Virus record (IMG/VR): IMGVR_UViG_3300023179_005186
Location: 62,001-126,000 of that record
Length of the DNA stretch: 64,000 bases
Direction: 5' to 3' (one strand)
Shown: one piece after another, positions 1-64,000 of the stretch
Position numbering within the stretch: the first letter of the stretch is position 1
Layout: every line of letters starts with the position of its first letter
Position numbers and translations under genes: made by a program
The notes under the pieces: generated by a model
What the model was told of the DNA's origin: nothing
The model's input: the letters and a program-made list of their open reading frames with translations, nothing else
Database searches by the model: none

Positions 1-2
1 TT

Positions 3-974
3 CATAAAGAAATTTTTAATAAATTAAAAAAAATTGCTGAAGATGATGGTATGCCTCATGTTATTTTTTATGGTAATCCTGGTACTGGAAAAAAAACTAT
101 GATAAATTTATTTTTAGAAATGATTTTTGATAAATCAATTTATAAATTAGATGATTCTAAATATACTGTAATTAGTTCAGGCAATATTGAAAATGAAGTA
201 ATTGTTAAACAAAGTGATCATCATATTATAATTGAACCTAATAATAATAATTTTGATAGGTATTTAATCCAAGATATTGTTAAAGAATATGCACGAAAAT
301 ATCCTTTATGTATTTTTGAAAAAAATAGAAATTTTAAAATGGTTCAAATTAATAATTTAGATAACTTATCATATTATGCACAAACTTCACTAAGACGCAC
401 TATAGAAAAATATTCTAAAACATGTAGATTTATCATGTGGTGTTATTCGTTATCAAAGGTTATTGAACCATTAAGAAGTAGATGTCTTTGTATTCATGTA
501 CCAACTCAATCTGAACAAGATCTAGTTCAATGGACATTTAATATTAGTTCACTTGAAAATGTTAATATTAATTTTCCTGTTTTAAGTTGGATTGTTCAAA
601 ATTCTAATGGAAATCTTAAAGATATACTATGGAAGTTAGATTTATACAAATATTGTGGTAAAATTCAAAATGGATATCAAAAATCTTTGGTATTATTAAT
701 TAATGAAATTACAACTGATGGAGATATTCAAATTATTAGAGATTATATTTATAAAATGATGATTACTAATATTTCTTCAAATGTTATTATTAAAGATATT
801 CTTAATATTATATTAATAAAACTTGATAATGATAAATATCCTAATTCTAAAAAAAAATCTAGTAAAATTATAGATCATGCTTCTAATTTTGAATATAGAC
901 TTTCTAAAGGCCGCAGAGATATTATTCACATTGAAGCATTTATTTTAAATATTATTAATGTACTTAAATCATAA
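3..974 (+). CDS. RFC3: Replication factor C small subunit (RFC3/yeast RFC5-like clamp loader), 5'-truncated by window edge
   Basis: PHVIFYGNPGTGKKT Walker A, SRC motif (LRSRCL), C-terminal HIEAFI. The frame is open upstream of Met51 to the window start (HKEIFNKLKKIAEDDG). Confidence 0.92.
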   Translation, partial: HKEIFNKLKKIAEDDGMPHVIFYGNPGTGKKTMINLFLEMIFDKSIYKLDDSKYTVISSGNIENEVIVKQSDHHIIIEPNNNNFDRYLIQDIVKEYARKYPLCIFEKNRNFKMVQINNLDNLSYYAQTSLRRTIEKYSKTCRFIMWCYSLSKVIEPLRSRCLCIHVPTQSEQDLVQWTFNISSLENVNINFPVLSWIVQNSNGNLKDILWKLDLYKYCGKIQNGYQKSLVLLINEITTDGDIQIIRDYIYKMMITNISSNVIIKDILNIILIKLDNDKYPNSKKKSSKIIDHASNFEYRLSKGRRDIIHIEAFILNIINVLKS

Positions 975-1035
975 ATATATTTTTTTATTTAATAAAGTTA
1001 AATAAATAACAATTTATTTAATTATAAATTTAATT

Positions 1036-2826
1036 ATGTGTGGAATTTGGGGTGTACTTTCTTCAAAATCAATTGAATTAGATCAAAATAAATTATTTAA
1101 TGCATTTAACCAAATTAAAAATAGAGGTCCTGATAAATCTATTTTAATTCAAAATTCTAATTATATTATTGGATTTCATAGATTAGCAATTATAGATACT
1201 AGTATTCAAGGGGATCAACCATTCTCTCATTCTTATTATTATACTAATGATTCAAATGAAAAAATACTTAGAACAATTTATTTAATTGTTAATGGAGAAA
1301 TTTATAATCATAAAGAATTAAAAAATTCTATTGAAGTTAATGATGTTTTGAGCAAATATAATTATACATTTAAATCAGGATCAGATTGTGAAGTTATATT
1401 ACCAATGTATTTAGCTGAAACTAATGTTGATTCACCAAATAAATCTGGTATATCAAATCTAATTTCTAAATTATCTGGTGAATTTGCTTTCGCTATTTTT
1501 GATATTAATTATAATACTGTTTCTAAAATTGAAACATATAATTTATGGACAGGACGTGATCGTTTTGGTATTCGACCATTGTTTTTTTCTAAAATAGATG
1601 AATATACTATTGTATTTGGTTCAGAAGTCAAATCACTTATTGGATTAAATTCTTTATCTAATAATAAAATAGAAGTTCATGATCCTAGAAGTTGGACTAG
1701 TTGGTCTGGTCAAACTAATAAACCATTAGAAATTAAATCTAAATTATATTATGCAGTTGGAAATCTTCCTGTTGTTATTAATCCAGAACCAAGTGATGTT
1801 TATCGTATGATTCAAACTAAATTAACTATGGCTGTTAAATCTAGATTAGAATCTGATCGTGAAATTGGATGTTTGCTTTCAGGAGGTCTTGATTCAAGTT
1901 TAGTTTCTGCAATTGCAGCTAAAGAATTAGATAAAGAAGGTAAAAAATTAAAAACATTTAGTATTGGTATGGAAGATTCTCCAGATGTACACTTTGCCAA
2001 AATTGTTTCTATGCATATTGGTTCTGATCATACCAACATTGAAATTCCTGAATCAGAATGGATTGATGCAATACAAGAAGTAATTAGAATTACTGAAACT
2101 TATGATATTACAACTATTAGAGCTACTACTGGACAATACTTAATTTCAAAATGGATTAAAGCGAATACTGATATCAAAGTTCTTTTAATTGGTGATGGTT
2201 CTGATGAAGCTACAGGTGGATATTTATACTTTCACAAAGCTCCAAATCGTCATGACTTTCATTTTGAATGTATTAGATTACTACATTATATTCATTATTT
2301 TGATGTTTTAAGAGCTGATCGTGGTATTGCTTCAAATGGTCTAGAAGCAAGGGTTCCTTTTTTAGATCATGAATTTATTAATTTATATTTTCAAATTGAT
2401 TTAAATATGAAAACTCCTAAACCACATACTATTGGAGATAAAACTTGTGTATACGAAAAATATTTATTAAGAAAAGCATGGGATTCAACAGATATTTTAC
2501 CTAAATCTGTATTATGGAGAAGAAAAGAAGCGTTTTCCGACGGAATTTCTAGTTCTTCTAAATCTTGGTATCAAATTATTCAAGACCAAGTTGATACTAT
2601 GTATTCAGATTTAGATTTAAAAAATGCTCAAGAATTTTATAAATCAATTAATACAATTATTCCACATACTAAAGAGGCTTTACATTATCATAAAATTTTT
2701 GATTCATTATATCCTAATCAACATCATTTATGTCCTTATTACTGGTTACCAAAATGGATTGAAAATGCATCTGATCCATCTGCAAGAACTCTTAAAGTTT
2801 ATGCAGAAGTAGATGATTATGTATAA
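1036..2826 (+). CDS. asnB: Asparagine synthetase B (glutamine-hydrolysing)
   Basis: N-terminal MCGIWG nucleophile; RGPD, GFHRLAI, NGEIYNH, RDRFGIRPLF, LSGGLDSS, GDGSDE, LEARVPFLD motifs. Confidence 0.97.
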   Translation: MCGIWGVLSSKSIELDQNKLFNAFNQIKNRGPDKSILIQNSNYIIGFHRLAIIDTSIQGDQPFSHSYYYTNDSNEKILRTIYLIVNGEIYNHKELKNSIEVNDVLSKYNYTFKSGSDCEVILPMYLAETNVDSPNKSGISNLISKLSGEFAFAIFDINYNTVSKIETYNLWTGRDRFGIRPLFFSKIDEYTIVFGSEVKSLIGLNSLSNNKIEVHDPRSWTSWSGQTNKPLEIKSKLYYAVGNLPVVINPEPSDVYRMIQTKLTMAVKSRLESDREIGCLLSGGLDSSLVSAIAAKELDKEGKKLKTFSIGMEDSPDVHFAKIVSMHIGSDHTNIEIPESEWIDAIQEVIRITETYDITTIRATTGQYLISKWIKANTDIKVLLIGDGSDEATGGYLYFHKAPNRHDFHFECIRLLHYIHYFDVLRADRGIASNGLEARVPFLDHEFINLYFQIDLNMKTPKPHTIGDKTCVYEKYLLRKAWDSTDILPKSVLWRRKEAFSDGISSSSKSWYQIIQDQVDTMYSDLDLKNAQEFYKSINTIIPHTKEALHYHKIFDSLYPNQHHLCPYYWLPKWIENASDPSARTLKVYAEVDDYV

Positions 2827-2878
2827 AAATAAAAAATTATATAAAAATTTTTCATTCTAATTAAATATTTTTGATTTT

Positions 2879-4111
2879 TTATGATAAATTAATCTTTAAA
2901 ATATCATCTTTATGATTAAAAAAAATTATTTTAAGCTCTTCTAAAATTTTATTTTTATTATCAATATTTTCTCTATCTTCTTCATCATATAATTTGTTTA
3001 AATATGAATTTGCATATTTAATCCATTTTTCTTTGTTTTTAAATTTAGAACTCGTTTTAATAAACTGAATAGTTTTTTCTATTTTATCTTTCTCAAATGG
3101 CTCAGTCAAAATACCCTGAACTTTTTCAAATATACCATTAATTTTATCATTTGTTTTTCCAACCATCCATTTTTTTCCATTAAAATATTTACATTTATTT
3201 CTTGACATATCTACTACACAAAAATTTTTATTTTCAGGTTTCGAATCATTTAAATATAAATGTTTTGTCATATTTGGAATTATATCTTTGCATTTTATCG
3301 TTGCTAAATAATTTAATATTATCTGAATATCTATTTTATCAAACTGTTCTGCTCCATGTGCTAAAATTATATTATTATTTGTTGTACTATTTAATGTATT
3401 ATGTTGTGTATTATTTATTGTTGTATGTTTTAATTTACCTAATTCATTTTTTAATTCAGCACAATTATTTTTTAACTCTTTACAATCATTCTTTAAATCA
3501 TTATTTAAATTTATTAATTGCTTATTTTGTTTATATAATGCTGTTAAAATTAATTTTGTTTGCTCATCTATTTCTATATCCTTTATTAATTCATTTAAAT
3601 ATGCATCATCTTCTTGATGTCTTGAAACTATATTCATTGACCTTGAACATTCTTTTATATCTGTACTTATTATTTTTTCAAATTCTTCTTTATCCTCCTC
3701 TTTTATATCATCTAATATTTTACAATATTTCGATTTATGACGTTTTAATGTATCTGATCTGGAAAATATTTGTAAACAAATATCACACTGATGTACTTTT
3801 TTTACTCTTGATGTTGATTTTCTAATAGGCTGCTCATGTGTGGAGCAGTGTGGAGGTTGTGCGGAGCTTGTGTGGAGCAGTGTGGAGCAGTGTGGAGGTT
3901 GTGCGGAGCTTGTGTGGAGCAGTGTGGAAGTTGTGTGGAGGTTGTGCGGAGCTTGTGTGGAGCAATATTGATCTGGATTTGAGCTGTCAGAATCAGGATT
4001 TACATTGACATTAATTGCTTTACATGAATACTTATTATTATTTATATGTCTTTTAAAATTATATAGTCTATTAAATCCTTTCCCACAATTTGGACATAAA
4101 TGATTTGACAT
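2879..4111 (-). CDS. Two-finger C2HC/C2H2-type zinc-finger protein with coiled coil and conserved NCLDV C-terminal domain (MIGE-like ORF)
   Basis: Fingers CPNC..FNRLYNFKRH..C (aa 6-30) and CDIC..FSRSDTLKRH..C (aa 109-130), a coiled coil, and C-terminal HGAEQFDKI...HLYLNDSKPENKNFCVVD...KYFNGKKW. The architecture resembles recalled MIGE ORFs of Imitervirales. Confidence 0.75.
   Translation of the reverse strand: MSNHLCPNCGKGFNRLYNFKRHINNNKYSCKAINVNVNPDSDSSNPDQYCSTQAPHNLHTTSTLLHTSSAQPPHCSTLLHTSSAQPPHCSTHEQPIRKSTSRVKKVHQCDICLQIFSRSDTLKRHKSKYCKILDDIKEEDKEEFEKIISTDIKECSRSMNIVSRHQEDDAYLNELIKDIEIDEQTKLILTALYKQNKQLINLNNDLKNDCKELKNNCAELKNELGKLKHTTINNTQHNTLNSTTNNNIILAHGAEQFDKIDIQIILNYLATIKCKDIIPNMTKHLYLNDSKPENKNFCVVDMSRNKCKYFNGKKWMVGKTNDKINGIFEKVQGILTEPFEKDKIEKTIQFIKTSSKFKNKEKWIKYANSYLNKLYDEEDRENIDNKNKILEELKIIFFNHKDDILKINLS
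3838..3963 (+). repeat. GC-rich 10/11-bp minisatellite (GTGTGGAGCA / GTGCGGAGCTT / GTGTGGAGGTT) inside the zinc-finger gene
   Basis: GGA(G) cores at 3842, 3852, 3863, 3874, 3884, 3894, 3905, 3916, 3926, 3937, 3948 and 3959. Confidence 0.97.
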
Positions 4112-4168
4112 AAAGTATTTATATATAATAATTATATTTAAATTTTAAATATATTTTATATCAAATCC

Positions 4169-4573
4169 ATTGCTCCAACTTGGAGCAATAGTAAAAAATT
4201 ATTTAATTGGTTCGCCGATATTTATTTTATACTTGTTTTTTCTTAGTTTATATTACAAAATGTCTAACACAACACAACTTGCTCCAATTTGGAGCAAATT
4301 ACTCAAACATACACATTGTTAACTATTATACTTTTTAAATGTTAATAATATTATTTTAAATTAAAAAAATATATATGTAACTAACTTGCTCCAAGTTGGA
4401 GCAAAACTCCACACTGCTCCAACTTGGAGCAGCATCCACACAGAGTTTGTGCGGAGGTTTGCTCCAAGTTGGAGCAAAACTAATTCGTTAGCTTATTAAC
4501 ATTTATTTTTATCATTTTTTGCGTTTTTTATCAAAAAATATATAAGTATACTACTTGCTCCAAGTTGGAGCAA
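4169..4573. repeat. Cluster of six 19-bp palindromes TGCTCCAA-N-TTGGAGCA
   Basis: Copies at 4169-4189, 4279-4297, 4386-4404, 4414-4432, 4458-4478 and 4555-4573. Confidence 0.97.
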
Positions 4574-4688
4574 ATTACACAACCATACACATAGCCAACC
4601 GATATACTTTTTATCAATCTTTGTTAGAATTTATGTATAACTGCAAACTAATTTACACAAATCTCCACACAAAATTTCTTAAAAATTT

Positions 4689-4799
4689 GTGTGTGTGTAG
4701 GAGGGGTAAAAAAAAATAAAATATATTTTTTTTATAAATTTTTTTTTTATTTTTAATTTTAAAATTTTTTTATTTTTTATACTTTTATTTTTAAAATTA
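4689..4799. other. (GT)5-AGGAGGGG motif followed by a 93-bp almost pure A/T tract
   Basis: 4707-4799 contains a single C (4782) and no G. Confidence 0.85.
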
Positions 4800-4895
4800 C
4801 GAGATGATAAAAACAAAATAAAAATAAAAAATATGGTCTGATTAAGATTGCATTAATATAAAAAAATAATATATTTACATCTGATAAAAAAATTC

Positions 4896-5126
4896 AAGAG
4901 CATAAATGGTCTTAAAGATAAATAAAATATAATTTTAATGATCTGTATCATCTAAAAACAAGATTATAAAGAGCATAAATGGTCTTAAAGATAAATAAAA
5001 TATAATTTTAATGATCTGTATCATCTAAAAACAAGATTATAAAGAGCATAAATGGTCTTAAAGATAAATAAAATATAATTTTAATGATCTGTATCATCTA
5101 AAAACAAGATTATAAAGAGCATAAAT
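4896..5126 (+). repeat. Three perfect 73-bp direct repeats plus a partial fourth (non-coding)
   Basis: GAGCATAAAT recurs at 4898, 4971, 5044 and 5117, and the intervening sequence is identical. Confidence 0.97.
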
Positions 5127-5197
5127 AGTTTTGAAAATATAAAAATATCAAGCTTATGATCTATAAAATAATTTATAGAGTATATAATTTAAAAATA

Positions 5198-5734
5198 TTA
5201 TAGTTCTTCTGATATTGATATAAATTTTGTTTGATTTTCAATATCAAAATACCATCCCCATAATTTATCATCAGTTATATAATTTTCAAAATCAGATGGT
5301 TCTTTCTTATAATAAAAGTTTGAAGATTTAACAAAATATCCAAAATTATTCCTTTTAATAATTAAATTTAATGATCTAAAACTTTTTATTGTATTAATTT
5401 TCAAGTTAGTATTATTACTTTCAGATGGTATATTTTTTATTAATTGATTAAGATTATTATTAGATTTGTTAAATTTAATTTTTGAGTTATTTTTTTTTTT
5501 ATAAAATATTGATTTAATCAAATTATTTAATTTTATCAAAATAATAAAACCAATAATACTAAACAAACACCAAAAATCTAAATTAATTAAATTTTTTTGG
5601 TTTTTGTATAAATATAAAATAATATATTTAATTAATTTAAATATTGTGAAAAAAAGTATAACTGTATAAAGTAAAATTTTTTTATTATTTAATATATAAT
5701 CTATTATGTTAATTAAAATAGTATTTTTATTCAT
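5198..5734 (-). CDS. Hypothetical membrane protein
   Basis: 178 aa ORF with two hydrophobic segments; no recognised family. Confidence 0.55.
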   Translation of the reverse strand: MNKNTILINIIDYILNNKKILLYTVILFFTIFKLIKYIILYLYKNQKNLINLDFWCLFSIIGFIILIKLNNLIKSIFYKKKNNSKIKFNKSNNNLNQLIKNIPSESNNTNLKINTIKSFRSLNLIIKRNNFGYFVKSSNFYYKKEPSDFENYITDDKLWGWYFDIENQTKFISISEEL

Positions 5735-5838
5735 AACATTTATATTAATTCTAATAATAAGTATTAAGATTAATTTTTTAATTAAAAAAGATATTATAAT
5801 ATTTTTTTTTTTACAGATAAATAATTTATCAAATTTTT

Positions 5839-7137
5839 TTATTCTTCATTATAGAATAATGGCTTTGGAAAAGCATATCCACTTAATATAGCTTCTCTAC
5901 TATCAGCTGTAGCATAAACAGGATATGGAACATTAACATTAAAGTTATTCATTTCAAGATCATGTTCTCTTTGTTTTTTGTTAAATTCTTTAATAATTTC
6001 ATGATCTTGCATAATTTTGCATTCACCAAGAGCAGAAAATGAATAATAATTATCATCGCCATCAATATTAGAAACTCTTTTTGATGGTTGAGCAGCACAA
6101 TCATAATCATAATCAAAGTTATTAGTATAATAACCATCAATAAAAATATATTCAATAGCAACTTTTTGAAGAGTATTAATACCTTGAGGTTGGGTGATTG
6201 AACAATCTTTTGTCCACATATTAACACATTCTCCAGGATCATTTATTGTAACAAAATGTACAGTAATTTTAAGTTGATCTGAAACAGATTTAAGAATTTT
6301 TTTGATAACAAAAGAAACAATATATTTAGTTTGAGCTTCAGTATATTCTCTAGTCATACTAATAATATCAATAAGTTCTACAGGTGAGTTTGGTGGAGTA
6401 TCTGCATATAAATTATAATCAACTCCGATTTCTTTATAAAATTTATTTATACCTTTATCTTGAACATATTTAGAATCTTGTGAAGTTAAAGGTAAATAAT
6501 TATTATAATTATTAATAATTTCAGCATTTTCAGGAAGTTGTTTGACTTGTTCATTTAATTTATTAAGAAATTGAGCAACTAATTTAATAAATTCAAATGG
6601 TGGGTAAGGATTTGTAGCTTTAGGATTATAAATAGTAGTTGTTACAGGTAAAGTTTGTAAATTAAAGAATGATTTTTGATCAGGACAAATATAATTAAAT
6701 GCAGTTAGAATATCTCTATAAGCATCATTAAATTGTGATTCAATAAAAAATTTATTTAATTTTTTACATGGAATAAGAGATTTTGTTTTAGTTCTAGACT
6801 TCTTTTTACTTTTTTTAGATTTAGATAAATTATTTTCATACATATTATAATTATGCATATTTAGTCTTCTAGCAAGATCTGAAGAATTAATAACATTGTT
6901 AGAGTTTTCATCGGACATCAAAGGTAAAGTATTAGCTCCAAGTATTTGACTGTTATCAGGTATATTTGCACCTAATTGTGCTTGACTCAATCCTTTCACA
7001 AAAGGATTAGTAATATTAATATATGGTTCTTCTTTATCTACATTACAATTATTCATAGATTTATTAGAAAAGGTTGTATATATTTTAAAAATTACAAGTA
7101 TGATTAATACAATTAATATAATTCTTATCCAATGCAT
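5839..7137 (-). CDS. Hypothetical protein with N-terminal membrane anchor
   Basis: 432 aa ORF, MHWIRIILIVLIILVIF anchor, typical codon usage. Confidence 0.75.
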   Translation of the reverse strand: MHWIRIILIVLIILVIFKIYTTFSNKSMNNCNVDKEEPYINITNPFVKGLSQAQLGANIPDNSQILGANTLPLMSDENSNNVINSSDLARRLNMHNYNMYENNLSKSKKSKKKSRTKTKSLIPCKKLNKFFIESQFNDAYRDILTAFNYICPDQKSFFNLQTLPVTTTIYNPKATNPYPPFEFIKLVAQFLNKLNEQVKQLPENAEIINNYNNYLPLTSQDSKYVQDKGINKFYKEIGVDYNLYADTPPNSPVELIDIISMTREYTEAQTKYIVSFVIKKILKSVSDQLKITVHFVTINDPGECVNMWTKDCSITQPQGINTLQKVAIEYIFIDGYYTNNFDYDYDCAAQPSKRVSNIDGDDNYYSFSALGECKIMQDHEIIKEFNKKQREHDLEMNNFNVNVPYPVYATADSREAILSGYAFPKPLFYNEE

Positions 7138-7217
7138 TTATAATTTATAGATATATAAATATTTTATAATTTAATTTTTATTTACTACAAAATAAAAAGT
7201 AATTTTATTAAAAAAAT

Positions 7218-10200
7218 TTAATAATAGTATTCTCCCGGTGAAAGAACATTGTCTTTAATCATTTTTTGTATATTATCTCTAAATTGGTAATTAGAATATA
7301 TATCAAATCTTCCTTCTTCATCAAGAATTTCATCTCCCATATCATATCCTTGAGTTTCCTCATAATCATCATATAATTCATCTCTACGTCTTTTTTGTTC
7401 ATCTTCGGATAATTTAGTAAATTCTTCTTCAGCATTAACTTGTTCATAATAGTCTATAGCATCTAATAAAATATCTGCATTTTGTGTTTCTATATAAAAT
7501 TCAGAAGCATATCTAATTTGATGATAATAATTAAATTCTTTATTATGATAATATACTTCATAATTATAAGTATTAAATAAAATACAAATAATATCAATAA
7601 TAAAGTGTGCAATATTAGTTTTATTTGCTTTATTAGTATTATATTCAAGTAAACGCATAAATTCATCTAATATATAATTTAAAACAAAATTACCGATAGT
7701 GTCATTTTTAATTATATAATTATAATCAATATAATTAGAGAATTTAAGTTGATTATTTTTATTAATTTTAATACTAAAAGGTAAATAAGTGATTATATCA
7801 TTTATATATTTAAGAAATGTATGTGTATTATTTTTATCAGTAATTTCAGTTTTAATATCAGAATCAATTTTCTTCTGATATTTAACATATAAAACATCAA
7901 TTGGATTATTCGAAGGATCAGGATATGAAACTAATTGGTTATTATTAGGGTTAATAAACTCTACAATTTCCAAGTCTACTTTATATTTATATTTAAATCT
8001 GTTAATATATTTATTTAATTCTATGCCTAATTTTTTAATAATTTGAAATCTTCTAATACAAACTTTATCAATAAAATCTTTCATTGAAAAGTATTTATTA
8101 TTAATAAATTTATCATTAATATCTTGTTCAGTCATACCATACATTTGTGGATACATATCTTTAATATTAATTTGTTGTCTAGTAAGACCAAATAATAATA
8201 GCATATTTTTAATAGAATAATTAATTGTAAGTTTACAATTATTTTTTTTTAAATTAATATATTCTTTATTTACTTCACGATAACCAAGAAGATTTTTTTC
8301 TAAGAAATCATAAAATAATTCATATTTAGTATTTCTTTGCATAGTATAAACTAACACGTTTCTTTTAAAATATGGATGATTTTCTATTACTCTAAATTTA
8401 TTTTCTTTTTCATATATTTGAATAGGTTTATCTAATTTGGTCCCATTGTAATCATGATCAATAAAATAAATATTGTAATGTAAATTGTATACATTATTAT
8501 TAATAATAATATCAATACCTAATAATTTTTGAATGGTATCTAAAATTATATTGATAGATTTATTGATATCATTATCATATTTTTGAAATTTATACATAAT
8601 TTTATCAAATATTTTTTTAACTTTATTAATTTCATTAGAATTACTTGTTTTAAGATCTTTAATATATTCTGATATTTTATTATTAATATGTTTTTTTTTT
8701 TCTTCAATAATATCAAACATTTTAAATAATTCTTTATCAGTGTTAAGAATAGGTGATCCTAAATGATATTTACATTTAGAACAAATACTAATATCTTTTT
8801 TCGTGTCATAGTCAAATTGATGAATATTACCATTAATGCAATATTTATTAGCTAATTTACGCAGATATAGAATAATTTGTCTTTGATATAATAATTTAAT
8901 ACTATCTGTAATTAAATTTTTAGGATTTACTTCTTCTTTACATCTAGAACAAATAAATGTTATTCCATTATGTTGAAAATTATGAAAAGGTCCATCAATA
9001 CAATTAGTTAAATTAGAAATTTGATCAATTTCAACTAAATATTTAGAACGATATTTATAAATAAATTTTTCCAATGAGAATTTTTTATAAAATTTATTAT
9101 AAAGATCATCAAAATAAAAATTATTAAAAATATTATTATTAGGAATTAAATCATATTTATTAGAGTCTATTGATAATTGTTTATCATCTTTATTTGAAAT
9201 AATTTGTAAATACATTTTATCAAGTTTTCTAATTAATTCAGTATCTTTAAAAAGATCTAATTTAAAATAATATTTAGTTTGAAGTACTTCATATACATAA
9301 TATTTATTTTTTTTCATTTCATCTGAATCAACCAATAAAATAGTATTAAATATTTCAACAAAAGTATTAATTATGCTTTTTTGAAGAACAACTTTATGTG
9401 CATTGAATTTATTTTTATCAGAAATTTTAACTTCAGATGATAGATCAATCCAAATATTATATTGAGTCATTAAACAACTAGTTAAGTAAATGATATAACA
9501 TAATATTGGATATTCTTTGATACTTACATAATCACCAGATTTATTGATGATAATTTTAAGATTATCAAAAAGACTAAAGCCAATTTTTTTAAATATATAA
9601 TATGAACAAAATTTATTATTCGTTAAAACTTGAATTTGTGTATCATTTAATTCAAAAATAATGTTTAATAAAATGTAACATAATACATTATTATATTTAA
9701 TAATTTTGTAATAATCTTTATCTTTACTAGAATAAATAAATATATCATTTTTAAGTTCAAAAATAAAAAATATAGAAGATGCTTTATTTATACCAAATTT
9801 TTGAATATAATCATCTCTATGACTTTGATATTCTTTTTTTAAATAATTATATTGTACTAATACTAAATCAATTACATCTTTAACAAGATTTCTTCTTCTA
9901 CTTCTTATTTGTGAAGTTGATCCTTTAAGACCATGTAAATTAAATATTGAAGCCATACGTTCAATGATTTTATCAATATTTCTTATGGATGTTTTATATT
10001 TTTCATATTCTGGTAATTCTTCAATATTAACATCCATTTGTATACTGAATGTAACAAAAAAATTAGTATTTGTATCAAATTGTCCATCTTGGATATATTT
10101 TTTAACATTAATAGGTGCCTTACAACTTTTACATATATAATCAAGATTGGTACTAACATCAACATATTGTTGAATAAATTCATAAACAAGATCAGAATAT

Positions 10201-12371
10201 TTAATATTATTATTTTTTTGAAGTTCACCAATTTTATCCCATGAAATATTATGTTGACAAATACCTTCAATATATTCTTTATCTTTAATATCATAATCTT
10301 CTTGTTCAATTTCACCTTCTTTAATTAAAGAAGGAGCTTCATTAATTAAATCTTTTTTTTCAAAATCTGGCGTAACACTTAAAACAGGAATTGATGGATA
10401 TTTTTTTTTAGGTGCATTAGGTAATTTTTTAACATCTCCATATAATCCGGGAAATTCATCTTCATTATAATCATATGTATCAGATATTTTAATAGATTTA
10501 ACGTAATAAATTAAATATTCTAATTCATTTAATTCTTTAGAATGTTGTGGATAAGCAATTTCAGGATATATATGTTTATATTTATCAAGATTATCAATAT
10601 AAGTAGTAATTAATTTAGGATGTGAAGTATTAATGTCTTGTTTAATAACATCAATAACAGTTTCAATTAAATAATCATATAAATATGATGTAATTATTTT
10701 AACAACTTCATTTTTTGACATTGAATCAGAAATATCATAAAAAGGAATATTGTATTTTTGTTTAGATAAATCAAATAACCAGAAATAGTTATTATCTAAA
10801 CTTTCATTTTTAGTTTTTTCTTTAGATAATATTTTTTGTTTAATTTTATAATTAATTAATGTTTTAATTGAATCAAGTGGTTCATCAGTTTCATTAGTAA
10901 TATTAATGAAAGTATTTAAATTTAAACAATTCAATTCATTTAATTCTTTTTTATTAATAATAGCAAAACCAATTATATTCACCAACATATCATCTGACAT
11001 AATTCTAGTTTGCAATACATCAAATTTTCTTTTATTTAATAATGAAACTGAAGAATTTCTTATTGCATCAATAGTTTTATTTGATGAAAAAATAAATCCA
11101 TTATTCTTAAAATCTTTAAAAGATATATATGGATAAGCTCTATATGTTAATAAATCATTGACTAAATCTAAATTTTCAGAATTCATTTTAATAATATTTT
11201 TTTGTTTAGAGATAATTTTAATATCTTCATATGTATTAATTAAAACAGCATTAGAATCTTGTAAGGGTACATAAAATAATTTTTTTATTTCATTAGGATT
11301 TTTATAAAGTTCTGAAACAGTATTAATTTTATTAATAATATATTTTATTTTAGTTTCATCTTTCTTTTTTGGAGATTCTACTTTATCACCATGTTTTTCA
11401 TATTTTTCATTATCTTTATGATATAATAAAAAATCATCAACAATTGGTATGAGTATATGAGTATCTAATAATTTTTGAATTTTAATATCATGATCAGTAA
11501 AATATTTTCTTTTTTCATTAATATCTTCTGTATAGTCTTCATTAATTAAATCAAAAATTTTATCTGGTAAACCAGTTTTAAGATCATTTGGATTTAAAAT
11601 AGCTTCAATATCATTATAATCAATATAATCACTACGAGGAACAACAACATCTATAAACATAAAATCTCCATTTGAAGTTTCAGTATTTTCAATAATATTA
11701 AAAATTTCATTTTTTTCTTTATCTTTAAAGATAATTAATTGTATCATCATAATTGTTACACTATGATCAACAATAATTTTATTTTTTTCATCAAGAAGTT
11801 TATCTACAATATTTTTTTTAATATTTTCTTCACCAATTTTATCAATAAATTCTTTAAGTAAATATGAATAATTATCTAAAAGATTAGCATTTTCTTTTTT
11901 AGATTTAAGTTTATGTAAATAATCTAAAAATTCAATGATTAAGTTAATAGTTTTAATAATAATTGAATTAGATTCAGTATTAAAAAAATTTTCAATTTTA
12001 ATTTTAAAATTTACTTGATTTCTACTAAATTCGATAAGATTATTATTAAATAACTCTATTTTTCCAGTATAATTAATTCCAATCATTATGAACAAATAAT
12101 AACACAAAAATTTAGTAATAATACTGTTTATTAGTATTATGTTTTGTTTTTTTGTTACTAATTTATTAATTTTATCATTAGGAATAATTGATTGTGAAAA
12201 TTCAAGAATATCATTAATTTGTTGTTGATATTTTATAAAGTTAACTTCTTTAATTATTTTTTTAAATTCTAAAAGTTTAGTATTTTTGGAATTTAAAATC
12301 CATATTCCCATAAAGTTATTTAAGGTTTCATTTAATATATCATCAATTTCTGAAATATACATTATTTTCAA
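7218..12371 (-). CDS. Large hypothetical protein with three C..H/CxxC putative Zn-binding motifs and an acidic C-terminus
   Basis: 1717 aa ORF; CQH..CKSC, CIDGPFH..CSRC and CINGNIH..CSKC motifs. Confidence 0.8.
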   Translation of the reverse strand: MKIMYISEIDDILNETLNNFMGIWILNSKNTKLLEFKKIIKEVNFIKYQQQINDILEFSQSIIPNDKINKLVTKKQNIILINSIITKFLCYYLFIMIGINYTGKIELFNNNLIEFSRNQVNFKIKIENFFNTESNSIIIKTINLIIEFLDYLHKLKSKKENANLLDNYSYLLKEFIDKIGEENIKKNIVDKLLDEKNKIIVDHSVTIMMIQLIIFKDKEKNEIFNIIENTETSNGDFMFIDVVVPRSDYIDYNDIEAILNPNDLKTGLPDKIFDLINEDYTEDINEKRKYFTDHDIKIQKLLDTHILIPIVDDFLLYHKDNEKYEKHGDKVESPKKKDETKIKYIINKINTVSELYKNPNEIKKLFYVPLQDSNAVLINTYEDIKIISKQKNIIKMNSENLDLVNDLLTYRAYPYISFKDFKNNGFIFSSNKTIDAIRNSSVSLLNKRKFDVLQTRIMSDDMLVNIIGFAIINKKELNELNCLNLNTFINITNETDEPLDSIKTLINYKIKQKILSKEKTKNESLDNNYFWLFDLSKQKYNIPFYDISDSMSKNEVVKIITSYLYDYLIETVIDVIKQDINTSHPKLITTYIDNLDKYKHIYPEIAYPQHSKELNELEYLIYYVKSIKISDTYDYNEDEFPGLYGDVKKLPNAPKKKYPSIPVLSVTPDFEKKDLINEAPSLIKEGEIEQEDYDIKDKEYIEGICQHNISWDKIGELQKNNNIKYSDLVYEFIQQYVDVSTNLDYICKSCKAPINVKKYIQDGQFDTNTNFFVTFSIQMDVNIEELPEYEKYKTSIRNIDKIIERMASIFNLHGLKGSTSQIRSRRRNLVKDVIDLVLVQYNYLKKEYQSHRDDYIQKFGINKASSIFFIFELKNDIFIYSSKDKDYYKIIKYNNVLCYILLNIIFELNDTQIQVLTNNKFCSYYIFKKIGFSLFDNLKIIINKSGDYVSIKEYPILCYIIYLTSCLMTQYNIWIDLSSEVKISDKNKFNAHKVVLQKSIINTFVEIFNTILLVDSDEMKKNKYYVYEVLQTKYYFKLDLFKDTELIRKLDKMYLQIISNKDDKQLSIDSNKYDLIPNNNIFNNFYFDDLYNKFYKKFSLEKFIYKYRSKYLVEIDQISNLTNCIDGPFHNFQHNGITFICSRCKEEVNPKNLITDSIKLLYQRQIILYLRKLANKYCINGNIHQFDYDTKKDISICSKCKYHLGSPILNTDKELFKMFDIIEEKKKHINNKISEYIKDLKTSNSNEINKVKKIFDKIMYKFQKYDNDINKSINIILDTIQKLLGIDIIINNNVYNLHYNIYFIDHDYNGTKLDKPIQIYEKENKFRVIENHPYFKRNVLVYTMQRNTKYELFYDFLEKNLLGYREVNKEYINLKKNNCKLTINYSIKNMLLLFGLTRQQINIKDMYPQMYGMTEQDINDKFINNKYFSMKDFIDKVCIRRFQIIKKLGIELNKYINRFKYKYKVDLEIVEFINPNNNQLVSYPDPSNNPIDVLYVKYQKKIDSDIKTEITDKNNTHTFLKYINDIITYLPFSIKINKNNQLKFSNYIDYNYIIKNDTIGNFVLNYILDEFMRLLEYNTNKANKTNIAHFIIDIICILFNTYNYEVYYHNKEFNYYHQIRYASEFYIETQNADILLDAIDYYEQVNAEEEFTKLSEDEQKRRRDELYDDYEETQGYDMGDEILDEEGRFDIYSNYQFRDNIQKMIKDNVLSPGEYYY

Positions 12372-12453
12372 TATAATATATTATATTGATAATAAAATTT
12401 TATAAAAAAACATTTAATAAATTATAGATAAAACAATACAAAAATAAAGTTTA

Positions 12454-13509
12454 TTAATTTTTAATTTTTGATTTTTTATTATCAGATAGTTTATTTTTTT
12501 TTTCAACTTTTGTTTTTTTTCCTTCATATAATTCAATAAAATTTTTTTTTATTTTTTCAAACATTTTGCTAGTTGCATCAATTGATTCATTTAATATGTC
12601 AATAGGTTTTTCACCATCTTTAACTTTAAATTTAATAATAATATTTTTTTGCATAAAATCTGGATTTGTAATTCCAGAAAATAATACAGCTTTATGATTT
12701 TGTAAATGATAATTTAATGATCCACCACAGGTGTAATCTTCGTTTAATATTTCTAAGATCATAGAATTATTTTCTGTAATTACAACTTGATATTGATCTT
12801 GATTTACATTTTCTTTAATAATATTAAGTTTTTCAATAATAATATCACATCCTCTAATTATAATATCATATTCATTAAATTGTCCACCAGATTCAATTAT
12901 TAACTCAAACTTATTATCAGCAACTTCTTCATAATAAACATTTGAAGCATTAAAAATAGAATCTAATTCACCAACAGCTAATACAGCTTTCATTGAACAC
13001 TCAAATTCTTCACCTTCTCTTAATTGAATTAACAAAATAGGATATTCAATTGAATAAAATTTAGAATTATCAACTACTTCATTATTTATTGTAAGTTTAA
13101 TATCTGATGTAGAAATATTTAGAATATGATCTGGTCCAACATTTTTTGCTTTTACATATATTTCGATATCATTAATATCATCATAATGTTTAATTAATTT
13201 TGGATCAGTAAAATTAATATCTTTATAATATTTTGTAGCTAAAAATTTGATATTATGATTAATTTTTTTAATAGGTAACTGACTAAGTCTTTCTTTCATA
13301 TATGAATTATCAAAAATAGAATTATTTTTTAAAATATTTATTTTAGAAGGATGATAAGCATAAATAGGTATTTGATTTATACATACTTTTCTAATTGAAT
13401 TAATAATTTGATAATCTACGTCTTTACCAGATAACTCTAATTTAAGAAAACTTGAATCAAATTCATCAACTGTATATTCTAATTCTTTAATATTTATATC
13501 AAAACTCAT
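12454..13509 (-). CDS. RPB3/11: DNA-directed RNA polymerase subunit, fused RPB3/RPB11 (D/L)
   Basis: N-terminal RPB3-like INSIRKVCINQIP and LIQLREGEE; C-terminal RPB11-like ILNEDYTCGGSLNYHL. Confidence 0.9.
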   Translation of the reverse strand: MSFDINIKELEYTVDEFDSSFLKLELSGKDVDYQIINSIRKVCINQIPIYAYHPSKINILKNNSIFDNSYMKERLSQLPIKKINHNIKFLATKYYKDINFTDPKLIKHYDDINDIEIYVKAKNVGPDHILNISTSDIKLTINNEVVDNSKFYSIEYPILLIQLREGEEFECSMKAVLAVGELDSIFNASNVYYEEVADNKFELIIESGGQFNEYDIIIRGCDIIIEKLNIIKENVNQDQYQVVITENNSMILEILNEDYTCGGSLNYHLQNHKAVLFSGITNPDFMQKNIIIKFKVKDGEKPIDILNESIDATSKMFEKIKKNFIELYEGKKTKVEKKNKLSDNKKSKIKN

Positions 13510-13579
13510 CTTCTATATATAATATTTATTATTTAAATATTTAATCAAATTTTTTATTGGTTAAAATAAATTAAAATTA

Positions 13580-13587
13580 TCAATTTT
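13580..13587 (-). promoter_or_regulatory. Mimivirus-type early promoter AAAATTGA upstream of RPB3/11
   Basis: Exact octamer on the minus strand about 70 nt upstream of ATG 13509. Confidence 0.6.
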
Positions 13588-13613
13588 ATATATAAATATA
13601 CAATTATAGATAA

Positions 13614-14510
13614 ATGTCAAATTTAACTGAAACTAAAAATATGAATAATACATCTCCACCAAATGTTTTATTTTATAGTATGAAGTGTCAAACATGTAAA
13701 TTTTTTATGACACAAGCTCAGAATGTTGGTTATTTAAAATTTTTTAAATTAATATGTGTAGATGGTCAAGAAAAAACATTTCAAACTAAAGGTTTAAAAA
13801 TGATTCCTACAATCATAGTACAAAATAATTCTAATCCAATTGAGGGGAAAGGGTGTTTATTATGGTTAGAAAATATGTTAAAAAATCAAAAATTAAAAAA
13901 TATAGATAATCCAAATGATCAATATCTTCCAGAAACAGGAATTAATCAACAAAATAATAAAGAAAAAACAGGTAATTCTAATCAATTTTCTGTATCAAAT
14001 ACAAATGTTTTAAGAAGAGGTGCACAAAATATACAAACACCGCCTATACAAATTACTCCTATACAAATTACTCCTATACAAATTACTCCAAAAATTATAA
14101 AAGGGAAACAAGTTCCAAATATATCTTCAAATAAATCAATAAATAAAGGTGAAACTCAACTAAATTCTATTCAACAATCAAATACAAATTTAGTTCAATT
14201 AAATAATACAAATTCAGGTCCAAATGTAAAACCTCGTAGTCAATTATTTGGTTTTTTAGAAAATGAAATGTCTGGTTGTTCAGATAATTATGCTTATTTA
14301 TTGGTAGATAATGCATTACCTAAATCATTTTTACCTCCAGATAAAGATTTACAAATTTATACAGCTCCTGAAGGAAATAAATTAGATAAAAAAACACAAG
14401 AAATGTATTTAAAAAATATGGAAATGTTTAGAGATAATGATAAAGATGAATATAAAAAAACAATAGAAAAACAACATAATGATGTATTACAAAATAATTT
14501 AAGAAAGTAA
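13614..14510 (+). CDS. Hypothetical protein with N-terminal thioredoxin-like CxxC domain
   Basis: LFYSMKCQTC...LICVD...MIPTIIV followed by a low-complexity Q/N region. Confidence 0.7.
   Translation: MSNLTETKNMNNTSPPNVLFYSMKCQTCKFFMTQAQNVGYLKFFKLICVDGQEKTFQTKGLKMIPTIIVQNNSNPIEGKGCLLWLENMLKNQKLKNIDNPNDQYLPETGINQQNNKEKTGNSNQFSVSNTNVLRRGAQNIQTPPIQITPIQITPIQITPKIIKGKQVPNISSNKSINKGETQLNSIQQSNTNLVQLNNTNSGPNVKPRSQLFGFLENEMSGCSDNYAYLLVDNALPKSFLPPDKDLQIYTAPEGNKLDKKTQEMYLKNMEMFRDNDKDEYKKTIEKQHNDVLQNNLRK
14043..14089 (+). repeat. 15-bp in-frame tandem repeat encoding (PIQIT)x3
   Basis: CCTATACAAATTACT repeated three times. Confidence 0.9.
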
Positions 14511-14528
14511 CGTGTAATAAAATTAAAA

Positions 14529-15053
14529 ATGGATTTAGAGTATAAATTGAGTAGATTTGATATATTGGTAAATAATTATGTAGATACAATAAATTCTATA
14601 TTAGATTTGGCTGTATCTAATAGATTAGTTCCATTTAAATATTTATTAGGTTTACCATTAATGAAAAATTACATAATAAAAAATAAAATAGATATTTTAG
14701 AATATGGTGTAAAATATCTATTAATTTATAAAGATACAATATTAAATTTTGATATAAAAAATTTAGATGATCTTGATGAATTAGATTCAGATTCAAATGA
14801 TAATGTATCAAGAAAAGAATGTGTATCCAAAATATCCAAAATAAAAGAGGATATATCTTTAGAAAAAGAGATATCAAATGAATTAGATTTAAAAAAAAAT
14901 TCAAATTTAGGAATAGATTCAAATGAAATATTAAACATTATAATAGAAATAAAAAATAATTATAAAAAACTGGATGATTTTAGTATGAATATGTTTAAAA
15001 AATATATTGAACTATTAATAATAATATTAGAACAAATAAAAATATTATTTTGA
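14529..15053 (+). CDS. Hypothetical protein
   Basis: 174 aa ORF co-oriented with its neighbours. Confidence 0.7.
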   Translation: MDLEYKLSRFDILVNNYVDTINSILDLAVSNRLVPFKYLLGLPLMKNYIIKNKIDILEYGVKYLLIYKDTILNFDIKNLDDLDELDSDSNDNVSRKECVSKISKIKEDISLEKEISNELDLKKNSNLGIDSNEILNIIIEIKNNYKKLDDFSMNMFKKYIELLIIILEQIKILF

Positions 15054-15134
15054 ATAAATATATAGAAAATATTTAAATAATTATGAGTTTAAATTAAAAA
15101 AATTATTTAAAAGCATTATATAAATAGATATTAT

Positions 15135-16265
15135 ATGTCTTCATCTCAAACACCACTTGATTATAAAGATTATTTTTACAAGAAATTTGTTGCTTCATTT
15201 AAAAATTTAGTAACAACTTTAATTCAAAGACTTCCAGAAGTAGATGAAAAAAAAGATTTAAATAAAATATCAAATTTGATGGAAAAATTAAACTATGAAA
15301 AAATTATAACTAAATTAGCAACAAATAATAAATTAATGGAAGTATTATTATTTTTAAATAAAAATAATTTTAAATCTGAAATATGTGAGAAATATTTAAA
15401 TTCAAATGATAAATATTGGTCTTTAATGCCATCATTTAGTATAAATAAAATAATATTTTATTTAAATGAAGAGAGTAAAGCTGAATTACAACAACAATTA
15501 AATAATTTACATGTATGTGCAGTTACTTATTCAAAAGTTATTGAACAATTAGAATCTTGTAAAGATGGATCAAATTTTAATCCTTTTGAATCAGTAGGTA
15601 AAGTAGCTGAAAATATGGATATTAATACATTATTTGAAGGAGTTGAAGTTAAAAACATTTCTGCTTATGAAATGTTAATGGAAACAATTATTAATCAACA
15701 AATGGATAATAAAATGACAGATTATATGTCAAATATTAAAGAAGATGATGTACACGAAGCAGCTGCTAAATTAAATGATGTATTAAATAGTGATAAATTT
15801 ACATCAAATAAACAAACAACAAAAATTCTTTCAGATATGTTGAGTAATATTAAGAGTGAAGTTATTAATTTAAAATCAACAGATACAGATAAAATGAAAG
15901 GTAAACAAGGTGTTGAACAACTTTTGGGAATTGCTCAAAAAGTAGCAGGAAACATGATGGGAACAATCAAAGATAGTAATGTAAGTGTATTAGATATTTG
16001 GGACGCAACAAGTAATTTAGCTAAAAACACAGTTCAATCAGATGCATTAAATATAGTTGATGGTTTAATTAGATCAAATATTGAACAAAATATGCGCAGA
16101 GAAAATGGTGTTGGTATGCCACAATCACAAGAAGCATTTATGCAAAACTTAACAGGTGTAATGCAGGGTGATATAAATGGTATGCAAGGAGCATTAGAAT
16201 ATGAATCTAGTAAAGATGATAGGAAAAAAAGAAGAGATAAACGTAAAGAAAATAAAAAAAAGTAA
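15135..16265 (+). CDS. Hypothetical helical protein
   Basis: 376 aa ORF with a basic C-terminal tail. Confidence 0.75.
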   Translation: MSSSQTPLDYKDYFYKKFVASFKNLVTTLIQRLPEVDEKKDLNKISNLMEKLNYEKIITKLATNNKLMEVLLFLNKNNFKSEICEKYLNSNDKYWSLMPSFSINKIIFYLNEESKAELQQQLNNLHVCAVTYSKVIEQLESCKDGSNFNPFESVGKVAENMDINTLFEGVEVKNISAYEMLMETIINQQMDNKMTDYMSNIKEDDVHEAAAKLNDVLNSDKFTSNKQTTKILSDMLSNIKSEVINLKSTDTDKMKGKQGVEQLLGIAQKVAGNMMGTIKDSNVSVLDIWDATSNLAKNTVQSDALNIVDGLIRSNIEQNMRRENGVGMPQSQEAFMQNLTGVMQGDINGMQGALEYESSKDDRKKRRDKRKENKKK

Positions 16266-16328
16266 AAAAAATTTTTTAATATGTAATTAAAAGTAATTTA
16301 AAATTACATATAGAGATTAAAGTATAAA

Positions 16329-17039
16329 ATGTCAAAAAATATATATAGAGTTAACAAAAAAAGTGATTTAGATGAAATTATGAAAAATAATTTCTTAAAG
16401 CCAGTTTGTATAATTTTTGTATCTAAAAATACTGATAATAAATTATATGATGATATTACTACATCAATTTTAGCGGTATCAAAAAATAACACTTATAATA
16501 TGACAATTTTAATTGATTTTGATGATTTTTTAGATAATAATGGATTTTTTGATAGTATAAAAACTAATGTACCATATTTTTTAGCATTTTTTAGAGGGAA
16601 AAATATATCTTCAATTGATAATAAAGATAATTTTATACCTCTAATAGTTAATAAAATGGAAGAAATTCATCAATCATATATAAGTAAATTGTCAACAGCA
16701 TTTGCACAGACTAATGAAATACCTCAAGAACCAACAGTACAAAATGATGTTCATGTTTCTAAAAATGTAGTAAAGGATAATCAATCAATATCTTCTAAAT
16801 CATCAAATAGTTCCAAATCAAGTAGTTCCAAATCAAATAGTTCTACATCAAGTAAAATAAGTAGTTCAAGTAAAACAAGTATTTCAAGTAAAACAAGTAG
16901 TTCTAAATCAAGTAAATCAAGTAAATCAGAAAAAAAATCGTTAAAATCAAATGATACAGAAAAAATAAAGCGTGATAAAGAAAAATTAAAAAAATTAAAG
17001 GAACTTCAAAAGTTACAGTCAATGTTAAATAATAAATAA
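16329..17039 (+). CDS. Thioredoxin-fold-like protein lacking CxxC, with Ser/Lys-rich tail
   Basis: PVCIIFVSK...TILIDFDDF...VPYFLAFFRGK pattern resembles the Trx fold without the active-site cysteines. Confidence 0.55.
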   Translation: MSKNIYRVNKKSDLDEIMKNNFLKPVCIIFVSKNTDNKLYDDITTSILAVSKNNTYNMTILIDFDDFLDNNGFFDSIKTNVPYFLAFFRGKNISSIDNKDNFIPLIVNKMEEIHQSYISKLSTAFAQTNEIPQEPTVQNDVHVSKNVVKDNQSISSKSSNSSKSSSSKSNSSTSSKISSSSKTSISSKTSSSKSSKSSKSEKKSLKSNDTEKIKRDKEKLKKLKELQKLQSMLNNK

Positions 17040-17115
17040 ATTATTTTTAATGAATGTAAAAATTAAATAATATTTTTAATTTTTATTAAATTCTAAATAT
17101 AATAATATAAGAAAA

Positions 17116-18006
17116 ATGGATACTTTTTGGATAAATAATCCATCTATAATATTTAAAGATTATTATCAAATAATTCCAAGTAATTCGATGAGTAGAATAA
17201 AGCAAATGAATACTATGACAAGATTTTTTATATATTTCGTTATTTTATGTATATTATTCAAATCAAGTGAAAATTTTTTATTATTTGGAATAATAGCAAT
17301 TATGTTAATAATTGCATTTTATTTTATATATAAAACAGATTTAGTAGGTATACAAAATGATTTAATTAATGAAAATCTAAATGAAACTGAAAAATTTGAA
17401 AATCTAAATTGTAATTCTTGTGAAAATGATTATAAAAATTTATTAGATAAAACAATAATAGATATTTATGATAAAAAAAAAGATCAAATTTTAAAAGGAA
17501 CAGCAAAAACAGATAAGGATATAATATTAGAATCTGGTTATATTGATTCAGATGGTAATTATAAAATTGGTAAAGATTATTCAGATATAAATTTAGAACA
17601 ATGGAAAAAAGAACAAGATAAATTAAATAATAAAATTTCTTATGATAAAAATCAGCTTTATATTAATAATACCTGTAGAAAACCAACTGTCGATAATCCA
17701 TTTACTAACATAGTATTTAGTGATTATTTAGATTCTTCAAATATTGCTGAACCATGTAATATTGATAATAAAAATGTTCAAACTGATATGCAAAATTTAT
17801 ATAACAGCTCTATCTATAGAAATATTGAAGATGTGTTTGAAAGAGAAAATTCTCAGAGAATGTTTTATACAGTACCAATTAGAACTGTACCAAATGATCA
17901 AACCGAATTTGCTAACTGGTTATATAAATCTAGTCCTACATGTAAAGAAAATTCTCAAAACTGTACTTATTATGAAATACCATCAATGTCTTCACAAAGA
18001 TATTAA
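17116..18006 (+). CDS. Conserved NCLDV membrane protein of unknown function
   Basis: FWINNP...MNTMTRFFIY, two TM helices, CRKPTVDNPFTN and SQRMFYTVP..PNDQ.EFA.WLY..CK; a pattern I recall as widespread in NCLDVs. Confidence 0.75.
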   Translation: MDTFWINNPSIIFKDYYQIIPSNSMSRIKQMNTMTRFFIYFVILCILFKSSENFLLFGIIAIMLIIAFYFIYKTDLVGIQNDLINENLNETEKFENLNCNSCENDYKNLLDKTIIDIYDKKKDQILKGTAKTDKDIILESGYIDSDGNYKIGKDYSDINLEQWKKEQDKLNNKISYDKNQLYINNTCRKPTVDNPFTNIVFSDYLDSSNIAEPCNIDNKNVQTDMQNLYNSSIYRNIEDVFERENSQRMFYTVPIRTVPNDQTEFANWLYKSSPTCKENSQNCTYYEIPSMSSQRY

Positions 18007-18030
18007 TCATTATAAAAAAGTGATAAAATC

Positions 18031-18109
18031 ATATTACAACTAAAATTATATTACAACTAAAATTATATTACAACTAAAATTATATTACAACTAAAATTAT
18101 ATTACAACT
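18031..18109. repeat. 17-bp tandem repeat (4 full + 1 partial) duplicating the 3' end and stop of ORF 18097-19155
   Basis: ATATTACAACTAAAATT at 18031, 18048, 18065 and 18082, partial at 18099. Confidence 0.95.
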
Positions 18110-19155
18110 TTATTAGGAATTTTTCTTGCAAATACAGAAAATCTAAATATATCAAGAGGACTTGTCTCATAAAAAGGAAATGCGTCAAATAATGTATAAC
18201 CATCTTTTAAGTATGTATCAATTGAAGAATCTAGTTGATCAACTCCATAAATATGATTATTTTTTGATTTATATAGTTCTAATGCATATTCACCATTAAA
18301 AAAAGTTGTTCCAGTTGAAGTAGCTAGACGATTACCATTACTATTATTTGGATTATTAGGGTCATACATAAATATAATAGAATTAGATGGTAAAATACTT
18401 TCACTAGTAGTTTTATAAATATAATAAGCTTGAGCACCAGGAAATTTTTTTAAAAAATTAGGTAAAATTGGTAGACCAGTATAATCTAATGGATTATCTA
18501 AACCAGTGGACCCAGTAGCCATAGATGAACCATTTAGATCAGAAAAATTTGTAAAATTTTCTTGCAAGTTTATTAATTTTAGTTGACCTTTTTGTAAAAT
18601 AATAGATTGAACCGGTGTACCATCTAATGTTAAATATGGATTATTTGGTTGCATTTGAATTAAATTTACAATAAAATTAATATCAAGTTTTTGACCATTT
18701 TCAGTTAAAACATTAATTAAAAAGAATGATTTATCATAAGTTTGTGTTTTTTCAACAATAAGTTTAATAGGTTTAATAGTATAAATCATTTGGTTGCCAA
18801 AAATTTGACTACCATTTAAATTAGCTAAATATTCACCGTATGGATTATAAGGTTGATAAGGATCATATGCAAATACCCATGTATTGGTAGTTAACATATA
18901 ACTTGCAGAATCTCTAACAAATAATAATTTTGCTCCTGGATATTTTTTTATAAAATTATAAATTAATGAAATATCAGGTTTGTTATCAGAATAAGTATTA
19001 ACAAGACCATTTAGTCCATCATAATCATTTAAATTATTATAATTTTGAGTTAAATTAAAATTATCAATAATTTTATGGTCTTTAAAAAATATTAAATAGA
19101 AAATTATTAATAAAAATATTATATATAATAAATTAAAAATTTGTTGTTCATTCAT
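18097..19155 (-). CDS. Hypothetical protein with N-terminal membrane anchor and internal duplication
   Basis: 352 aa. Two similar blocks: FIKKYPGAKLLF..WVFAYDPYQPYNPYGEYLA and FLKKFPGAQAYY..IIFMYDPNNPNNSNGNRLA. Confidence 0.75.
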   Translation of the reverse strand: MNEQQIFNLLYIIFLLIIFYLIFFKDHKIIDNFNLTQNYNNLNDYDGLNGLVNTYSDNKPDISLIYNFIKKYPGAKLLFVRDSASYMLTTNTWVFAYDPYQPYNPYGEYLANLNGSQIFGNQMIYTIKPIKLIVEKTQTYDKSFFLINVLTENGQKLDINFIVNLIQMQPNNPYLTLDGTPVQSIILQKGQLKLINLQENFTNFSDLNGSSMATGSTGLDNPLDYTGLPILPNFLKKFPGAQAYYIYKTTSESILPSNSIIFMYDPNNPNNSNGNRLATSTGTTFFNGEYALELYKSKNNHIYGVDQLDSSIDTYLKDGYTLFDAFPFYETSPLDIFRFSVFARKIPNKVVI

Positions 19156-19160
19156 AATGG

Positions 19161-19186
19161 TTTTATATTAAATATCTAATATAAAA
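19161..19186. terminator. Stem-loop downstream of PNKP (candidate polyadenylation hairpin)
   Basis: TTTTATATTA-6 nt-TAATATAAAA, 10-bp stem. Confidence 0.4.
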
Positions 19187-19197
19187 AATTTAATTTT

Positions 19198-20346
19198 TTA
19201 GAAATAATATTGAATTTTATCAGAAAAATTAAAATTTTCAAAAACTTTAGAAATAATAAAAAGTTTATCAAAACCTTCAGATAATGTAGGTTTATTAAAA
19301 GATTTATTTAAGGTTTTATAAATTATTGGATTAATTAATTTAGATCCAAACCAAAACATTCTCATATAATTTAGATGTTTAATAACATCTTGATCATAAT
19401 CAAACCAAATTCCTATTTTAAGAAATGAATCAAAATTATTTAAAATTTTTTTTCTATTATCAATATTAAGATTTGTATTATCTTCGATAATATTATTATA
19501 ATTTTGTAAATTTTTATTTGTTAAAATAAGATGAGGATCATGTATTTTATTTTGTAAATCATCATTATTGATGTAATAAAAAGAATAATATTTTTTTATA
19601 ATTTCTTTTCGGATAAAAGATTTTCCTGATGCAGGAAAACCAATTAGAAGGATTAGTATTTTATCATTTGTTTCTATTAAATCATAAATATTTTGTAAGA
19701 AAGTATTTTGTTCATCTATTTTCCAATAATTAATTATTGGATAAGTAATTGTTCCATTAACAGAATTATTATTTAAATTAAATTTAAAAAATAATTCAGG
19801 AGTTTTAAATTTAAATTTGCAATTTATAGCAAATTTATAATCAGTATCAGAAAAATCATTTCTTCTACCAAAAGCATCACCAACATAATAAATTTTTAAT
19901 TTTTTTCTAATTTGATCACAATCAATAAAATTAAGATAATTATTTTTAATATAATCCCAAGAAGAAGGTAATGGTTTTCTAAAATTATCATCTTTAAGTG
20001 AAACAAAAACAAAATGTAATCCAAGTTTTTTATTTATATTATTCATTTTATCAATCCAATTATTTATTAATTCTTTATTTTTAAGTCCTTTTTGATTAGA
20101 AATTATTCCACAGATAGAATTATTATTAATGTATTGTGTAATAGTAAGTGGAACGATATCAATAAGATAATCCCAATCATTTTTATCAATAGGAAAAGTT
20201 TTACCAGATTTTGTTTTTATAAGGGTATAATCTAGATCAAATAAAATAATTTTTTTAATATTTGAATTATTTATTTTATTTTTCAAGTCTTCATCATAAC
20301 CAAATAATATATTATCAAGTATAATCCAGTTTAATATAGAGTTCAT
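19198..20346 (-). CDS. PNKP: Bifunctional polynucleotide 3'-phosphatase/5'-kinase
   Basis: FDLDYTLIKTKSGK, SNQKG, RKP, YVGDAFGR..DFSDTD; kinase P-loop GFPASGKS. Confidence 0.93.
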   Translation of the reverse strand: MNSILNWIILDNILFGYDEDLKNKINNSNIKKIILFDLDYTLIKTKSGKTFPIDKNDWDYLIDIVPLTITQYINNNSICGIISNQKGLKNKELINNWIDKMNNINKKLGLHFVFVSLKDDNFRKPLPSSWDYIKNNYLNFIDCDQIRKKLKIYYVGDAFGRRNDFSDTDYKFAINCKFKFKTPELFFKFNLNNNSVNGTITYPIINYWKIDEQNTFLQNIYDLIETNDKILILLIGFPASGKSFIRKEIIKKYYSFYYINNDDLQNKIHDPHLILTNKNLQNYNNIIEDNTNLNIDNRKKILNNFDSFLKIGIWFDYDQDVIKHLNYMRMFWFGSKLINPIIYKTLNKSFNKPTLSEGFDKLFIISKVFENFNFSDKIQYYF

Positions 20347-20416
20347 TATAATTAAATATATATTAAATGTTTATTTCAAATATTTAAATAAAAAACTATT
20401 TATAATAATCAACTTA

Positions 20417-21844
20417 ATGGAAAAATCTAGATTTAAGAATAGTCAGAGAAATGACATAGAAAATTTTAATTTAAATAGAGAGATAGATATTGGTTATGGA
20501 AATACAAATGATAAAATAAATAAAGAATATTTAAATGATCGTGATATATTTAATAAATTTTCAAATGGAAATGATATAATAGATTATTCTGATATAAAAC
20601 ATAATGAATTTACCTATGGAATGCCAATTTTCAATGGTCAAATTCAAAATAATAAAAAGAGTTTAATATCAAGTCCTTATATAATTGAAAATAATAATAA
20701 GGATTCATTTATTTCAAGCATTATGGCATTAGATTCAAATGATATATATGAAGAGATAAAAACAAAAAATGACAGTCCTTATGAAAATAATTTTGAACAA
20801 AATAAGAATTATAATAAATACAATGATGATATATTAAATAGTATGGCATATAATTCTTATACTATAAATGGTTCGATAGGTAAAGAAGAAATAAACTTAG
20901 ATTATACATGTAAAGTAGAAAAAGATATTGCTGATTTTGAATTTGAATTAAATTTAAATAAATCAAAAGATTTTATTGTAGATATAAATAGTCCGTTTGC
21001 ACTAGGATATTTATGGAAATCATTAGTTTTATTAACAAAAAATCCAACAACAGAAAAAATATTAACATTATTAGGAATTAAAAAAAAAGATAATTTAATA
21101 TCTGACATGAAGTATAATTCTGAGGTATTCGGAGATTCAGGCGAATTAGAATTAATAATTCCAACTGGTAATAATATAATAAACAATAATTTTATATCAA
21201 AAATAGAGAATATTTACAAGATTAAAATTAATCCTATATCAGAATCATACGAAACAAAAGCAATATTAAATATGAAATATATTTTTAATTTAGACATACC
21301 ACTTTATTATCAACCAAAAATAATTAATAAATATTTATTAGGATATAAAGATAGTAAAATAAAATTTTTAGAATTAATAAATGTTCCAATTAGTTTACAA
21401 GTGGATCATGAAAAAAATTATGCTATAATAGAAATACCATGTGCTTCAAATATGATATTAGGATTTGTATATGATGTTTCAAGACAACATGTTAAAACAT
21501 TACCTTATAAAAAAATGTTAGAAAACAAAATACCGGATGTGGTAGTAAACAAGTTGATAATACCAAAAATTAATAGAAATAAAAAGTCAGCTTATGGAAA
21601 AAAATTCAATAAAGAATTAGAAAATATTCATTTTGGAGAATTAGCTTATGGAACAATGTATAAATTAGATATAAATGTTATAATGGGTTTAGAGTTAAAT
21701 ATTAGCAATACTATATCAAAAGATAAATATGAAATAAAAAGAAATATTGAAATTATAGAAATAAATCACAGGTGTTATTATTATATTAAAAATAAAAATA
21801 TAGAAAACAAAATATTATCAAATGGGATGATAAATTATATTTAA
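20417..21844 (+). CDS. Hypothetical protein with divergent serpin-like C-terminal domain
   Basis: INSPFALGYLW..TTEKILTLLG, IEIPC, LIIPKI and INHRCYYYI..KILSNG resemble serpin motifs in the expected order. Confidence 0.55.
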   Translation: MEKSRFKNSQRNDIENFNLNREIDIGYGNTNDKINKEYLNDRDIFNKFSNGNDIIDYSDIKHNEFTYGMPIFNGQIQNNKKSLISSPYIIENNNKDSFISSIMALDSNDIYEEIKTKNDSPYENNFEQNKNYNKYNDDILNSMAYNSYTINGSIGKEEINLDYTCKVEKDIADFEFELNLNKSKDFIVDINSPFALGYLWKSLVLLTKNPTTEKILTLLGIKKKDNLISDMKYNSEVFGDSGELELIIPTGNNIINNNFISKIENIYKIKINPISESYETKAILNMKYIFNLDIPLYYQPKIINKYLLGYKDSKIKFLELINVPISLQVDHEKNYAIIEIPCASNMILGFVYDVSRQHVKTLPYKKMLENKIPDVVVNKLIIPKINRNKKSAYGKKFNKELENIHFGELAYGTMYKLDINVIMGLELNISNTISKDKYEIKRNIEIIEINHRCYYYIKNKNIENKILSNGMINYI

Positions 21845-21865
21845 TATAAGATATATCAAAGTTTA

Positions 21866-21899
21866 ATATAATTAAATATTTTATAGTATTTAATTATAT
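21866..21899. terminator. Stem-loop downstream of serpin-like gene
   Basis: ATATAATTAAATA-8 nt-TATTTAATTATAT, 13-bp stem. Confidence 0.55.
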
Positions 21900-22877
21900 A
21901 TGGATAATTTTTCAGATACAGATATTAATTTATTTTTAGAGGCATATAAAAAACACACAACAGAAAGTCCATTATTAAATCAGAAAATTCCAATGTGGGT
22001 TGAATATTTAAAAACCAAAAAATATTATAGAGATAATGGTATGGAAGAAGATTATTTTTTTAATAAAAGGTTTGCAATAACACAAGATGATTTATTAAAA
22101 ATACAAGCTCTAATAGATAGAGTAAAAACAGGTAAATCTATAGATAGAAAGATAAAAACTAAGATTCAAGGAAATCAAGGTATTGGTTCATTAACAGGAT
22201 TATCAGCATATTCAGATTTTAATGAGGTAGAAGATTATTCAAAAAATGGAAGTCAATTTGAATTATTAAATGAAGTTCAAGACGCAATGGATGCTTATCA
22301 TAATAAGATGAAGAAAACAGCAGCCAGAAGGAATTGGAAACAACAAAAAGCAACAGCAAGAAGTTGGTCACCAGAGGGAACAGTTGCTGATGTTCAAGAT
22401 AGATATTATACTGAAGATTTATTTTCAGAACGTCCTCAAATTTCATATGATGTACAAGATTTTGCAAAAACTGGTTTATTAAATATGAGTAAAACTAATC
22501 AAATTCAGAAATTAGAAAAAATAAATAATATATTAAATTACAATGATTTAATAACAAATGATTTTGATGCTGATTACAAAAGATCAGTACCCAATATAGC
22601 ATGTAAAAAGAAAGTACAATTTTCAAATGAGATAGATCCAGTTTTAGGTGTAGATGAACAAGCAAGAAACTGGGATATTGGAGCAGCTAGATTTTGGCAA
22701 GATCAAGATATTTTAAATAATGGTCCAAGTTCAACTGATAATAATAGGTCTATTCCTAATAAAAATCCATTTGAACATCAATTTCAATATTTGGATACTA
22801 ATTATAATCGAGTTCCAGATCCAAGATTGATGGGTCAATCAGCAAGAAATGATAATCGTTCTATGTTTAGAAGATAA
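21900..22877 (+). CDS. Hypothetical protein
   Basis: 325 aa ORF. Confidence 0.75.
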   Translation: MDNFSDTDINLFLEAYKKHTTESPLLNQKIPMWVEYLKTKKYYRDNGMEEDYFFNKRFAITQDDLLKIQALIDRVKTGKSIDRKIKTKIQGNQGIGSLTGLSAYSDFNEVEDYSKNGSQFELLNEVQDAMDAYHNKMKKTAARRNWKQQKATARSWSPEGTVADVQDRYYTEDLFSERPQISYDVQDFAKTGLLNMSKTNQIQKLEKINNILNYNDLITNDFDADYKRSVPNIACKKKVQFSNEIDPVLGVDEQARNWDIGAARFWQDQDILNNGPSSTDNNRSIPNKNPFEHQFQYLDTNYNRVPDPRLMGQSARNDNRSMFRR

Positions 22878-22881
22878 TTTA

Positions 22882-23577
22882 TTAATTAATTTTGCAAAAA
22901 TTTTTACAATCATTCAAGTTTGGAATTCCAGAGTTTGGTTCAGAATTAGGATTAAATAAACAAATTTCTTTAATATTCGTTTTGGTTTTATTCCAATTAG
23001 ACATATTTTTATAATCAGAACTTGAATCTACTGAACATACCATACATTCTGGATATTTTTTCATAAAATTAGGATCTAAATTTAAATTAGATTCTTTATA
23101 ACAAATTTTATTTTTATCAATATTAAAGTCAGATGATAAATTAACAATTTCTCCAGGTTTATATATATTTTTAAAATTAGAAGCTATTTGAGCTAATTTA
23201 TTAAATTCATTTTGATCATTAATAACAATATATTTTGATAAATCAATTTCAGGATATAAATCATTTAGTTGTAAATTTAAAGAATTATTTGTTATAGAAT
23301 CAGGATTAATTTTAATAAAATTATTTGAAATATAAGCAGCTTGATCATATTCTTTAATTCTATTTAATATTTTTTCTTTAGTTATTTCATATTCATTTTT
23401 AGTCTGTTCAAGTTCTTGAATAATTTCATTATTAATATTTAATACATCAAAAGCTTCGTTATAATTTTTATTAACATAAATAAATTTATAGATTAAATAT
23501 ATTATAGTAATAAAGACAACTGTATATAAGATTTTATATGATTTTTTATTTATAGTATTTTTAGAATTAATATCCAT
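22882..23577 (-). CDS. Hypothetical membrane-anchored protein with Cys-rich C-terminus
   Basis: TM helix near the N-terminus; six Cys in the last ~75 aa. Confidence 0.7.
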   Translation of the reverse strand: MDINSKNTINKKSYKILYTVVFITIIYLIYKFIYVNKNYNEAFDVLNINNEIIQELEQTKNEYEITKEKILNRIKEYDQAAYISNNFIKINPDSITNNSLNLQLNDLYPEIDLSKYIVINDQNEFNKLAQIASNFKNIYKPGEIVNLSSDFNIDKNKICYKESNLNLDPNFMKKYPECMVCSVDSSSDYKNMSNWNKTKTNIKEICLFNPNSEPNSGIPNLNDCKNFCKIN

Positions 23578-23651
23578 TATATAAATAAAAAATATATAAA
23601 AATATTAAACAATAATTATTTTTTTGTGTATATAAATATATATAAGTAAAT

Positions 23652-24698
23652 ATGAGTTATTCAACCCAAGGAGCATCAAATAGACAGATTTATGATTGTT
23701 GCGATTATGCACAAACATTAAAACAATCTGTAGATCCCCTACAATACAATTTATATTTTGGATCAGGTGAAAATTGTTCCAAATGTATCGATAAAAAAGC
23801 ATGGTTTAGACAAGATAGACAAATAGTTGATATTGAATCAGAATTAAGAAATCAAACTAGACCTTTATCAAGATGTGATTTTTTAAAATATAATCCTAAT
23901 TGTAAGACTTCAGATAGTTGTATCAGTACTTTTGATCCAAATATTCCAAGAATTCTTTCACCAAGTTTATGTCCAATTGTTTATAATAATATTCCAGTTC
24001 AAACAAGTCCTGGTTATACTGTACCAAGTCCTAATATCTGTGGAAACAAAGATGATTGGAGACGTGCTGATGATATTAATACATATAAAGCCTATCAAGA
24101 AAGTAATAAAACTATATTAGCTAATTCAGATAGACCAGAAGATGTATTTATGTTTTTGAATACTTGTAATTCACAACCTTTATACAATGGTTCAATGGAA
24201 AGAGTTAGACCTTATTTAGCAGGTGATATGATTTCAAGACCATACAAAGCTGATAATCAAGTTTATATGCCTGGTGAAGCAAGTAAAGGTCCAGTATCAT
24301 ATGGAGGAGTAGCAGGAGCTCCAGGAATTCCAAATCCATCACCAATGGATGTAAATATGGGTAGAAATGTTCCAGTTACTGCAGAAATGAACATGGGTAT
24401 TGGTCCAATGGATAATGCCTTAAGTAAAATGGCTCAAAATGGTAATATATCAAAAACATTAAATAATATGATTGATAATAGCATGCTTACAAGAAATGCA
24501 AATATTTCAGATCCTAACGTTGGTGCCCCAGTAATGGTTGGAAATAATGTAAGAAGAATGGAAAGTGAAATGAATATGAGAAATCAAGGAGTAAGAGGTA
24601 TGATATTTGGATCGGAAGCAAAAAATATGATGAGTGTTTCATCAGAATCAGAGAGTGAATCAATGTATGATTCTGAGGAAGAATATCAAACATTATAA
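23652..24698 (+). CDS. Conserved NCLDV protein (R.xYD...QS..PL...CxxC...VDIES family), possibly virion structural
   Basis: ASNRQIYDCC..LKQSVDPL..CSKC..VDIESELRNQTRPLSRC. Confidence 0.7.
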   Translation: MSYSTQGASNRQIYDCCDYAQTLKQSVDPLQYNLYFGSGENCSKCIDKKAWFRQDRQIVDIESELRNQTRPLSRCDFLKYNPNCKTSDSCISTFDPNIPRILSPSLCPIVYNNIPVQTSPGYTVPSPNICGNKDDWRRADDINTYKAYQESNKTILANSDRPEDVFMFLNTCNSQPLYNGSMERVRPYLAGDMISRPYKADNQVYMPGEASKGPVSYGGVAGAPGIPNPSPMDVNMGRNVPVTAEMNMGIGPMDNALSKMAQNGNISKTLNNMIDNSMLTRNANISDPNVGAPVMVGNNVRRMESEMNMRNQGVRGMIFGSEAKNMMSVSSESESESMYDSEEEYQTL

Positions 24699-24775
24699 AT
24701 TATTTGAAAAAATATAATTTTATATGAAAAAATAAATATAATATAATTATTTATTTTTCTTGTCATAATTATATA

Positions 24776-25615
24776 ATGAATAATCTTAATCAAGAATATC
24801 TAACATATAGAAGTGATTGTCAAAATTGCGATAAAAAACCATGCGATGATCTATATCAAAATAGATGTATCCCTAACTTAACAAATAAAGTATGCACAAA
24901 TTCTGGATTTAACTATGGTGTATCATCAAGATTAACTTATGATAATGATTATATTAATGATAATATTGAACAAAGTACAGCTCCATTATTATCAGTAATT
25001 GATCCTAATCGTGTAAAGAATTGTAATCAATGTTTAAGTTATTTTGGTCCTAGACAAGGTCATAATGGTTGGGGTGATTCGATTGCATTAAGTGAACCTG
25101 GATTAACTCCAGCTCAATCATTAGTTGATATTGATTCTATTATGACCAATAGAAACGTTAAACAAGATAGATCTAAGAAAGGTATGGTAAATATGGTTGA
25201 TGTATTTAAATTTAAAACCTATGATTCAAAAATTTGTGATAGAGCATTAGATCCTTTATCATCAATAACAACATTTCCTAAACAGTTATATAGAGAAATG
25301 TCTATTAATAGATTTTATGATTTAAATCTAAATCCTCAAGTTAATATTTATTATGATTGGGCTGTCAATTCTCAACTTGAAGCTAAAGATAATTATGATT
25401 ATCCATATCCTTTTATTTTAAATACTGATAACACATTACCAAGTCAAATTCCAGGAAGATCATTACCAACATCAGTTAATACACCAGCAAATTGTAATAC
25501 TAAAGTTTATAATAGAAGAAATGATCCAAGTTGTGAAAGTCAAGTTATGAGTGAAAACTTTAGTGAAAATTCAAGTGTAAGTTCAGAATCAGATTCAGAT
25601 AATGAATATATGTAA
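24776..25615 (+). CDS. Paralog of 23652-24698
   Basis: VSSRLTYD..IEQSTAPL..CNQC..LVDIDSIMTNRN. Confidence 0.7.
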   Translation: MNNLNQEYLTYRSDCQNCDKKPCDDLYQNRCIPNLTNKVCTNSGFNYGVSSRLTYDNDYINDNIEQSTAPLLSVIDPNRVKNCNQCLSYFGPRQGHNGWGDSIALSEPGLTPAQSLVDIDSIMTNRNVKQDRSKKGMVNMVDVFKFKTYDSKICDRALDPLSSITTFPKQLYREMSINRFYDLNLNPQVNIYYDWAVNSQLEAKDNYDYPYPFILNTDNTLPSQIPGRSLPTSVNTPANCNTKVYNRRNDPSCESQVMSENFSENSSVSSESDSDNEYM

Positions 25616-25696
25616 ATATATCTTAAACAAATTTTTAAGTTATAAAATTTTTATTTATAATGTATGTTAAATATAATAATATATTTAATTTTTTAA

Positions 25697-28558
25697 ATGG
25701 ATATAGCAATAGGAAGTGGTTTAGGTATATTCGGTAACTTAATAAATAATAATTCAAATTATAAAGAAAAAACTATTAATCCTCAATTTAATTATGAACA
25801 ATCTTATCCAATAAATTATTTAAATAATTATGAAAGTGATATTTGGAACACGAGAGATAAAATATTATATAATACAATAAGTGATTTATATAAAAAATCA
25901 GAAGATGATAGTAAAATAGTAAGTAATATTTGGAGAATACAGAATGATAGTATAAGTCAAATTAAAAATAAAGAAATTAATAATTTATTAAATAATGATA
26001 TAAATATGATAAAAAATATAGGAAGTAATAATATAGAAAGTATGAAAAATATAAATGATATTAATTCTGATTCAGATAGTATATTTTCAGATAATTTTTC
26101 TTTGCCAGAGTATATACCTGAAAATAAAAATTTAAGAAAAGTTAATATAAATGATAATATATCAGAATATTCTGATAGTGTAGATTCAAGACCAAATATT
26201 AATACAAGAGTTTTAAATACTCAAGATAAATTTTTAGAAGATATTGTCTCAAATTTATCAGGAAAATCAAATGGATTATCAGAATCAAAATCATATGCTT
26301 CAGATAATTGTACTACATTTGAAAATCAATTTAAACCATTAGAATTTAATCATAGCGGTATTCCGGGTACTTTACCGAGTACTAAACAAATATTAAATAT
26401 TTTTAATGATAAATTACGTTTTAATCCACAATCAAATTTTAATCCAGAATCAGATGGTAGATATGGAGTAACGTCTGATATGACTCATGATAACATGCAA
26501 CCATATTTTAAATCAAAAACTTATGGTTTTAATCCTGAATTTGATAAAGAACAAACAAATTATGCTGTTAGAAAAGTAGAATTATTTACAGGATCTGATC
26601 AAAACCCACAATTTAAACACAAAACAGATGTACCTTATTTATTTCCTCCAGAAATTGGTAAAATTGAATCTGTTACAGGAGTGCCTAATTTTTCTGATTT
26701 TTTTGAATCTAGAGTAATACCATCCGATAAAAGACAAGGAGAAAGACCATTTCAACCAGTTAGAGTAACACCAGGTTTAAATTTAGGTTATAATGAAATA
26801 GGTAATACTGGATATCAAGATTTATATAGAGCTTTACCAAAAAATGTAGATCAATTAAGAACAGTTGATAATCCAAAAGTTTCATATCAACCACCAGTAA
26901 TTGTAGGTCAAAAGGGTGATCGAAGAGGTGCAATTGGTAATTTTATTCAAAAGGGTCCAGATAGATTTTATGAACAATTACCAAATTCATTTATGCCACA
27001 AATAGGTGATTTTATAGCTCCTGCTATTTATGGTAAACATTTAAAAACAGTAACTAATCGAACATTAAATCCAGATAATCCTCATTTAAATCCAGTTAAA
27101 TCAGATGTTGATTTTGCAACACCAGAATATCTTTGGGGTCAATATAGAAAAACATTTAAAAAAACATTTGATTATGATGGTCCAAGAAACGTTCAAGAAA
27201 ATACTCGTGGTCAAATTATTAATCAAGAAACATACGTTCCAACAAGTACCCAAAGAGAATCTATGCCTGAATTAGATTTATCAAACATTAAAGGCAATTA
27301 TATTTCAGTACCATTAAATAACTATATGAATTTTGTTCCTGAAACAACTCTGCGTGAAATAATGTTAGAAGATAATGGACGAAAAAATTTAACAAACGTT
27401 TCAAATTCAATTAAAAGTTATTTATTTAATGCTGTAAATTCGGTTCCTGATGAAACTTTAAGATCAATTTTAACTGAAAAAATTATTTTAACAAATGTTA
27501 AAGAAAATTCTGAACGTGGATATTTATTTAATAATAATAATGCTATTCAAGATACAAATATGAGAAATTTATCAGAAGATAATTTAATTTTAGGTGTTTT
27601 ATCTAATAAAGAACAAGGATATTTATTTAATAATATAAATGCTATTCCTGATACTAATCTAAGAAATCTAGTAAATACTATGTATGAAAGAGGTGGTTTT
27701 GGATTTCAAGGTAATCACCAAGAACAATATATGTATAATTATAATAATGCAACTCCTCAAAGTAATTTAAGAAATTTCACTGAAGATCAACAAAATATTG
27801 TTGGAACAAAAGGTAATCATTTAGAAAATTATATATTTAACTATGCAAATGGTATAAGTGATGCAAATTTAAGAAATATAATTGAAGATCAAAAATATAT
27901 TATAGGTGCTAAGGGAAATCATCAAGAACAATATGCATTTAACTATGATAATGCAATTCCTAATACTAATTTAAAAGATTTAACTGCTGATCAAAAAAAT
28001 ATTATTGGATCTAAAGGTAACAGTATAAAGCAATATAATTTTAATTATGAAAATGGTACTCCAAATACAAGTTTAAGAGAATTAACTGCTGATCAAAAAA
28101 ATATTATAGGCACAATTGGAAATAAATTTGAACAATATAATTTTAACTATGATAATGCTACACCTGATGCAACAATGAGAGTTTTTTCAGGTCCACAAAA
28201 GAATCTAATAGGTTCTAAAGGTAACGGTACTGGCACAGTTAATTTTAATTATAAAAATGGTACTCCTGATGCAACAATGAGAGTATTTTCAGGTCCACAA
28301 AAGAATATTATAGGTACACAAGGTGATGGAACACAATCAAGATCAAGATTAGATGCAGATAATGCTTATTTAAATGTATCAAAAGAAATAGTTGCTGAAG
28401 GTAGAGATCCAGTTCCAGTAAAAGAAAATCGTGGTCCAACAACACAATTTACAGAATATGTTTTTTGTGATGATTCATATTATCCAAAACAAATTTTTAG
28501 TAGTGTAAGACCTTTATCAGCAGTACAAAATGAATTATATACTTTTTCTCAAGAATAA
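25697..28558 (+). CDS. Conserved NCLDV protein with C-terminal 34-aa repeats
   Basis: VELFTG, GERPFQPVRVTPGLNLGY and LPKNVDQLR..NPK core; about nine Y.FNY.N..P...LR....QK..IG.KGN repeats. Confidence 0.8.
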   Translation: MDIAIGSGLGIFGNLINNNSNYKEKTINPQFNYEQSYPINYLNNYESDIWNTRDKILYNTISDLYKKSEDDSKIVSNIWRIQNDSISQIKNKEINNLLNNDINMIKNIGSNNIESMKNINDINSDSDSIFSDNFSLPEYIPENKNLRKVNINDNISEYSDSVDSRPNINTRVLNTQDKFLEDIVSNLSGKSNGLSESKSYASDNCTTFENQFKPLEFNHSGIPGTLPSTKQILNIFNDKLRFNPQSNFNPESDGRYGVTSDMTHDNMQPYFKSKTYGFNPEFDKEQTNYAVRKVELFTGSDQNPQFKHKTDVPYLFPPEIGKIESVTGVPNFSDFFESRVIPSDKRQGERPFQPVRVTPGLNLGYNEIGNTGYQDLYRALPKNVDQLRTVDNPKVSYQPPVIVGQKGDRRGAIGNFIQKGPDRFYEQLPNSFMPQIGDFIAPAIYGKHLKTVTNRTLNPDNPHLNPVKSDVDFATPEYLWGQYRKTFKKTFDYDGPRNVQENTRGQIINQETYVPTSTQRESMPELDLSNIKGNYISVPLNNYMNFVPETTLREIMLEDNGRKNLTNVSNSIKSYLFNAVNSVPDETLRSILTEKIILTNVKENSERGYLFNNNNAIQDTNMRNLSEDNLILGVLSNKEQGYLFNNINAIPDTNLRNLVNTMYERGGFGFQGNHQEQYMYNYNNATPQSNLRNFTEDQQNIVGTKGNHLENYIFNYANGISDANLRNIIEDQKYIIGAKGNHQEQYAFNYDNAIPNTNLKDLTADQKNIIGSKGNSIKQYNFNYENGTPNTSLRELTADQKNIIGTIGNKFEQYNFNYDNATPDATMRVFSGPQKNLIGSKGNGTGTVNFNYKNGTPDATMRVFSGPQKNIIGTQGDGTQSRSRLDADNAYLNVSKEIVAEGRDPVPVKENRGPTTQFTEYVFCDDSYYPKQIFSSVRPLSAVQNELYTFSQE

Positions 28559-28576
28559 GTATTATAAAAATATAAA

Positions 28577-29458
28577 TTATTCCATTTTTTTAATTAATTC
28601 AACAATAAGTTGTGGAGTAATATTTTTAGTAAGTAATTTAGAATAATTATTTAAAATAAATTTATTAATAAAATTATATGTGTCTAAAACTTGTTGACAT
28701 GAATTTGAACCAGCAATAGTAATTGATCCACTTTCAAAAACAAAAATACTAATTGTTTTATTTATAGTATTTCGTATTTGATATTTAATATTAACACATG
28801 CATGAATTATTGGATCAAATGTTACATCAAAGCCAATTTCTTTTAATAATTGATGTAATCTTTCACGATTAATTTGAAATTGAATATTAAAATTAGTATT
28901 TATCATTACTATTTTAAAATTATCAACTCTTTTTATATCAAGTTTTATAGGATCATCTATAAAATTTTTTGTAATAAATTTCATATCTTTATCTAAAACA
29001 GCTTTACAAATTTTTAACTTTTCAAATAAAATTTCTAAACTTTTTTTAATATTATCTAAATGTTTACATCCTGTCATCTGAATAGATCCATTTATAAATA
29101 ATTTGACATTAACTGTTTTAAATCTTTCTTTTAAACTTAATTTTTCTGGATCTAATCCCATTAATGTTGCAGATCTAAATATTAATGATACTTGATTATA
29201 AAAGTTTTTTTTCTCACGTCTTTTCTTTTTTTTACATGATTTTAATTTTTTTATATTAATTAAATTATTAACAATTCTATTTCCATATCTCTTACCTATT
29301 ATTACATCATCAAAATCATTAAAATATAATCCAATATTTTCTACATTAAATATTATATCTAAATGACATGTTATTGTTGTAGTAGATATTTCTAAATCAT
29401 AAGGTAAATTTAATAATTCTAATTTAGCTTTATAAAGACCAGTTAATAAATCTGTCAT
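28577..29458 (-). CDS. TBP: TATA-box binding protein-like
   Basis: Two TBP half-repeats: ISTTTITC..FYNQ..VKLFINGSIQMTGCK and IVMINTNF..IFVFESGSITIAG. Confidence 0.9.
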   Translation of the reverse strand: MTDLLTGLYKAKLELLNLPYDLEISTTTITCHLDIIFNVENIGLYFNDFDDVIIGKRYGNRIVNNLINIKKLKSCKKKKRREKKNFYNQVSLIFRSATLMGLDPEKLSLKERFKTVNVKLFINGSIQMTGCKHLDNIKKSLEILFEKLKICKAVLDKDMKFITKNFIDDPIKLDIKRVDNFKIVMINTNFNIQFQINRERLHQLLKEIGFDVTFDPIIHACVNIKYQIRNTINKTISIFVFESGSITIAGSNSCQQVLDTYNFINKFILNNYSKLLTKNITPQLIVELIKKME

Positions 29459-29491
29459 TGAATATATTAATAATTATTTATTATTAAATTA

Positions 29492-29499
29492 TCAATTTT
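29492..29499 (-). promoter_or_regulatory. Early promoter AAAATTGA upstream of TBP
   Basis: Exact octamer about 34 nt upstream of ATG 29458. Confidence 0.7.
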
Positions 29500-29540
29500 T
29501 TATATAAAAATATATTAAAATATTAATATATAATACTTTA

Positions 29541-29966
29541 ATGGATGAAAATATTATAATATTAGCTAATATGAAAAATTCAGATAATTCAAAAAATAAT
29601 TCGTCATCTTCTTCATCTTCTTCATCTTCTTCATCTTCTTCAAATAGTTCATCTACTTCTTCAAATAGTTCATCTACTTCATCTACTTGTTCTAATAGCT
29701 CATCTTCAGATACTTCATCAAATTCTTCGGATAGTTCATCTACTTCAACTACTTGCTCAGTTAGCTCTTCTGATAGCTCTTCTGATACATCAGATGAGTT
29801 AACAGAATTTATTGAAACTGGATCGTATAGTATATTTTCAACTAATAAAAATGTTACATTAAATTCAAGTAAATGTAAGACGATGGATGAACAAATGGAA
29901 AATATTTTAAGTAAATATTCGAATATAAAAATAAAGTTAAATAAATTATGGAACAAAGTACATTAA
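29541..29966 (+). CDS. Ser-rich low-complexity hypothetical protein
   Basis: 141 aa; the antisense acidic ORF 29492-29956 is the alternative reading. Confidence 0.5.
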   Translation: MDENIIILANMKNSDNSKNNSSSSSSSSSSSSSSNSSSTSSNSSSTSSTCSNSSSSDTSSNSSDSSSTSTTCSVSSSDSSSDTSDELTEFIETGSYSIFSTNKNVTLNSSKCKTMDEQMENILSKYSNIKIKLNKLWNKVH

Positions 29967-30015
29967 AATTAGTGTGTTATAAACTGTGTTAAAATATAAT
30001 AATTAAGTATATATA

Positions 30016-30882
30016 ATGTCAAATAATAAAAATTATTATTTAACAATAGATGTTGGAACTGTAAATTTAGCATATTGTTTAGCAGAAAATGATAGATCAC
30101 AAACTGATATAATTAAATCAGTAAATATTATTGATTGGGGTATTTTAGATGTATCATATAAACCATTATATTGCAAACAAATAAAAAATAAAAGAGCAAT
30201 ATGTAATTGTATAAGTAAATTTTATCAGTTGAAGGAGGGTACTACAGATCATTTAAATCCAGAAAATTTAATAGGATTTTGTAATACACATGCAAAACCA
30301 ATAAAATTATTTAATGCTAAGAATAAAAAAAATAAGATTAAATTATACAAGATATCCGAAAATCCAATTTATAAAAATAATTTTAATATCCAGATGGAAA
30401 GATTATTAGAATCATTGGAAAAATTTTATAATAATATAATTTTAACTCCTTATGATATTGATGAATTTGGTAATTCAAAATATGTATCAAAGCTAAATAT
30501 TTATATAGAAAATCAACCAGTTTTTAAAAATCCGGTTATGAAAACTATATCAATAGGTATTTTTACTTTTTTTTGTTTAAAAAAAATAATTAATTCAAAA
30601 ATAATATCAGGAGTTAATTTTATTAATGCAACAGTTAAAACAAAATATGATTTTGTTTCAAAATTATTTAATTTGATAGAAGTAAAATCTTATATAAATA
30701 AGTTTAAAGAATATGATAAACGAAAGGAATTTACTATAGATATAACAAATCAAATAATTCCAAAACTTCCTAATTCTATAAATAATATATTATCAACAAA
30801 TAAATATATATTAAATAAAAAAAAAGACGATATGGCTGATACATTAGTTTATCAACTTTACATAATAATTTATTTAGCTTAA
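30016..30882 (+). CDS. Holliday junction resolvase (RuvC/poxvirus A22-like)
   Basis: TIDVGTVNLAYC, IYIENQP and KKDDMAD catalytic motifs. Confidence 0.9.
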   Translation: MSNNKNYYLTIDVGTVNLAYCLAENDRSQTDIIKSVNIIDWGILDVSYKPLYCKQIKNKRAICNCISKFYQLKEGTTDHLNPENLIGFCNTHAKPIKLFNAKNKKNKIKLYKISENPIYKNNFNIQMERLLESLEKFYNNIILTPYDIDEFGNSKYVSKLNIYIENQPVFKNPVMKTISIGIFTFFCLKKIINSKIISGVNFINATVKTKYDFVSKLFNLIEVKSYINKFKEYDKRKEFTIDITNQIIPKLPNSINNILSTNKYILNKKKDDMADTLVYQLYIIIYLA

Positions 30883-30916
30883 CTAATTTGGTATAATATA
30901 TAAATATAATTAATTT

Positions 30917-31969
30917 CTATTCAATATAATTATCAATACGTTTAGATGCAATATTAGAAACAGGTTTATTTCGTTTAATAACCATATTATCAGATTTTGA
31001 GTTAATAAATGAATTAATATTTAAATTTTTTGTAGATATTTTACTATTGTTAGTTGTTTCTTCAAATCCCATAGAAATAGGTAGAAATGGTGGAATTAAT
31101 TTATGATATTCTCTTCCTAAAATTTTTGCATTTTTTCTAAATTCAGTAATATTCATAGGACCACCAAATTTTTCTAATAATTCTATTGGACCAGCAACAT
31201 TAATTTCAATATCTGTAATTGATTTAATTTTATCCTTATTAATCATGTAATACATTTGTTTTATTAAAGAATATCTTTCCCAAACTTTACTATCATTTAA
31301 TCTTAAATTATATGCAGCTTCACAATTAAATGAACAAAAACATCCTGTAACATAAAATTTACCATCAGAATATTTTTCTGGCAAATATGTTGGTAACCAA
31401 TCAAATGTATATGTACACCACCAACAACAAATGTTAGTTTTTTTAGGAATTAAAACATTATTTTGATTATCAAATAGTTTTAAATCAATTGGATATATTT
31501 TTTTTATTTCAGTAAAATACATCGGTGTTATTTCACTTAAATATTTTTTTAATTCATCATTTTCATCTTTTAATTTTTTAATAACATAACCATATTGTTT
31601 TAAATTATAATCTAATAATTTATCTTTATCAGAATCATCTTTATCCTCAGAAGATGTATTTGTTAGATTAGCATCATAAAAGTTTGATGTATGATTTTTA
31701 TTTACCCCGTTATAATCATCTATAATATCACCTAGTTCTACATCACCCATATTAAAATTTTTAATGTCTTCTCTGGAAATAGGTAAATGTAAAATAATTT
31801 CATCGTCTTCTTGCTCTTCATCGTCTGAATAATGATTTTTTATTTTTTGATTTGAAACAAGCATTTGAGTTTTTTTAGGACGACCTCTGCGTTTTTTTTC
31901 ATTTTGATTAATTTTATTCAAATCAATCGCATTGAGTATATCTTGTGAATTTATTTCTATTTCAGACAT
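30917..31969 (-). CDS. VLTF2: Late transcription factor VLTF2 (A1L-like) with AT-hook
   Basis: CCWWCTYTF..LP..GCFCSFNC Zn motif; KKRRGRPKK. Confidence 0.85.
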   Translation of the reverse strand: MSEIEINSQDILNAIDLNKINQNEKKRRGRPKKTQMLVSNQKIKNHYSDDEEQEDDEIILHLPISREDIKNFNMGDVELGDIIDDYNGVNKNHTSNFYDANLTNTSSEDKDDSDKDKLLDYNLKQYGYVIKKLKDENDELKKYLSEITPMYFTEIKKIYPIDLKLFDNQNNVLIPKKTNICCWWCTYTFDWLPTYLPEKYSDGKFYVTGCFCSFNCEAAYNLRLNDSKVWERYSLIKQMYYMINKDKIKSITDIEINVAGPIELLEKFGGPMNITEFRKNAKILGREYHKLIPPFLPISMGFEETTNNSKISTKNLNINSFINSKSDNMVIKRNKPVSNIASKRIDNYIE

Positions 31970-32017
31970 AATTGTAATTATATATCTTTATGTCTTTATA
32001 TATATTCAAAACGTTTT

Positions 32018-32025
32018 TCAATTTT
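32018..32025 (-). promoter_or_regulatory. Early promoter AAAATTGA upstream of VLTF2
   Basis: Exact octamer about 49 nt upstream of ATG 31969. Confidence 0.7.
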
Positions 32026-32057
32026 TAATAAATTATTAAATAAAAATAATTTATTAA
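32025..32057. terminator. Stem-loop downstream of ORF 32075-33709
   Basis: TTAATAAATTATT-7 nt-AATAATTTATTAA, 13-bp stem. Confidence 0.55.
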
Positions 32058-32074
32058 CTTTTTTTTTTAACTAT

Positions 32075-33709
32075 TTATGTATCAATTGTAATACCACTTC
32101 TTTTATATTGACGTTTAGAATAACTAGATTGATTATTTCTTGAACTTAGACTTTTTTCTATTTGATTTTTTCTAGAATTATAAGTACCTCCACTAGATTT
32201 TGATTTAGCTTTAACTTCAGAACTTGAAGAACTAGAACTTTCAGATGAAGATGAACTTGAAGAACTATCAGATTTTTTATTATTTTTAACACTAGATTCT
32301 GAACTAGTATCAACACTAATACCATCAGTTCTTTTTTTAATATTAAGTCCAGGTTGTGGATACAATTTATCTGCAGCTAAATCTCTCATATCTTGTGATT
32401 TTAATTTAATATTGGATACATTACTTTTCATTGCTTGCAGTTGTTGATCAATTTCTTGTCTTCTTTGTTGAGCATACAATGTAGAAGGATTATCTTGAAT
32501 ATTATTAAAAATAGGTGTAGCATATTCATTTAAACTACCAAAAGGTCTAGGTTGAGATTGCTGTTCCATTGCTGCCTTAATTCTTTCAAATTCTTGTATT
32601 TTTTGCTTTCGCATGGATTCTTGTTGCATAAATTCTGTTTGTTTTTGTTGTAATAATAACATATCTTGCATTTGTTTTGCAGCTACTTCATGCTCTGCTT
32701 CTGATTTTTTTTGTAAAGCTTCTGCTTGTTTTTTATTTTCTTCTCTCATTCTATCCAATGCAGCTTGTTGTCTCATTTGTTCAATCATTTTTGAATCTTG
32801 ATTTGGCATACTAGATGAACCCATTGGACCAGATCCATTTGATAAACCATTGGTTATTCCATTAAAAGTTGGATTTGGTATACCTAACTTATTTGAAAGA
32901 GCAACATTATTTAAATGAAATTTAAGTGCAGATCCACCTAACATTAATATTAATTTTAATTCTGGACTCATAGATTTACCAGGTTTATTATATTTTTCAT
33001 ATATTTCACCAAAAACATCATAATAATTTGTAATATCAGCATTAATTTGTTCTGACCATCCAGTTAATTTAAGTTCCCATGGATTATATTTTTCATTTAA
33101 AATTTCTAAACCATAAATACAATTTAACATTAAACTAGATGTCCAATTTACAAAATTTTGTTTTGCTCTAATATTTGTATGTAATTGATATTCATATTTC
33201 ATTGTAAAATAATCAGAATTCATATTGTAGTTTTGAGATAGTTTTACTTTGTATTGTGCTAATTCACCTAATTTTCTAAGCATATCTAATCTTTTTAACA
33301 TTTTCCCTTCTTCTGATAATTCATTATAATTATCATAATCTTCTGGTAAATCAATTCCTTTTCCTTCATCTTGATTTTTAGACTCAAATTTGTATCCATC
33401 ACCTTGAATTGATCTTTGAAAAATATTAGTTGATGGTTGTGAAGGTCCAGATTGTTGCTCATTTGTATCTGAATAATTTTTATCATTTTTTTTTTCATTT
33501 ATATAATTTGTAATATCGTCTGAACTATCTGATCTATTATCTGAATCTTTTTTAACATATCCAACTCTTTCATCTTCTGGTTTAATTTTATCAGAGGCAT
33601 GTAGATAATTAACCATATAATCAGTTGAGAAAGTTGTACCCTTATTTCTATTTGCTGTTGTCTTTTTATAAGAATTTGAATTATTTGAATTTGAAGTATC
33701 TGAACTCAT
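32075..33709 (-). CDS. Conserved NCLDV protein of unknown function
   Basis: LDMLRKL..MKYEY..LEILNEKYNPWELKLTGWSE..IYEKY..PELKLILMLGGSA core; Q-rich coiled coil; Ser-rich tail. Confidence 0.8.
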   Translation of the reverse strand: MSSDTSNSNNSNSYKKTTANRNKGTTFSTDYMVNYLHASDKIKPEDERVGYVKKDSDNRSDSSDDITNYINEKKNDKNYSDTNEQQSGPSQPSTNIFQRSIQGDGYKFESKNQDEGKGIDLPEDYDNYNELSEEGKMLKRLDMLRKLGELAQYKVKLSQNYNMNSDYFTMKYEYQLHTNIRAKQNFVNWTSSLMLNCIYGLEILNEKYNPWELKLTGWSEQINADITNYYDVFGEIYEKYNKPGKSMSPELKLILMLGGSALKFHLNNVALSNKLGIPNPTFNGITNGLSNGSGPMGSSSMPNQDSKMIEQMRQQAALDRMREENKKQAEALQKKSEAEHEVAAKQMQDMLLLQQKQTEFMQQESMRKQKIQEFERIKAAMEQQSQPRPFGSLNEYATPIFNNIQDNPSTLYAQQRRQEIDQQLQAMKSNVSNIKLKSQDMRDLAADKLYPQPGLNIKKRTDGISVDTSSESSVKNNKKSDSSSSSSSSESSSSSSSEVKAKSKSSGGTYNSRKNQIEKSLSSRNNQSSYSKRQYKRSGITIDT

Positions 33710-33819
33710 TTATAATATATAAATTTAAGAAACTATATTTTAAATATAAACCCAATTATATAAATATATTTTTTTTCTAATTAAATTTATCTTATAAGAT
33801 TATATAGATCCATTGAAGG

Positions 33820-34812
33820 ATGGCTTATTGTAATATATCTGATGCATTTAATATTAATCAAAAATTTGATCAAACAGTCAAAGGGTTACAATCATTTAAC
33901 CCTTCCAAATACGAATTATCTAATATGAGAAATAGTTATGGTACACTTAATAGCGTTGAAAATGAAAATGAAATGTCTTACGGAGCACCATTTAATGATG
34001 ATCAAAGTTTAAATGGCACTGATCTATCTAATTTATTATCTGAAAATCAATCAAAAAATCAAATTAATACACAAGAAAATTCTAAACCAAAATTAACTCA
34101 TAGAGATTGTGTAAATATTTATACTTCTCCAAAAAATCACAGTGACGATATAATTTCGAATGCATTAAAACACATTACTAAATGTCCATTATGTAAAAAT
34201 GAAATTAAAAATATTCAAAAAAATTTTATGGAAAATACATCTGCTTTATCTATTTCAGAACTTGATCAAGCTAAAGAATCTAGACAAACTTCAGCTCTTG
34301 GTAAAATGTGTGGAACAGCAACAAACACTATTCCTGCTATCATGACTTTTTCACAAGATAATGTTCAACAACCTCCAATTCAATCACAAATGCAAGTTCC
34401 TGTACAACCTATTCAATCTTTGTATACAGTTCCTTCAGTATCACAAGAATCTGCTGTAATGATTGAAAATAAATTAAAAATGCTTTCTGATAAAATTAAT
34501 GAAGAGAATAATTTAAAATATCAAAATGCAGTATTACAAAATACTATATCTAAATATATTGAAGATGCTGAAGAGAAAAAGCAAATTAATTCAAAGATGG
34601 ATAGGATATTAAATATGTTGCAGCAAAATCAAATAAATTCTAATATTCAAAAAGAAAACTTTACTAATTATGGTTTTAGACCAGAACATTTTCAATCTAT
34701 GAATAATAATTCCAATAGTATTGATTTTCTAACAATTGGAATTATTGTGATTATTATATTATTAATAGTAGATATCTATTTAAGGGTTAAACAGAATGTA
34801 AAAAATGAATAA
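33820..34812 (+). CDS. Hypothetical protein with C-terminal TM helix
   Basis: 330 aa; H..KCPLC motif, coiled coil, hydrophobic C-terminus. Confidence 0.75.
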   Translation: MAYCNISDAFNINQKFDQTVKGLQSFNPSKYELSNMRNSYGTLNSVENENEMSYGAPFNDDQSLNGTDLSNLLSENQSKNQINTQENSKPKLTHRDCVNIYTSPKNHSDDIISNALKHITKCPLCKNEIKNIQKNFMENTSALSISELDQAKESRQTSALGKMCGTATNTIPAIMTFSQDNVQQPPIQSQMQVPVQPIQSLYTVPSVSQESAVMIENKLKMLSDKINEENNLKYQNAVLQNTISKYIEDAEEKKQINSKMDRILNMLQQNQINSNIQKENFTNYGFRPEHFQSMNNNSNSIDFLTIGIIVIIILLIVDIYLRVKQNVKNE

Positions 34813-34833
34813 TTTATATATATATAATAATAT

Positions 34834-35706
34834 ATGGATTTTAAATATAAATACTTAAAATATAAAAATAGATACTTAAAATATAAAAATAAATTAACTA
34901 AATCAAATAATAATCAAATTAATGATAATGAATATAAAAATAAAGATTTACATGCTTTTAATATATCAGAATCAATTGAATTAATAGGTAATTCTTCTTT
35001 TATGGATAATAAATTAAAATATATAAATATACCAAATTCTGTTAAAAAAATCGGTTATTATTGTTTTATGAATAATCTATTAGAAAATATACATATTTCT
35101 AATTCAATTGAGATAATAAATGAATATTCTTTTGCTAATAACAAATTAAAATTTATTGAAATACCAATCTCAGTTAAATACATTAATGATTATTCTTTTT
35201 TTAATAATAATTTAGAAAAATTAATATTGCCAGATTCAATAATAACAATAGGTAATTCAGCATTTTTAAATAATAAATTAATAGAATTAGTTATACCTGA
35301 TTCTGTAGAAAAAATTGGTTCTGAATGTTTTAAAAATAATAAAATTAATAATTTATCAATTTCTAAAAGTATAAAAGTTATTACAGAATCTGTTTTTTCT
35401 TCAAATAATTTAAAAAAAATAGAATTACCAGAATCTATTATAAAAATTAATAATTATGCATTTATGCAAAATGAATTAACTGAATTAATAATACCAAATA
35501 ATGTAATAAGTATTGGTAAACATACTTTTTCTTTTAATAAATTGAAAAATATATTAATACCAAGTTCAGTTGAAAATATTGATGAGAATGCATTTTCTAA
35601 TAATGATTCATTAGAAAATATATCATTACCAATAAAATTTAAGGATACAATGAACAAAATATTAGGGAAATCAGATTTTTCTAATATTAAGATTATATAT
35701 ATTTAA
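34834..35706 (+). CDS. BspA-type leucine-rich repeat protein with KYLKYK leader
   Basis: About ten 22-aa repeats L..I.IP.SV..IG..AF..N; N-terminus MDFKYKYLKYKNRYLKYKNK. Confidence 0.88.
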   Translation: MDFKYKYLKYKNRYLKYKNKLTKSNNNQINDNEYKNKDLHAFNISESIELIGNSSFMDNKLKYINIPNSVKKIGYYCFMNNLLENIHISNSIEIINEYSFANNKLKFIEIPISVKYINDYSFFNNNLEKLILPDSIITIGNSAFLNNKLIELVIPDSVEKIGSECFKNNKINNLSISKSIKVITESVFSSNNLKKIELPESIIKINNYAFMQNELTELIIPNNVISIGKHTFSFNKLKNILIPSSVENIDENAFSNNDSLENISLPIKFKDTMNKILGKSDFSNIKIIYI

Positions 35707-35707
35707 T

Positions 35708-36145
35708 CTAGATAGTATTTGGTTGTAAAGAGTTAACAATATTTTTCCAACTAATAAAAATTTGTTTATTTGTACAAATTAATGTTTCAAAATTTTTTTT
35801 TCTTAATTTTTGTTGAATATATTGAAGACATTTAAAAGAACTATAGTTTTTATATCCAAAAAAATTATCTCCAACTGTAAAAAAAACATCAGTTAATTTC
35901 ATATCAATTGCATTATCAATTTTAAGTAAACATTCACGATATTTTGTTTCATAAAGATCTTTAGTTTTAACTTTTTCATTTTTATCGTTATTTTTTATTT
36001 TATTAAGAATATATTCATCATCTAAATTATTAATAAAAACTTTTGATTCAACTAAATTATAAACATTGAGGGTATTTGAATGTGTAAAATCTTCATGATT
36101 TATATCACTATCAATAAATAAATTTTTAATATTTATATTATTCAT
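35708..36145 (-). CDS. Conserved small NCLDV protein of unknown function
   Basis: CLLKI..VFFTV..FFGY..CLQYIQQKLRKKNF..IFISW pattern. Confidence 0.7.
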   Translation of the reverse strand: MNNINIKNLFIDSDINHEDFTHSNTLNVYNLVESKVFINNLDDEYILNKIKNNDKNEKVKTKDLYETKYRECLLKIDNAIDMKLTDVFFTVGDNFFGYKNYSSFKCLQYIQQKLRKKNFETLICTNKQIFISWKNIVNSLQPNTI

Positions 36146-36173
36146 TTAATAATATATTAGTATATATTAAAAT

Positions 36174-37037
36174 ATGGAGGATATACCATTATATGTTGGA
36201 AAACGTAGAAACATTTTAATATTAAGTGGTGGTGGTATAAAAGGCTTGGCAATGTTAGGAGCTCTTAAATGTTTAATTGATAATGATATTATTGTAAAAC
36301 CTGATATTATATGTGGTACATCTGTTGGATCAATTATTGGTTTATACTTGGCAATTGGATATACTCCACAAGATATTTATAACTTATTATTAGAATTAGA
36401 TTTTGCACATTTATTAAAACCTGATTTTGATAATATTTTAAATGAAATATGTTTTGGTTTTAACAGTACTGATAATATAATATATATAGTTAAGACTTTG
36501 ATTGAAAAAAAAAATATTTCTAATAAAATTACATTTAAAGAATTATTTGATAAATTTAAAATAAAATTAATTATAACAGGAACTTGTTTAAATGATTCAA
36601 CATTACATTATTTTTCAGTTGATAATAGTCCGACTATGGAAATTTTAAAAGCAGTTAGAATTAGTATTAGTATTCCAATTTTTTTTAAACCATATATATA
36701 TAAAAATAAGATTTGGATTGATGGAGGATGTATTGAACACTATCCTATAACTTTATTCAAAGATAAATTACATGATGTTATTGGAGTATTACTTGATGAT
36801 AAAAATAATAATATGGAATCAAGTGATTTTGATAGTATTGATAAATATATTGTGAAAATAATTAAATGTATAGCTTTTGGATCTATACATAATAAATATG
36901 AAATCTATTTAAAAAATACAATTCATATAAAATGTTTTAATGAAGAAACAGAATCATGGGAAATTGATAATGATTATAAAATAAAAATGTATAATCTTGG
37001 TTATGAAACGGCTAATAAATTTATTAAAGAAAATTAG
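36174..37037 (+). CDS. Patatin-like phospholipase
   Basis: LSGGGIKG, GTSVG (GxSxG) and IDGG motifs. Confidence 0.93.
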   Translation: MEDIPLYVGKRRNILILSGGGIKGLAMLGALKCLIDNDIIVKPDIICGTSVGSIIGLYLAIGYTPQDIYNLLLELDFAHLLKPDFDNILNEICFGFNSTDNIIYIVKTLIEKKNISNKITFKELFDKFKIKLIITGTCLNDSTLHYFSVDNSPTMEILKAVRISISIPIFFKPYIYKNKIWIDGGCIEHYPITLFKDKLHDVIGVLLDDKNNNMESSDFDSIDKYIVKIIKCIAFGSIHNKYEIYLKNTIHIKCFNEETESWEIDNDYKIKMYNLGYETANKFIKEN

Positions 37038-37039
37038 AA

Positions 37040-38086
37040 TTATTTTAGTTCACGCTTTCTAACATTAAAGTTTTTTGATTCTTTAACTATTGTTGATTCA
37101 TCTAAATTAGAATCTTCTATTTTAGTTTCATTTAATTTAGTATTATATTCATCAATATCTTCTGATAAATGTTTATTTTTAAGATATTTTTGAACTTCTT
37201 TTTTTTTTGAACTACTAGTTAAATTACATTCAACTTCATTAAAAATTTCTTCTTCTTCTTTTTTTCTTTTATCTAGAGAATTTTCTATTTCTAGTTGAGA
37301 TAATTTTGTATCTACTTTTTTTGTTGATCTCCAATTTATAAATTCTTCTTTATTAACTTCAACTTCTGATAAATTAAAGGAATCTTCGTTAATATCTGAA
37401 TATAAATTAGATCCTACAAAATTAGAATCAGATCCAAAAAGCGAATAATTTGAACTATAACCAGGTAAAGTATCTAGTGTACCTAATTCATTTACAATCA
37501 ATTCACTTGATTTATTTGTAGATAAATTATTTTTAAAGTATTCAAAAAATTCACTAATAGTTATTGGTTTTTCAAGATTTTTATTAAGTTCATTCATCAT
37601 TTTTAACAAACGATCATCTATTGATTCAATGTTATCATTTTTTCTTTCTAAATCAATATCATTAATTCTTCTTTCTAATTCATTTTCTTCAATTTTATCT
37701 TCTAAAAACTTTTCTCTGTCTTTAAATATATCTTCATATAATTCATCCAGTTTTTCTTTACTAATTGGTCTAATATTTGCATCTACAAAGTTTTTATATT
37801 CTGATTTTAATCTTAATATATCATCACCTTTAAATTCATCCATACTTTTTTTTAAATAATATAAATCATACTCTTTTCTAGAATCTTTGTTATATAATAT
37901 TTCATATGCTTTCGTGATTTCTTGATACATTTCACTATTACCACCATGATCTGGATGATGTATTTTTACTAAATTAATATATGCATTTTTAATAATTTCA
38001 TTTGATGCTTCTATATCTACATTTAGTATGCTGTACAAATCAACAAAGACTTCAGAGTCATAAATAAAGTCTAATTTATCAGTCAT
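37040..38086 (-). CDS. DnaJ (J-domain) protein
   Basis: DLYSILNV..IKNAY..HHPDHGG..ITKAYEIL..RKEYD. Confidence 0.92.
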   Translation of the reverse strand: MTDKLDFIYDSEVFVDLYSILNVDIEASNEIIKNAYINLVKIHHPDHGGNSEMYQEITKAYEILYNKDSRKEYDLYYLKKSMDEFKGDDILRLKSEYKNFVDANIRPISKEKLDELYEDIFKDREKFLEDKIEENELERRINDIDLERKNDNIESIDDRLLKMMNELNKNLEKPITISEFFEYFKNNLSTNKSSELIVNELGTLDTLPGYSSNYSLFGSDSNFVGSNLYSDINEDSFNLSEVEVNKEEFINWRSTKKVDTKLSQLEIENSLDKRKKEEEEIFNEVECNLTSSSKKKEVQKYLKNKHLSEDIDEYNTKLNETKIEDSNLDESTIVKESKNFNVRKRELK

Positions 38087-38127
38087 CTTATATATAAAAT
38101 ATATAGTCTTTTTTATTTAAATAATAT

Positions 38128-38499
38128 TTATAGTGTTAGAAATTTTTTTATTATAGATTTAGGATCAATTTCTGAAATTTTTACAAATTTATCACCTTTA
38201 ACTATAATGCAAGTAGGAACATATTCAACATTATATTTTTCAAATAATTTGTTAGGATCTTCATCTGCAAAAACTCTTTGATAGCTTATATCTGTATTAG
38301 CAAAAGCTTTTTCTAAAATAGGATGTGTATTTTCGTTATAAGTTACACAATGAGGACATGTTTTAGAAACAAAAACATAAACAATTTTTTTTTTATTATT
38401 TGAAATATTTTCAAATTTTTCAATACAAAATAAGAATTGATAGGCAGCAATTGATAATAATATAATTAAAATAATTAATAATAAAGTTTTGTTATCCAT
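38128..38499 (-). CDS. Membrane-anchored thioredoxin-like protein
   Basis: N-terminal TM helix, CPHC active site, VEYVPT cis-Pro loop. Confidence 0.88.
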   Translation of the reverse strand: MDNKTLLLIILIILLSIAAYQFLFCIEKFENISNNKKKIVYVFVSKTCPHCVTYNENTHPILEKAFANTDISYQRVFADEDPNKLFEKYNVEYVPTCIIVKGDKFVKISEIDPKSIIKKFLTL

Positions 38500-38639
38500 G
38501 TTTATATATTAATAAATAAGAAAAAATATTTTTAATATAGATATTATTATTAATTTAAACTAACTATATCTTTACATTTAAAATTTTTAATATAAATTAG
38601 TTTTAAAAAATATTTTCTATAATTTAATATATACATTCA

Positions 38640-41138
38640 ATGTCTGATAATGAAATTGTAAAATTACCAATATTAGAGCCATTAGCTAGTTATTTTGGCA
38701 CACTATATAAATTTAAACCAGGTGGAAACCCTGGTGATGTTAAAATAAATTTTTCTTCAGATAATCCTGAACAAAATGATATTTTTTGGAAAATGTATGC
38801 AAATACACAGTGTTATTCAGCTGATTCAAATAATGATGCAAAAAATGGTGATATTGCTCATCAATTTACTCAAGCTGTTGTTGCTCTTGCTAACAATCTT
38901 AAAGAAATTGATCCATCTACGACTAGTGGTACTATCCAAGAATATTTAGTTAATAAAATTGAACCATCAATCAAAAAAGTTTTTCCTAATGGTATTAAAG
39001 AAAATAAGTTGGTAGAAATTTATTTTGAAAAAAAATCTGGTCGTCTTCGTAATGAATTGCTATTAAAAAAAAAATATTATGATGAAATTATAAAAGAAAT
39101 TTTAGATGATTTTAACGAAATTATTCAAATTAATAAAGATAATAATAAAAGTTGTAATAAATTTAAACAAATTTTATTAAATTCAATAAGTGAACCTTTT
39201 GATGATCGCAACAACTATGTTACTTTAAATGGCGAAAAAGATGCTGATATATATGAATTAAATCAATGTAATGCTTATTTTAATGAATACCTTCCTGATT
39301 CATTGATAAAATTAATTAAAGAAGCAGGTGACCAATGTTTTAGAAGAGAATATAAACTTATTAATCAAATTAATGGTAAAGATAAACAAAAAATTATTAA
39401 TACAATCGAATTAATAAAAGAAAATAATAATGCAAATATTTTATTTAATAAATATTTTGAATTTAAAGATAAAGATAATAATAAAATTGATAATTATAAA
39501 AACTTAGATTTAGATAATACAAGAATAAATCTTAAAAAAAATAATACAGGTGAAATAAAATTATTTAGAGATTTACCATTAAGATCAAAAGATGGTGAAA
39601 TTTTTACTTCAAATAAACAATCTATTCATTCTACAGAATTATTTGACATAGCTGATACTTATTATAATGATAATACTAATACTAATTTTGGTTATGAACT
39701 AATTGATGCAAAAAATGACTCTTTAGATTACACAGAGGCAGTTTGTACAAATATTAAACCTAAAAATAATACTGTATTTAATGTAAGCGCTATTAAAAAT
39801 TTATTACAAAAATGGTTAAATAAAGAAAAATCTACTCCAAGTTATATGTATAGTACACCTTCTTCATATAGAGTGCTTTCTACAAAAGAAGATCTTAAAA
39901 AATTTGAAGATGAACTTGTAAATGAAGAAGAAGAAATGAAAAAAATAATTAGAGATTTACCAGAGAATAAATGGGTAAAAAGAGGAAGTGTTTATTTTAA
40001 AAGAGATACTTCTGGTAAAGAAACACTTTATGAATTAAATAATAATGCTCAATTTGTAGAAACATGTGCTTCAGTTGGTTATTCTAATGATGATACTAAT
40101 TGTATTAGAGTTTTAACTGATGCTGTAAGTGGAGATTTAGAAAAACTTAAAGAATTATTAAAGGATGATACTTTTGTTAAAGCTTTAAATGATCCAAAAC
40201 TTGTTCAAAATTTACCACCACAAATAGCTCTTAAATTACTCAAAACTTTCGGATTTAAAAAGACAGCTATTCCATCAGTAAAAGGCACAATGTTTATTAT
40301 TGAACCAATTGCAGGTTGGTTAAATAGATTAAGTAAAACAACAAATGGAAAAAATCTAATTTCAACAATAAATTCAAATAAAAATTTTATGACTTTAATA
40401 AGATTTTTAATTGGTATAGTTCATCAAAATCCAACAATTATTGGTAATAATCCAAGAGTAGTTATTCCTAAACAGCCAATAACACCTACAAATATTGTTA
40501 CACAACCACAACCTGTAACCTGGAGAACATGGCCATCTATTCCTGTCAAAACAATAGAAACAACAAAAGAACATGTTTTAACTATAGAAGAAATTAAAAA
40601 AAATTTAAAACCATTAAATTTCTTCTATAAAGGATTAAACTTGTCAAATACTCCTTTTGGTTTATCAAATTTTAATCCTGTTTTAACAAAATTTTTATCA
40701 TATATACCATATAATGGAAATGGTCTTATACGCGGTGGTGGTAATTCAAGAATAGTTGCTAAAGTTCAATTTGGATTAGGTCTAAATTATGCAGATGAAT
40801 TTATTAGAGTTTATAATATAATTAAAGAAAAATTAAAAAAAGATTTACCTAAAGAAATTGAAAATAAAATTAATTCACAACTTACAACATTTAAGTATCA
40901 AGAAATAACTCTTCTTGAAGAGTTAAGTAAATTACAAAAATTATCAACTTTAAAAGAATTAGATTTATTACAAGGTGTTGTCGATGATAAAAATTATATT
41001 GAAAATAATTTAAAAGACTATCAACAGAAAATAGATGATTATATGAAAAATAGAAAAAAAACAGATAATACATTAAAAACACTTATGAGTATGTATAAAA
41101 ATATATTGCCATCAAATTTATATAATATTAGTATATAA
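38640..41138 (+). CDS. Hypothetical large protein, positional counterpart of Mimivirus L442-like virion core protein
   Basis: 832 aa, located between thioredoxin and the capsid cluster. The assignment rests on recalled synteny. Confidence 0.65.
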   Translation: MSDNEIVKLPILEPLASYFGTLYKFKPGGNPGDVKINFSSDNPEQNDIFWKMYANTQCYSADSNNDAKNGDIAHQFTQAVVALANNLKEIDPSTTSGTIQEYLVNKIEPSIKKVFPNGIKENKLVEIYFEKKSGRLRNELLLKKKYYDEIIKEILDDFNEIIQINKDNNKSCNKFKQILLNSISEPFDDRNNYVTLNGEKDADIYELNQCNAYFNEYLPDSLIKLIKEAGDQCFRREYKLINQINGKDKQKIINTIELIKENNNANILFNKYFEFKDKDNNKIDNYKNLDLDNTRINLKKNNTGEIKLFRDLPLRSKDGEIFTSNKQSIHSTELFDIADTYYNDNTNTNFGYELIDAKNDSLDYTEAVCTNIKPKNNTVFNVSAIKNLLQKWLNKEKSTPSYMYSTPSSYRVLSTKEDLKKFEDELVNEEEEMKKIIRDLPENKWVKRGSVYFKRDTSGKETLYELNNNAQFVETCASVGYSNDDTNCIRVLTDAVSGDLEKLKELLKDDTFVKALNDPKLVQNLPPQIALKLLKTFGFKKTAIPSVKGTMFIIEPIAGWLNRLSKTTNGKNLISTINSNKNFMTLIRFLIGIVHQNPTIIGNNPRVVIPKQPITPTNIVTQPQPVTWRTWPSIPVKTIETTKEHVLTIEEIKKNLKPLNFFYKGLNLSNTPFGLSNFNPVLTKFLSYIPYNGNGLIRGGGNSRIVAKVQFGLGLNYADEFIRVYNIIKEKLKKDLPKEIENKINSQLTTFKYQEITLLEELSKLQKLSTLKELDLLQGVVDDKNYIENNLKDYQQKIDDYMKNRKKTDNTLKTLMSMYKNILPSNLYNISI

Positions 41139-41187
41139 ATTTTATAAAATAAATTTTATTTGATTATCTTTTTATAAAAAAATATAA

Positions 41188-42819
41188 TTAAAAATTAGAA
41201 GTAAAAATAGTAGCAGCGACACCATTAACAATACGTAAAAAATTATAAGTAACTGCATAAGATTTGAATACATATTTATTATAATTAATATCGATAGGAT
41301 TAAAATAAGTATTAATATCAAAAGTATAAAATGAAGATATATTACAAGATCCAGATGGTTGTAGATTATCAGGATAAAGACAGAAAGATGATAAACCAAA
41401 ACCATTTGTATTATAAGCCATAGGAAAATGTATAAAAGGAGTATAAGAAGAGTAATATTTCATATCAATTTCTTCATTAGCAAGAGTAGAATTTAGTGAG
41501 AAAGATGCAGATTTAATAACAGTTTTATAATTAATAGTTTTTGCAAATTTAACAAACTGTGGTTTAAAAAACAAAGTGTTATAATTAAACAGATAGTTTA
41601 CATTTGGATTAAGAAAATAATTAACTTGACCCATAAAAACAAAGTATTTACAAGGATTAATAAGTTCTAAAGTATTTCTGTTAAATTGATTTGAAAGATA
41701 TCTAGGATTAGAAAAATATACTTGTTCGACAAGATAGTTATGTTTATTTTGAAAGAATTTCGTTCTTTCTTCTCTATCTAAATAAATATAATCAATTAAC
41801 AAGTATAATTGTTTTAATGTGATATTACTAAAAAAAGAATAATTATAATTTTTTTGAATAAAAATAGAATTTGGATCAAGTGAACTAGATTCAGATGGTT
41901 GGAATAAAGATCCGCTATCAAGACCATAAATAATATAATTTTTAAAATTAGTATCATTAAAATATTGTCCATCTATATTTTGATAATAAGTATTTGTAGT
42001 TGTAATAAATTCATTATCAGAAATTTTTCTATAATAAAGATAATATGAAGTAGGTGCTTTAGTAACAGGATCATATTCTGCAATTTCAATACTATCAAAC
42101 TCACCCCAAGCAATACCTTGTGGAGTGTATTGAACTATAGGTTCACCTAAAATACCATAACCATAATATTTATTAATTTTAATATAGTTACTAGGTGAAA
42201 AGATAGAACAATTTTCAAAATTATTTAACTGTATATTAAACCTAATAATTGAATATTCTAAACATAACATTGGTAAAGCTAATCCTGATGTATTACAAAA
42301 CCAAAAAAATAAAGGAATATATAACATTTTAGAATTAATACCATTTTCAACATATTCATATGTAGTAAAATCAGGAGTATTACCAATATATTCATCGAGT
42401 GAACTATTATAATTATTCCAATTAAGTTCATTTAATACATTCATCCATTCACCCCATTGTTTTTGAATAGTTTGACCACCAATTTCTATTTCAACATAAT
42501 CTATTAATGCATAAGCAACTTTTTGTGCCCACTTAAATTTAATTCGTTTATCAATAATATTATCTAATGAATAAATTATAGGAATATCAGGTAATTCAAT
42601 AACCAACCACATTTTATGAACAAGATCACCTAATTTTCCTATTTCAATAGAATATTTTTTTCCAAATTTTGCAGTATAAAGAAGATCATTTCTAACAGTT
42701 TCAATAGAAAAATTTGTATATCTTCTATAGATAATTTTAAAAAATGTTATTTGAGGGTCTTGATTTAAGACAATATTTTCATCACCATATGCTACTAATT
42801 GTATTTCACCTGCAGGCAT
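41188..42819 (-). CDS. Major capsid protein paralog (double jelly-roll)
   Basis: QLVAYGDEN..PQITFFK..YRRYTNF, GDLVHKMWL, IEIGGQTI and C-terminal QPSGSCN..YNFLRIVNG. Confidence 0.93.
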   Translation of the reverse strand: MPAGEIQLVAYGDENIVLNQDPQITFFKIIYRRYTNFSIETVRNDLLYTAKFGKKYSIEIGKLGDLVHKMWLVIELPDIPIIYSLDNIIDKRIKFKWAQKVAYALIDYVEIEIGGQTIQKQWGEWMNVLNELNWNNYNSSLDEYIGNTPDFTTYEYVENGINSKMLYIPLFFWFCNTSGLALPMLCLEYSIIRFNIQLNNFENCSIFSPSNYIKINKYYGYGILGEPIVQYTPQGIAWGEFDSIEIAEYDPVTKAPTSYYLYYRKISDNEFITTTNTYYQNIDGQYFNDTNFKNYIIYGLDSGSLFQPSESSSLDPNSIFIQKNYNYSFFSNITLKQLYLLIDYIYLDREERTKFFQNKHNYLVEQVYFSNPRYLSNQFNRNTLELINPCKYFVFMGQVNYFLNPNVNYLFNYNTLFFKPQFVKFAKTINYKTVIKSASFSLNSTLANEEIDMKYYSSYTPFIHFPMAYNTNGFGLSSFCLYPDNLQPSGSCNISSFYTFDINTYFNPIDINYNKYVFKSYAVTYNFLRIVNGVAATIFTSNF

Positions 42820-42878
42820 TTTTAAGTTATATTATATAATATTATTAAATTTAATTAATTTAATTATTAAAAAAAAAA

Positions 42879-45800
42879 TTAATTGTTTGATATAAATAAT
42901 AATCCTGATAATCCAGATTGATACCTAAGAATATTATATTGGATAGTTGTTAAATTAATTTGTGCAGAAAATTTACCTAAATCAAACAATGTTTTGGTAT
43001 TACCAAAATAATTAAGTAATCCTTTTTTATCCATGATAATTTGTATTGAAAAAATTCTAGTTGTAGTTAGATTAATAGCTCCAGTTGGTTGAAAATCTTC
43101 AGGTTCTAAAGCAAAACTATAAACATTTAAATTAGTATTAACTTTAGCTCTAGTATTATATTTATATTGATTAAGAATAGTAGTAATTCCATTATAATTA
43201 TTTGAACTTAAATTATTTACTCCATCTCTTCTAGCTCCATCTAAATAGAATTTAGTGTTTAAAATAAAATCATAAATATTATAACTTTTTTCATTAATTT
43301 TTTTATAATTATTTGGTGTAATTTTATTATAATTTAAAAAGAATGTTAATTCCCAAATTATTTCTTTAACTAAACTATTAATATCAAAATCAAATTGTAG
43401 GGTAATAGTATCATCAAATTGATTTACAAAATAATCAAAGTCTAATGTTCTGATATAATTTCCATGTGTTTCAATTAAATTATCAATAGCTTTTTCACAT
43501 ATTATTTTTCTTTCGTCTCTTTCAACAAATATAAAATCCATATTTAGTGCTGAACTAACATTAAAAGGTATTAAATAATTGATAGCTATAGAATCTTTAA
43601 AAATATTTTTAGAAGAAAATAATGCATCAATTTTAATATTAGTATACATACATGCAATTAATGGTATAGCATTACTAATACCTTGAAAAAAGAAATTTAA
43701 TGGAATATAAAAATTTTTATTTCCCATATGAACTATCCAATTAGTTAATCCAGTGGTTAAATAAGATTCATTATCACCAAGAGTATTAATTCCTAACATT
43801 TCAACAATTGCTTGATAAATATTAAGATTAACATTTAAATTAATAAAAATTTTGTACATTTGTTTATTTAAAAAATCGATTTGTTGATCATCAAAATTTA
43901 AATGAAAATATTCAAATATTTTGATAATACCTAATTCATTAATATAACCTCCGTTTATTTCTTTAATATAATTCATATAATCATTAGTTATATTAAGTAA
44001 TGAATTAAATTCATAAATACTTTTCATTTGTTTAATCACTTCACATTCATTAAAATCAACACAAACACCTAATAAATATTTCCAAACATTAGTTTTATTA
44101 TTCTTAATATAAAAGTTAGTTTCTTTTGATTTAAGGTAACTATTTAATAATTTAATATTATTAGGTGTATTAACACTAATTTGTCCATTAAAAGTTTTAA
44201 TATTAAAAAGTACTGAATCGTTAATAATATTTTCATTAACATATAAATTATTGATAACAATATTTGAAAAGAATTCTTGGCAAATTAAAATAAAATTAAG
44301 ATTATCGTAAACATTAAATAATATATTATTAAGACCATTAAAAAATTTATTAACTTGTATAAATTCTAAATCATCTTCAATATTAGTATCTGTTAAACTA
44401 ATAAATTCCATATATTTAATAATATTTGTATTAATTAGATTAGCAAAAGTATAAATGATATTATCTAAATCATTTGTATACCTATTTCCATAAGTAGATA
44501 ACCATGTTAAATAACAATTATAATAAAATAAAATAATTATTAGGTCATTATTGTTTAGAGAATCAATACCATTATATATTAGTGTAAATATAGTAATAAT
44601 ATTTTCATCAAAAACAAATGATTTGCCATTGAATAAAGTTATTATATTTGAAGTTGATAGATAAATATTATCAAATTTATTAGAATAACCACCAAGTATA
44701 TTTTTAAATGTATCTAAATTTTGTTTGATATTTTGTAAAATATTTTTAATAACTGTTGTAGTATAAAGAATTGGTTTATTATTAATAGAATAAAATTTAT
44801 TTACTTGACTACTATAGTTATTTATTAATCCATTGATAGTGTTATTAATAATTGTTGAACTAATTGAATTCTCTTCAAATATTTGTAATTCATTAGTATA
44901 ATTATTATAAATTTGTATACTAAAATCATCTAAATTATTTTCTTGTTCGATAAATGTATTTATTTTATATTTAGTAATATCTTTTATAGTGTCATCTTGT
45001 ATTGTTTTATAAAAATTATTAATAATATTTTTTTTAATAAAATTTTTATTGATAAAATCAAGAAATGTAGCTGGACTAGAAGAAATATCTAAAGTAATTA
45101 TTAATTTACCAAAATAAATAAAAGTGTTACATGATAATAATATATTGTTAAAAATATTATAGTAATCTTCGATATTAATATATCTATTAATTATAGTAGT
45201 AGACATTATTCTATATAATATTTGTAGTTTAGGTATGTTATTAATAAAAGTAGTATAATCATAATTGCTACCTTCAAAAGAAATATTTAAATCTAAATTA
45301 ACAAAACTGGTATAAGAAAAATAAAAACTATAAAAAATTATTTGTGAATCTAAGAATTTATTAAGTCTTTTATCAAAACTATTATGATATAGAATACCCC
45401 ATAATGTTTTTTTTAAAACATTAAATAATGTTTCAGTAAAATAAATTGATTCTTCAATTCTGGTACCTATATAATTAAATTCTTGTTCAAATATCAATTG
45501 ATAAATAGTTTTGAAATCTATATCAACATAAGTATTATTTTGAAAAACACGAAATAAATATAAAAAATAATTTGAATATAAATCAACATATTTATTAAAT
45601 AATTTATTAGTAATATCCTCATTTAAAAAATCAAAATATTGAAAAATAATAGAGGTAAAATTATTAAAATTTAATATAAAATCTTTTAATTCAAAATTAT
45701 TATTTGCAAAATCGTAATATTTAAAAATAATATTTTCCCAATATTTTTTCCAAATTAATTCAAGATTATATTCAATACTATAGTCATTTATATAATAAAT

Positions 45801-48800
45801 AATTTCTTTAACAGATTTACTAAAAAGTTTAACAAATTCACTATAATCAACTATGTTTACAATAATTTTATATGGATTATAAATATTTAGAAGAAGTGAT
45901 TGATATTTAACATTAAGTGTATAAAAAAATTCATTAATAATATTTTTATCAGTAAATGAAATAATTGTTTTATCAATAATTTCATTTAAGACTGTTTCAT
46001 TATAATTTAAAGTAATACTTAATTTATATTCAATAATTTTAATAATTAATTGTATACTGATTTTAATTCTATAAATTAAATTTGTTAAATTTAATTTGTA
46101 TTCTAAATTAAAATTTTTAAATTTATTAATAGTATTAAAAAATATCACTAAATCATAATTAGATTTAGTTGGATTTATTTCAACAGAATCATATAATAGT
46201 ATATAATAATATAAATTAATTAAGTAATCATATAATTCATCATAATTAGTAAATGTACTATTTCTTAAAAAATAATTTTGTAAAATTAAATTTTTAGTAT
46301 TTGATACATTAAATTTATTAATTTGAAATTGAAAATTAAATTGTTTAAATAATTTTAAAATATAATTATAGTTATCAATATATTCAAGAGGATTTTTTGT
46401 ATTTAAACTATATAAATTTTTAGATAATATAGTATTTATTATTTGATAAAATATTTGTTTATATACTTCAATATTATTTTCTTTTATATTTATAATTGAT
46501 TCTGGATTATCAAGAATAATCTTATAATAATCAAATAATCTTTCATATATAACAACATAGTTTTTTTCAAAATTATAGTAATTATATTCAAAATTATAAT
46601 ATTTTTTAAATAATTGTAAATAAATTTTTTTAAAATTAATATTATTAGTTGATAAATCATAATCACAAGGAGTTATAATAGATAATTTATCTAAATTATA
46701 TGCTATATTTTCTAATGAATCAATATTAAAAAATCTAGTTAATATATTTTCATAAATATATTTTTCATTAATCTGATTTTTATAGCTTCCTAAATTATAT
46801 GATAATTGATAATTAGATGTTAATCCTTTAAAACCTTCAAGTATATCATTAACAAATCTTGCTCCAAGTCTTAAATTTCCAATAACGTTATTAACATCAT
46901 TATTTAAATTATTATATGTAATATTATAATATTTAAGTAATGAACATACTAAGTTAAATGAAATATTTATATTAGAAATATCTGTTTCTTTATAATTTTT
47001 AAGATTATTATCAATAAATTGTGATACAGTATAACTTGAATTATAATATATATTATTTAAATCATATATTGTATTCGATATTTTAATATCTAATAAATTA
47101 ATACTTTGTATAGTTAATTCATATTTATTTGGATTATTTATAGTTACATCATTATTATATACAATATTAATTCTTTTAATTAAATTAGAAACGGTTATAC
47201 CTTTAATTGGTTCAACTAATGTAGTTGTATAAATATCATCATTACCAATAATTAATTCATATGATTTAATATATTTTTGAACAAGTGTAATAAAATATTC
47301 ATCAATATTTACTGAATTTTTAACTAAATTTACAATATAAATAATATCATTATAATAACTTAAGCTAGAATCAATATCAATCTTAATTTGATTAACATTA
47401 TCATCATTAAAAGAATAAACAGAACTGATATAATAATATATGATTTTAAGATTTGATACACTCAGAATATCTTGTATAGCAAAATCTATTAATTCTGTTT
47501 CAATATCATACTCAAATTTTGTTTCAGGATTTATAGAAAAGTTTTCAATTAATAATATATGTATAAATGATAATACAAGATAATTATAGTATAAATAGAT
47601 AATAATCTTTTTTTTAATATTATCTGTTAATATAGATATAAAACAATCTGCTTGATTATTTTTTTTTAATTCAACAATAGAATTATATATATCATTTGGA
47701 GCAAAATTTTCACTTAGAACAGTTATATTAAATATTAATTGATATAATTCATTCAAATTTGCAACATCATTAAAATAATTAATAACTGGAATATCATTGT
47801 CTAATTTAAATAAAAGAATTTCTTCGAAATTTTTAATACAATAGTTTCTAAATGTATTATAATAATAATAAAATGAGTTTGTTTTAGTATAGTCAACATC
47901 TAATTTACTAATCATAACATTAATCCATTTATTTTGTAAAAAAGCATTATAATCAGACCAATTTTGATAATTAAACATTTGAAAAACATCAATATCTTCA
48001 TAAAGTGCTGTATTTGATCTATATTCTTTATAAAAAGTTTTTTCTACAGTTTGCTTAGATTCATAAATTTTAACTATATCATAAAGTGTTTGTGTTTTAA
48101 AATAATTAATAGTTTCTTGTAAATTTTTTGATTTAGAAATAGCATAATTAGTTGCAAAAATATATAAAATTCTATTCATATTTTTTTCAAAATTAATAGA
48201 ATTTAGAATATTAATATTAATATAATTACAAATTAATTGTATAAGATTATCAGTCGAATAAAGTGGATTGATATTATTAATATTTAAAACTAAATTATTT
48301 AATTTAGTTTTTTTACTTATAATACCACATTTTTGAAAGAATATTGTATAAAAATAATTGGATAGATCTCCTTCATAAAAATATTTAACAGTATTTAATA
48401 GATTATTTATAATTCTTGATTTAAAATTATCAAATATACTAATGGTACTATAAGCAATTTTTAAATTATTATAAATGTTATTTTCAATATTATAATTAGT
48501 TTCGTTATATAAAATATTTAAAATATCTATGTATTCTTCTTGTAATGATGTTTCAGATAAATTATCAACGGAAACAGTTTTACCATTTATACCTCCATTT
48601 AAAATTGAATATAATATTTTATTATATTGATAGATAAAGTTGTTTAAATTATTATTAAATTTATGAAAAAAAGTAGGAAAGGAAGATATACTATAATTAT
48701 TATTTAATACATTTATAAAACTAAATTTATTAATTAAATCAAATAATGTTTTATTATTTGATTCAGTTATTTTAATATCAGTTGATTGCATATATCTTAA

Positions 48801-51800
48801 ATAATCCTGTTTATAGTCTATAATTTTATTTTTATTAGATAAAGTTTCTTCAATATAAATAGTATTATAATCAAGATTAATTAATATTCCAGAGTTAGAT
48901 AAAATTATAATTATTTCATTTACAGATTTAGTATATATGTTGGTAGAGTATTTTTTAGTAATATAAATATCAAAATTGTTATCATTAGAAAAATTTTGTG
49001 AATTAATAAAAGTATTCACATCTGAAGATAAACAATTATAAATAAAACTCATATACAATAATAAAATACAAATTATGTTATTTTTAGTAAAGGATGTATT
49101 AACAAAGTAGTATTTTGAATCAATTAAATTAATATTTGTATTATTAGTTTGATTAAATATTACTATTTGATTAATTATAATATTAAGACATTGATTAAAA
49201 ATAATTTCGTTGACACTATAATACAATAAATATGTAAAATTTTCATAAATATATATATTAATATTATTTACAAATTGTATATAGTATTTATATGCAATAA
49301 TATTGTAACTTAGTAATAAATTATTATATTGAGAATATATATATTGAAACACATCGGTTATATTAGAATTATCTAGATAATTTACAAATTGTTTTATATC
49401 ATTTGATTTATTACCATAAAAATTATTAATTTGATTAAAATTATTGTATACAATAGTTAAATTAAATGTTTTATTAATTGTATTTAAGTTATCCAAGTTA
49501 ATATTATCAAAAATAGTACCAATTGCAAAAATAGAATAATAACAATTATAATAAAATTTATTTGTATTTAAATTTTCAAAATTTACTACAATTTGTTCTG
49601 ATAAAAATACTTTTTTAATATCTTCTACAATTATTTCATATTGTAAATTTTCTTTTTTAAAAAAATTATTAACTAAATTATAAATTAGATCATAATTAAT
49701 AAATTTTAATTTATTTAATTCCATTATTTTTAAAAATTCAATTATTATAAAATCATCATAATTATATCTGAAATCATTTATAAAATTATTAATCTTATCA
49801 AAATTTTTTTGATCAATTAATATATCTTTACTTATTGCATTAGCTATTTTTTTAAAATAGAAAGATTGATATAAAAATATCAATGATTTACTTGAATCAT
49901 TTGGATTAATACTTAGTAAATAATTAAAATATAAATCTGAAAATAAATTTATTTGATCAAAACATAAAAAATTATTAATTAAATTAAATTTATTATCTAA
50001 AATAGGAGATACATCAAGATTAATTGTATTAATTTGATCAATGATTGAATTATTTATATTATTAAAAAATTTAATAAATGAAATTATAAATTTAAAAGCT
50101 AGATCTCTAAGTGTAATAAAATCTTCAGGTATTTTATTTTTAAATGATATGTCTAAACTCATATTAGCAAAATATGTATATAAGAAATATATTCTATAAA
50201 TAGGTGAATTTATAAAAATAAAATTTAAAAATATATTTGGTTCATTAAAATTAGTTTTTATGTATGTACATTCTTTAGTAATAGGGTCATGTATCTTTTT
50301 AAAATATTTAAAATTAGAGAAAGAATTATTATAAAGATAGTTATCTGTATAATTAAATAAATTTTCCATAATAAATGTATTTATTGAAAATGGAATATTA
50401 ATATTTGGTAATAACAAATTAAAATTAATTTGTGTTAGTTCATATAAATAATTCTTTATTAATTCATTATTATATTTATTTTCAACTTTTACAACATTAT
50501 TATAATATTCATCAATTACATTATTAAAATTATTAATATTCAAATAGTCATTAATATATTGATCAATATCTAAAGTATTATTAAAGTTACATTTAAACAA
50601 ATTAAAATCAAAATTAATATTATTTTTTATATTTTTTATTAGATTACTATAAAAAATATCTTTTGACTTGTTAAATATTGTTACAGATTTTAATATACTA
50701 ACATCCAGTGTTGGACAAGGATCAACAAGTGATTCTGAATACATAAAAATATTACTTGAATATGGAAATATTGCAGAAGCATAGTCCATGTTATAAAATA
50801 AGTTTGTTAGAATACCATTTGGTTGATAAATATCAAATGAATTTTTTATATAAATATTTGCAATTACATTAATTGATTCTGATATTATTAATAGTAATGA
50901 ATTTTGAAATAAATTCTGAATGTATATTAAATTTTCATTGATTGGATTACTTATTAGTAAATCATTATTTACATTTATAACAAAATTAAATAAGTTATTA
51001 TTATATATGTAGTTTGTTACATAAGATTTTCTTACAACTGAAAAATTATCTTCAATAAAATTATTTTTTGTTAAATTTACAAGTTGTGATAATAATGCAT
51101 CAAAAGAATTATATGTTTGATTATATCTAGAAGTAAATTTATCTAATACATTATAATATAGATAAGCACTTATTATAATACTTTGATAAACAGATATCTG
51201 TCTATTTGCAAAAGGAATAGTTGTATTCTTTAATACAAAATTATTTTTAACATTATTCTGATATAAAATCTTCTTAAATAAATTTTTAGATAATATTAAA
51301 ACATTTGGATTAATTAATATATCAAGAATTTTATTGTTAAAAATACCTTGACCTAAAGAATCTATTTTTTTAAGAAAATTAAAATCTTTATTATTAATAA
51401 TTTTTATATATTCTTGAATGGATATATTACTATTACAAATTAATGTAATTAATAATCTAATATATAGATCTGTTGGTAAATTTGTATTATATAAATTAGA
51501 AATATTAATTATTTGTGTTTCATCACTTATTAAATATTCATTAAAATCATTATTAGTTAAATTACCAAAAAATGGTGTATCTTTTAATATAAATAAAATC
51601 ATTTGAGTTCTTTCAACATTACTTATAATGTCATAATATGTAATATAATTTTTATCAATATTAGAAACTATTTTTAGTATTTTATTAAAAGCATTATCAG
51701 TCAAAATATATTTTTTACTTTTAATTTTATTATCAATTATTTCCAAATTAATTTGATTAATACTACTAAAAAGAAATACTATAAATTGGTTATAAAATGT

Positions 51801-52610
51801 ATTAAGATCATTCAAATTATTATAGAAAAGAGAAATATATAATGTATTTTTATCAATTTTAATTTTACCAAATATTGTAAAATTATAATTATTAATAATT
51901 AAATTAAATAATTCTAAATATTTTTCTTGATCTTCTTTTAAAAATTTTATTCTAAATGAAGATTTAAAATTTTCTAAATCTATCCTTATGTAATCTAAAT
52001 TATTAAAATCAATTTGATTAAATAAATATAATATTAAAGTATTTGAAGTTATAGGTTCATCAGAATACATATTATATCCATAAAAATTATAATACTGATT
52101 AATATTATAAAAAATATTATTTTTATCAGTTTCTAATACACAATTATAAGTATATTTAAAGATTTCTGAAGGTTCTGATTCAATTTTAAAATAAGTATTC
52201 ATAATAGTAAGATAATTAATATCATCATTAATAAAGTTAACTTTTGAAATACTTACTATTTTTATTAAATTTTCATTAAAAAAATTAATTTTTATACTAT
52301 ATGAATTATATTGATTTAATATATTATTAAATAATGTACAGTACAATGAAGGATATTGTTTTAGTAGTTCTGTATAATTTTCATCATATGCTATTTTTAA
52401 ATATGATTTTGATAAAAAATCACCACTTTTAGGAATATTAAAACTTAATAATGAATTATCTTTCAAGTAATTACCTCCAATTTCATAATTATTAATAAAA
52501 AAATTAGTGTGTCTTCTATAGTATATTTTAAAGAAGGTTATTTGAGGTTCTTTATTAAAAATATTATATTCATATCCAGGTGTAATTAATTGAATAAAGC
52601 CAACTCCCAT
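42879..52610 (-). CDS. Giant capsid-protein paralog (3243 aa) with ~2800-aa insertion
   Basis: MCP N-terminus (PQITFFK..YRRHTNF, SGDFLSK) and C-terminus (YSFALEPEDFQPTGAIN, YNILRYQSG) flank a long N/I/Y/F-rich insert. Confidence 0.88.
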   Translation of the reverse strand: MGVGFIQLITPGYEYNIFNKEPQITFFKIYYRRHTNFFINNYEIGGNYLKDNSLLSFNIPKSGDFLSKSYLKIAYDENYTELLKQYPSLYCTLFNNILNQYNSYSIKINFFNENLIKIVSISKVNFINDDINYLTIMNTYFKIESEPSEIFKYTYNCVLETDKNNIFYNINQYYNFYGYNMYSDEPITSNTLILYLFNQIDFNNLDYIRIDLENFKSSFRIKFLKEDQEKYLELFNLIINNYNFTIFGKIKIDKNTLYISLFYNNLNDLNTFYNQFIVFLFSSINQINLEIIDNKIKSKKYILTDNAFNKILKIVSNIDKNYITYYDIISNVERTQMILFILKDTPFFGNLTNNDFNEYLISDETQIINISNLYNTNLPTDLYIRLLITLICNSNISIQEYIKIINNKDFNFLKKIDSLGQGIFNNKILDILINPNVLILSKNLFKKILYQNNVKNNFVLKNTTIPFANRQISVYQSIIISAYLYYNVLDKFTSRYNQTYNSFDALLSQLVNLTKNNFIEDNFSVVRKSYVTNYIYNNNLFNFVINVNNDLLISNPINENLIYIQNLFQNSLLLIISESINVIANIYIKNSFDIYQPNGILTNLFYNMDYASAIFPYSSNIFMYSESLVDPCPTLDVSILKSVTIFNKSKDIFYSNLIKNIKNNINFDFNLFKCNFNNTLDIDQYINDYLNINNFNNVIDEYYNNVVKVENKYNNELIKNYLYELTQINFNLLLPNINIPFSINTFIMENLFNYTDNYLYNNSFSNFKYFKKIHDPITKECTYIKTNFNEPNIFLNFIFINSPIYRIYFLYTYFANMSLDISFKNKIPEDFITLRDLAFKFIISFIKFFNNINNSIIDQINTINLDVSPILDNKFNLINNFLCFDQINLFSDLYFNYLLSINPNDSSKSLIFLYQSFYFKKIANAISKDILIDQKNFDKINNFINDFRYNYDDFIIIEFLKIMELNKLKFINYDLIYNLVNNFFKKENLQYEIIVEDIKKVFLSEQIVVNFENLNTNKFYYNCYYSIFAIGTIFDNINLDNLNTINKTFNLTIVYNNFNQINNFYGNKSNDIKQFVNYLDNSNITDVFQYIYSQYNNLLLSYNIIAYKYYIQFVNNINIYIYENFTYLLYYSVNEIIFNQCLNIIINQIVIFNQTNNTNINLIDSKYYFVNTSFTKNNIICILLLYMSFIYNCLSSDVNTFINSQNFSNDNNFDIYITKKYSTNIYTKSVNEIIIILSNSGILINLDYNTIYIEETLSNKNKIIDYKQDYLRYMQSTDIKITESNNKTLFDLINKFSFINVLNNNYSISSFPTFFHKFNNNLNNFIYQYNKILYSILNGGINGKTVSVDNLSETSLQEEYIDILNILYNETNYNIENNIYNNLKIAYSTISIFDNFKSRIINNLLNTVKYFYEGDLSNYFYTIFFQKCGIISKKTKLNNLVLNINNINPLYSTDNLIQLICNYININILNSINFEKNMNRILYIFATNYAISKSKNLQETINYFKTQTLYDIVKIYESKQTVEKTFYKEYRSNTALYEDIDVFQMFNYQNWSDYNAFLQNKWINVMISKLDVDYTKTNSFYYYYNTFRNYCIKNFEEILLFKLDNDIPVINYFNDVANLNELYQLIFNITVLSENFAPNDIYNSIVELKKNNQADCFISILTDNIKKKIIIYLYYNYLVLSFIHILLIENFSINPETKFEYDIETELIDFAIQDILSVSNLKIIYYYISSVYSFNDDNVNQIKIDIDSSLSYYNDIIYIVNLVKNSVNIDEYFITLVQKYIKSYELIIGNDDIYTTTLVEPIKGITVSNLIKRINIVYNNDVTINNPNKYELTIQSINLLDIKISNTIYDLNNIYYNSSYTVSQFIDNNLKNYKETDISNINISFNLVCSLLKYYNITYNNLNNDVNNVIGNLRLGARFVNDILEGFKGLTSNYQLSYNLGSYKNQINEKYIYENILTRFFNIDSLENIAYNLDKLSIITPCDYDLSTNNINFKKIYLQLFKKYYNFEYNYYNFEKNYVVIYERLFDYYKIILDNPESIINIKENNIEVYKQIFYQIINTILSKNLYSLNTKNPLEYIDNYNYILKLFKQFNFQFQINKFNVSNTKNLILQNYFLRNSTFTNYDELYDYLINLYYYILLYDSVEINPTKSNYDLVIFFNTINKFKNFNLEYKLNLTNLIYRIKISIQLIIKIIEYKLSITLNYNETVLNEIIDKTIISFTDKNIINEFFYTLNVKYQSLLLNIYNPYKIIVNIVDYSEFVKLFSKSVKEIIYYINDYSIEYNLELIWKKYWENIIFKYYDFANNNFELKDFILNFNNFTSIIFQYFDFLNEDITNKLFNKYVDLYSNYFLYLFRVFQNNTYVDIDFKTIYQLIFEQEFNYIGTRIEESIYFTETLFNVLKKTLWGILYHNSFDKRLNKFLDSQIIFYSFYFSYTSFVNLDLNISFEGSNYDYTTFINNIPKLQILYRIMSTTIINRYINIEDYYNIFNNILLSCNTFIYFGKLIITLDISSSPATFLDFINKNFIKKNIINNFYKTIQDDTIKDITKYKINTFIEQENNLDDFSIQIYNNYTNELQIFEENSISSTIINNTINGLINNYSSQVNKFYSINNKPILYTTTVIKNILQNIKQNLDTFKNILGGYSNKFDNIYLSTSNIITLFNGKSFVFDENIITIFTLIYNGIDSLNNNDLIIILFYYNCYLTWLSTYGNRYTNDLDNIIYTFANLINTNIIKYMEFISLTDTNIEDDLEFIQVNKFFNGLNNILFNVYDNLNFILICQEFFSNIVINNLYVNENIINDSVLFNIKTFNGQISVNTPNNIKLLNSYLKSKETNFYIKNNKTNVWKYLLGVCVDFNECEVIKQMKSIYEFNSLLNITNDYMNYIKEINGGYINELGIIKIFEYFHLNFDDQQIDFLNKQMYKIFINLNVNLNIYQAIVEMLGINTLGDNESYLTTGLTNWIVHMGNKNFYIPLNFFFQGISNAIPLIACMYTNIKIDALFSSKNIFKDSIAINYLIPFNVSSALNMDFIFVERDERKIICEKAIDNLIETHGNYIRTLDFDYFVNQFDDTITLQFDFDINSLVKEIIWELTFFLNYNKITPNNYKKINEKSYNIYDFILNTKFYLDGARRDGVNNLSSNNYNGITTILNQYKYNTRAKVNTNLNVYSFALEPEDFQPTGAINLTTTRIFSIQIIMDKKGLLNYFGNTKTLFDLGKFSAQINLTTIQYNILRYQSGLSGLLFISNN

Positions 52611-52644
52611 AATTAATATTATTATAGATTAATAATATTAATTA
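52610..52644. terminator. Canonical Mimiviridae-type polyadenylation hairpin downstream of capsid paralog 52751-54748
   Basis: TAATTAATATTATTA-TAGAT-TAATAATATTAATTA, 15-bp stem with 5-nt loop. Confidence 0.75.
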
Positions 52645-52664
52645 ATTAATTTTTAAGACATAAT

Positions 52665-52780
52665 TAATATGTATAGGATAAGGCTCCAATTCCTAATATG
52701 TATAGGATAAGGCTCCAATTCCTAATATGTATAGGATAAGGCTCCAATTCCTAATATGTATAGGATAATGCTCCAATTCC
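52665..52780. repeat. 29-bp tandem repeat x4 duplicating the capsid gene 3' end
   Basis: TAATATGTATAGGATAAGGCTCCAATTCC at 52665, 52694 and 52723; the coding copy at 52752 differs by one base. Confidence 0.96.
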
Positions 52781-54748
52781 TCCAATTAATCTCAATACAT
52801 TAAAATTAGTAACCTGTACAACTAACTTATAATTAATATCATTATTATTAATTAACTTATTTTCCTGAAAATTATTAATTATACTATAATTAAATTTGTT
52901 TGTATTCGCTGTTTCACTTAAGAATATATCACTAACTTTAACTTTTAATATAAAACTAGGAATTCTACTTAAATTAATACTTCCTGAAGGTTGTGTTTCT
53001 GTTGGATTAAGTGCAAATGAATAACAATATAAACCTTTTTGTGGACTAGAATTATAACATTTAAATGGCATAAGATAATTAAAGAAATTTGAATTATCAC
53101 CAATTAATACTGTACTATTTAAATATAAATATGATTCTTCGATTATATTATAACTATCAATTAAATTTGTATATTTATTAAAAAGATTATCATTTATATA
53201 TGCATAATAATTTTTTGTAAGTAAATTTGTATTAATAAGTTCTTTTCCTATAATAAATTGTGTTGGATTAAAGTTTTTTTCATTATCAAATAATATTTTT
53301 AAATATTCAATAAAATAATTTTCTTCATTAGTTGTTGAATCAGTGTTATTTAATATAGAATATGTAAAACCTTGATTATTAGTAAATATATCACGAATAT
53401 TATTATTTTTAACAACAGACCAATACATATCTTTACAACAGTGAAAAAAATCAAGATCAAAAGAATTATTATATCTATTAAGATTATCAAATTCTATTTG
53501 TTGAACCTGAGTAATTAAATATTCATGACCTGATTGAGCAAATTTTTTCCTTTCAATACTATCTAAATAAATATATTCTGCCAGCATAGTAATCTCTAAT
53601 TTATTTTTCATTATTTCATTATTATTTTCAATTAAATAATTTAGAATATCATTTTCTACTTTCTCATTATTATAGTCTTTATCGATATTAATTTTAATAC
53701 ATTCATGAAATTTTTTTAAATTAATTTTTACTTGAATTGTATTAAATTGTAAAGCAATTAAAGGAAATGATAATCCATAATTTCCATTAAACCATAATGG
53801 TATGGGTAGATATAAATAATTATTATCCTTTGTTAAACTAAATAAATTAATTTCTTGATTTGCACCAATTAAATCATTATATAATTCAGGATTTTTATAA
53901 AAAAGATCTCCATAATTATTAATATAATAATCACTAAGAGAATTTATTTTATTACTACCTATATAAAAGTCAATTGAATTAAATAAATAGATCCCTATTT
54001 TATCAACCCAACTAAAATTTATTATATCATTAGTTACAATAATATCTTTTAATCTATTATACAAATCTTTATTTAGTTGTTCAATTATATCTAAATTTTT
54101 ATAAATAGCAAATTTAAATAATTCATAACTCATTTGTTCTTCAGTCCAATTCTCGTATATATAAACTAAAGTATTATTAATATCCTTAAATAATGAGGCA
54201 TTTGTAAACAAAGTTATATTTATATTACTTATATTAGTTAAAAGACCATTATTATAAAAATAATTAATTACTGTAAAGTATTGTTGATACTGATCCGAAT
54301 TAATATTACTTAAAATAAATAATGATAAATCATTGATATAAGTAAGACTTGTTATATTATCATATTTTTCAAAAAATAAGTTGATTACATTTAGTAAGTT
54401 ATTATAAAATTGTATAAAATAATCATAATATAAAATATATGTAAAATTATCTAATATATTTGGTAAAATATTTTTACTTATTATATCTTTATTTAAATTT
54501 GAAAAATCTATTTTAGGAAGCTTTATTCTTAATGTTAATCTTGATAATAAATCACCAGAATTTTTTGGTATTGTTAACACTGCTGTTTCTCCAAATTCTA
54601 CATTATTATCAAATGATAATTGATTTACTCTTTTACCAAAATTTGTATATCTTCTATATATTATATTAAAAAATGTTATTTCTGGGTTTGCAGTTAACAT
54701 TATATCTTGATTACCATATGAAATTACTTGAACCAGACCACCAGCCAT
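52751..54748 (-). CDS. Major capsid protein paralog (double jelly-roll)
   Basis: MAGGLVQVISYG..PEITFF..YRRYTNF, SGDLLSR, SFALNP..QPSGSINLSRI and NFNVLRLIGGIG. Confidence 0.93.
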   Translation of the reverse strand: MAGGLVQVISYGNQDIMLTANPEITFFNIIYRRYTNFGKRVNQLSFDNNVEFGETAVLTIPKNSGDLLSRLTLRIKLPKIDFSNLNKDIISKNILPNILDNFTYILYYDYFIQFYNNLLNVINLFFEKYDNITSLTYINDLSLFILSNINSDQYQQYFTVINYFYNNGLLTNISNINITLFTNASLFKDINNTLVYIYENWTEEQMSYELFKFAIYKNLDIIEQLNKDLYNRLKDIIVTNDIINFSWVDKIGIYLFNSIDFYIGSNKINSLSDYYINNYGDLFYKNPELYNDLIGANQEINLFSLTKDNNYLYLPIPLWFNGNYGLSFPLIALQFNTIQVKINLKKFHECIKINIDKDYNNEKVENDILNYLIENNNEIMKNKLEITMLAEYIYLDSIERKKFAQSGHEYLITQVQQIEFDNLNRYNNSFDLDFFHCCKDMYWSVVKNNNIRDIFTNNQGFTYSILNNTDSTTNEENYFIEYLKILFDNEKNFNPTQFIIGKELINTNLLTKNYYAYINDNLFNKYTNLIDSYNIIEESYLYLNSTVLIGDNSNFFNYLMPFKCYNSSPQKGLYCYSFALNPTETQPSGSINLSRIPSFILKVKVSDIFLSETANTNKFNYSIINNFQENKLINNNDINYKLVVQVTNFNVLRLIGGIGALSYTY

Positions 54749-54803
54749 TTTAATAATAATATAAATTAATATTTTAAAACTTAATTAATATTATTTATTT
54801 ATT

Positions 54804-57443
54804 ATGGAAAATTTAGATGAAGAAAATACTTTTAACTTTGATAACATTTGTTTAGGTATAGATTTTGGTACTACTAATTCTTGTTTAAGTATTTGGTATA
54901 AAAATAAATCATGGATTGTTCCAGATATTGATGGTATTAATATTATACCTACTGTTATTGAAATAAATTCAGATAAAAAAATAATAGGTAAAGAAGCATA
55001 TTTGCGAAAAGATATTTTTGAAAAAACTAATGATATTAATATTAAAAATACTTTTCTTGTTTATGAAATTAAAAAATTATTAGGTAAAAAATTTTCAGAA
55101 TTAGATAAAAATTTTATTGATATTGTAGCATATGATATAAAATCAGATGAAGAAGATAATATTATTATTCAAGATAATAATTCTGGTAAATTATATTATC
55201 CAGAAGAAATTGCTATACATATATTTATGAGTTTTAAAGTTAGAGCTGAAAATTATTTTTCTGAAAAGTTTAATCATAATATAAAAATATCAAATGTTAT
55301 ACTAACTGTTCCTGCTTATTTTAATAAAAATCAACGTCAAATAATTAAAAATTCAGCTCAAAATGCTGATCTTAATGTAATTAGATTAATTAACGAACCA
55401 ACTGCTGCTGCAATTTGTTATGGATTAGGTAAAAATTTAGATCTAATCAATGAATCATTAGGTATAAATGTTATTATATTTGATTTTGGAGGTGGAACAC
55501 TGGATGTTAGTTTATTAAACATAAATAATGGAGTATATGAAGTATTGGGATCTTGTGGAAATAATAATCTAGGTGGATCAGATTTTGATAGAAAAATTAT
55601 GGAATTCTGTATTACTAATTTTATTGAAAAAAATAAATTAAATTCAAATGAATTTATTGATAAAGTTGAGGAAAATTCTTTACAAAAATTAAAATATTTA
55701 TGTGAACAAGCAAAAATAACATTAACTGATAATATAAATACCATTATAAAAATCACTAATTTTTATAATAAAATTGATATGATACAAACTTTTAATCGTG
55801 AAGATTTTGAATTAATTACTCAAGATTTAATTAGATTAATTATTAAACCTATTAATGATGTATTAGATAATTGTGAATTAGAAAAATCAGATATTAAAGA
55901 AATAATTATGGTTGGTGGTATGACAAGAATACCTATTATTAGATATAATATTGAAAGATATTTTAATCGTGATGTTAATTGTTCTATTGATCCAGATATA
56001 GTTGTTTCAATAGGTGCTGCTATTCATGGTCATATGTTACTTAATAAAACATCAATTGAAGATAAATTATTATTAATAGATAGAACTTCACTTTCTATCG
56101 GATTAGAAACTTCTGGTGGTATCATGGACACTTTAATTCCAAGAGGTACAATTATTCCTATTAAAAAAATAAAAAAATATACAACTGATACTGATTATGT
56201 AGAATCAATTGATATAAAAATATATGAAGGTGAACGAAAATTTACAAAAGATAATTTTTTAATTGGTAGTTTTACTTTAAGTGGAATAGAAAAACAAAAG
56301 AGAGGAATTCCTGAAATTCAGATTACTTTTGAAATAGATTCTGATGGTATTATAAAAATCAAAGCAGAAGATTTAGATAATCCTCTTAATAAAAAATCTA
56401 TTTTAGTATCAGGAAATAAACAAAATTTATCTGAAGAACAAATTGAAAAAATTATTATAAATGCAAAACAAATGGATCAAATTGATCGTATTGATAAAAT
56501 GAAAAAAGAATCATATTTATCATTAATTGATTCAAGTAAAAAAATTATAGAAAATTTAAATTCAAGTGATTTACAAATACCTTCAGAAACTAAAGATGAT
56601 ATAATTAATAATGTTGAAGAAATATTAAATTGGTTGGAATCAAATAATTATTTAGAAATAGAAACAGAAAAATATAAAGAGTTATTACATGATTATAAAA
56701 TGAATTATTCTATATATTTAATACAACAAACTAATCATTTAATAAATTTAGAATCTGCAAATGATAATGATAATAAGGGTATAGAAATTTATGAAGATGA
56801 TAATAATAGTAGAAAATATTTTGAACAAATTAAATATTTTAGAAGTATTGTTGATGAATATGATGATATTAAGAAACAAATTAATATTTATAAATATCTA
56901 GATTTAACATCTAATAATGATACTGAATTAATTATTAATAATATTGAAAATAATTTTAAAGAAGTTTATGACTATGCTAATGATATATTAATTAAATTTT
57001 TTATTGAAAAAAATATTAATGATGAAATAGTAGATAATTATGTTACAAATTTATATCAATTAGATATTAAATTTAAAGAATATTTTGATTTATTCAATGA
57101 ACAATTTAATTTAGTTAATAAACTTATTCAAAAAATAAATGAAAAAGAAGAGTATTTATTAAAACAATTAGAACAAAATATTGAAATATCTGAACCAAAT
57201 ATTGAATTAAATAAAAATATATCATATGGTACAGATCTTTTAGATATTATAAATAATACAGAAACTAATTCAAATAAAATAGTTGATGAAACAAATAATA
57301 AAATTAATGCTATTAATTCTAAATTAGAAATAATTTTAGAATTTCAAGCTATAATTTATAAAATTAATTCAGGATATATTAAAGTTGATTTAAATAAAAT
57401 TAATAATATGATTGATGTATTAGATAAAATTATAGATACCTAG
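54804..57443 (+). CDS. hsp70: Hsp70 (DnaK-like) chaperone with long helical C-terminal extension
   Basis: GIDFGTTNS, TVPAYFN, INEPTAAA, FDFGGGTLDVS, LGGSDFD and VGGMTRIP motifs. Confidence 0.96.
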   Translation: MENLDEENTFNFDNICLGIDFGTTNSCLSIWYKNKSWIVPDIDGINIIPTVIEINSDKKIIGKEAYLRKDIFEKTNDINIKNTFLVYEIKKLLGKKFSELDKNFIDIVAYDIKSDEEDNIIIQDNNSGKLYYPEEIAIHIFMSFKVRAENYFSEKFNHNIKISNVILTVPAYFNKNQRQIIKNSAQNADLNVIRLINEPTAAAICYGLGKNLDLINESLGINVIIFDFGGGTLDVSLLNINNGVYEVLGSCGNNNLGGSDFDRKIMEFCITNFIEKNKLNSNEFIDKVEENSLQKLKYLCEQAKITLTDNINTIIKITNFYNKIDMIQTFNREDFELITQDLIRLIIKPINDVLDNCELEKSDIKEIIMVGGMTRIPIIRYNIERYFNRDVNCSIDPDIVVSIGAAIHGHMLLNKTSIEDKLLLIDRTSLSIGLETSGGIMDTLIPRGTIIPIKKIKKYTTDTDYVESIDIKIYEGERKFTKDNFLIGSFTLSGIEKQKRGIPEIQITFEIDSDGIIKIKAEDLDNPLNKKSILVSGNKQNLSEEQIEKIIINAKQMDQIDRIDKMKKESYLSLIDSSKKIIENLNSSDLQIPSETKDDIINNVEEILNWLESNNYLEIETEKYKELLHDYKMNYSIYLIQQTNHLINLESANDNDNKGIEIYEDDNNSRKYFEQIKYFRSIVDEYDDIKKQINIYKYLDLTSNNDTELIINNIENNFKEVYDYANDILIKFFIEKNINDEIVDNYVTNLYQLDIKFKEYFDLFNEQFNLVNKLIQKINEKEEYLLKQLEQNIEISEPNIELNKNISYGTDLLDIINNTETNSNKIVDETNNKINAINSKLEIILEFQAIIYKINSGYIKVDLNKINNMIDVLDKIIDT

Positions 57444-57877
57444 TCTATACTCTTATCAATATTATTTATATAAAAATTAAATAATTCAAATACTTGAACC
57501 TTTGGTAAAATTGCTATATCTATATTAGTTTTTTTACATACATAATAAGTTGATTCTATTACATTAACATCAATGTATTTTATCAAAAATTGAATACATA
57601 TAATTAAACTAATCATTATATCATCAGAAAATATAGTTATTTTTTCATTTTTATTATAAGATTCTAATATAAAATTATTAATTTTTTCAAAATTTATTTT
57701 TTCAGTATGTAACTTATCTTTTAAATATATTTTATTCAAATCTAGTTCTAAATTTAATATATTCAATTTATCATTTTTAAATGATTTATTTATATTAATA
57801 ATATTTCCTGTTATATTCGAATCTGTAGATGATCCAATGCATAGTCCAGGAATTATTTCTTTTGAATTATTAATCAT
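57440..57877 (-). CDS. Dual-specificity-phosphatase-fold protein lacking the catalytic loop
   Basis: EIIPGLCIGS start and F..INNFI..KITIF..FLIKY..ES..VCKK match the DSP topology, but HCxxGxxR is absent. Confidence 0.55.
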   Translation of the reverse strand: MINNSKEIIPGLCIGSSTDSNITGNIININKSFKNDKLNILNLELDLNKIYLKDKLHTEKINFEKINNFILESYNKNEKITIFSDDIMISLIICIQFLIKYIDVNVIESTYYVCKKTNIDIAILPKVQVFELFNFYINNIDKSID

Positions 57878-57932
57878 TTTATATAATAGAATTATATAAA
57901 ATTAAAGATTTTTTTTTATATAATTATATTAT

Positions 57933-59084
57933 ATGACAAATTTTAAAAAAAAATATATCAAGTATAAATTAAAATATCTTAAATTAATTGGAGGTGTTAT
58001 AGAAGATGCACTTATTGCTAATTTAAGGCCATATGAAACTGAAAAAAATTCTGGTACAGTTGATAATATGACTAATCAATGTTTATGGATTTCTATTTGT
58101 GATTATATTAAACGATTTAATATTGAATTAACCGTTAGAGAACTTAGAAATTTATTAATTGGTCATAAAATTGAAATTAATAATGAAAGAGAAATGGCAG
58201 ATAATGGACGTCATCAATTAGAGGAAGCATTTAAACTGATTGGTGAGATATTTAATTTAAAAATTAAAATTTTTCCAATTGCTTATGAATATAATAATAA
58301 AAAATATATTAATAAAGAGTCGGTTAGTGTATATGGTGATCAGAATTCAAATAAAGTTATTAATATCGCTTCAGGAGGAATAACATTTGGTAATCATTTT
58401 GAATTAATTACGGAAATATTTGATAAACCAATACCGCCTGAAGAATATAATAATTTTAGAGATTCTATAGAAAAAAATACAATAAATCAAAATGAAGTTG
58501 AATTAACATTTCAACCCAATGAAAAAAAACCTATGGGATTTGATTTAAATGATAAAAATTTAGTTATAATAGGAGTTACAGATCAAGGACATGCATTTAA
58601 AAAAGGTATGCAAATAGGGGATCAAATTATTCAATATAATTATGAGAATGTTAATAATTATAAAGAATATTTGAAAATAGAAGGAAGAATTAATCCAAAT
58701 GATCCTATTGTATTAACAATAAAAAAAAAAGATAATGTAAAAAAAAAATCTTATGTGAATTTAGATGATGAAATATGTGAACAAGATCTTATGAATTCAA
58801 ATTTGAAAACAAAAGAACAAGAATCTATGGAAAATGATAATTATCAAATAACATTTAATTCAGATGAACAAAAGCCTATGATGGGATTTTCATATAATCC
58901 TAATAATTTAGTTATAATGGAAGCTTCAGGAAAAGCATATAATAAAGGTATGCGAGTTGGAGATCAAATTATTGAATTCAACAATATACCTGTTAATAAT
59001 CATCAAGAATATATAGATATTAAAGATAATTTGTATGATACAAATCAAATTATTACATTAAGATTAAAACGATTTGAAAATTAA
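57933..59084 (+). CDS. KYxKYK-leader, OTU-like cysteine protease domain plus two PDZ domains
   Basis: NQCLWISI...ELR...GNHFELI (OTU-like); GMQIGDQIIQYN and GMRVGDQIIEFNNIPV (PDZ). Confidence 0.7.
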   Translation: MTNFKKKYIKYKLKYLKLIGGVIEDALIANLRPYETEKNSGTVDNMTNQCLWISICDYIKRFNIELTVRELRNLLIGHKIEINNEREMADNGRHQLEEAFKLIGEIFNLKIKIFPIAYEYNNKKYINKESVSVYGDQNSNKVINIASGGITFGNHFELITEIFDKPIPPEEYNNFRDSIEKNTINQNEVELTFQPNEKKPMGFDLNDKNLVIIGVTDQGHAFKKGMQIGDQIIQYNYENVNNYKEYLKIEGRINPNDPIVLTIKKKDNVKKKSYVNLDDEICEQDLMNSNLKTKEQESMENDNYQITFNSDEQKPMMGFSYNPNNLVIMEASGKAYNKGMRVGDQIIEFNNIPVNNHQEYIDIKDNLYDTNQIITLRLKRFEN

Positions 59085-59087
59085 AAA

Positions 59088-59297
59088 TTATTGTGTAAAT
59101 ATATTTTTACATGTATTATGATGTTCTAATATTATATTTTCCATCATTAATTTATATAATTCTATTATTTTGGTATTTTTCATATTTTTATCAATTATAT
59201 TAATTTCTAAATTATCTATTAATGTTGATAGATCTGTTATCTCTTTTTTTATTTTTTTAATATTTTTTTTATTTTTTTCATTTATTTCTAAAATCAT
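59088..59297 (-). CDS. Small hypothetical coiled-coil protein
   Basis: 69 aa ORF filling the intergenic gap. Confidence 0.4.
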   Translation of the reverse strand: MILEINEKNKKNIKKIKKEITDLSTLIDNLEINIIDKNMKNTKIIELYKLMMENIILEHHNTCKNIFTQ

Positions 59298-59375
59298 ATT
59301 TATAATATATATTATTAAATATATATTATTTTTCTTAATAATACTTTAATTTGTTTGTTAATGTCCTTAAAAATA

Positions 59376-60866
59376 TTAAAGTTTTAATAATTTAAATATT
59401 TGTGCATTATCTTTTGCACTATTAACATTATATGAATTACCCATACTACTACCAGTTGCTGTAGTACCTGTTGCTGTAGTACCTGTTGCTGTAGTACCAG
59501 TACCTGTACCTGTAATTAATCCTGATGATATCTCAATATTTTTAATTTTAGGAAATTGTTTATTTTTAAGTTTATAACTAGTAATTGTATCATTAATTGT
59601 ATCATCAATTTCTTTATAGCCATTATCAGAATCATCAGATAAATTTATTTCTGCTAAATTTTGGTCAGAAAATAAATCAAGAAAATTACTAATAGGAGCG
59701 CCATTTTTATTTTTAATATTATATTTTTTAATTATACTTTCAGAATTTGATTTTAAAGATTCATTTTCTTTAGTAGAACTATTTAATGATATATCAGATT
59801 TATTTTCATTATTCTTAACATTTAATTTATTTGATTCATTAACTTTAAATGAATCATTTAATTTATTAACATTTAATTTATCAGTTAGATTATTTTCATT
59901 TGAATTTTTACAATTTAATGAAAGATATTGATTCATATTGAATAATTGATCATTAAGATCATCTTTAATATTTGTAAGATTATTTAATAACATTTGATTA
60001 TATTCACATGAACTTTGAATTTGTAAAATATTTTTAAGAATTAATGTACTAAATCTATATACAAAACCAGAATATATTTTACTAATTTTTATATTTGTTT
60101 CAGAATCTTCAAAAACAGAAATATTTTTAAATAACCATATTATTAATTGATAGTAAAATATTATTAATAAATTTTTATAATTTTCAGCTTCTTCTGCATC
60201 TATTGATTCAAAATTACCTATAGTTTCATAAATAAAATTTTGTAATTTTGTCATACAGTCTAAACTTGAAGTAAAAACAGAATTTACAAAATTAAATTCA
60301 TTAACACCTAAATTAGGATTTACACTAATTATAAAAATATATTTCTTAATACATAATTTCCCTTCTACTGAATTTAATATATATTTTAATAAATCATTAA
60401 AATTAAATGAACAATCCAATTCATTATTTTCATATATGTTAAACATATCTAATTCTTGATTATATTCAACTTTGTGTAATAGTTTATCTCCAAAAACTTC
60501 TTGTATTAAATTTCCACCTTCTATATTATATGTATTTGTTGTGTTAGGATATATACTTTTTTCTTTTTTCTCTAAAATATTACTAATATTATTTTTATAT
60601 TTTTCCGGAGTATTTACTTCAACTTCTTCTTTATTTGATTCTAATTTAAATAAAGGTTTAGATGCACCTTGTTGTACTATATTATTATTTTCTTTATGAT
60701 CTACTTTTTCAGATTTATCATAATCATGTTTACTATTATCATGTTTAGAACTATCATTCTTTGAATAATGACCAGATTCTTCATATTTAGAACTATCGTA
60801 TTTATTTTGATCAGGACTATCAAAATCATTTGAATATTTTTTTTTTATTGGTTTTGTATTTAACAT
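59376..60866 (-). CDS. Hypothetical protein
   Basis: 496 aa; low-complexity ends including (TTATG)x3. Confidence 0.75.
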   Translation of the reverse strand: MLNTKPIKKKYSNDFDSPDQNKYDSSKYEESGHYSKNDSSKHDNSKHDYDKSEKVDHKENNNIVQQGASKPLFKLESNKEEVEVNTPEKYKNNISNILEKKEKSIYPNTTNTYNIEGGNLIQEVFGDKLLHKVEYNQELDMFNIYENNELDCSFNFNDLLKYILNSVEGKLCIKKYIFIISVNPNLGVNEFNFVNSVFTSSLDCMTKLQNFIYETIGNFESIDAEEAENYKNLLIIFYYQLIIWLFKNISVFEDSETNIKISKIYSGFVYRFSTLILKNILQIQSSCEYNQMLLNNLTNIKDDLNDQLFNMNQYLSLNCKNSNENNLTDKLNVNKLNDSFKVNESNKLNVKNNENKSDISLNSSTKENESLKSNSESIIKKYNIKNKNGAPISNFLDLFSDQNLAEINLSDDSDNGYKEIDDTINDTITSYKLKNKQFPKIKNIEISSGLITGTGTGTTATGTTATGTTATGSSMGNSYNVNSAKDNAQIFKLLKL

Positions 60867-60981
60867 ATGTTTGTTATATAAATTATATAATAAAAAAATT
60901 AAATTATTTAATTTACAATAAATTAATTATGTATATAAAAATTATTCTTCATATATCTTTTCTTATTAAAAATAATATATC

Positions 60982-61011
60982 ATAAAATAGTAAGATTCCT
61001 TACTATTTTAT
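60982..61011. terminator. Canonical polyadenylation hairpin downstream of MC1-like gene
   Basis: ATAAAATAGTAAG-ATTC-CTTACTATTTTAT, 13-bp stem with 4-nt loop. Confidence 0.75.
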
Positions 61012-61043
61012 AGGATAAAAAAGTAAAATTAATTAATTAAAAT

Positions 61044-61862
61044 TTATACTTTTGGAGCTTTTTGAAGCTTATTGTGATACTTGTATTCAATTTGTTTAAC
61101 TGATCCATCAGCATTGGCAATTTGAACCTTTACAGGATTATCAAGTACTTGACGCTTTCCAACATACATATAATCTTTATGCTTACTGTTTCTAGTACAT
61201 TCTCTAATTGTAAAATTAATATCAACATTAACTCCACCTTGTTGTCCACCAGTTTGTTTTAAACTCTTAATAATTGAACTAAAAGCCTTATTTGCAGCTT
61301 GCTTTGGTTTTTTACCACAATAACGTCCTTGAACAACATCATTATAAATAAGTTTAAAATATCTTAACTTATTTCCAACAACTTCTTCTTCAGCATCAGC
61401 AGTAGCATCAGTAGCATTAGCAGCATTAGTAGCATTAGCAGCAACTGTTGCACCACCTACTTGATCTTCTACTTTAACAGGATTCTTTTTTTCAGTTTTC
61501 TTTTTATCTACTAATTCAGTTTTTACATCTGTCTTTTTTGTTTCTTTAACTGCTTCTTTTACAGTCTTTGTTTTTCCCTTTTTATCAGCCTTAACTTCTT
61601 CCTTAGTTTCAACAACTGTATTTTCTTGTTCAAGTGCTTTAACAACTTTATTTTTGGAAGCTTTTACAGGTACAGATTCAGATTCAGTATTTTGAACAGT
61701 AGTTGATTCTAAACTTGTTTTCTTACCACCCTTCTTTTCAACTGTAACAACTTTGTCTTCCATTTTATTTTCAACAATTGTGTTAGCAGTTGGTACATCA
61801 ACAACTTTTTCAGCTACTGTCTTTTTTGTTGTAGTTTTGGTCTTGGAATCTTTAGAACTCAT
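61044..61862 (-). CDS. MC1-like DNA-bending architectural protein with long K/E/T-rich N-terminus
   Basis: RYFKL..GRYCGKKPKQAANKAF..FTIRECTR..Y.G.R resembles archaeal MC1 (RNF.LR..GVFTGKQPRQAALKA..IRLRERGT). Confidence 0.8.
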   Translation of the reverse strand: MSSKDSKTKTTTKKTVAEKVVDVPTANTIVENKMEDKVVTVEKKGGKKTSLESTTVQNTESESVPVKASKNKVVKALEQENTVVETKEEVKADKKGKTKTVKEAVKETKKTDVKTELVDKKKTEKKNPVKVEDQVGGATVAANATNAANATDATADAEEEVVGNKLRYFKLIYNDVVQGRYCGKKPKQAANKAFSSIIKSLKQTGGQQGGVNVDINFTIRECTRNSKHKDYMYVGKRQVLDNPVKVQIANADGSVKQIEYKYHNKLQKAPKV

Positions 61863-61982
61863 ATGTATATCATATACTCTTTTTTTATTTTTAAATTGTT
61901 TTAATATAATTTTGTTATAGACTCGATTTTTTTGTAATCAAGGGGAAATTAATTAAATTTTTTTTTATTATAAATTATATAG

Positions 61983-64000
61983 ATGAGCTCAAATAATTTA
62001 AATAAATTAGAAGAAATAGATATTTTAAAATATAATTTACTAAAGAAAGAATATAAAATATTAAGTTTAATATTAGCTAATTTACAAATAATAATAATAG
62101 AAAATGAAAATATTTTGCTTTATTCAAAAAATCAATCAATGAAATCACTAAATGAATTAATTAAGAAACTAAATGATTTATATAATAAATCATTTTTAGA
62201 TATATATAATAAAGATAATGAAAATTTATTAAATAATGAATCAATGTATTCAGAAATAGGTGATATAAAATCAGAGGAAAATAAAACTAATAAATCAGTA
62301 GAATCAGTAGAATCATTAGATTCTAATAATTTAGATAAATTACAAAAAGATAATGTTATTTTATCATCTGAAATATTACAAACTGTTAATATATTGGATA
62401 CTAAAAATAAATCAAGTCAAGATAATTTAATAAAAAAAAGATTAAATAATAAAGAAGATTTAGAATGTAATTTAAATTTAGAAATTTTAAATGATATTAA
62501 AAATATTTATTATCAAGAAGATAAATTTAATAATTATGGAAAGTATTCATATTTAGTAAATTTGATTAAATATAATCCATTTGAAGAAATTAAAAATCAA
62601 ATAATACTTTTATCAAAAATAGTTGGTTTTACTTCAATAAAAGATATAATATATTTATCTTTAAATAAAAATGACTTTGTATTTGAAAAAAAAGATAAAT
62701 CATTATATGAATTATTATCATCAATATTTATACCATTAGATTTTGATATATTAGATTATACAGAAAAAATAAATATTAATATTTCAAAACTAGAGTCAAC
62801 AAATACTATATTATTTAATAGTCAATGTTTAATAAATTTTACAATCAATAATAAATTGTTAAAAATTAAAGGATTTATAAAAAATGATCCACTTAATATT
62901 TTTTTGAGAACTTCACAAATTTCAAATAATTTTTTATATTTAAAAAAGTGTAATTTTGAAAAAATAATAAATGAAATTGATAAAGAACCATGTGATTTAA
63001 TTATAACAAGAGATACTTATAATAAATTACAAAAGATTAATAAAGAATTTGCTATAGTATATCTCAAAAATATGACAATTTGTGAAATATTAATATTAGA
63101 TTCAACACAATTTGTTTTAAAATTATATGAAGATTATAATAAATTTAATGAATTAACAAAAATACAATTTGTTAAATTAATTAAAAATTTTACAAAAGAC
63201 TCGAATGAAAATTTATCTAATATGTATAATACTATTAGATTATTATTATTAGGTACTGAAGAAAATTGTTCAGTTGCTAGTTTGTTATTTAATTTATTAA
63301 AAGATAAAAAAAGTACAAATTCAAATGAATATATTGCAAATATAATATATAATCAACTAAGTCATATATGTCAATTAAAACTTAAAAAATCAACATTTAA
63401 TATTAAAAATGAACTTGAAAAACTAAAAAGTATAACAACATCAGATATTGATTTAAAAAAACAGGTATTATTATCAAAAAATATGCCTGATCATATAAAA
63501 AAAATATGTTTAGAAAAATTAGAAGAATTAAAAAATGCAAATAATGAAACATATAAAATAAAAATGTATGTAAATATTTTAGTACAATTTCCATGGCCAT
63601 CAGATTTAGATGATAATATTTTTAGGATTGTTGGATCTGATAAAAAGAAATCAAAAGAATTTTTAGAAAATGTTGAAAATAAATTAAATTTACAAATTTT
63701 TGGTCATAAACTTGCTAAAAATAAAACTTTACAAATATTAGCTAAATTAATATCAGTACAAGGATCTCATATATCACCAATAGCATTGTCAGGACCTCCT
63801 GGTGTTGGTAAAACAAAATTTGCTCAGGTATTAGCTGATTGTCTTGATATACCTTTTGTACAAATCACATTAGGTGGTCAAAATGATGGTGAACTTTTAC
63901 ATGGTCATGGATATACATATTCAGGAGCACAACCTGGTTTAATTGTTAAAAAAATGGTTGATGCGGGATCTGCTCGTTGTATTATGTATTTTGATGAATT
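61983..64000 (+). CDS. lon: Lon protease homolog, 3'-truncated by window edge (absent from ORF track)
   Basis: ATG 61983 is in frame with FPWP, QIFGHKLAK, LSGPPGVGKT, ITLGGQNDGELLHGHGYTYSGAQPG and CIMYFDE. The intervening frame was only spot-checked for stops. Confidence 0.92.
   Translation, partial: MSSNNLNKLEEIDILKYNLLKKEYKILSLILANLQIIIIENENILLYSKNQSMKSLNELIKKLNDLYNKSFLDIYNKDNENLLNNESMYSEIGDIKSEENKTNKSVESVESLDSNNLDKLQKDNVILSSEILQTVNILDTKNKSSQDNLIKKRLNNKEDLECNLNLEILNDIKNIYYQEDKFNNYGKYSYLVNLIKYNPFEEIKNQIILLSKIVGFTSIKDIIYLSLNKNDFVFEKKDKSLYELLSSIFIPLDFDILDYTEKININISKLESTNTILFNSQCLINFTINNKLLKIKGFIKNDPLNIFLRTSQISNNFLYLKKCNFEKIINEIDKEPCDLIITRDTYNKLQKINKEFAIVYLKNMTICEILILDSTQFVLKLYEDYNKFNELTKIQFVKLIKNFTKDSNENLSNMYNTIRLLLLGTEENCSVASLLFNLLKDKKSTNSNEYIANIIYNQLSHICQLKLKKSTFNIKNELEKLKSITTSDIDLKKQVLLSKNMPDHIKKICLEKLEELKNANNETYKIKMYVNILVQFPWPSDLDDNIFRIVGSDKKKSKEFLENVENKLNLQIFGHKLAKNKTLQILAKLISVQGSHISPIALSGPPGVGKTKFAQVLADCLDIPFVQITLGGQNDGELLHGHGYTYSGAQPGLIVKKMVDAGSARCIMYFDE

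Follow-up and report, generated by a model that had tools for sequence, protein, structure and literature searches.

How does a mobile-type element of a giant virus recognise itself? The question is raised by a gene in the 64-kb stretch of DNA analysed here (the window), from a contig in IMG/VR, which encodes a protein with two zinc fingers and in which both the DNA upstream of the gene and the DNA between the two finger-coding segments are packed with the short motifs that those fingers are predicted to read. A first-pass annotation of the sequence had noted that the linker between the fingers is encoded by an array of predicted binding sites, and had inferred that the protein binds inside its own gene, either as an autoregulatory roadblock or as a Rep/iteron-like self-recognition module of a selfish element. 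Our analysis confirms that observation and places it in a context that the annotation had missed, namely that the gene appears to be the single ORF of a MIGE-type element (Major Interspersed Genomic Element) in what is probably a Mimiviridae-like giant virus. Self-recognition is well supported by covariation between the fingers and the motifs, whereas the binding itself and its outcome remain inferred.

Anatomy of the element

The ORF at 2879-4111 on the minus strand encodes 410 aa, arranged as finger 1, a disordered tether, finger 2, a coiled coil, an N-rich stretch and a conserved C-terminal domain, and it gave two zf-C2H2 hits in a Pfam search (34.2 bits against a cut-off of 25.2) and 55 homologues. 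Finger 1 (4022-4096, minus strand; CPNCGKGFNRLYNFKRHINNNKYSC) has the ligands C6, C9, H22 and C30, and finger 2 (3722-3787, minus strand; CDICLQIFSRSDTLKRHKSKYC) has C109, C112, H125 and C130 and is preceded by a basic stretch RKSTSRVKKVHQ. In the AlphaFold model the recognition helices start at L16 and S119, such that residues -1, 3 and 6 are R, N, R in finger 1 and R, T, R in finger 2, as the first-pass annotation had stated, with Y and D at position 2. The predicted triplets are thus GAG for finger 1 and GTG(G/T) for finger 2. Both fingers are modelled with confidence (pLDDT 81-93 in 10-residue block means for finger 1, with a beta-beta-alpha fold and a helix at 16-24, and about 92 for finger 2), and the profile matches DNA-binding C2H2 fingers in the PDB. 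The 78-aa tether between them, encoded by 3788-4021 (minus strand), is predicted to be disordered (pLDDT 31-34 over residues 40-102) and corresponds to the hypervariable region of the family alignment. A long helix at aa 183-230 (3422-3565, minus strand; pLDDT about 91) is probably a coiled-coil oligomerisation segment. The C-terminal domain (about aa 245-410; 2882-3379, minus strand) is of unknown function, although D301 and R304 are invariant across both subfamilies, and 123 cluster representatives were found in 1.84 billion proteins. As the whole-protein model was too poor for this domain, it was refolded alone with a deeper alignment (pLDDT 86, pTM 0.82), but no Pfam family, no PDB sequence match and no PDB fold match (best E 2.1) was obtained. 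Matches in BFVD were to C2H2 proteins of many Mimiviridae and, weakly, to D5-like primase-helicases, and involved proteins of AaV, PoV, ChoanoV1, klosneuviruses and, weakly, CeV (one CeV-01B protein, E 0.09). The neighbouring gene encodes asparagine synthetase, which has been called characteristic of Megaviridae (PMC4669402).

The DNA encoding the tether contains an array of twelve 10-11-bp units at 3838-3964 on the plus strand (GTGTGGAGCA, GTGTGGAGGTT and GTGCGGAGCTT) with a GTGYGGAG core, hereafter motif B, which comprises the predicted finger 2 site (GTGG core) with an adjacent GAG, and its G-rich strand is the template strand. The hexamer GYGGAG has 11 exact hits between 3840 and 3962, spaced 10-11 bp, the twelfth unit being GTGGAA at 3925-3930, and with further hits at 4407-4412 (minus), 4451-4456 (plus) and 4663-4668 (minus) contributing, the window total is 22 against 3.07 +/- 1.74 in shuffles, with 0 of 100 shuffles reaching 22. 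The 8-mer GTGYGGAG occurs 14 times in the 64 kb, all within 3700-4720. Tandem Repeats Finder reported a period of 42 bp x 3.0 at 96% match, with a basic period of 11 bp x 11.9, and the array reaches 59% GC in a gene of about 20% GC, within a genome of ~20% GC. The core is read in all three frames, indicating that the repeat is a DNA-level feature, and an allele in the same 90% cluster lacks exactly 14 aa, equal to 42 bp. However, the 11 in-gene hits are copies of one expanded repeat and not 11 independent events, and the statistical weight therefore comes from the comparison with paralogues.

Upstream of the gene lies a 1086-bp ORF-free stretch (4112-5197), with gaps of 370-720 bp in homologues. 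Six 19-bp palindromes TTGCTCCAAnTTGGAGCAA, which the first-pass annotation had not listed, are present at 4170, 4279, 4386, 4414, 4459 and 4555 (4170-4573; 6 matches, 0 expected) and constitute motif A, the predicted finger 1 sites, with GAG in each half-site (TTGGAGCAA). The half-site TTGGAGCA falls 12 of 16 times inside the element. Copies of motif B are interspersed among the palindromes (4407-4457), namely CTCCACAC at 4407-4414, a degenerate copy at 4434-4442 and GTGCGGAGG at 4449-4457, and a further copy at 4662-4672 (minus strand; TTGTGTGGAGA on the gene strand) lies 16 nt downstream, in gene orientation, of a conserved ACACACACACAA box at 4687-4698 (minus strand), 587 nt before the ATG. 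The three upstream sites of the first-pass annotation belong to a conserved layout of box, unit and palindrome array. The box has a single match in the window and occurs exactly once per locus, always on the gene strand, in 16 loci, and the position next to it holds each paralogue's own unit. On the 5' side of the box is an almost pure A/T stretch (4699-4835; 5% GC over 96 nt) that reads like a DNA-unwinding element, and the mean GC of this stretch is 9.7% in 16 elements against 23% for the loci. Further out, a 73-bp tandem repeat x 3.5 (4896-5148) carries AAGACCATTTATGCTCTT-type motif pairs (motif C) and is probably the distal non-coding part of the element; similar motif pairs lie upstream of the box in seven paralogous loci (loci are designated here by L numbers: L012, L016, L017, L018, L019, L021 and L057). 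Rfam and tRNA scans of 3000-6000 showed nothing above threshold.

Covariation between finger residues and the motifs of each element

To determine whether linker repeats in homologues vary independently of the finger residues, which would have refuted the first-pass interpretation, we compared 18-19 paralogous elements and found that they do not vary independently. The order of A/T stretch, box, unit, motif A array, ATG, finger 1, array and finger 2 is conserved in 16 loci, yet each element has its own motifs, which recur in its own tether DNA. As a longest-common-substring measure was swamped by A/T runs, GC-containing 8-mers were used instead, and each linker shared these with its own upstream region far more than with others (88 against a permuted mean of 14.7; 0/20000 permutations). 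In 15 of 15 elements with R or K at -1 and R at +6 of finger 2, the GNG triplet predicted from residue +3 (N to A, H to G, T/S/A to T) is the commonest GNG in that element's own linker DNA, and three of these cases were predicted before the DNA was retrieved. Two of the 15 calls were narrow (L012, 5 to 4; L019, 20 to 19), and the GNG-count test was designed after part of the data had been seen. The states switch several times on the tree of the C-terminal domain, for example between the sisters L012 (N, GAG) and L057 (H, GGG). With Asp at +2, the base after the triplet is G (GAGG, GGGG, GTGG), which would be in keeping with a target-site-overlap contact.

Finger 1, in contrast, tracks a second, promoter-proximal motif, as its predicted triplet is found in the top repeated 7-mers of the element's own proximal region in 12 of 16 elements, against a permuted mean of 5.15 (0/20000), and fails in the other 4. 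L057 and L058 share the finger 1 residues KSHD and the motif TTTCGGTCA although their C-terminal domains sit in different clades. The two fingers do not generally read one composite hexamer of the kind that the first-pass annotation had predicted (GYGGAG), although in this window the two motifs overlap (TGGAGCA), so that GTG-GAG does look composite. L009 and L011 are 87% identical up to the box, which forms the left junction, and 93% identical in the C-terminal domain, with no similarity between, so the cassette of sites plus fingers moves as one block. L019 and L020 lie on one contig and have different motif sets.

These tests are not fully corrected for relatedness or for recombination between cassettes. 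Elements with S, Y, T, R in finger 2 (L008, L014) share a motif (TTTGCAG) that the standard code does not predict, and some family members (L007, L009, L011) as well as the whole second subfamily lack a linker array, so that the intragenic array is not essential to the family. In the second subfamily (40 elements) the finger/motif test was uninformative, as its fingers carry N, S or T at the contact positions, which predicts A/T-rich triplets in an A/T-rich genome.

A predicted self-addressing module and its alternatives

We consider it likely that finger 1 reads motif A and finger 2 reads motif B using the ordinary -1/2/3/6 contacts, and that oligomers then coat about 0.9 kb from the box to the middle of the gene. 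In this model the element carries a self-addressing module that separates this copy from its paralogues, and the placement of sites between the two finger-coding segments keeps reader and sites genetically inseparable. The near confinement of both motifs to the element within the 64 kb, the 10-11-bp spacing of one copy per helical turn, and the occurrence of the upstream motif in either orientation, which fits duplex DNA sites, are supportive of this hypothesis. On the other hand, single fingers usually bind weakly, and the last zinc ligand is a Cys with unusual spacing (H-x7-C in finger 1). Likely consequences, which are inferred, are autorepression through the operator-like palindromes and an intragenic roadblock, as well as marking of the element in cis for whatever the C-terminal domain does at the conserved A/T-rich/box segment.

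A more specific version of this model, which we regard as possible but tentative, is that the A/T-rich stretch, the box and the phased arrays form an iteron-type replication origin, with the zinc-finger protein as its initiator recruiting the viral primase-helicase through the C-terminal domain, either for genome replication or for selfish local over-replication. The layout matches theta-plasmid origins, with a DUE-like stretch of 5-18% GC, helically phased direct repeats and, in many paralogues, inverted repeats around A-tracts, and the C-terminal domain has fold matches to D5-like primase-helicases. However, these matches are weak (E 0.03-0.2) with unknown aligned regions, there is no Pfam or PDB support for the domain and no replication evidence of any kind, and the elements sit at syntenic positions in related viruses, as a plain resident gene would also do. 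Here we speculate that MIGEs might be self-contained initiator-plus-origin modules whose specificity cassettes are swapped between copies to stay orthogonal, as plasmid incompatibility groups do; if so, they would be the first candidate replication origins/initiators, or selfish over-replicators, described for Mimiviridae, as well as a natural, rapidly diversifying zinc-finger/target code. A role solely as an autoregulated transcription factor, which represses its own promoter, blocks elongation at the array and may also regulate other viral genes, is comparably uncertain. The palindromes lie 59-460 nt upstream of the ATG, the array lies 150-270 nt inside the transcribed region on the template strand, and a coiled coil allows dimer binding to the palindromes. 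Yet if every paralogue's sites are private to its own locus, pure autoregulation leaves the protein with no function to regulate, the C-terminal domain, the box and the A/T stretch are left unexplained, and the family is multi-copy with orthogonal specificities.

The remaining alternatives seem improbable. Homogenisation at the DNA level alone, through gene conversion between the upstream repeats and the array, is permitted by the geometry, as the upstream copies are mostly inverted relative to the array and lie 0.4-0.9 kb away, but conversion cannot make the central base of the motif follow residue +3 of finger 2 or the proximal motif follow finger 1, and the upstream patches are only 8-18 nt long. 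The array could also be merely a slippage-prone low-complexity linker that matches the finger code by coincidence, given that the tether is disordered and hypervariable, that alleles differ by whole 42-bp steps and that P/S/T/Q/H-rich linkers in an A/T-rich genome are expected to be C/A-rich on the coding strand. This reading is disfavoured by the recurrence of the same unit beside the box in each paralogue, differing between paralogues, by the finger 2 covariation with its prospective cases, and by the fact that a 10-11-bp unit read in three frames is not a peptide repeat. Least likely is a function at the RNA level, in which the fingers bind the element's own mRNA, the 5' leader pairs with the array region, or the palindromes are Mimiviridae-type hairpin termination signals for the upstream gene. 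Although the palindromes score as terminator-like hairpins and as sub-threshold miRNA-like hairpins, some C2H2 fingers bind RNA, and most box-adjacent units are complementary to the array, L019 and L058 carry that unit in the same orientation as the array and the code-matching strand is the template strand, which is absent from the mRNA. Moreover, six identical terminators 0.6-1 kb beyond a stop codon are not expected, and the terminator reading was rejected because in many paralogues (L018, L014, L012, L008) motif A is a direct repeat in the same position and not a hairpin.

Comparison with known systems

MIGEs have been known since 2013 as multi-copy elements of algal and protist giant viruses without a known mechanism, and consist of a single ORF encoding a zinc-finger protein preceded by non-coding DNA, present in several copies per genome in Mesomimivirinae-type giant viruses, with the mode of spread unknown (bioRxiv 10.1101/299784; PMC4669402). 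Here, one zinc-finger ORF is joined to 1.09 kb of non-coding DNA. Only one copy is present in the 64-kb window, and a protein-pattern scan of IMG/VR returned only the window itself, but paralogues occur twice on one 61-kb contig (JACCDO010363952) and a sister subfamily with the same box occurs six times on a 244-kb contig. We found no description of the ACACACACACAA box, the element-specific site arrays, their match to the fingers, the intragenic array or the cassette exchange in the literature that we examined, although it cannot be excluded that parts were noted in the original description (PNAS 2013).

The element, whose binding sites are predicted, is built like an iteron/initiator unit of RepA_N plasmids (pSK41, pAD1 type). 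In pSK41 the Rep boxes lie in the linker-coding centre of rep, the central protein segment that they encode is only a linker and is dispensable, an N-terminal DNA-binding part is combined with a conserved C-terminal part that contacts the replisome, and the pPR9 chimera exchanges the DNA-binding domain plus origin between conserved flanks (PMC5703833), a pattern also shown by L009 and L011. RepA_N iterons are described as inverted repeats converging on a poly-A tract (PMC7145576). This is an analogy of design and not homology, as the DNA-binding unit here is two zinc fingers and not a winged helix, no RepA_N domain was found in the Pfam search, the host is a eukaryotic giant virus and not a Firmicute plasmid, and predicted sites also lie upstream. 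If binding holds, this would be a rare case in which the sites of a DNA-binding protein are embedded between the segments that encode its reading heads, a design otherwise documented for RepA_N plasmid initiators.

With Zif268/EGR1-type fingers the protein shares the C-x2-C-x12-H spacing, the predicted beta-beta-alpha fold and, as inferred from covariation only, base recognition through helix positions -1, 3 and 6 (and 2). The fourth ligand, however, is a Cys that is invariant in the family (H-x7-C in finger 1, H-x4-C in finger 2), and the fingers are single units 78 aa apart on a disordered tether and not TGEKP-linked tandem fingers, each appearing to read its own motif. One finger plus an adjacent basic stretch (RKSTSRVKKVHQ before finger 2; K/R-rich in the homologues) could give specific binding to a 5-7 bp G-rich site, possibly in the manner of GAGA factor, although there are two such units on one chain plus a coiled coil. 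Lastly, no terminal inverted repeats flank the element apart from A/T-rich chance inverted repeats, no DDE or other catalytic domain was found by Pfam, PDB sequence or fold searches, and related viruses carry the element at a syntenic position, in contrast to transposases that bind many subterminal short repeats through zinc fingers (hAT BED, P-element THAP). Nevertheless, as in those systems, short repeated sites are clustered near one side of a mobile-type element whose own zinc-finger protein is predicted to read them, and eleven of 65 family members gave weak zf-BED hits.

Zinc fingers, tether array and upstream region of the element

The ORF at 2879..4111 on the minus strand of the 64-kb window, which is part of the 315,722-bp IMG/VR contig IMGVR_UViG_3300023179_005186, encodes a protein of 410 aa. 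Finger 1 (window 4022-4096) and finger 2 (3722-3787) translate exactly as given in the first-pass annotation, and both are C-x2-C-x12-H fingers whose last ligand is Cys, with a Pfam zf-C2H2 score of 34.2 bits against a cut-off of 25.2. AlphaFold models both fingers as beta-beta-alpha at pLDDT 81-93 (10-residue block means), with helices that start at L16 and S119, which fixes positions -1,2,3,6 as R,Y,N,R in finger 1 and R,D,T,R in finger 2. The 78 residues between the fingers are predicted to be disordered (pLDDT 31-34), and their DNA holds a tandem array at 3838-3964 with a 42-bp period x 3.0 at 96% match and a basic unit of 10-11 bp. The motif GYGGAG occurs 11 times in this array and three times upstream, with a window total of 22 against 3.07 expected, and the array forms a 59% GC island in a gene of about 20% GC. 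As such, the array of predicted binding sites reported in the first-pass annotation is confirmed.

The 1086 bp upstream of the ATG (4112-5197) contain no ORF but hold features that were not noted in that annotation, namely six perfect 17-19-bp palindromes TTGCTCCAAnTTGGAGCAA, with 0 expected by chance. The palindrome half-site overlaps the in-gene unit, since both contain TGGAGCA. Further upstream lie a single ACACACACACAA box (4687-4698, gene strand), a stretch of about 5% GC and a 73-bp tandem repeat x 3.5 at 96% match (4896-5148), the latter carrying paired motifs of the type AAGACCATTTATGCTCTT and AGATGatacAGATC. Similar AGAnn-N5-6-nnTCT pairs lie 100-400 nt upstream of the box in the paralogous elements L012, L016, L017, L018, L019, L021 and L057; they are not element-specific and could represent a third, shared class of sites. 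The 8-mer GTGYGGAG occurs 14 times in the 64 kb, all inside 3700-4720, and TTGGAGCA falls 12 of 16 times in the same kilobase.

A family of elements with a shared box

Fifty-five homologues at about 40% identity were found in metagenomes, and these share the two fingers, a coiled coil, an N-rich stretch and a C-terminal domain, while the inter-finger tether is hypervariable and often made of different short peptide repeats. DNA was obtained for 18-19 non-redundant elements, all of which have 370-720 bp of non-coding DNA before the gene. Sixteen loci carry exactly one ACACACACACAA box, always on the gene strand, preceded by about 100 nt of 5-18% GC and followed by TTTTT. The published description of Major Interspersed Genomic Elements (MIGEs), which are multi-copy in Mesomimivirinae and Aquavirinae and whose mode of dissemination is reported as unknown (bioRxiv 10.1101/299784; see also PMC4669402), appears to fit these elements, although the window holds only one copy. 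In the window, the neighbouring gene (1036-2826) encodes a 596-aa asparagine synthetase-like protein, an enzyme called characteristic of Megaviridae (PMC4669402).

Scanning IMG/VR for the box also revealed it in front of a second, shorter MIGE-like subfamily of zinc-finger ORFs (loci L060-L105; 250-400 aa), which is homologous to the present one (hhalign 97.6%, E 3e-12) and has two closely spaced fingers, no linker array and its own repeated proximal motifs. Its second finger is one residue shorter and conserved, and there are six copies on one 244-kb contig and eight loci, of which L066 and L092 may be one copy, on contigs of one MAG. The C-terminal domain of the protein encoded in the window models well on its own (pLDDT 86, pTM 0.82), but has no PDB fold match (best E 2.1) and no Pfam family. 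It does match predicted structures of C2H2 proteins from Yasminevirus, Gaeavirus, Edafosvirus, ChoanoV1, a moumouvirus, PoV, AaV and Tupanvirus, as well as one GIY-YIG fusion and, weakly, D5-like primase-helicases, and a search of 1.84 billion cluster representatives gave only 123 relatives.

In most paralogues the tether DNA is a GC-enriched tandem array with a 10-11-bp unit and higher-order periods of 21, 32, 42, 53 or 63 bp, although some relatives, like the whole second subfamily, lack a linker array. The core word recurs every 10-11 bp and is read in all three frames; the repeat is therefore not a peptide repeat but a DNA-level feature, in which only the total length keeps the frame. Near-identical alleles of the window's own gene from other samples (homologues P0056-P0060) differ mainly in the array at 3838-3964, where one lacks exactly 14 aa, that is, one 42-bp super-repeat, and is otherwise identical, and two others have rearranged tether peptides while the rest of the protein is 95-100% identical.

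Covariation of finger residues with element-specific motifs

Each element's linker unit recurs next to its own box and among its proximal repeats, and the unit differs between elements, examples on the G-rich strand being GTGAGGAG, GTGAGGGA, CTGGAGGGT, TTGGGGGG, GGTGGA, TCGGAGGA and GATTTGCAG. The GC-containing 8-mers shared between linkers and their own upstream regions total 88, against a permuted mean of 14.7, and no permutation out of 20000 reached 88. For finger 2, we took the elements with R/K at -1 and R at +6 and counted GAG, GCG, GGG and GTG on both strands of the linker DNA. The triplet predicted from residue +3 (N->A, H->G, T/S/A->T) is the commonest in 15 of 15 elements, of which two calls were narrow, whereas random assignment would match about 5.9. 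We calculated the exact chance of a perfect match as 1 in 225,225, a figure that is not corrected for relatedness; the tests presented here are only partly corrected for it.

Three of these cases were predicted before their DNA was retrieved, and all three came out as predicted: homologue P0054 (R,E,H,R) has six TTACCCAAAA units, which read GGG on the other strand, P0004 (R,Y,H,R) has five ATTGCCCCAAA units plus the same unit beside the box, and P0040 (R,D,S,R) has GGTGGA beside the box and TCCACCA in the linker. On a tree of the C-terminal domain the states switch repeatedly, as in the sisters L012 (N, GAG) and L057 (H, GGG), or in L021 (H) among relatives with N. From reading the motifs, Asp at +2 seems to go with G after the triplet (GAGG, GGGG, GTGG), as the overlap rule for such fingers would suggest. 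By contrast, the two elements with S,Y,T,R in finger 2 share the motif CTGCAAAT / TTTGCAG (L008 beside its box, at 1744-1770, and L014 in its linker), and covary with each other but do not fit the standard recognition code.

For finger 1, the predicted triplet is present in the three most repeated GC-containing 7-mers of the element's own promoter-proximal region in 12 of 16 elements, failing in the other four; the permuted mean is 5.15 and no permutation out of 20000 reached 12. For example, Y,H,H,R goes with TGGTAA, R,E,H,N with TAGGTAA, Q,G,H,D with AACGAA, and K,S,H,D with TTCGGTCA, the last in two elements whose C-terminal domains lie in different clades. In the window, R,Y,N,R predicts GAG, which sits in each palindrome half-site. 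Five of 16 linkers also hold copies of the proximal motif (permuted mean 1.05; 11 of 20000 permutations reach 5). In the window the two motifs overlap, so the GTG-GAG hexamer proposed in the first-pass annotation is a plausible composite site here, but this is not general. Many of the proximal sites (motif A), considered at window 4112-4170 and the homologous positions, have the form A4-5-T(T)-NNNNN, which is close to AAAATTGA, probably the early-promoter octamer of Mimiviridae, and a conserved AAAAGTATATAAG-like word lies between the box-adjacent unit and the proximal array in most paralogues.

Cassette exchange and possible roles of the protein

The paralogous elements L009 (1140-3040) and L011 (1350-2938) are a mosaic pair, being 87% identical over about 300 nt that end exactly at the ACACACACACAA box and 93% identical over the C-terminal domain, with no detectable similarity in between. 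The stretch without similarity covers the site arrays, both fingers, the tether and the coiled coil. The sites and their readers therefore move as one block, bounded by two simple-sequence tracts, the (AC) box and an N-rich coding microsatellite. At a syntenic locus, L018 and L058 have flanking proteins that are 65-69% identical, while the element's protein is only 49% identical in the C-terminal part and about 30% at the N-terminus. In addition, two copies on one contig (L019, L020) have different motif sets.

The covariation follows the standard zinc-finger contacts, holds for both fingers, does not depend on the orientation of the upstream copies and survived prospective prediction, and neither slippage alone, nor gene conversion alone, nor RNA pairing explains it. 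Although binding data are lacking and single C2HC fingers may bind weakly, the best reading is that the protein binds private site arrays upstream of and inside its own gene, where placing the sites between the two finger-coding segments keeps reader and sites inseparable. What such a complex does is not resolved, and it might act through autorepression or as a roadblock, through origin-like opening at the A/T-box segment, or in mobility. The inferred design parallels that of RepA_N plasmid replicons: in pSK41, the Rep boxes lie centrally within rep, the peptide they encode is a dispensable linker and the C-terminal domain contacts primase, while the pPR9 chimera swaps the DNA-binding domain plus origin between conserved flanks (PMC5703833). 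RepA_N iterons are, moreover, inverted repeats converging on a poly-A tract (PMC7145576), as are many motif A sites here. However, this is an analogy and not homology, as no RepA_N domain is present.

Elsewhere in the window, a 17-bp tandem repeat x 5.1 at 98% match (TAAAATTATATTACAAC) lies at 18024-18109, between the ORFs 17116-18006(+) and 18097-19155(-). Coding repeats of 102 bp are found at 27708-28324 inside ORF 25697-28558, and repeats of 9/21/30 bp at 29604-29787 in the overlapping ORFs at 29492-29966. There are also two very long ORFs, of 3243 aa at 42879-52610(-) and of 1717 aa at 7218-12371(-).

Follow-up and report, generated by a model that had tools for sequence, protein, structure and literature searches.

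A coding minisatellite in a giant-virus zinc-finger gene that resembles the gene's own upstream control region

The zinc-finger gene and its repeat-containing linker

The window analyzed here is a stretch of 64,000 nucleotides (positions 62,001 to 126,000 of the IMG/VR record IMGVR_UViG_3300023179_005186; denoted G000, 315,722 bp, GC content 0.202). At 2879-4111, on the minus strand, it contains a gene for a 410-aa protein that consists of C2H2 finger 1, a disordered repeat linker, C2H2 finger 2, a coiled coil, an Asn-rich spacer and a conserved C-terminal domain. The two fingers fit the pattern C-X2-C-X12-H-X3-5-H/C and are recognized by a Pfam search (zf-C2H2, PF00096, E 2.9e-8); they are modeled with pLDDT of about 90, and a Foldseek search identifies similarity to the fingers of Tramtrack, GAGA, Zif268 and BCL11A. 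Finger 1 (4034-4096, minus strand; CPNCGKGFNRLYNFKRHINNN; pLDDT 86-93) has the recognition helix RLYNFKR, whereas finger 2 (3722-3787, minus strand; CDICLQIFSRSDTLKRHKSKYC) has a Zif268-like helix, RSDTLKR, and is preceded by a basic stretch, IRKSTSRVKKVHQ. The linker between the fingers (3788-4033, minus strand; aa 27-108) is predicted to be disordered (pLDDT about 32-36). A long helix or coiled coil, a likely oligomerization element, is predicted at 3425-3565 (minus strand; aa 183-229; pLDDT about 90).

The C-terminal domain (2882-3352, minus strand; aa 254-410) is confidently modeled on its own, although the model of the full-length protein was too poor to be of use. Its similarity to known folds is weak: the model aligns with residues 391-574 of C962R from ASFV, in which the D5_N domain spans aa 387-568, at Z 5.0-6.1 over 132-138 residues, and with BEN domains at Z 4-5.1, and values of Z below 8 can reflect a common arrangement. 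No Pfam family, including D5_N (PF08706), matches this domain in any of the 55 members of the family at E <= 1. All 55 homologs are of the Nucleocytoviricota type.

Within the linker, at 3838-3963 on the minus strand, lies a minisatellite of 12 head-to-tail units of 10 or 11 bp that encodes aa ~50-91 (CSTQAPHNLHTTS TLLHTSSAQPPHCS TLLHTSSAQPPHCS). On the coding strand the units are CTCCACAC+TG, CTCCACAC+AAG, CTCCGCAC+AAC and TTCCACAC+TG. The GTGYGGAGS cores start at 3838, 3848, 3859, 3870, 3880, 3890, 3901, 3912, 3922, 3933, 3944 and 3955, so that the spacings are exactly those given in the initial annotation (10, 11, 11, 10, 10, 11, 11, 10, 11, 11, 11). With up to one mismatch, GTGTGGAGC matches 14 times in the window against 0.63 expected, a number reached in 0 of 100 shuffles. 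The observation made in the initial annotation, a GC-rich coding repeat with a period of 10.6 bp, is therefore real. However, the units additionally form an in-frame super-unit of 42 bp (10+11+11+10; 14 aa), organized as about 3 x 42 bp, which had been overlooked: TRF reports period 11 (78% match, score 142) but assigns a higher score to period 42 (3.0 copies, 96% match, score 231). The spectral peak is at 10.60 bp. The vector strength of the 12 cores is 0.946 at 10.5 bp and 0.973 at 10.6 bp, but random mixtures of 10- and 11-bp steps already average 0.915, so that the claimed location of all cores on one helix face follows from the unit sizes.

The GC content of the array is 0.55-0.58, with strong purine/pyrimidine strand asymmetry (GC skew +0.64), and it is one of only four 100-bp stretches with GC of at least 0.5 in the record; a second one (window 4376-4487) is the palindrome cluster upstream of the same gene. 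The cycling of the peptide through frames is confirmed as well: in coding orientation, the CTCCACAC cores fall in codon phases 2,1,0,2,0,2,1,2,0,2,1,2, which gives LHT, ST and PH readings, and all six frames are open across the array. Identical array sequence appears in contigs of four independent public sequencing runs, although all short-read assemblies break inside it.

Homologs at 40-50% identity do not conserve the peptide. A search of viral contigs for related loci confirmed none, but a metagenome scan and exact-protein look-ups yielded homologous loci, and comparison of homologs at 37-51% identity shows that the linker is hypervariable in length and sequence. Most homologs have a repeat in the same linker. 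The five long arrays peak at 10.50-10.70 bp with different or unrelated units, CTCCACAC, CTCCTCACAA, CCCTCACAA, CTCCACCR and CCCTCCAGGA; two lineages have triplet-compatible 9-bp arrays, and about six have none. On the tree, sister lineages carry unrelated units (TTACCCCAAGA versus CTCCTCACAA) at the same period of about 10.5 bp. Close strains differ mainly in the array: strains 95-99% identical show an exact 42-bp deletion in otherwise identical DNA or rearranged 10/11-mers, and other clusters differ by +14, +10 and +3 aa, although some of this polymorphism could be repeat collapse by short-read assemblers.

The upstream region

Immediately before the gene, at 4112-4140 (minus strand), there is an AT-only ATTATTATATATA-type box, 10-25 nt before the ATG, that is conserved in position in all homologous loci and, judging from conservation only, looks like a promoter. 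It is followed in the 5' direction by a cluster (4170-4573) of six copies of the 19-nt palindrome TTGCTCCAA-S-TTGGAGCAA, at 4170, 4279, 4386, 4414, 4459 and 4555, which is conserved in a 95%-identical strain while its flanks diverge. The half-site of the palindrome, TGCTCCA, is the junction of the coding units (..CACACTGCTCCACAC..). Between the palindromes, at 4404-4459, there are non-coding copies of the coding unit, namely CTCCACAC (4407), ATCCACAC (4434) and GTGCGGAG (4449). Another copy, AATCTCCACACAA, at 4660-4672 on the plus strand, is inverted relative to the array and, in gene orientation, lies directly 3' of a conserved (CA)n element (4681-4706, minus strand; CCCCTCCTACACACACACAAATTTTT in gene orientation). 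The (CA)n element is present upstream of every homolog with enough flank and also upstream of a second zinc-finger family, with a different C-terminal domain, in other giant-virus contigs. A long A/T-only tract (4707-4800), with A-runs followed by T-runs, lies 5' of the (CA)n element and is conserved in kind in homologous loci; as an unwinding tract of an iteron-type origin, however, an A/T-rich tract is a weak criterion in a genome that is 80% A+T. More distally, at 4896-5148, a 73-bp tandem repeat in 3.5 copies (96-100% identity) carries AAGACCATTTATGCTCT and AGATGATA motifs that recur in the distal upstream regions of homologs, and its copy number differs in a near-identical strain. The upstream arrays of homologs have periods of 10-11 or 21-22 bp; these arrays and the coding array, with its peak at 10.6 bp, correspond to the directly repeated, helically phased sites of an iteron-type origin as sequence anatomy only.

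The units CTCCACAC and CTCCGCAC, the palindrome and the (CA)n element occur only at this locus in the 315-kb record, which argues against a dispersed or mobile element; elsewhere in IMG/VR, the palindrome gave only 7 single chance hits in unrelated, GC-richer contigs. ARAGORN detects no tRNA at the nearby GC island, and an Rfam search produced only sub-threshold miRNA-like hits caused by the palindromes. No GC-skew, AT-skew or gene-strand turning point is detectable at this locus (about 66 kb in G000), although this proxy for a replication origin may be uninformative for this virus. Among contigs from public RNA libraries, those of library X3 cover both the gene and the upstream region, which may be DNA carry-over, whereas those of library X19, from a related strain, cover only the 5' part of the gene (window 3695-4086).

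Motif sharing between the linker and the upstream region

The new finding is that the linker unit of each lineage recurs in the upstream region of the same gene. In 12 loci, the 50 nt after the (CA)n element share GC-containing 7/8-mers with their own linker but not with the linkers of other loci (0 of 20,000 permutations). In 15 loci, the whole upstream region shares 8-10-mers with its own linker (0 of 50,000 permutations, p~2e-5), whereas the controls are not significant (upstream versus gene body, p 0.09-0.4; gene body versus linker, p 0.6-0.9). This set includes the 9-bp array of the homologous locus L029, whose unit GATTTGCAG appears three times as its reverse complement right after the (CA)n element, and two out-of-sample loci that were added afterwards. 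A paralog in the same genome, at 244588-245694 of G000, provides a within-genome replicate with a private motif: it has a linker array of 10 bp x 7.7 plus TTTGCAGAA units, and both occur in its own upstream array. The shared motifs occur in either orientation, which fits DNA binding better than RNA pairing.

Similarity of the upstream iterated motifs correlates with the finger-1 recognition helix (Mantel r 0.28, p~0.005; 16 loci) but not with the finger-2 helix (p 0.45) or with the identity of the C-terminal domain (p 0.47); for example, KKHHLxx occurs with ATTAGTAAA in three lineages from different clades. Similarity of the linker units does not correlate significantly with the finger-2 helix (p 0.14), and all G-strand motifs contain GAG/GTG triplets, so that a finger-code reading of finger 2 against the linker unit does not discriminate among them.

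Predicted function, known analogs and alternative explanations

The initial annotation proposed that the frame cycling points to selection on the DNA rather than on the protein, as with iterons or phased protein-binding arrays, and this interpretation is partly supported. The outcomes that it had named as contrary were mostly not observed: homologs do not conserve the peptide, and the five long arrays keep the 10.5-10.7-bp period. The motif sharing and the phasing of upstream sites add evidence at the DNA level. However, a 10+11 = 21-bp step is the smallest frame-preserving change, so that frame selection alone can hold the mean at 10.5 bp; the lineages with 9-bp arrays or none indicate that the array and its helical period are dispensable; and the GC-richness is at least partly a survivorship effect, because only T-poor, TA/TG-free units stay stop-free in three frames in a 20% GC genome.

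These observations appear best compatible, with moderate confidence, with the hypothesis that the array is a slippage-prone minisatellite whose unit is a cis-acting DNA motif rather than a peptide module. In this view, the gene encodes a modular DNA-binding protein with two widely spaced fingers, and its 5' flank is a conserved control module that contains, in gene orientation, distal conserved motifs, the A/T tract, the (CA)n element, one or two copies of a lineage-specific motif and then a phased array (10-11 or 21-22 bp) of lineage-specific units or palindromes that ends about 40 bp before the TATA-like box. Given that the linker DNA is made of the same motif at 10-11-bp spacing, sites on one helix face would bracket the promoter and the finger-1 coding segment. 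Both sets of sites are inferred to be bound by one sequence-specific protein, most economically the oligomerizing product of the gene itself; such binding would give cooperative or looped occupancy that autoregulates the gene, or would nucleate an iteron-like nucleoprotein complex. The protein would only need a disordered, stop-free linker, which would explain why the peptide cycles through frames, why the unit is C/A-rich on the coding strand and why copy number and unit sequence turn over quickly under a frame-preserving filter. The anatomy of the locus, its conservation, the covariation and the polymorphism are demonstrated by the present analysis, whereas binding, the identity of the bound protein and any regulatory or iteron function are inferred from sequence. 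The evidence that the sites are bound by the product of the adjacent gene is only indirect, namely the covariation of the finger-1 helix with the upstream motif.

Cis-regulatory and replication elements of giant viruses are almost unknown beyond short promoter motifs and terminator hairpins, and literature searches found no description of this module. The locus offers a testable protein/site pair, with lineage-specific and even paralog-specific motifs that co-vary between the upstream module and the coding linker. If binding were confirmed, the family would provide a natural set of finger-helix/site pairs and a model for autoregulation or initiation in Nucleocytoviricota, as well as a clear case of a coding segment whose sequence is dictated by DNA function while the peptide only has to stay open and disordered. 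For annotation, the locus is a warning that GC-rich, frame-cycling "low-complexity linkers" in AT-rich viral genomes can be cis elements.

The closest precedent is the origin of lambdoid phages, which lies in the middle of the initiator gene O: repeated binding sites are embedded in the coding sequence of the inter-domain linker of the protein that binds them, site copy number changes linker length (6 versus 4 iterons gives 13 extra aa), the sites are bent or phased, and an AT-rich tract lies next to them (PMC7466680). In the present case, binding is only inferred, the units are 10-11 bp rather than 19-bp dyads, matching sites also lie upstream of the promoter, the protein uses C2H2 fingers, the virus is a giant virus of eukaryotes, no replication signal is seen, and some genomes have several such genes. 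Plasmid iteron/rep cassettes with autoregulation (P1, F, pSC101 and R6K type) similarly have iterated, helically phased sites at about 21-22 bp next to the gene of their binding protein, inverted repeats near its promoter and site sequences private to each replicon, as they are to each paralog here, but the array described here is partly coding and has a shorter unit, and there is no evidence of a replication function. Classical GC-rich minisatellites of the Jeffreys type share the unit size, the strand asymmetry and the variable copy number; this one differs in that it lies inside an ORF with a non-triplet unit, is read in three frames and is tied to a matching non-coding motif upstream. Phase-variable coding repeats, such as CTCTT in Neisseria opa leader peptides, are also non-triplet and readable in all frames, but here the unit is 10-11 bp, the organism is a virus of eukaryotes and no out-of-frame alleles were seen among those recovered. 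The contested MIMIVIRE repeats in mimivirus ORF R349 are short repeats inside a giant-virus ORF that have been proposed to act at the nucleic-acid level, but they are in-frame 15-nt units that match virophage DNA, whereas the units described here match the gene's own upstream region and recur family-wide with changing sequence. Finally, baculovirus hr elements are arrays of imperfect palindromes that act as binding platforms (enhancer or origin) for the viral regulator IE-1; they are dispersed, multi-copy and non-coding, whereas the palindromes described here are private to one gene and a related motif extends into its coding sequence.

A less likely but possible alternative is a neutral coding minisatellite, in which replication slippage and unequal exchange expand a stop-free C/A-rich unit inside a disordered linker that tolerates any P/S/T/H/Q/L peptide, and ectopic gene conversion or template switching between sites only 150-600 bp apart keeps the upstream and linker motifs alike without any cis function. 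This possibility is compatible with the in-frame variation among near-identical strains, the disorder of the linker, the absence of the array in about six homologs, the lack of TA/TG in the units, which keeps all frames open, the 21-bp step and the vector strength of random 10/11 mixtures. It does not explain, however, why unrelated units in sister lineages again settle at about 10.5 bp, why the non-coding upstream arrays are also phased at 10-11 or 21-22 bp, why the motif partner sits at a fixed place next to a conserved (CA)n element in either orientation, or why the upstream motifs track the finger-1 helix and not phylogeny. Furthermore, conversion between inverted copies at this distance would also invert the promoter segment.

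It appears unlikely that the locus is an origin or another genome-maintenance site, with the zinc-finger protein as its specificity factor and the D5_N-like C-terminal domain coupling it to the viral D5-type primase-helicase, as lambda O recruits P-DnaB. The uniqueness of the cis elements, the A/T-only tract next to iterated phased sites, the embedding of the sites in the linker of the putative binding protein, exactly as in lambdoid phages, and the alignment of the C-terminal model with D5_N of C962R and with D5_N regions of SF3 helicase/primase models are compatible with this reading. Against it are the lack of a skew or strand switch, the two or more paralogs, each with its own module, in several genomes, the (CA)n module upstream of the second zinc-finger family, which looks more like a promoter architecture for regulator genes, and the weakness of the fold match, given that BEN domains score equally and Pfam finds no D5_N. 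In an extended and similarly doubtful version, each member of the family would form a self-specifying protein/site pair, its private motif being written both upstream and, as a helically phased array, in its own linker, and at least one such locus would act as a replication origin or partition-like site that recruits the primase-helicase; if so, this would be the first defined origin and origin-binding protein in Imitervirales and an independent re-invention of the lambda layout.

The remaining possibilities seem very unlikely. An RNA-level device, in which a long 5' leader or a small RNA starting near the (CA)n element pairs with the repeated unit in the mRNA to control translation or stability, could exploit the many tandem targets and is suggested by the reverse-complement orientation of the post-(CA)n motif in the window locus, L009, L011, L029, L033 and, weakly, L021. 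However, the shared motif is in direct orientation in the homologous loci L014, L025, L066 and L067 and in the paralog, the position of the TATA-like box suggests a short leader, the X19 contigs cover only part of the gene, and there is no Rfam match. A contingency switch, through frameshifts after finger 1 caused by gain or loss of a single unit or through inversion of the promoter/finger-1 segment by recombination between the inverted upstream and coding copies, is suggested by the non-triplet unit with cores in all three codon phases, the three open sense frames, the inverted copies that flank the promoter and the unstable copy number. However, all full-length alleles recovered (410, 408, 400 and 396 aa, and the other clusters) are in frame, although the protein database is biased towards intact ORFs, and no joints or inversions were seen in the contigs, to which this comparison was limited. 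A functional His/Cys/Pro/Ser/Thr-rich peptide repeat (TLLHTSSAQPPHCS), for example a metal-binding or modified spacer with incidental DNA periodicity, would fit the in-frame, 96% conserved super-unit and the recurring His and Cys, but homologs share neither the peptide nor its composition (no Cys; DLQ, VQP, PPETLQD, SSQIPHN...), the linker is predicted to be fully disordered, and within 90%-identity clusters the peptide changes frame and order.

The coding array between the two zinc fingers

The repeat at positions 3838-3963 of the window consists of twelve GTGYGGAGS cores at spacings of 10, 11, 11, 10, 10, 11, 11, 10, 11, 11 and 11 bp, exactly as described in the initial annotation, and this observation accordingly stands. 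With up to one mismatch allowed, the core matches 14 times in the window against 0.63 expected. However, a TRF search shows that the best description of the array is 3.0 copies of a 42-bp unit (96% match, score 231), itself made of four 10/11-bp sub-units; this in-frame 14-aa super-unit had been missed. The spectral peak is at 10.60 bp. The vector strength of the cores is 0.946 at 10.5 bp, but random mixtures of 10- and 11-bp steps average 0.915, so that the phasing on one helix face follows from the unit sizes.

The GC content of the array is 55-58% in a giant-virus record of 315,722 bp with 20.2% GC. The array is one of four stretches in that record with GC of at least 50%. Another is the palindrome cluster located 400 bp away, upstream of the same gene, and the other two, outside the window (positions 23014-23146 and 24124-24289 of the record, denoted G000), are coding tandem repeats with triplet-compatible periods (6, 9, 15, 18, 30 and 45 bp; CTGCTG/CTGCAG type), in contrast to the non-triplet unit studied here. 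Among 161 tandem arrays inside long ORFs of the record, the present one is the only GC-rich array whose base unit is not a multiple of three.

The array lies within the ORF at 2879-4111 on the minus strand (410 aa), in which a Pfam search identifies two C2H2 fingers, and encodes aa ~50-91, within the 82-aa linker between them. On the coding strand, the unit is CTCCACAC followed by TG or AAG/AAC. The cores occupy all three codon phases, giving LHT, ST and PH readings, and every frame is open. AlphaFold models the fingers and a long coiled coil with confidence, whereas the linker is predicted to be disordered (pLDDT about 33). A separate model of the C-terminal 171 residues is confident (pLDDT 85.7), and its best structural matches are other giant-virus C2H2 proteins. 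Weaker matches are to the D5_N domain of ASFV C962R (Z 5.0-6.1 over 132-138 residues, chain 391-574; the domain spans aa 387-568, PMC10516667) and to BEN domains (Z 4-5.1), but Pfam detects nothing in this region, and these similarities are not taken here to identify the domain. The family is large and confined to Nucleocytoviricota. The gene is convergent with an asparagine synthase gene (GATase plus Asn_synthase) at 1036-2826 on the plus strand, and the same neighbor occurs in the loci L016, L017 and L067.

Variation of the array among homologs and close relatives

Whether homologs keep the peptide or the DNA periodicity had been proposed beforehand as a test of the DNA-level reading. An alignment of 27 homologs (37-51% identity) shows conserved fingers, coiled coil and C-terminal domain, but a linker that is hypervariable in length and sequence. 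In the DNA of homologs, five long arrays have spectral periods of 10.50, 10.55, 10.60, 10.65 and 10.70 bp, with the units CTCCTCACAA, CCCTCCAGGA, CTCCACAC, CTCCACCR and CCCTCACAA, and the homologous locus L066 contains TTACCCCAAGA/TTTACCAATT at 10.5 bp. Three short arrays are at ~10 bp, two lineages possess 9-bp, triplet-compatible arrays (encoding VQP and DLQ peptides), and about six have no array. The GC content of the linker is raised in all array-bearing homologs. On a tree built without the linker, the ~10.5-bp arrays belong to three subclades, interleaved with 9-bp arrays and with loci that lack an array, and sister lineages carry unrelated units. Thus, the peptide is not conserved and the DNA periodicity mostly is, but the periodicity is neither universal nor obligatory, so that the suggestion of the initial annotation that selection acts on the DNA rather than on the protein is only partly supported.

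Within the 90%-identity cluster, one strain differs from the window only by an exact 42-bp deletion in the array, and two strains at 95-99% identity carry re-ordered 10/11-mers of the same kind. Other clusters differ by +14, +10 and +3 aa in the linker. Given that every short-read assembly breaks inside the array, some of these length differences could reflect assembly collapse. All the alleles are in frame.

The upstream module and the motifs it shares with the linker

The gene has an unusually long 5' intergenic region (1,087 bp here and 565-715 bp in homologs), although the neighboring genes differ between loci. In gene orientation, this region contains distal conserved motifs; a long A/T tract; a conserved CCTACACACACACAA(A)TTTTT element, denoted (CA)n; immediately after it, one to three copies of the lineage's own linker unit; and an array of lineage-specific units or palindromes at 10-11 or 21-22 bp that ends about 40 bp before an ATTATTATATATA box next to the ATG. 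In the window, the distal motifs are represented by a 73-bp x 3.5 tandem repeat at 4896-5148 (96-100% identity) that carries AAGACCATTTATGCTCT and AGATGATA. Similar motifs (AGACCAT..ATGCTCT, TATCATCT) recur in the distal upstream regions of homologs and of a paralog, and the copy number differs by two units in a near-identical strain (locus L016).

The palindrome in the window is TTGCTCCAA-S-TTGGAGCAA, a perfect 19-nt palindrome present in six copies at 4170-4573 that form the second GC island of the record (4376-4487). The copy nearest to the ATG is unchanged in a 95%-identical strain while its flanks diverge. The half-site TGCTCCA is the junction of the coding units, and copies of the coding unit lie between the palindromes and next to the (CA)n element. 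All these elements occur only here in the 315-kb record. The upstream region additionally includes a 112-nt direct repeat (4226-4337 and 4502-4613, 72% identity), each copy ending in a palindrome, which probably explains why the (CA)n element of this lineage lies at -586 instead of about -300. In four homologous loci (L011, L021, L029 and L033), 100-140 nt before the ATG, the proximal arrays consist of A-tract units phased at 10-11 bp, namely ATTAGTAAAA x 8-14, AATGGAGAAAA x 8 and ATGCCGAAAA(A) x 8-9, the classical recipe for intrinsically bent DNA just upstream of a promoter.

The (CA)n element occurs at 4681-4706 in the window and in the loci L009, L011, L013, L014, L021, L025, L028-L033 and L066, as well as L038-L058. 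Preceded by an A/T tract, it is found 180-590 nt upstream of the ATG of every family member with enough flank. In several loci, it is followed by TTGTG, which forms an inverted repeat with the CA run. The element also lies 197-484 nt upstream of genes of a second giant-virus zinc-finger family (MECEFC...HQKTNKKC), where it is again followed by lineage-specific iterated palindromes. The module is therefore a general upstream architecture for such regulator-like genes. In contrast, L067, as well as L020, which shows the same upstream layout, has only ~130 bp upstream and no (CA)n element, with an ORF upstream instead; in L020, that ORF tentatively resembles a GIY-YIG/T5orf172-type protein, judging from inspection of its sequence alone.

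In 12 non-redundant loci, the 50 nt after the (CA)n element share GC-containing 7/8-mers (on either strand) with their own linker, with a diagonal sum of 41 against an off-diagonal mean of 0.33 that is not reached in any of 20,000 permutations. With 15 loci and the whole upstream region, shared 8-, 9- and 10-mers sum to 86, 67 and 48 against off-diagonal means of 0.75, 0.44 and 0.21 (0 of 50,000 permutations). Comparisons of the upstream region with the gene body, and of the gene body with the linker, show no enrichment. The pattern includes the 9-bp array of L029, whose unit occurs three times as its reverse complement right after the (CA)n element, and also held in two loci retrieved afterwards as a test. 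The shared motif is inverted in some lineages and direct in others.

A paralog of 368 aa in the same genome (G000 244588-245694, minus strand, outside the window) repeats this design with a private motif set. Its linker contains a 10-bp x 7.7 coding array (TTAACCAAAA/TGCACCAAAA) together with TTTGCAGAA units; the same units are iterated about nine times upstream; a (CT)n element, CTCTCTCTCTCAAATTG, replaces (CA)n; and the distal repeat is 83 bp x 3.8 (G000 246060-246371).

Possible binding protein, interpretation and other repeats

Across 16 loci, similarity of the upstream iterated motifs correlates with similarity of the finger-1 recognition helix (Mantel r 0.28, p~0.005), but not with the finger-2 helix or with the identity of the C-terminal domain. 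For example, KKHHLxx is associated with ATTAGTAAA in three lineages from different clades, K[SI]SHLKA with ACCCAAA, and YKHHLxR with TTACC..GGTAA. Finger 2 is Zif268-like (R-x-D-x-L-x-R), and all G-strand linker units contain GAG/GTG, which is compatible with the finger code but does not discriminate among them.

The simplest hypothesis that covers all these observations is that the linker DNA is a set of phased binding sites of the same kind as those upstream, probably for the gene's own oligomerising product, whereas the peptide is a passenger that must only stay open and disordered. In this view, slippage generates variation, and selection filters it for reading frame. The arrangement of the repeats, their variation among homologs and the sharing of motifs with the upstream region are directly observed, whereas binding, the identity of the bound protein and any effect on transcription or replication are inferred from sequence. 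The same logic applies to the lambdoid origin in the middle of gene O, where extra iterons lengthen the O protein by 13 aa (PMC7466680). Autoregulation is nevertheless favored here over an origin function because there is no skew switch at the locus, paralogs each carry their own module, and a second family shares the (CA)n architecture.

A purely neutral minisatellite remains a serious alternative, given that frame selection (10+11 = 21 bp) and stop avoidance explain part of the 10.5-bp mean and of the GC island, and that gene conversion could explain part of the motif sharing. Phase variation is no more than a conjecture. RNA pairing is disfavored by the mixed orientations of the shared motif, and a selected peptide is contradicted by the homologs.

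An intergenic 29-bp x 4.0 tandem repeat elsewhere in the window (52665-52781, 98% identity, TAATATGTATAGGATAAGGCTCCAATTCC) has a unit that contains GCTCCAA, the half-site of the palindrome, and could be a further site array or a coincidence. Other tandem repeats in the window are a 17 bp x 5.1 array at 18024-18109 (98%), a 15 bp x 3.1 array at 14043-14089 (100%), and, at 27708-28324, a 102-bp unit repeated about six times at 71-87% identity, which is probably a coding domain repeat.

What the first reader, a model, noticed from the sequence alone, without database searches (positions are those of the whole stretch)
2879..5126. The whole island looks like a self-contained mobile or origin-like module (MIGE-like) inserted among core genes
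The order is ZnF ORF, phased array, palindromes, (GT)5-AGGAGGGG, A/T tract, then 73-bp repeats. It is the only kilobase-scale non-coding stretch in an otherwise tightly packed window. It parallels iteron replicons (initiator, iterons, DNA-unwinding element) and MIGEs of Imitervirales (non-coding leader plus ZnF ORF, mobility mechanism unresolved as far as I recall). No transposase, TIR or TSD could be identified, so mobility is inference.
Basis: inference. Interest (0 to 1): 0.7.

Follow-up and report, generated by a model that had tools for sequence, protein, structure and literature searches.

The report
Giant-virus zinc-finger element binding itself
This 2.4-kb stretch is one copy of a gene-plus-leader module found in many copies across giant viruses, present or absent between relatives, and its repeats look like docking sites for the zinc-finger protein it encodes, which gives a testable lead on how these poorly understood elements work.

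Summary

**What the segment is.** Window 2827-5197 lies between the convergent asnB gene and a small ORF.
- Two syntenic relatives have an empty site there (33 nt and 1 nt).
- A closer relative carries the orthologous element at the same place.
- A diverged paralogous module with the same layout lies 180 kb away on the same contig.
- At least 48 non-redundant relatives occur in giant-virus metagenome contigs.
- This fits the published definition of MIGE: a zinc-finger ORF preceded by non-coding DNA.

The "phased array" is coding. It is the linker between the two C2H2 fingers.

**Main results.**
- 46 of 48 elements share a strand-fixed hallmark upstream of the ATG: a T-run followed by CTA(CA)5A.
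- The repeats in each leader and each coding linker are specific to that element.
- The repeats change with the finger's recognition residues as the C2H2 code predicts: N gives GAGG, H gives GGGG, A or T gives GTGG.
- They are spaced 10-11 nt apart and are read in several reading frames.
- Between orthologues the palindromes are 89% identical, against 55-62% for the spacers.

The protein therefore most likely binds its own locus. Mobility is still inferred: no transposase, TIR or TSD was found, although relatives carry fused GIY-YIG, T5orf172 or HNH nucleases. GC skew does not support an origin.

The parts
2827..2878 (.). Left junction: spacer between the asnB stop (2826) and the stop of the zinc-finger ORF. 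The left boundary of the inserted unit lies in here.
   Evidence: In L220 and L020 the asnB stop is 33 nt and 1 nt from the stop of the small convergent ORF.
2879..4111 (-). Gene for a 410-aa protein: C2H2 finger 1, repetitive linker, C2H2 finger 2, coiled-coil-like segment, Asn-rich stretch, conserved C-terminal domain.
   Evidence: At least 55 full-length homologues (E 1e-84 to 1e-42).
4022..4096 (-). Finger 1 (residues 6-30). Recognition residues at -1, 2, 3, 6 are R, Y, N, R, for which the standard code predicts GAG.
   Evidence: GAG lies in the palindrome half-site TTGGAGCAA.
3788..4021 (-). Coding linker between the fingers. It holds the phased array at 3838-3964: twelve G[T/C]GG sites on the + strand (antisense to the gene), 10-11 nt apart.
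   Evidence: Only 31% amino-acid identity to the orthologue in L219, while the DNA word TGCTCCACAC is kept.
3722..3787 (-). Finger 2 (residues 109-130). Recognition residues R, D, T, R, for which the code predicts G(T/C)G(G/T).
3425..3565 (-). Heptad-rich, probably coiled-coil segment (residues 183-229). A likely dimerisation region.
   Evidence: Heptad count and weak coiled-coil Pfam hits. This is inference.
2882..3370 (-). Conserved C-terminal domain (residues 248-410). No Pfam family. The fold is specific to Nucleocytoviricota.
   Evidence: AF2 model with pLDDT 94.6; fold searches; 331 representatives at E<=1e-3.
4112..4127 (-). TATATATAAATACTTT box directly before the ATG. Probably the gene's own promoter, of the TATATA class common in this genome.
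   Evidence: 35 of the last 40 nt before the ATG (88%) are identical to L219.
4170..4573 (.). Six 19-nt palindromes TTGCTCCAAnTTGGAGCAA at 4170-4188, 4279-4297, 4386-4404, 4414-4432, 4459-4477 and 4555-4573, with CTCCACAC / GTGCGGAGG words between them.
   Evidence: 89% identical to L219, against 55-62% for the spacers.
4686..4707 (-). Family hallmark. On the gene strand it reads ACCCCTCCTA(CA)5AA, preceded by a T-run.
   Evidence: Present in 46 of 48 non-redundant elements, always on the gene strand, usually 175-325 nt before the ATG (587 nt here).
4708..4800 (.). A/T tract next to the hallmark (AAAAA/TTTTT blocks).
   Evidence: Moderately conserved in register across the family and alignable with L219.
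4801..5148 (.). Distal leader. It holds four AGACCAT motifs on the gene strand (4833, 4906, 4979, 5052) and short ATGAT..ATCAT hairpins. Positions 4896-5148 are a 73-nt unit x3.5.
   Evidence: AGACCAT occurs in 20 of 46 distal leaders against 1.3 expected. L219 has a single copy of the unit.
5149..5197 (.). Right junction: spacer before the stop of ORF 5198-5734(-), with a short hairpin. The right boundary of the inserted unit lies in here.
   Evidence: (D15).

Best explanation
Window 2827-5197 is one copy of a compact gene-plus-leader element of giant viruses of the Mimivirus group. It fits the MIGE type.

**Anatomy.** The element sits between two convergent conserved genes and is present in some relatives and absent in others. 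It encodes a two-finger C2H2 protein with a probable dimerising coiled coil and a conserved C-terminal domain of unknown activity.

**What the repeats are.** The repeats are arrays of the protein's own binding sites, not spacer or junk.
- Sites of the finger-2 type (here G[T/C]GG) form a helically phased array on the antisense strand inside the gene's own inter-finger linker. They recur in sense orientation just after a family-wide hallmark, a T-run followed by CTA(CA)5A.
- Sites of the finger-1 type (here the GAG-containing palindromes) fill the leader between the hallmark and a TATATA-type promoter.

**Proposed action.** The protein, as a dimer or higher oligomer, most likely coats or loops the 5' part of its own locus. 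The sites occur almost nowhere else in the 316-kb contig, so this would be self-directed control, such as autorepression or marking of the element.

**Spread.** Spread is inferred to be of the homing or recombination type. It would use a nuclease supplied in trans or lost from this copy, because relatives of the same architecture carry fused GIY-YIG, T5orf172 or HNH nuclease domains.

**Shown versus inferred.** Shown here: the anatomy, the family, the empty and occupied sites, the covariation of fingers and sites, and the DNA-level conservation. Inferred: actual binding, looping or autorepression, and the mode of spread.
For: **Insertion**
- L220 (neighbour protein 78% identical) has 33 nt between the asnB stop and the stop of the small ORF with the [WY]GW[FY]FDIE motif. 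L020 (55% identical) has 1 nt.
- L219 (84% identical) has the orthologous element at the same place.

**Family**
- A paralogue with the same layout but different repeats lies at G000:244588-246420.
- There are at least 55 full-length homologues and 331 HMM representatives.
- 48 non-redundant loci were analysed; 46 carry the hallmark on the gene strand.

**Self-sites**
- Linker words recur in the element's own leader: mean 8.3 shared 8-mers, against 1.4 in other leaders and 0.7 for a control piece of coding sequence. No permutation out of 10,000 reached the observed value.
- Finger-2 classes match the recognition code on the antisense strand of their own linker: RDNR gives GAGG at 4.69 per 100 nt, RDHR gives GGGG at 4.69, RDAR gives GTGG at 2.73, and the window's RDTR gives GTGG at 3.85 plus GCGG at 1.28. 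The non-cognate classes score 0-0.55, and the sense strand scores at most 0.54, mostly zero.
- The site type switches together with the +3 residue between well-supported sister elements.
- Finger-1 classes share leader arrays (RSSD with TGCAGAA, KYNM with TGCCAAA, RKDY with TGGAGAAA, KSHD with GACCGAAA).

**DNA-level selection**
- 20 of 24 linkers read their top repeat in 2-3 reading frames, with spacing of 10-11 nt.
- The window's linker is 31% identical in protein to L219, against 94% for the C-terminal domain, yet the DNA word is kept.
- The palindromes are 89% identical to L219, against 55-62% for the spacers.

**Private sites**
- All 10 copies of GTGTGGAG and 18 of 37 copies of TGGAGCA in the contig lie in this element. 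9 of 12 copies of GCAGAATTT lie in the paralogue. Neither motif occurs in the other element.

**Nuclease-fused relatives:**

**Definition of MIGE:**
Against: - No binding experiment exists. The recognition code is a rule of thumb, and there are exceptions (L164, L189, and several finger-1 classes such as KSND, KYNM and RKDY).
- About a quarter of the elements show little sharing between linker and leader.
- No transposase, TIR or TSD was found, and no near-identical second copy. The two copies on the contig are only about 25-32% identical over the stretches that align. The element is vertically conserved in L219. Duplication and loss of an ordinary gene family could therefore give the same presence/absence pattern.
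- Homology to the PgV/CeV MIGE ORFs was not testable here.
- The window's copy is atypical for the family: its sites are palindromic and dispersed, and the hallmark lies 587 nt from the ATG.
- Transcription of the leader could not be assessed.
Confidence: 0.68

Rival explanations
1. It is an ordinary viral gene family of autoregulated zinc-finger transcription factors. The family grows by duplication and shrinks by loss. It is not mobile, and the upstream repeats are just autoregulatory operators.
For: - Paralogues are highly diverged (about 25-32% identity over the stretches that align).
- Tandem clusters occur (L151, L151b, L200; L018).
- The element is vertically conserved at the same site in L219.
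- No TIR, TSD or transposase was found.
- The proximal promoter is of the TATATA class common in this genome.
Against: - Two syntenic relatives have empty sites with 1-33 nt between the flanking stop codons, and one of them is fairly close (78% identity in the neighbour protein).
- Family members sit in unrelated gene neighbourhoods.
- The predicted sites are confined to the element itself, so there are no evident target genes in 316 kb.
- Relatives carry fused homing-type nucleases.
- The long conserved leader (hallmark, A/T tract, distal AGACCAT) exceeds what an operator would need.
Confidence: 0.22
2. It is a replication origin module. The iterons and an A/T-rich unwinding tract are bound by the adjacent initiator-like protein, which recruits the viral D5 primase-helicase.
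For: - The layout of iterons plus an A/T tract plus an alternating purine-pyrimidine hallmark resembles origins.
- The C-terminal domain shows weak, sub-threshold but recurrent structural resemblance to the region before the helicase domain in D5, AsfvPrimPol and other SF3 helicases. Values: Foldseek E 0.02-0.15 in BFVD, 0.26-0.59 in AFDB and 1.6-3.1 in PDB; VIA Z 4.7 over 133 residues.
Against: - Cumulative GC or AT skew shows no inflection at either element.
- The module is absent from syntenic relatives.
- It is multi-copy, and each copy has a different specificity.
- There is no Rep, helicase or primase domain.
- A profile comparison with the contig's own D5_N domain was negative.
- All structural Z-scores are within the tool's stated noise range, and BEN domains score equally (Z 5.2).
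Confidence: 0.07
3. The repeats are neutral slippage products (microsatellite-like) in a low-complexity, AT-rich genome and have no function. The leader-linker similarity comes from local duplication.
For: Close variants differ by whole repeat units. The 73-nt array is specific to this lineage.
Against: - Site type covaries with finger residues across independent sister pairs.
- Site orientation is exclusive to one strand.
- Spacing is 10-11 nt rather than multiples of 3 inside a coding region.
- Palindromes are more conserved than spacers.
- The hallmark is conserved in 46 of 48 elements.
Confidence: 0.03

Closest known systems
[quoted passage not shown]
   Same: [quoted passage not shown]
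- Several copies per genome.
- Found in Mimiviridae-type viruses.
- No recognisable transposase, and the mode of spread is unknown.
   Different: - Sequence homology to the PgV/CeV copies could not be tested here.
- Only 2 copies were seen in the 316-kb contig, which CheckV estimates at 28% complete.
- No bacterial relatives were found by the pattern-limited scan of prokaryote genomes, whereas the review mentions some.
- The two held texts that mention MIGE do not mention the hallmark, the self-site arrays or the finger-site covariation.
Free-standing homing endonuclease genes of phages (for example the I-TevI/Seg/Mob type). From my own knowledge, I-TevI also acts as autorepressor of its own promoter.
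   Same: - Insertion between conserved genes, with empty sites in relatives.
- Modular sequence-specific DNA binding that includes a zinc finger.
- Self-binding near the gene's own promoter.
- Family members here with GIY-YIG, T5orf172 or HNH domains fused to the same finger and C-terminal-domain architecture.
   Different: - The window protein has no nuclease domain.
- Homing endonuclease genes do not carry long structured leaders or arrays of their own sites inside their coding sequence.
Iteron and initiator systems and viral maintenance elements (plasmid Rep with iterons; EBNA1 with the oriP family of repeats and dyad symmetry). This comparison is from my own knowledge.
   Same: Arrays of direct or palindromic sites for a dimeric protein encoded next to them, beside an A/T-rich tract. 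Each copy has a private specificity.
   Different: No Rep or origin-binding fold was recognised, there is no skew signal, the module is dispensable in relatives, and the arrays extend into the protein's own ORF.
hAT and P-type transposons, whose BED or THAP zinc fingers bind subterminal repeat arrays (from my own knowledge)
   Same: An element-encoded zinc-finger domain recognises short motifs repeated many times within the element itself.
   Different: There is no DDE/RNase-H catalytic domain, no TIRs, and no TSD. The C-terminal domain is a small, mainly helical domain with a three-stranded sheet.

Membership tests
MIGE (Major Interspersed Genomic Element) | [quoted passage not shown] | tested here: met
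   Two C2H2 fingers, Pfam PF00096 at E 2.9e-8.
MIGE (Major Interspersed Genomic Element) | ORF preceded by a stretch of non-coding DNA that belongs to the repeated unit | tested here: met
   The leader layout (distal motifs, A/T tract, hallmark, site arrays, TATATA box) is shared by the paralogue and by 46 of 48 relatives.
MIGE (Major Interspersed Genomic Element) | Multiple interspersed copies per genome (6-20 reported) | tested here: inconclusive
   Two copies 180 kb apart in a 316-kb contig estimated at 28% complete. Related contigs carry 2-3 copies.
MIGE (Major Interspersed Genomic Element) | Resides in Mimiviridae-type giant viruses | tested here: met
   AAAAATTGA sits at -40 to -63 before 40 of 238 genes (that this is the Mimiviridae early promoter is my own knowledge). 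AsnB, RFC and D5 genes are present. Structural relatives all come from Nucleocytoviricota.
MIGE (Major Interspersed Genomic Element) | Sequence homology to the PgV-16T or CeV-01B MIGE ORF | not testable with these tools
There was only a weak BFVD hit to one CeV protein (E 0.14).
Free-standing homing endonuclease gene | Encodes a GIY-YIG, HNH, LAGLIDADG or similar nuclease | tested here: not met
   No nuclease domain was found in the window protein. Only relatives have one.
Free-standing homing endonuclease gene | Inserted between conserved genes, with empty sites in related genomes | tested here: met
   L220 and L020 are empty and L219 is occupied.
Iteron-type replication origin with adjacent initiator | Repeated initiator-binding sites beside an A/T-rich tract | tested here: met
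Iteron-type replication origin with adjacent initiator | Initiator of a known Rep, helicase or primase family | tested here: not met
   No such domain was found. The D5_N profile comparison was negative. Only sub-threshold fold resemblance was seen.
Iteron-type replication origin with adjacent initiator | Strand-composition switch at the site | tested here: not met
   Cumulative GC or AT skew shows no inflection at 65-67 kb or 245 kb. In giant viruses skew mostly follows the coding strand, so this is a weak test.
Class II DNA transposon | Transposase gene, terminal inverted repeats, target-site duplication | tested here: not met
   No transposase domain. No terminal inverted repeat among the 134 inverted pairs. 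The junctions are A/T-rich and show no clear duplication.

The most novel reading that the evidence does not exclude
These elements form a natural library of matched pairs: a two-finger protein and a private array of its own sites. The pairs co-evolve, with residue +3 and the middle base of the site switching together. The 5' module (leader array plus finger 1) appears to be exchanged between elements. Part of the site array is embedded, helically phased, inside the protein's own coding sequence. Under this reading, self-recognition is the core of how the element is copied or kept: it marks the element for homing, recombination or replication by viral enzymes. That would be a mode of selfish-element propagation not described for any virus.
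Probability: 0.3. Interest if true: 0.85.

Novelty: new member of a known kind. Interest (0 to 1): 0.62.

Why it matters
MIGEs were named in 2013, and the 2018 review that I could read still calls their mode of spread unknown. This locus and its 48 relatives turn a vague description ("zinc-finger ORF plus non-coding leader") into a defined layout and a concrete hypothesis.

- **Layout:** a universal hallmark, two classes of site arrays, and fixed orientations and spacings.
- **Hypothesis:** the protein binds its own leader and its own coding linker, with a specificity that can be read from the finger residues.
- **Testability:** gel shifts and single-residue swaps would test this directly.
- **Coding oddity:** the locus is an unusually clear case of a protein-coding segment shaped by selection on DNA. 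Its repeats have a 10-11-nt period and are read in all three frames.
- **Annotation:** these "intergenic repeats" and "low-complexity linkers" are functional parts of one unit.

Tried and rejected
- **Protein-pattern scans of viral contigs** with the full-length and C-terminal-domain alignments. The patterns were low-complexity, and only two weak loci came back.
- **Exact scan of viral contigs for the hallmark CTACACACACACAA**. It returned 117 unrelated loci, none with the C-terminal domain. A dead end.
- **Read laying.** The second laid only assembler contigs. The element lies next to asnB in three other samples. One RNA run holds only 3695-4086. Nothing could be concluded about transcription of the leader or about empty alleles.
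- **GC and AT skew**: no origin-like inflection.
- **Family libraries.** Pfam on the C-terminal domain of 71 members, NCBIfam, PADLOC and PDB sequences gave no family. PHROGs gave only weak matches (best E 2.6e-4), none to the C-terminal domain.
- **Fold searches**. Only sub-threshold matches appeared, to the AsfvPrimPol/D5 region before the helicase and to BEN domains. I do not assign the fold.
- **hhalign** of the C-terminal-domain profile against the contig's own D5_N region: negative.
- **Rfam**: only sub-threshold miRNA-precursor hits caused by the palindromes. No tRNA was found.
- **Prokaryote genome scan**: no relatives.
- **Primary MIGE papers**: not held.
- **Complex prediction** was not used, because the tool is offered only for windows of bacteria, archaea or their viruses, and this is a virus of eukaryotes.
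- **First structure model** from 19 close sequences was poor (pLDDT 57). It was replaced by the model from 71 sequences.
- **Transposon reading:** considered and rejected (no TIR, TSD or transposase).
- **Hairpin-rule terminators** as an explanation for the six palindromes: rejected. They are identical copies lying upstream of the gene, and they are conserved as sites.
Full report
**1. Setting**

The window is bases 62001-126000 of a 315,722-bp virus contig from a lake metagenome. The contig is 20% GC and 90% coding, with a median ORF-free gap of 70 nt. Three lines of evidence mark it as a giant virus of the Mimivirus group:
- The octamer AAAAATTGA lies 40-63 nt before 40 of 238 genes. That this is the Mimiviridae early promoter is my own knowledge.
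- It carries RFC, asparagine synthetase and a D5-type primase-helicase.
- All structural relatives of the protein in question come from Nucleocytoviricota.

**2. The observation**

- ORF 2879-4111(-) has two C2H2 fingers.
- The phased array lies at 3838-3964.
- Six copies of TGCTCCAANTTGGAGCA lie at 4170-4573. None is expected by chance, and there are none elsewhere on the contig.
- (GT)5-AGGAGGGG lies at 4686-4707, followed by an A/T tract and a 73-nt x3.5 tandem repeat at 4896-5148.
- The 1086-nt gap is the only ORF-free stretch of 1 kb or more in the window.

One correction matters. The phased array is coding. It is the linker between finger 1 (4022-4096) and finger 2 (3722-3787).

**3. A repeated unit, present or absent at this site**

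A second module lies 180 kb away (G000:244588-246420, locus L006).
- Its protein has the same order of parts but matches the window protein only weakly: 32% identity over the C-terminal part in the genome search (E 4e-9) and 25% over the N-terminal part by BLASTP.
- Its leader has the same layout with different words: AATTCTGCA repeats that also occur in its own coding linker, then (GA)5-GTTTGAGGGA, an A/T tract, and tandem repeats of about 65 nt.

Orthologues of the neighbouring 432-aa protein gave a graded series of relatives:

| Relative | Identity of neighbour protein | State of the asnB / small-ORF junction |
|---|---|---|
| L219 | 84% | Orthologous element present, next to asnB |
| L220 | 78% | Empty; the two stop codons are 33 nt apart |
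| L221 | 73% | A different 252-aa ORF follows the small ORF; asnB is not seen on the contig |
| L020 | 55% | Empty; the two stop codons are 1 nt apart |

The small ORF is recognised by its [WY]GW[FY]FDIE motif. The unit 2827-5197, gene plus the whole leader, is therefore the difference between occupied and empty sites. A loss in L220 cannot be excluded.

**4. The family**

The protein has at least 55 full-length homologues at E 1e-84 to 1e-42, often two per contig. A profile of the C-terminal domain finds 331 cluster representatives. Distant members keep the same order: finger 1, repetitive linker, finger 2, coiled coil, Asn-rich stretch, C-terminal domain.

From one metagenome scan and several look-ups I assembled 48 non-redundant elements with at least 450 nt of upstream DNA.
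- In 46 of them a T-run followed by (Y)CTA(CA)5A lies on the gene strand, never on the other strand. It usually lies 175-325 nt before the ATG; in the window it is 587 nt.
- Upstream of it are an A/T tract conserved in register and, further out, AGACCAT motifs (20 of 46 leaders against 1.3 expected).
- Downstream come a GC-containing word at +13 to +30, AAAGTA-type boxes, a compact array of 4-10 repeats spaced 9-12 nt, and a TATATA-type box just before the ATG.

The window's copy is an expanded variant. Its sites are palindromic and dispersed (28-109 nt apart), and its distal unit is triplicated. The orthologue L219 has a single copy of that unit.

**5. What the repeats are**

Four independent lines say they are the protein's own binding sites.

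(a) *They are specific to each locus.* GC-containing 8-mers of a linker recur in the element's own leader on average 8.3 times. The figure is 1.4 for other leaders and 0.7 for an equal-length piece of coding sequence after finger 2. None of 10,000 permutations reached the observed sum.

(b) *They covary with the recognition residues.* Elements were grouped by finger-2 residues at -1, 2, 3 and 6. The table gives predicted sites per 100 nt on the antisense strand of the element's own linker.

| Finger-2 residues | Site | Density per 100 nt |
|---|---|---|
| RDNR | GAGG | 4.69 |
| RDHR | GGGG | 4.69 |
| RDAR | GTGG | 2.73 |
| RDTR (window) | GTGG + GCGG | 3.85 + 1.28 |

- Non-cognate classes score 0-0.55, and the sense strand scores at most 0.54, mostly zero.
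- That Asn reads A, His reads G, Ala or Thr reads T, Arg at -1 and 6 reads G, and Asp2 adds a 3' G/T is the canonical C2H2 code, which I take from my own knowledge.
- On a tree of the post-finger part of the protein, the site type changes together with residue +3 between well-supported sisters: L176 against L163/L166, L168 against L158/L152, and L172 against L190. Shared descent does not explain the pattern. L164 and L189 are exceptions.
- Finger-1 classes likewise share leader arrays across otherwise distant elements: RSSD with TGCAGAA (including the window contig's own paralogue and L147), KYNM with TGCCAAA, RKDY with TGGAGAAA, KSHD with GACCGAAA.
- The window's finger 1 (R, Y, N, R, predicting GAG) fits the half-site TTGGAGCAA.

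(c) *Selection acts on DNA, not on peptide.* In 20 of 24 linkers the commonest repeated 6-mer is read in two or three reading frames. The spacing peaks at 10-11 nt, one turn of the helix, not at multiples of three. Between the window and L219, identity by region is as follows:

| Region | Amino-acid identity |
|---|---|
| Finger 1 | 87% |
| Linker | 31% (43 gap columns) |
| Finger 2 | 86% |
| Middle / coiled coil | 78% |
| C-terminal domain | 94% |

Both linkers nevertheless keep the DNA word TGCTCCACAC.

(d) *The sites are conserved.* The six palindromes are collinear and 89% identical between the two orthologous leaders. The DNA between them is 55-62% identical.

The sites are also private. 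All 10 copies of GTGTGGAG and 18 of 37 copies of TGGAGCA on the contig lie in this 2.3-kb element. Nine of 12 copies of GCAGAATTT lie in the paralogue. Neither motif occurs in the other element.

The orientation is fixed. Finger-2-type sites are sense-oriented just after the hallmark and antisense in the linker (sense:antisense in leaders: KYNR 23:0, KFNR 9:0, RDNR 19:3; in linkers: 0:38, 0:29, 4:126). They therefore bracket the finger-1 array, the promoter and the start of the gene.

**6. The C-terminal domain**

- With 71 diverse sequences AlphaFold2 gives a confident model (pLDDT 94.6, pTM 0.90): two helices, a three-stranded sheet, then a helical bundle.
- The model matches the C-terminal parts of C2H2 proteins from many giant viruses.
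- In ESM-Atlas clusters the domain is combined with zf-C2H2 alone, with T5orf172/MUG113 plus zf-C2H2, or with GIY-YIG plus zf-C2H2. One cluster has an N-terminal HNH fusion.
- Matches to solved structures are all sub-threshold. They fall on the segment before the helicase domain in AsfvPrimPol and D5, and on BEN domains. A profile comparison with the contig's own D5_N region was negative.
- I treat the domain as a non-catalytic binding or oligomerisation module of unknown partner. The near-invariant residues (G, E, N, P, N, G, W, N) do not look like a nuclease active site.

**7. How it most likely works**

*Shown:* a gene-plus-leader unit that is present or absent at a fixed junction; a family-wide cis layout; and arrays whose sequence tracks the fingers.

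*Inferred:*
- The protein binds these arrays, probably paired through the heptad-rich segment.
- Because sites lie on both sides of its promoter and start codon, binding would coat or loop the 5' end of its own locus. The simplest consequence is autorepression, or marking of the element.
- Spread between genomes would be by recombination of the homing type, using a nuclease that this copy lacks but relatives carry.

The last step is the weakest. No TIR, TSD or transposase was found. No near-identical second copy exists. The element is inherited vertically between the window and L219. Duplication and loss of an autoregulated gene family is therefore a serious rival, which I put at about 0.2.

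The origin-like reading gets no support from skew and fits poorly with dispensability and with private specificities. I put it at about 0.07.

**8. Comparison with what is known**

The unit meets the two structural criteria given for MIGE: a zinc-finger ORF, preceded by non-coding DNA that belongs to the repeat. It also lies in the right kind of virus. Copy number is only partly met (2 copies in 28% of a genome).

I file it as a new member of a known kind. It works most like a nuclease-less free-standing homing-endonuclease gene with self-binding. It has formal parallels to iteron/initiator pairs and to transposons whose zinc-finger domains bind subterminal repeats. It fails the defining tests for each of those families.

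**9. Limits**

- Nothing here is experimental.
- The recognition code is approximate, and about a quarter of the elements show little linker-leader sharing.
- Read-level data could not be used.

Noticed in passing
G000:C1:138645-139786 (same contig, outside the window): A 1.1-kb ORF-free stretch with GC 0.33, against 0.20 for the genome. It holds a short RNA-polymerase-subunit-like coding fragment and looks like one or more self-splicing introns inside a polymerase gene.
   Followed up: no
G000:C1:149720-150937 (outside the window): A 1.2-kb gap holding three tandem GC-rich units of about 46 nt (..gcaagcgagtaa[a/g]gttgcagacaaa..) and an inverted partial copy.
   Followed up: no
G000:C1:173871-174774 and 279175-279944 (outside the window): The same hairpin-like word (cacccatttacaaaaaaatgggacag) occurs in two distant ORF-free gaps. 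It is a small dispersed repeat.
   Followed up: no
window 52665-52781; 18024-18109; 27708-28324: Other tandem repeats in the window: a 29-nt unit x4 (98% matches), a 17-nt unit x5.1 (98%), and 102-nt repeats with 71-87% matches that appear to be coding.
   Followed up: no
L018:1246-3581: In one related contig the element is preceded by a DDE_3 (IS630-like) transposase gene and by a second zinc-finger gene of 373 aa. This looks like a local cluster of mobile genes.
   Followed up: no
P0171 (and P0208, P0209): A cluster of family members carries an HNH endonuclease domain fused N-terminally to the two-finger and C-terminal-domain architecture. BFVD and ESM-Atlas also show GIY-YIG and T5orf172 fusions.
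   Followed up: partly
P0005/P0200, P0003/P0198, P0119/P0210, P0171/P0208/P0209: Variants more than 90% identical differ by whole repeat units in the linker, the Asn-rich stretch or the coiled coil. Copy number changes quickly.
   Followed up: yes
L160 vs L217, L141, L159 (tree): Elements with nearly identical C-terminal domains carry different finger-1 residues and leader arrays, while distant elements share them. The 5' module (leader array plus finger 1) seems to be exchanged between elements by recombination.
   Followed up: partly
L219:8904-10406: The closest relative carrying the element has an extra 500-aa PhoD-like gene between the leader and the small ORF. L221 has a different 252-aa ORF after the small ORF. 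This junction is a hotspot of gene-content change.
   Followed up: partly
window 3695-4086: One metatranscriptome run (X19) holds contigs, 95-99% identical, that cover only the 5' half of the zinc-finger ORF and none of the leader. This hints that the gene is expressed in a related strain, but the data are contigs only.
   Followed up: partly

What the first reader, a model, noticed from the sequence alone, without database searches (positions are those of the whole stretch)
57933..59084. Viral OTU-like deubiquitinase fused to tandem PDZ domains
Seen: a Cys motif (TNQCLWISI, cf. OTU DGNCLFRA), a His motif (GNHFE, cf. NHY[D/N]), and two ~78-aa repeats with PDZ signatures (MGF carboxylate-binding loop, GM.(I/V)GDQII..N..V). 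PDZ domains are unusual in viruses, which normally carry PDZ-binding motifs instead. An OTU-PDZ-PDZ protein could select host substrates by their C-termini for deubiquitination. I do not recall this architecture being described.
Basis: partly seen in the sequence, partly recalled or inferred. Interest (0 to 1): 0.72.

Follow-up and report, generated by a model that had tools for sequence, protein, structure and literature searches.

The report
Giant-virus OTU-like peptidase with PDZ domains
A giant virus from lake water encodes a protein that joins a very divergent OTU-type cysteine peptidase, probably a ubiquitin-removing enzyme, to two or three PDZ peptide-binding domains; this combination is rare and I found no description of it, but its activity is only predicted.

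Summary
Window 57933..59084 (+) is an intact 383-aa ORF in a 316-kb, 20% GC giant-virus contig, beside the NCLDV major capsid protein and Hsp70 genes.

- **OTU domain (aa ~30-165).** Pfam finds nothing here. An alignment-based AlphaFold model (pLDDT 89) matches only OTU deubiquitinases. The top 30 of 48,161 PDB chains are all OTUs, with Z up to 9.2-9.5.
- **Catalytic residues.** C50 and H155 are invariant in 115 relatives. The H-F-E triplet fits the OTU threading C...H-aromatic-D/N/E.
- **PDZ domains.** Two PDZ domains pass Pfam cut-offs. They are most like the tandem PDZs of bacterial proteases.
- **Family.** It has 138 clusters from giant-virus metagenomes. Its usual layout is N-terminal leader, OTU, then coiled coil. 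Only 2 clusters carry PDZ.

Caveats:
- A 99.9% identical assembly has three PDZ domains, so the window copy may be a collapsed repeat.
- The PDZ-bearing clade lacks a family-conserved aromatic residue, possibly the Gly-Gly clamp.
- Activity is untested.

Residues 1-21 are a basic Tyr/Lys-rich helix ending in Gly-Gly. This leader heads many unrelated giant-virus proteins, and I found no description of it.

Verdict: a new variant of a known kind, of moderate interest.

The parts
57933..59084 (+). Complete ORF, 383 aa (stop codon 59082-59084): leader, OTU-like domain, PDZ1, linker, PDZ2
   Evidence: The identical protein occurs on contigs from two JGI samples. A metatranscriptome holds 72% of its sampled words.
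57933..57995 (+). N-terminal leader, aa 1-21: basic Tyr/Lys-rich amphipathic helix (K-Y-x-K-Y-K-x-K-Y-L-x-L) ending in Gly20-Gly21
   Evidence: Present in 94 of 141 family proteins, 83 of them with GG. Also heads unrelated proteins in this genome and in many giant-virus contigs. Modelled as part of helix 4-29.
58020..58427 (+). OTU-fold cysteine peptidase core, aa ~30-165
   Evidence: AF2 with 115-sequence alignment: pLDDT 89.1, pTM 0.80. Foldseek PDB, Swiss-Prot and BFVD top hits are all OTU. VIA-align Z 9.5, 110 aa at 3.3 A, model range 30-163. In the Foldseek-independent search the top 30 of 48,161 chains are all OTU. Family profile versus PDB sequences: wMelOTU E 0.008.
58074..58082 (+). 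Cys-loop end and predicted nucleophile: N48-Q49-C50
   Evidence: C50 115/115, Q49 102/115, N48 97/115. The profile alignment places this Cys on the Cys of wMelOTU.
58395..58403 (+). Predicted general base and third triad residue: H155-F156-E157 (H-aromatic-D/N/E)
   Evidence: H155 115/115, F156 114/115, E157 83 plus Q 20 plus N 3 of 115. Aligned on H-F-E of wMelOTU and H-F-D of Farallon virus vOTU. OTU triad threading as defined in PMC7396840.
58197..58202 (+). A89-D90: the family has F/Y/W at position 89 in 92% of members; this protein has Ala
   Evidence: Equivalence to the OTU Gly-Gly-clamping Trp is inferred from motif spacing only.
58488..58736 (+). PDZ domain 1, aa 186-268 (carboxylate-binding loop P-M-G-F at aa 200-203)
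   Evidence: Pfam PDZ 191-263 and PDZ_2 203-271. PDZ profile versus PDB: site-2 protease tandem PDZ 3e-9, DegP 7e-9.
58737..58841 (+). Charged low-complexity linker between the PDZ domains, aa 269-303
   Evidence: Read from the sequence; no family hit.
58842..59075 (+). PDZ domain 2, aa 304-381 (loop M-M-G-F)
   Evidence: Pfam PDZ_6 333-380; 43% identical to PDZ1. The stretch from about 58831 to 59029 aligns to two places in the sibling assembly L009, so it includes the unit duplicated there.

Best explanation
The gene encodes a multidomain protein of a nucleocytoplasmic large DNA virus, probably Mimiviridae-like. It has a short N-terminal basic helix ending in Gly-Gly, a highly divergent OTU-fold cysteine peptidase with triad C50/H155/E157, and two PDZ domains (three in a sibling assembly).

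The most likely mechanism is a thiol isopeptidase acting after a Gly-Gly tail, that is, removal of ubiquitin or a ubiquitin-like modifier. The PDZ domains would replace the coiled-coil tail of the rest of the family as the targeting module. They would bind free C-termini (or other PDZ ligands) of host or viral proteins and so bring particular substrates or sites to the catalytic domain.

Shown here: the ORF, the OTU fold, invariant Cys/His in the OTU threading, PDZ domain identity, the rarity of the fusion, and its giant-virus setting. Inferred: catalytic activity, ubiquitin as the substrate, and PDZ-mediated targeting.
For: OTU fold: model pLDDT 89. All top hits are OTU DUBs in four libraries and in a Foldseek-independent scan of 48,161 chains, where ranks 1-30 are OTU and the first non-OTU is staphopain at Z 5.0. 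Family profile versus PDB sequences: three of four hits are OTU, with the His motif aligned. Invariant C50 and H155, H-F-[EQN], and R/K at position 72 in 100% of members fit the OTU signature described in PMC7396840. Link to ubiquitin in the family: two relatives (P0140 and L124:3565-4587) insert a RanBP2/NZF-type zinc finger with a T-F...M signature between leader and OTU, as in TRABID (the signature and TRABID comparison are from my own knowledge). PDZ: Pfam above cut-off, profile hits to solved PDZ domains down to 3e-9, and language-model neighbours that are PDZ clusters. The fusion is conserved in a second, 42% identical protein from another lake (P0005). Context: NCLDV capsid and Hsp70 neighbours; relatives lie on GVMAG contigs and in Tupanvirus and Klosneuvirinae proteomes. 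RNA-derived contigs hold 72% of the gene's words.
Against: There is no biochemical evidence. The Pfam OTU model does not match this protein, any of the 115 aligned domains, or the contig. TM-scores to solved OTUs are only about 0.4-0.5, and Z 9 is just above the tool's stated background of 7-8. The query, P0005 and P0060 have Ala/Ile/Ala where 92% of the family has an aromatic residue. If that residue is the Gly-Gly clamp, whose mutation abolishes activity in wMelOTU (PMC7396840), ubiquitin cleavage could be weak or the specificity changed. No ubiquitin gene was found on this partial contig, although that search also failed in all control genomes and so is uninformative. The PDZ ligand is unknown. 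The Cys-His distance could not be measured.
Confidence: 0.55

Rival explanations
1. It is a processing (leader) peptidase rather than a deubiquitinase. The OTU-like domain would cleave after the Gly-Gly that ends the shared N-terminal leader of many giant-virus proteins, possibly including its own. The PDZ domains would hold substrates or the newly made C-termini.
For: The leader ends in x-[QL]-x-G-G. From my own knowledge, this resembles the ubiquitin tail and the L-x-G-G or G-G-x sites of viral papain-like, OTU-like and adenain/ASFV-type proteases. The leader heads at least 50 unrelated proteins in giant-virus contigs and two other proteins in this genome. Viral OTU-fold proteases that act as both polyprotein processors and DUBs are among the fold matches (TYMV PRO/DUB, arterivirus PLP2).
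Against: Cleavage of the leader has not been shown anywhere. The leader is also carried by proteins of viruses in which this family was not looked for. NCLDVs have other candidate Gly-Gly proteases (Ulp1-like; my own knowledge). In the model the Gly-Gly lies inside a helix (aa 4-29), not in an extended substrate-like conformation. In members with a 120-aa spacer the leader is far from the OTU core.
Confidence: 0.15
2. The PDZ domains are regulators rather than targeting modules. As in HtrA/DegS or site-2 proteases, they would gate or allosterically switch the peptidase when they bind exposed C-termini.
For: The best sequence matches of the PDZ profile are the tandem PDZs of the Aquifex site-2 protease (3e-9) and DegP/DegQ (7e-9), ahead of scaffold PDZs such as syntenin (4e-6). 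The protease-plus-tandem-PDZ layout is the same.
Against: The catalytic domain is unrelated to S1C or M50 proteases. PDZ1 and PDZ2 are recent duplicates of each other (43% identity, copy number 2-3), not an inherited DegP-like pair. No interface could be modelled.
Confidence: 0.12
3. It is an inactive or re-purposed OTU: a ubiquitin- or peptide-binding scaffold, or an enzyme with a different chemistry or tail specificity.
For: The family-conserved aromatic at position 89 is lost in exactly the small clade that carries PDZ domains. The protein has a unique 4-residue insertion (S-G-G-I... at aa 148-151) just before the His motif. The Pfam OTU model does not match.
Against: Cys, His, the residue at His+2, the N-Q-C loop and the basic residue 72 are all retained under evident constraint. 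Pseudo-enzymes usually lose the nucleophile.
Confidence: 0.1
4. The two-PDZ architecture is an assembly artefact: a collapsed repeat of a gene that really has three PDZ domains.
For: The sibling assembly (99.9% nt identity) has an extra 234-nt unit. Its PDZ2 and PDZ3 share a 137-nt exact run, longer than usual assembler k-mers. The unique middle part is absent from the whole contig.
Against: The two-PDZ form was assembled independently in two JGI samples. P0005 from another lake also has two PDZ domains. Either way the OTU-PDZ fusion stands.
Confidence: 0.35

Closest known systems
OTU deubiquitinases (MEROPS C85, Pfam PF02338): wMelOTU of Wolbachia (6W9O/6W9R), yeast Otu2 / human OTUD6B, OTUD2, OTUD3, nairovirus vOTUs
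   Same: Predicted fold (Z 8-9.5 over about 110 residues, model aa 30-163). Triad threading C...H-aromatic-E. A conserved basic residue after the Cys helix. A minimal, pared-down OTU core like wMelOTU. An N-terminal helix before the core, as in Otu2/OTUD6B.
   Different: No match to the Pfam OTU model. A longer Cys loop with an invariant N-x-G 9-11 residues before the Cys. Ala in place of the family's aromatic at position 89. C-terminal PDZ domains, which I have not seen reported for any OTU.
Uncharacterised ORFan proteins of Tupanvirus, Klosneuvirus, Terrestrivirus, Edafosvirus, Fadolivirus, Catovirus and Yasminevirus (BFVD hits), plus 138 metagenomic clusters
   Same: Same family: leader, Gly-Gly, OTU-like core with the N-Q-C-x-W-I-S and H-F-E-L-I motifs.
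   Different: They end in coiled coils (a few have an NZF zinc finger or low-complexity spacers). Only this protein's cluster and P0005 end in PDZ domains.
TRABID/ZRANB1 and other OTUs with accessory binding domains (NZF, UIM, UBA, ankyrin)
   Same: The logic of an OTU core aimed by appended binding modules. Two relatives of this family even carry an NZF-type finger.
   Different: Here the appended module is PDZ, which recognises C-termini rather than ubiquitin.
HtrA/DegP/DegQ serine proteases and site-2 metalloproteases (RseP family) with tandem PDZ domains
   Same: A protease followed by, or carrying, two PDZ domains. The PDZ units here are most similar in sequence to these.
   Different: The catalytic domain is an unrelated papain-like OTU. 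The setting is viral and cytoplasmic, not bacterial periplasm or membrane. The PDZ pair arose by local duplication.
Double-glycine leaders cut by papain-like peptidases (bacteriocin leaders and C39 peptidases; adenain; ASFV pS273R; coronavirus PLpro L-x-G-G). Comparison from my own knowledge.
   Same: A short N-terminal leader ending in Gly-Gly on many unrelated proteins, together with a papain-like Cys peptidase family in the same viruses. A C39-like cluster appears as a weak fold neighbour (TM 0.41).
   Different: No evidence that the leader is cleaved. The leader sequence is unrelated to bacteriocin leaders.

Membership tests
OTU deubiquitinase family (clan CA, C85; PF02338) | OTU fold: central beta-sheet on a helical subdomain | tested here: met
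   AF2 pLDDT 89. Top hits are exclusively OTU in PDB, Swiss-Prot and BFVD. Z 9.5. The top 30 of 48,161 chains are all OTU.
OTU deubiquitinase family (clan CA, C85; PF02338) | Catalytic triad threaded C...H-aromatic-D/N/E (PMC7396840) | tested here: met
   C50 and H155 invariant, F156 99%, E/Q/N157 92%. His motif aligned with H-F-E of wMelOTU and H-F-D of a vOTU.
OTU deubiquitinase family (clan CA, C85; PF02338) | Match to the curated sequence model (Pfam OTU) | tested here: not met
   No hit at E<=10 for the protein, at E<=1 for 115 relatives, or on the contig. Only the family profile reaches solved OTUs weakly (E 0.008).
OTU deubiquitinase family (clan CA, C85; PF02338) | Conserved aromatic residue that clamps the Gly-Gly of ubiquitin | tested here: inconclusive
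   The family has F/Y/W at position 89 in 92% of members; this protein has Ala and P0005 has Ile. Equivalence to Trp123 of wMelOTU rests on motif spacing only; no residue-level structural alignment was available.
OTU deubiquitinase family (clan CA, C85; PF02338) | Conserved basic residue supporting the Cys loop | tested here: inconclusive
   R72 is R/K in 115/115, but structural equivalence was not verified.
OTU deubiquitinase family (clan CA, C85; PF02338) | Cys and His side chains within catalytic distance | not testable with these tools
   Model coordinates are not exposed. Supported only indirectly, by alignments spanning both motifs.
OTU deubiquitinase family (clan CA, C85; PF02338) | Isopeptidase activity on ubiquitin or a Ubl | not testable with these tools
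   Needs biochemistry.
PDZ domain (PF00595 / PF17820 / PF13180) | Match to curated models above the gathering score, two copies | tested here: met
   PDZ_6 39.2 bits (cut-off 27), PDZ 38.6 (23.2), PDZ_2 34 (27); stretches 191-271 and 333-380. Profile A5 hits 86 solved PDZ sequences at E<=0.01.
PDZ domain (PF00595 / PF17820 / PF13180) | Carboxylate-binding loop x-hydrophobic-G-hydrophobic before strand B | tested here: met
   P-M-G-F (aa 200-203) and M-M-G-F in PDZ2. Gly and the flanking hydrophobic positions are conserved in all five aligned units. The loop definition is from my own knowledge.
PDZ domain (PF00595 / PF17820 / PF13180) | PDZ fold and peptide binding | not tested
The single-sequence model of the whole protein failed (pLDDT 30).
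HtrA / site-2 protease type protease-PDZ systems | S1C serine or M50 metalloprotease catalytic domain | tested here: not met
   The N-terminal domain is OTU-fold. Only the PDZ units resemble these systems.

The most novel reading that the evidence does not exclude
The leader (M, 2-5 residues, K-Y-L-K-Y-K-x-K-Y-L-x-L-K, 2-6 residues, G-G) is an undescribed N-terminal tag shared by dozens of functionally unrelated proteins of Mimiviridae-like viruses: thioredoxins, E2 enzyme, F-box, LRR and ankyrin proteins, kinase, phosphatases, OTUs. The divergent OTU-like family is the peptidase that removes it after Gly-Gly. In this protein the PDZ domains capture C-termini of substrates or products. That would amount to a virus-wide maturation or targeting system.
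Probability: 0.08. Interest if true: 0.8.

Novelty: new variant of a known kind. Interest (0 to 1): 0.5.

Why it matters
If active, this would be the first OTU-type enzyme aimed by PDZ domains, that is, by the C-terminal sequence of its targets rather than by ubiquitin-chain type. It would also be a case of a giant virus independently re-creating the bacterial protease-plus-tandem-PDZ design on a deubiquitinase scaffold. The work gives a fold and a likely activity to a family of about 140 clusters now labelled ORFan or uncharacterised in Tupanvirus, Klosneuvirinae and many metagenomic giant viruses. It also exposes a widespread N-terminal Gly-Gly leader whose role (targeting, oligomerisation or cleavage) can be tested directly.

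Tried and rejected
- Single-sequence AF2 of the whole protein gave pLDDT 30 and was useless; it also cost one of the two structure jobs, so the PDZ domains could not be modelled.
- Pfam on the N-terminal domain and on 115 relatives gave no OTU hit, only scattered weak hits (LisH_PAC1, DUF1803) that come from the leader helix.
- The word-indexed homology search found only 3 relatives. The PDZ half found nothing but itself, so the origin of the PDZ units is unresolved.
- The search for related loci with the 115-sequence alignment failed because no stretch was conserved enough; a 10-sequence alignment worked.
- hhalign of the family against one canonical leader-bearing OTU (L097) aligned only the leader. 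With the leader removed it gave a weak match of the C-terminal half (E 0.002, probability 14%).
- The Mimivirus early-promoter octamer AAAATTGA is not enriched in the window and is absent upstream of the gene.
- The ubiquitin Pfam search of the contig was uninformative because its controls failed.
- The capsid protein against PDB did not resolve the viral lineage.
- Literature searches for OTU plus PDZ, giant virus plus PDZ or OTU, and the leader strings found nothing relevant.
- Complex prediction was not tried because it is offered only for prokaryotic windows.
- I considered a C39-like or generic papain fold and rejected it: the first non-OTU chain is at rank 31.

Full report
**What is there.** Window 57933..59084 (+) is one uninterrupted ORF of 383 aa that starts at the first Met after an in-frame stop. 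The window is part of a single 315,722-bp contig with 20% GC, filed as a virus record. The neighbouring genes are an NCLDV major capsid protein (52751..54748, -) and an 879-aa Hsp70 (54804..57443, +). The gene therefore belongs to a giant virus. Near-identical DNA occurs in many lake and freshwater metagenomes, and a freshwater metatranscriptome holds 72% of the gene's sampled 31-mers.

**The C-terminal half.**
- Pfam finds two PDZ domains above its gathering scores (PDZ_6, PDZ and PDZ_2; aa 191-271 and 333-380).
- The two units (aa 186-268 and 304-381) are 43% identical to each other (E 1e-18).
- Each has an x-hydrophobic-Gly-hydrophobic loop (P-M-G-F and M-M-G-F) at the place of the carboxylate-binding loop.
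- A profile of five such units hits 86 solved PDZ sequences. The best are the tandem PDZ of the Aquifex site-2 protease (3e-9) and DegP/DegQ (7e-9), ahead of syntenin and other scaffold PDZs (compare).
- Language-model neighbours of this half are PDZ clusters.

**The N-terminal half.** Pfam finds nothing in aa 1-183. An exhaustive phmmer search found 138 cluster representatives. In an alignment of 115 of them, N39, G41, C50 and H155 are invariant, and W52, S54, G153, F156, L158 and I159 are nearly so.

AlphaFold2 with this alignment gave a confident model (pLDDT 89.1, pTM 0.80). The fold searches agree:
- Foldseek against PDB, Swiss-Prot models and viral models returns OTU deubiquitinases throughout.
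- VIA-align gives Z up to 9.5 (110 residues at 3.3 A, model residues 30-163) against the Wolbachia OTU wMelOTU, with OTUD2, Otu2, OTUD3 and nairovirus vOTUs close behind.
- A search that does not depend on Foldseek, over 48,161 chains, puts OTU enzymes at ranks 1-30. The first non-OTU is staphopain, another papain-like enzyme, at Z 5.0.
- The family profile also reaches wMelOTU (E 0.008) and a vOTU (E 0.069) by sequence. Three of its four hits are OTU, and the His motif lies on their H-F-E and H-F-D.

Schubert et al. define the usual OTU threading as C...H-aromatic-D/N/E, with a conserved basic residue under the Cys loop and a conserved aromatic residue holding the Gly-Gly of ubiquitin (PMC7396840). 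Here the triad pattern is met: C50, then H155-F156-E157, with E/Q/N at 157 in 92% of members. Position 72 is R/K in all members.

I conclude that aa ~30-165 is an OTU-fold cysteine peptidase of a lineage too divergent for the Pfam model.

**A caution on activity.** Position 89 is F/Y/W in 92% of the family, but it is Ala in this protein, Ile in P0005 and Ala in P0060. These three form one small clade in a tree, although its support is weak. By motif spacing, an aromatic about 8 residues before the A-L of the following helix may be the counterpart of the Gly-Gly-clamping Trp of canonical OTUs. That equivalence is my inference; no residue-level superposition was available. If it is right, the PDZ-bearing clade may have altered tail recognition.

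**The family and the fusion.** The family comes from giant viruses:
- The IMG/VR relatives lie on GVMAG contigs.
- The best viral fold matches are unnamed or ORFan proteins of Tupanvirus, Klosneuvirus, Terrestrivirus, Edafosvirus, Fadolivirus, Catovirus and Yasminevirus.

The usual layout is leader, Gly-Gly, OTU-like core, coiled coil. Two relatives insert a RanBP2/NZF-type zinc finger with a T-F...M signature before the core. From my own knowledge, that is the ubiquitin-binding signature of NZF fingers and recalls TRABID, so it ties the family to ubiquitin.

Only two of the 140 scanned proteins carry PDZ domains: this one and P0005. P0005 is 363 aa, 42% identical in the OTU part, and comes from another freshwater metagenome. 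The two are sisters in the tree, but with low support. The fusion is therefore real, conserved and rare. The gene is single-copy in the contig. I found no paper describing an OTU-PDZ protein.

**Two or three PDZ domains.** The same 90% cluster holds a 461-aa protein from a 524-kb contig of another data set. The DNA around it is 99.9% identical to the window and has the same gene order. That form has an extra 78-aa PDZ unit. Its PDZ2 and PDZ3 share 203 of 234 nt, including a 137-nt exact run, and the unique part of the middle unit is absent from the whole contig here. The window form could be a true deletion variant, since it was assembled in two JGI samples. It could also be a repeat collapse.

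**The leader.** Residues 1-21 form a Lys/Tyr-rich amphipathic helix ending in Gly-Gly, and 94 of 141 family proteins have it. It is not specific to the family.
- In this contig it also heads a histidine phosphatase and an unknown protein.
Nearly all are on giant-virus contigs.
- Of 135 matches, 80 have a Met within 8 residues upstream (null 43/382), and 74 have Gly-Gly within 30 residues downstream (null 22/382).
- The proteins behind the leader include thioredoxins, LRR, ankyrin and F-box proteins, an E2 enzyme, a RIO kinase, phosphatases, hydrolases and a canonical OTU.
- The residues before Gly-Gly are mostly [QL] at P4 and I/K/L at P3.
- No paper containing these strings was found.

Its role is unknown. 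It could be an oligomerisation or targeting helix, or a cleavable propeptide. In the model the Gly-Gly sits inside a helix.

**Mechanism.** Most likely (about 0.55) the protein is an active OTU-type thiol isopeptidase whose targeting module is PDZ rather than coiled coil, so that it acts on proteins recognised by their C-termini. The rivals are:
- a Gly-Gly leader-processing peptidase (about 0.15);
- PDZ domains acting as HtrA-like regulators (about 0.12);
- a re-purposed or inactive OTU (about 0.1).

Whether the window's two-PDZ count is an assembly collapse (about 0.35) is a separate question. It does not affect the fusion itself.

**Verdict.** This is a new variant of a known kind: a divergent giant-virus OTU family, here with a PDZ tail that I could not find described. 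Interest is moderate (0.5). The shared Gly-Gly leader is the most open lead.

Noticed in passing
window 57933-57995; also L012 (G000:C1:150938-151639), L013 (G000:C1:310107-311186), and loci L015-L134: An N-terminal leader (Met, 2-5 residues, K-Y-L-K-Y-K-x-K-Y-L-x-L-K, 2-6 residues, Gly-Gly) heads dozens of unrelated giant-virus proteins: thioredoxin, E2, F-box, LRR, ankyrin, RIO kinase, phosphatases, canonical OTU. It is strongly enriched at ORF starts and followed by Gly-Gly. No literature was found.
   Followed up: partly
L009:6001-7386 (sibling assembly), against window 58831-59029: A 99.9% identical 524-kb assembly encodes a 461-aa form with three PDZ domains. The window form lacks one 234-nt unit across a 137-nt exact repeat, which is either copy-number polymorphism or assembly collapse.
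   Followed up: partly
L014:90-1022 (-) = G000:C1:254192-255124, outside the window: A second gene of the same virus (310 aa) has PDZ-like units without any OTU domain (Pfam PDZ 8.3e-10). PDZ is therefore used more than once in this genome.
   Followed up: partly
P0140 and L124:3565-4587 (-): Relatives of the OTU-like family carry a RanBP2/NZF-type zinc finger (C-x2-C-T-F-x-N-x6-C-x-M-C) between the leader and the OTU core. This is a likely ubiquitin-binding module, as in TRABID.
   Followed up: partly
window 42879-52610 (-): A 3243-aa ORF with no Pfam hit at E<=0.001, lying in the most AT-rich part of the window (14-16% GC around 44-52 kb).
   Followed up: no
window 57440-57877 (-): A 145-aa ORF with no Pfam hit, divergent from the OTU-PDZ gene across a 55-bp AT-only spacer. 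Its 3' end overlaps the Hsp70 stop codon by 4 nt. It is conserved in the sibling assembly.
   Followed up: no
window 54804-57443 (+) and 52751-54748 (-): The viral Hsp70 has a C-terminal extension of about 250 aa beyond the Hsp70 model. The 665-aa capsid protein matches the two capsid models only from about aa 238 onwards. Its N-terminal ~90 aa match the N-termini of solved PBCV-1 and related capsid proteins.
   Followed up: no
window 59376-60866 (-): A 496-aa ORF with no Pfam hit. It is Asn/Lys-rich and has a short (T-G / T-A-T-G) peptide repeat near its C-terminus.
   Followed up: no
P0025, P0031, P0049, P0071: Some family members have a low-complexity repeat spacer of about 120 aa between the leader-Gly-Gly and the OTU core. 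The leader is therefore a separable module.
   Followed up: no
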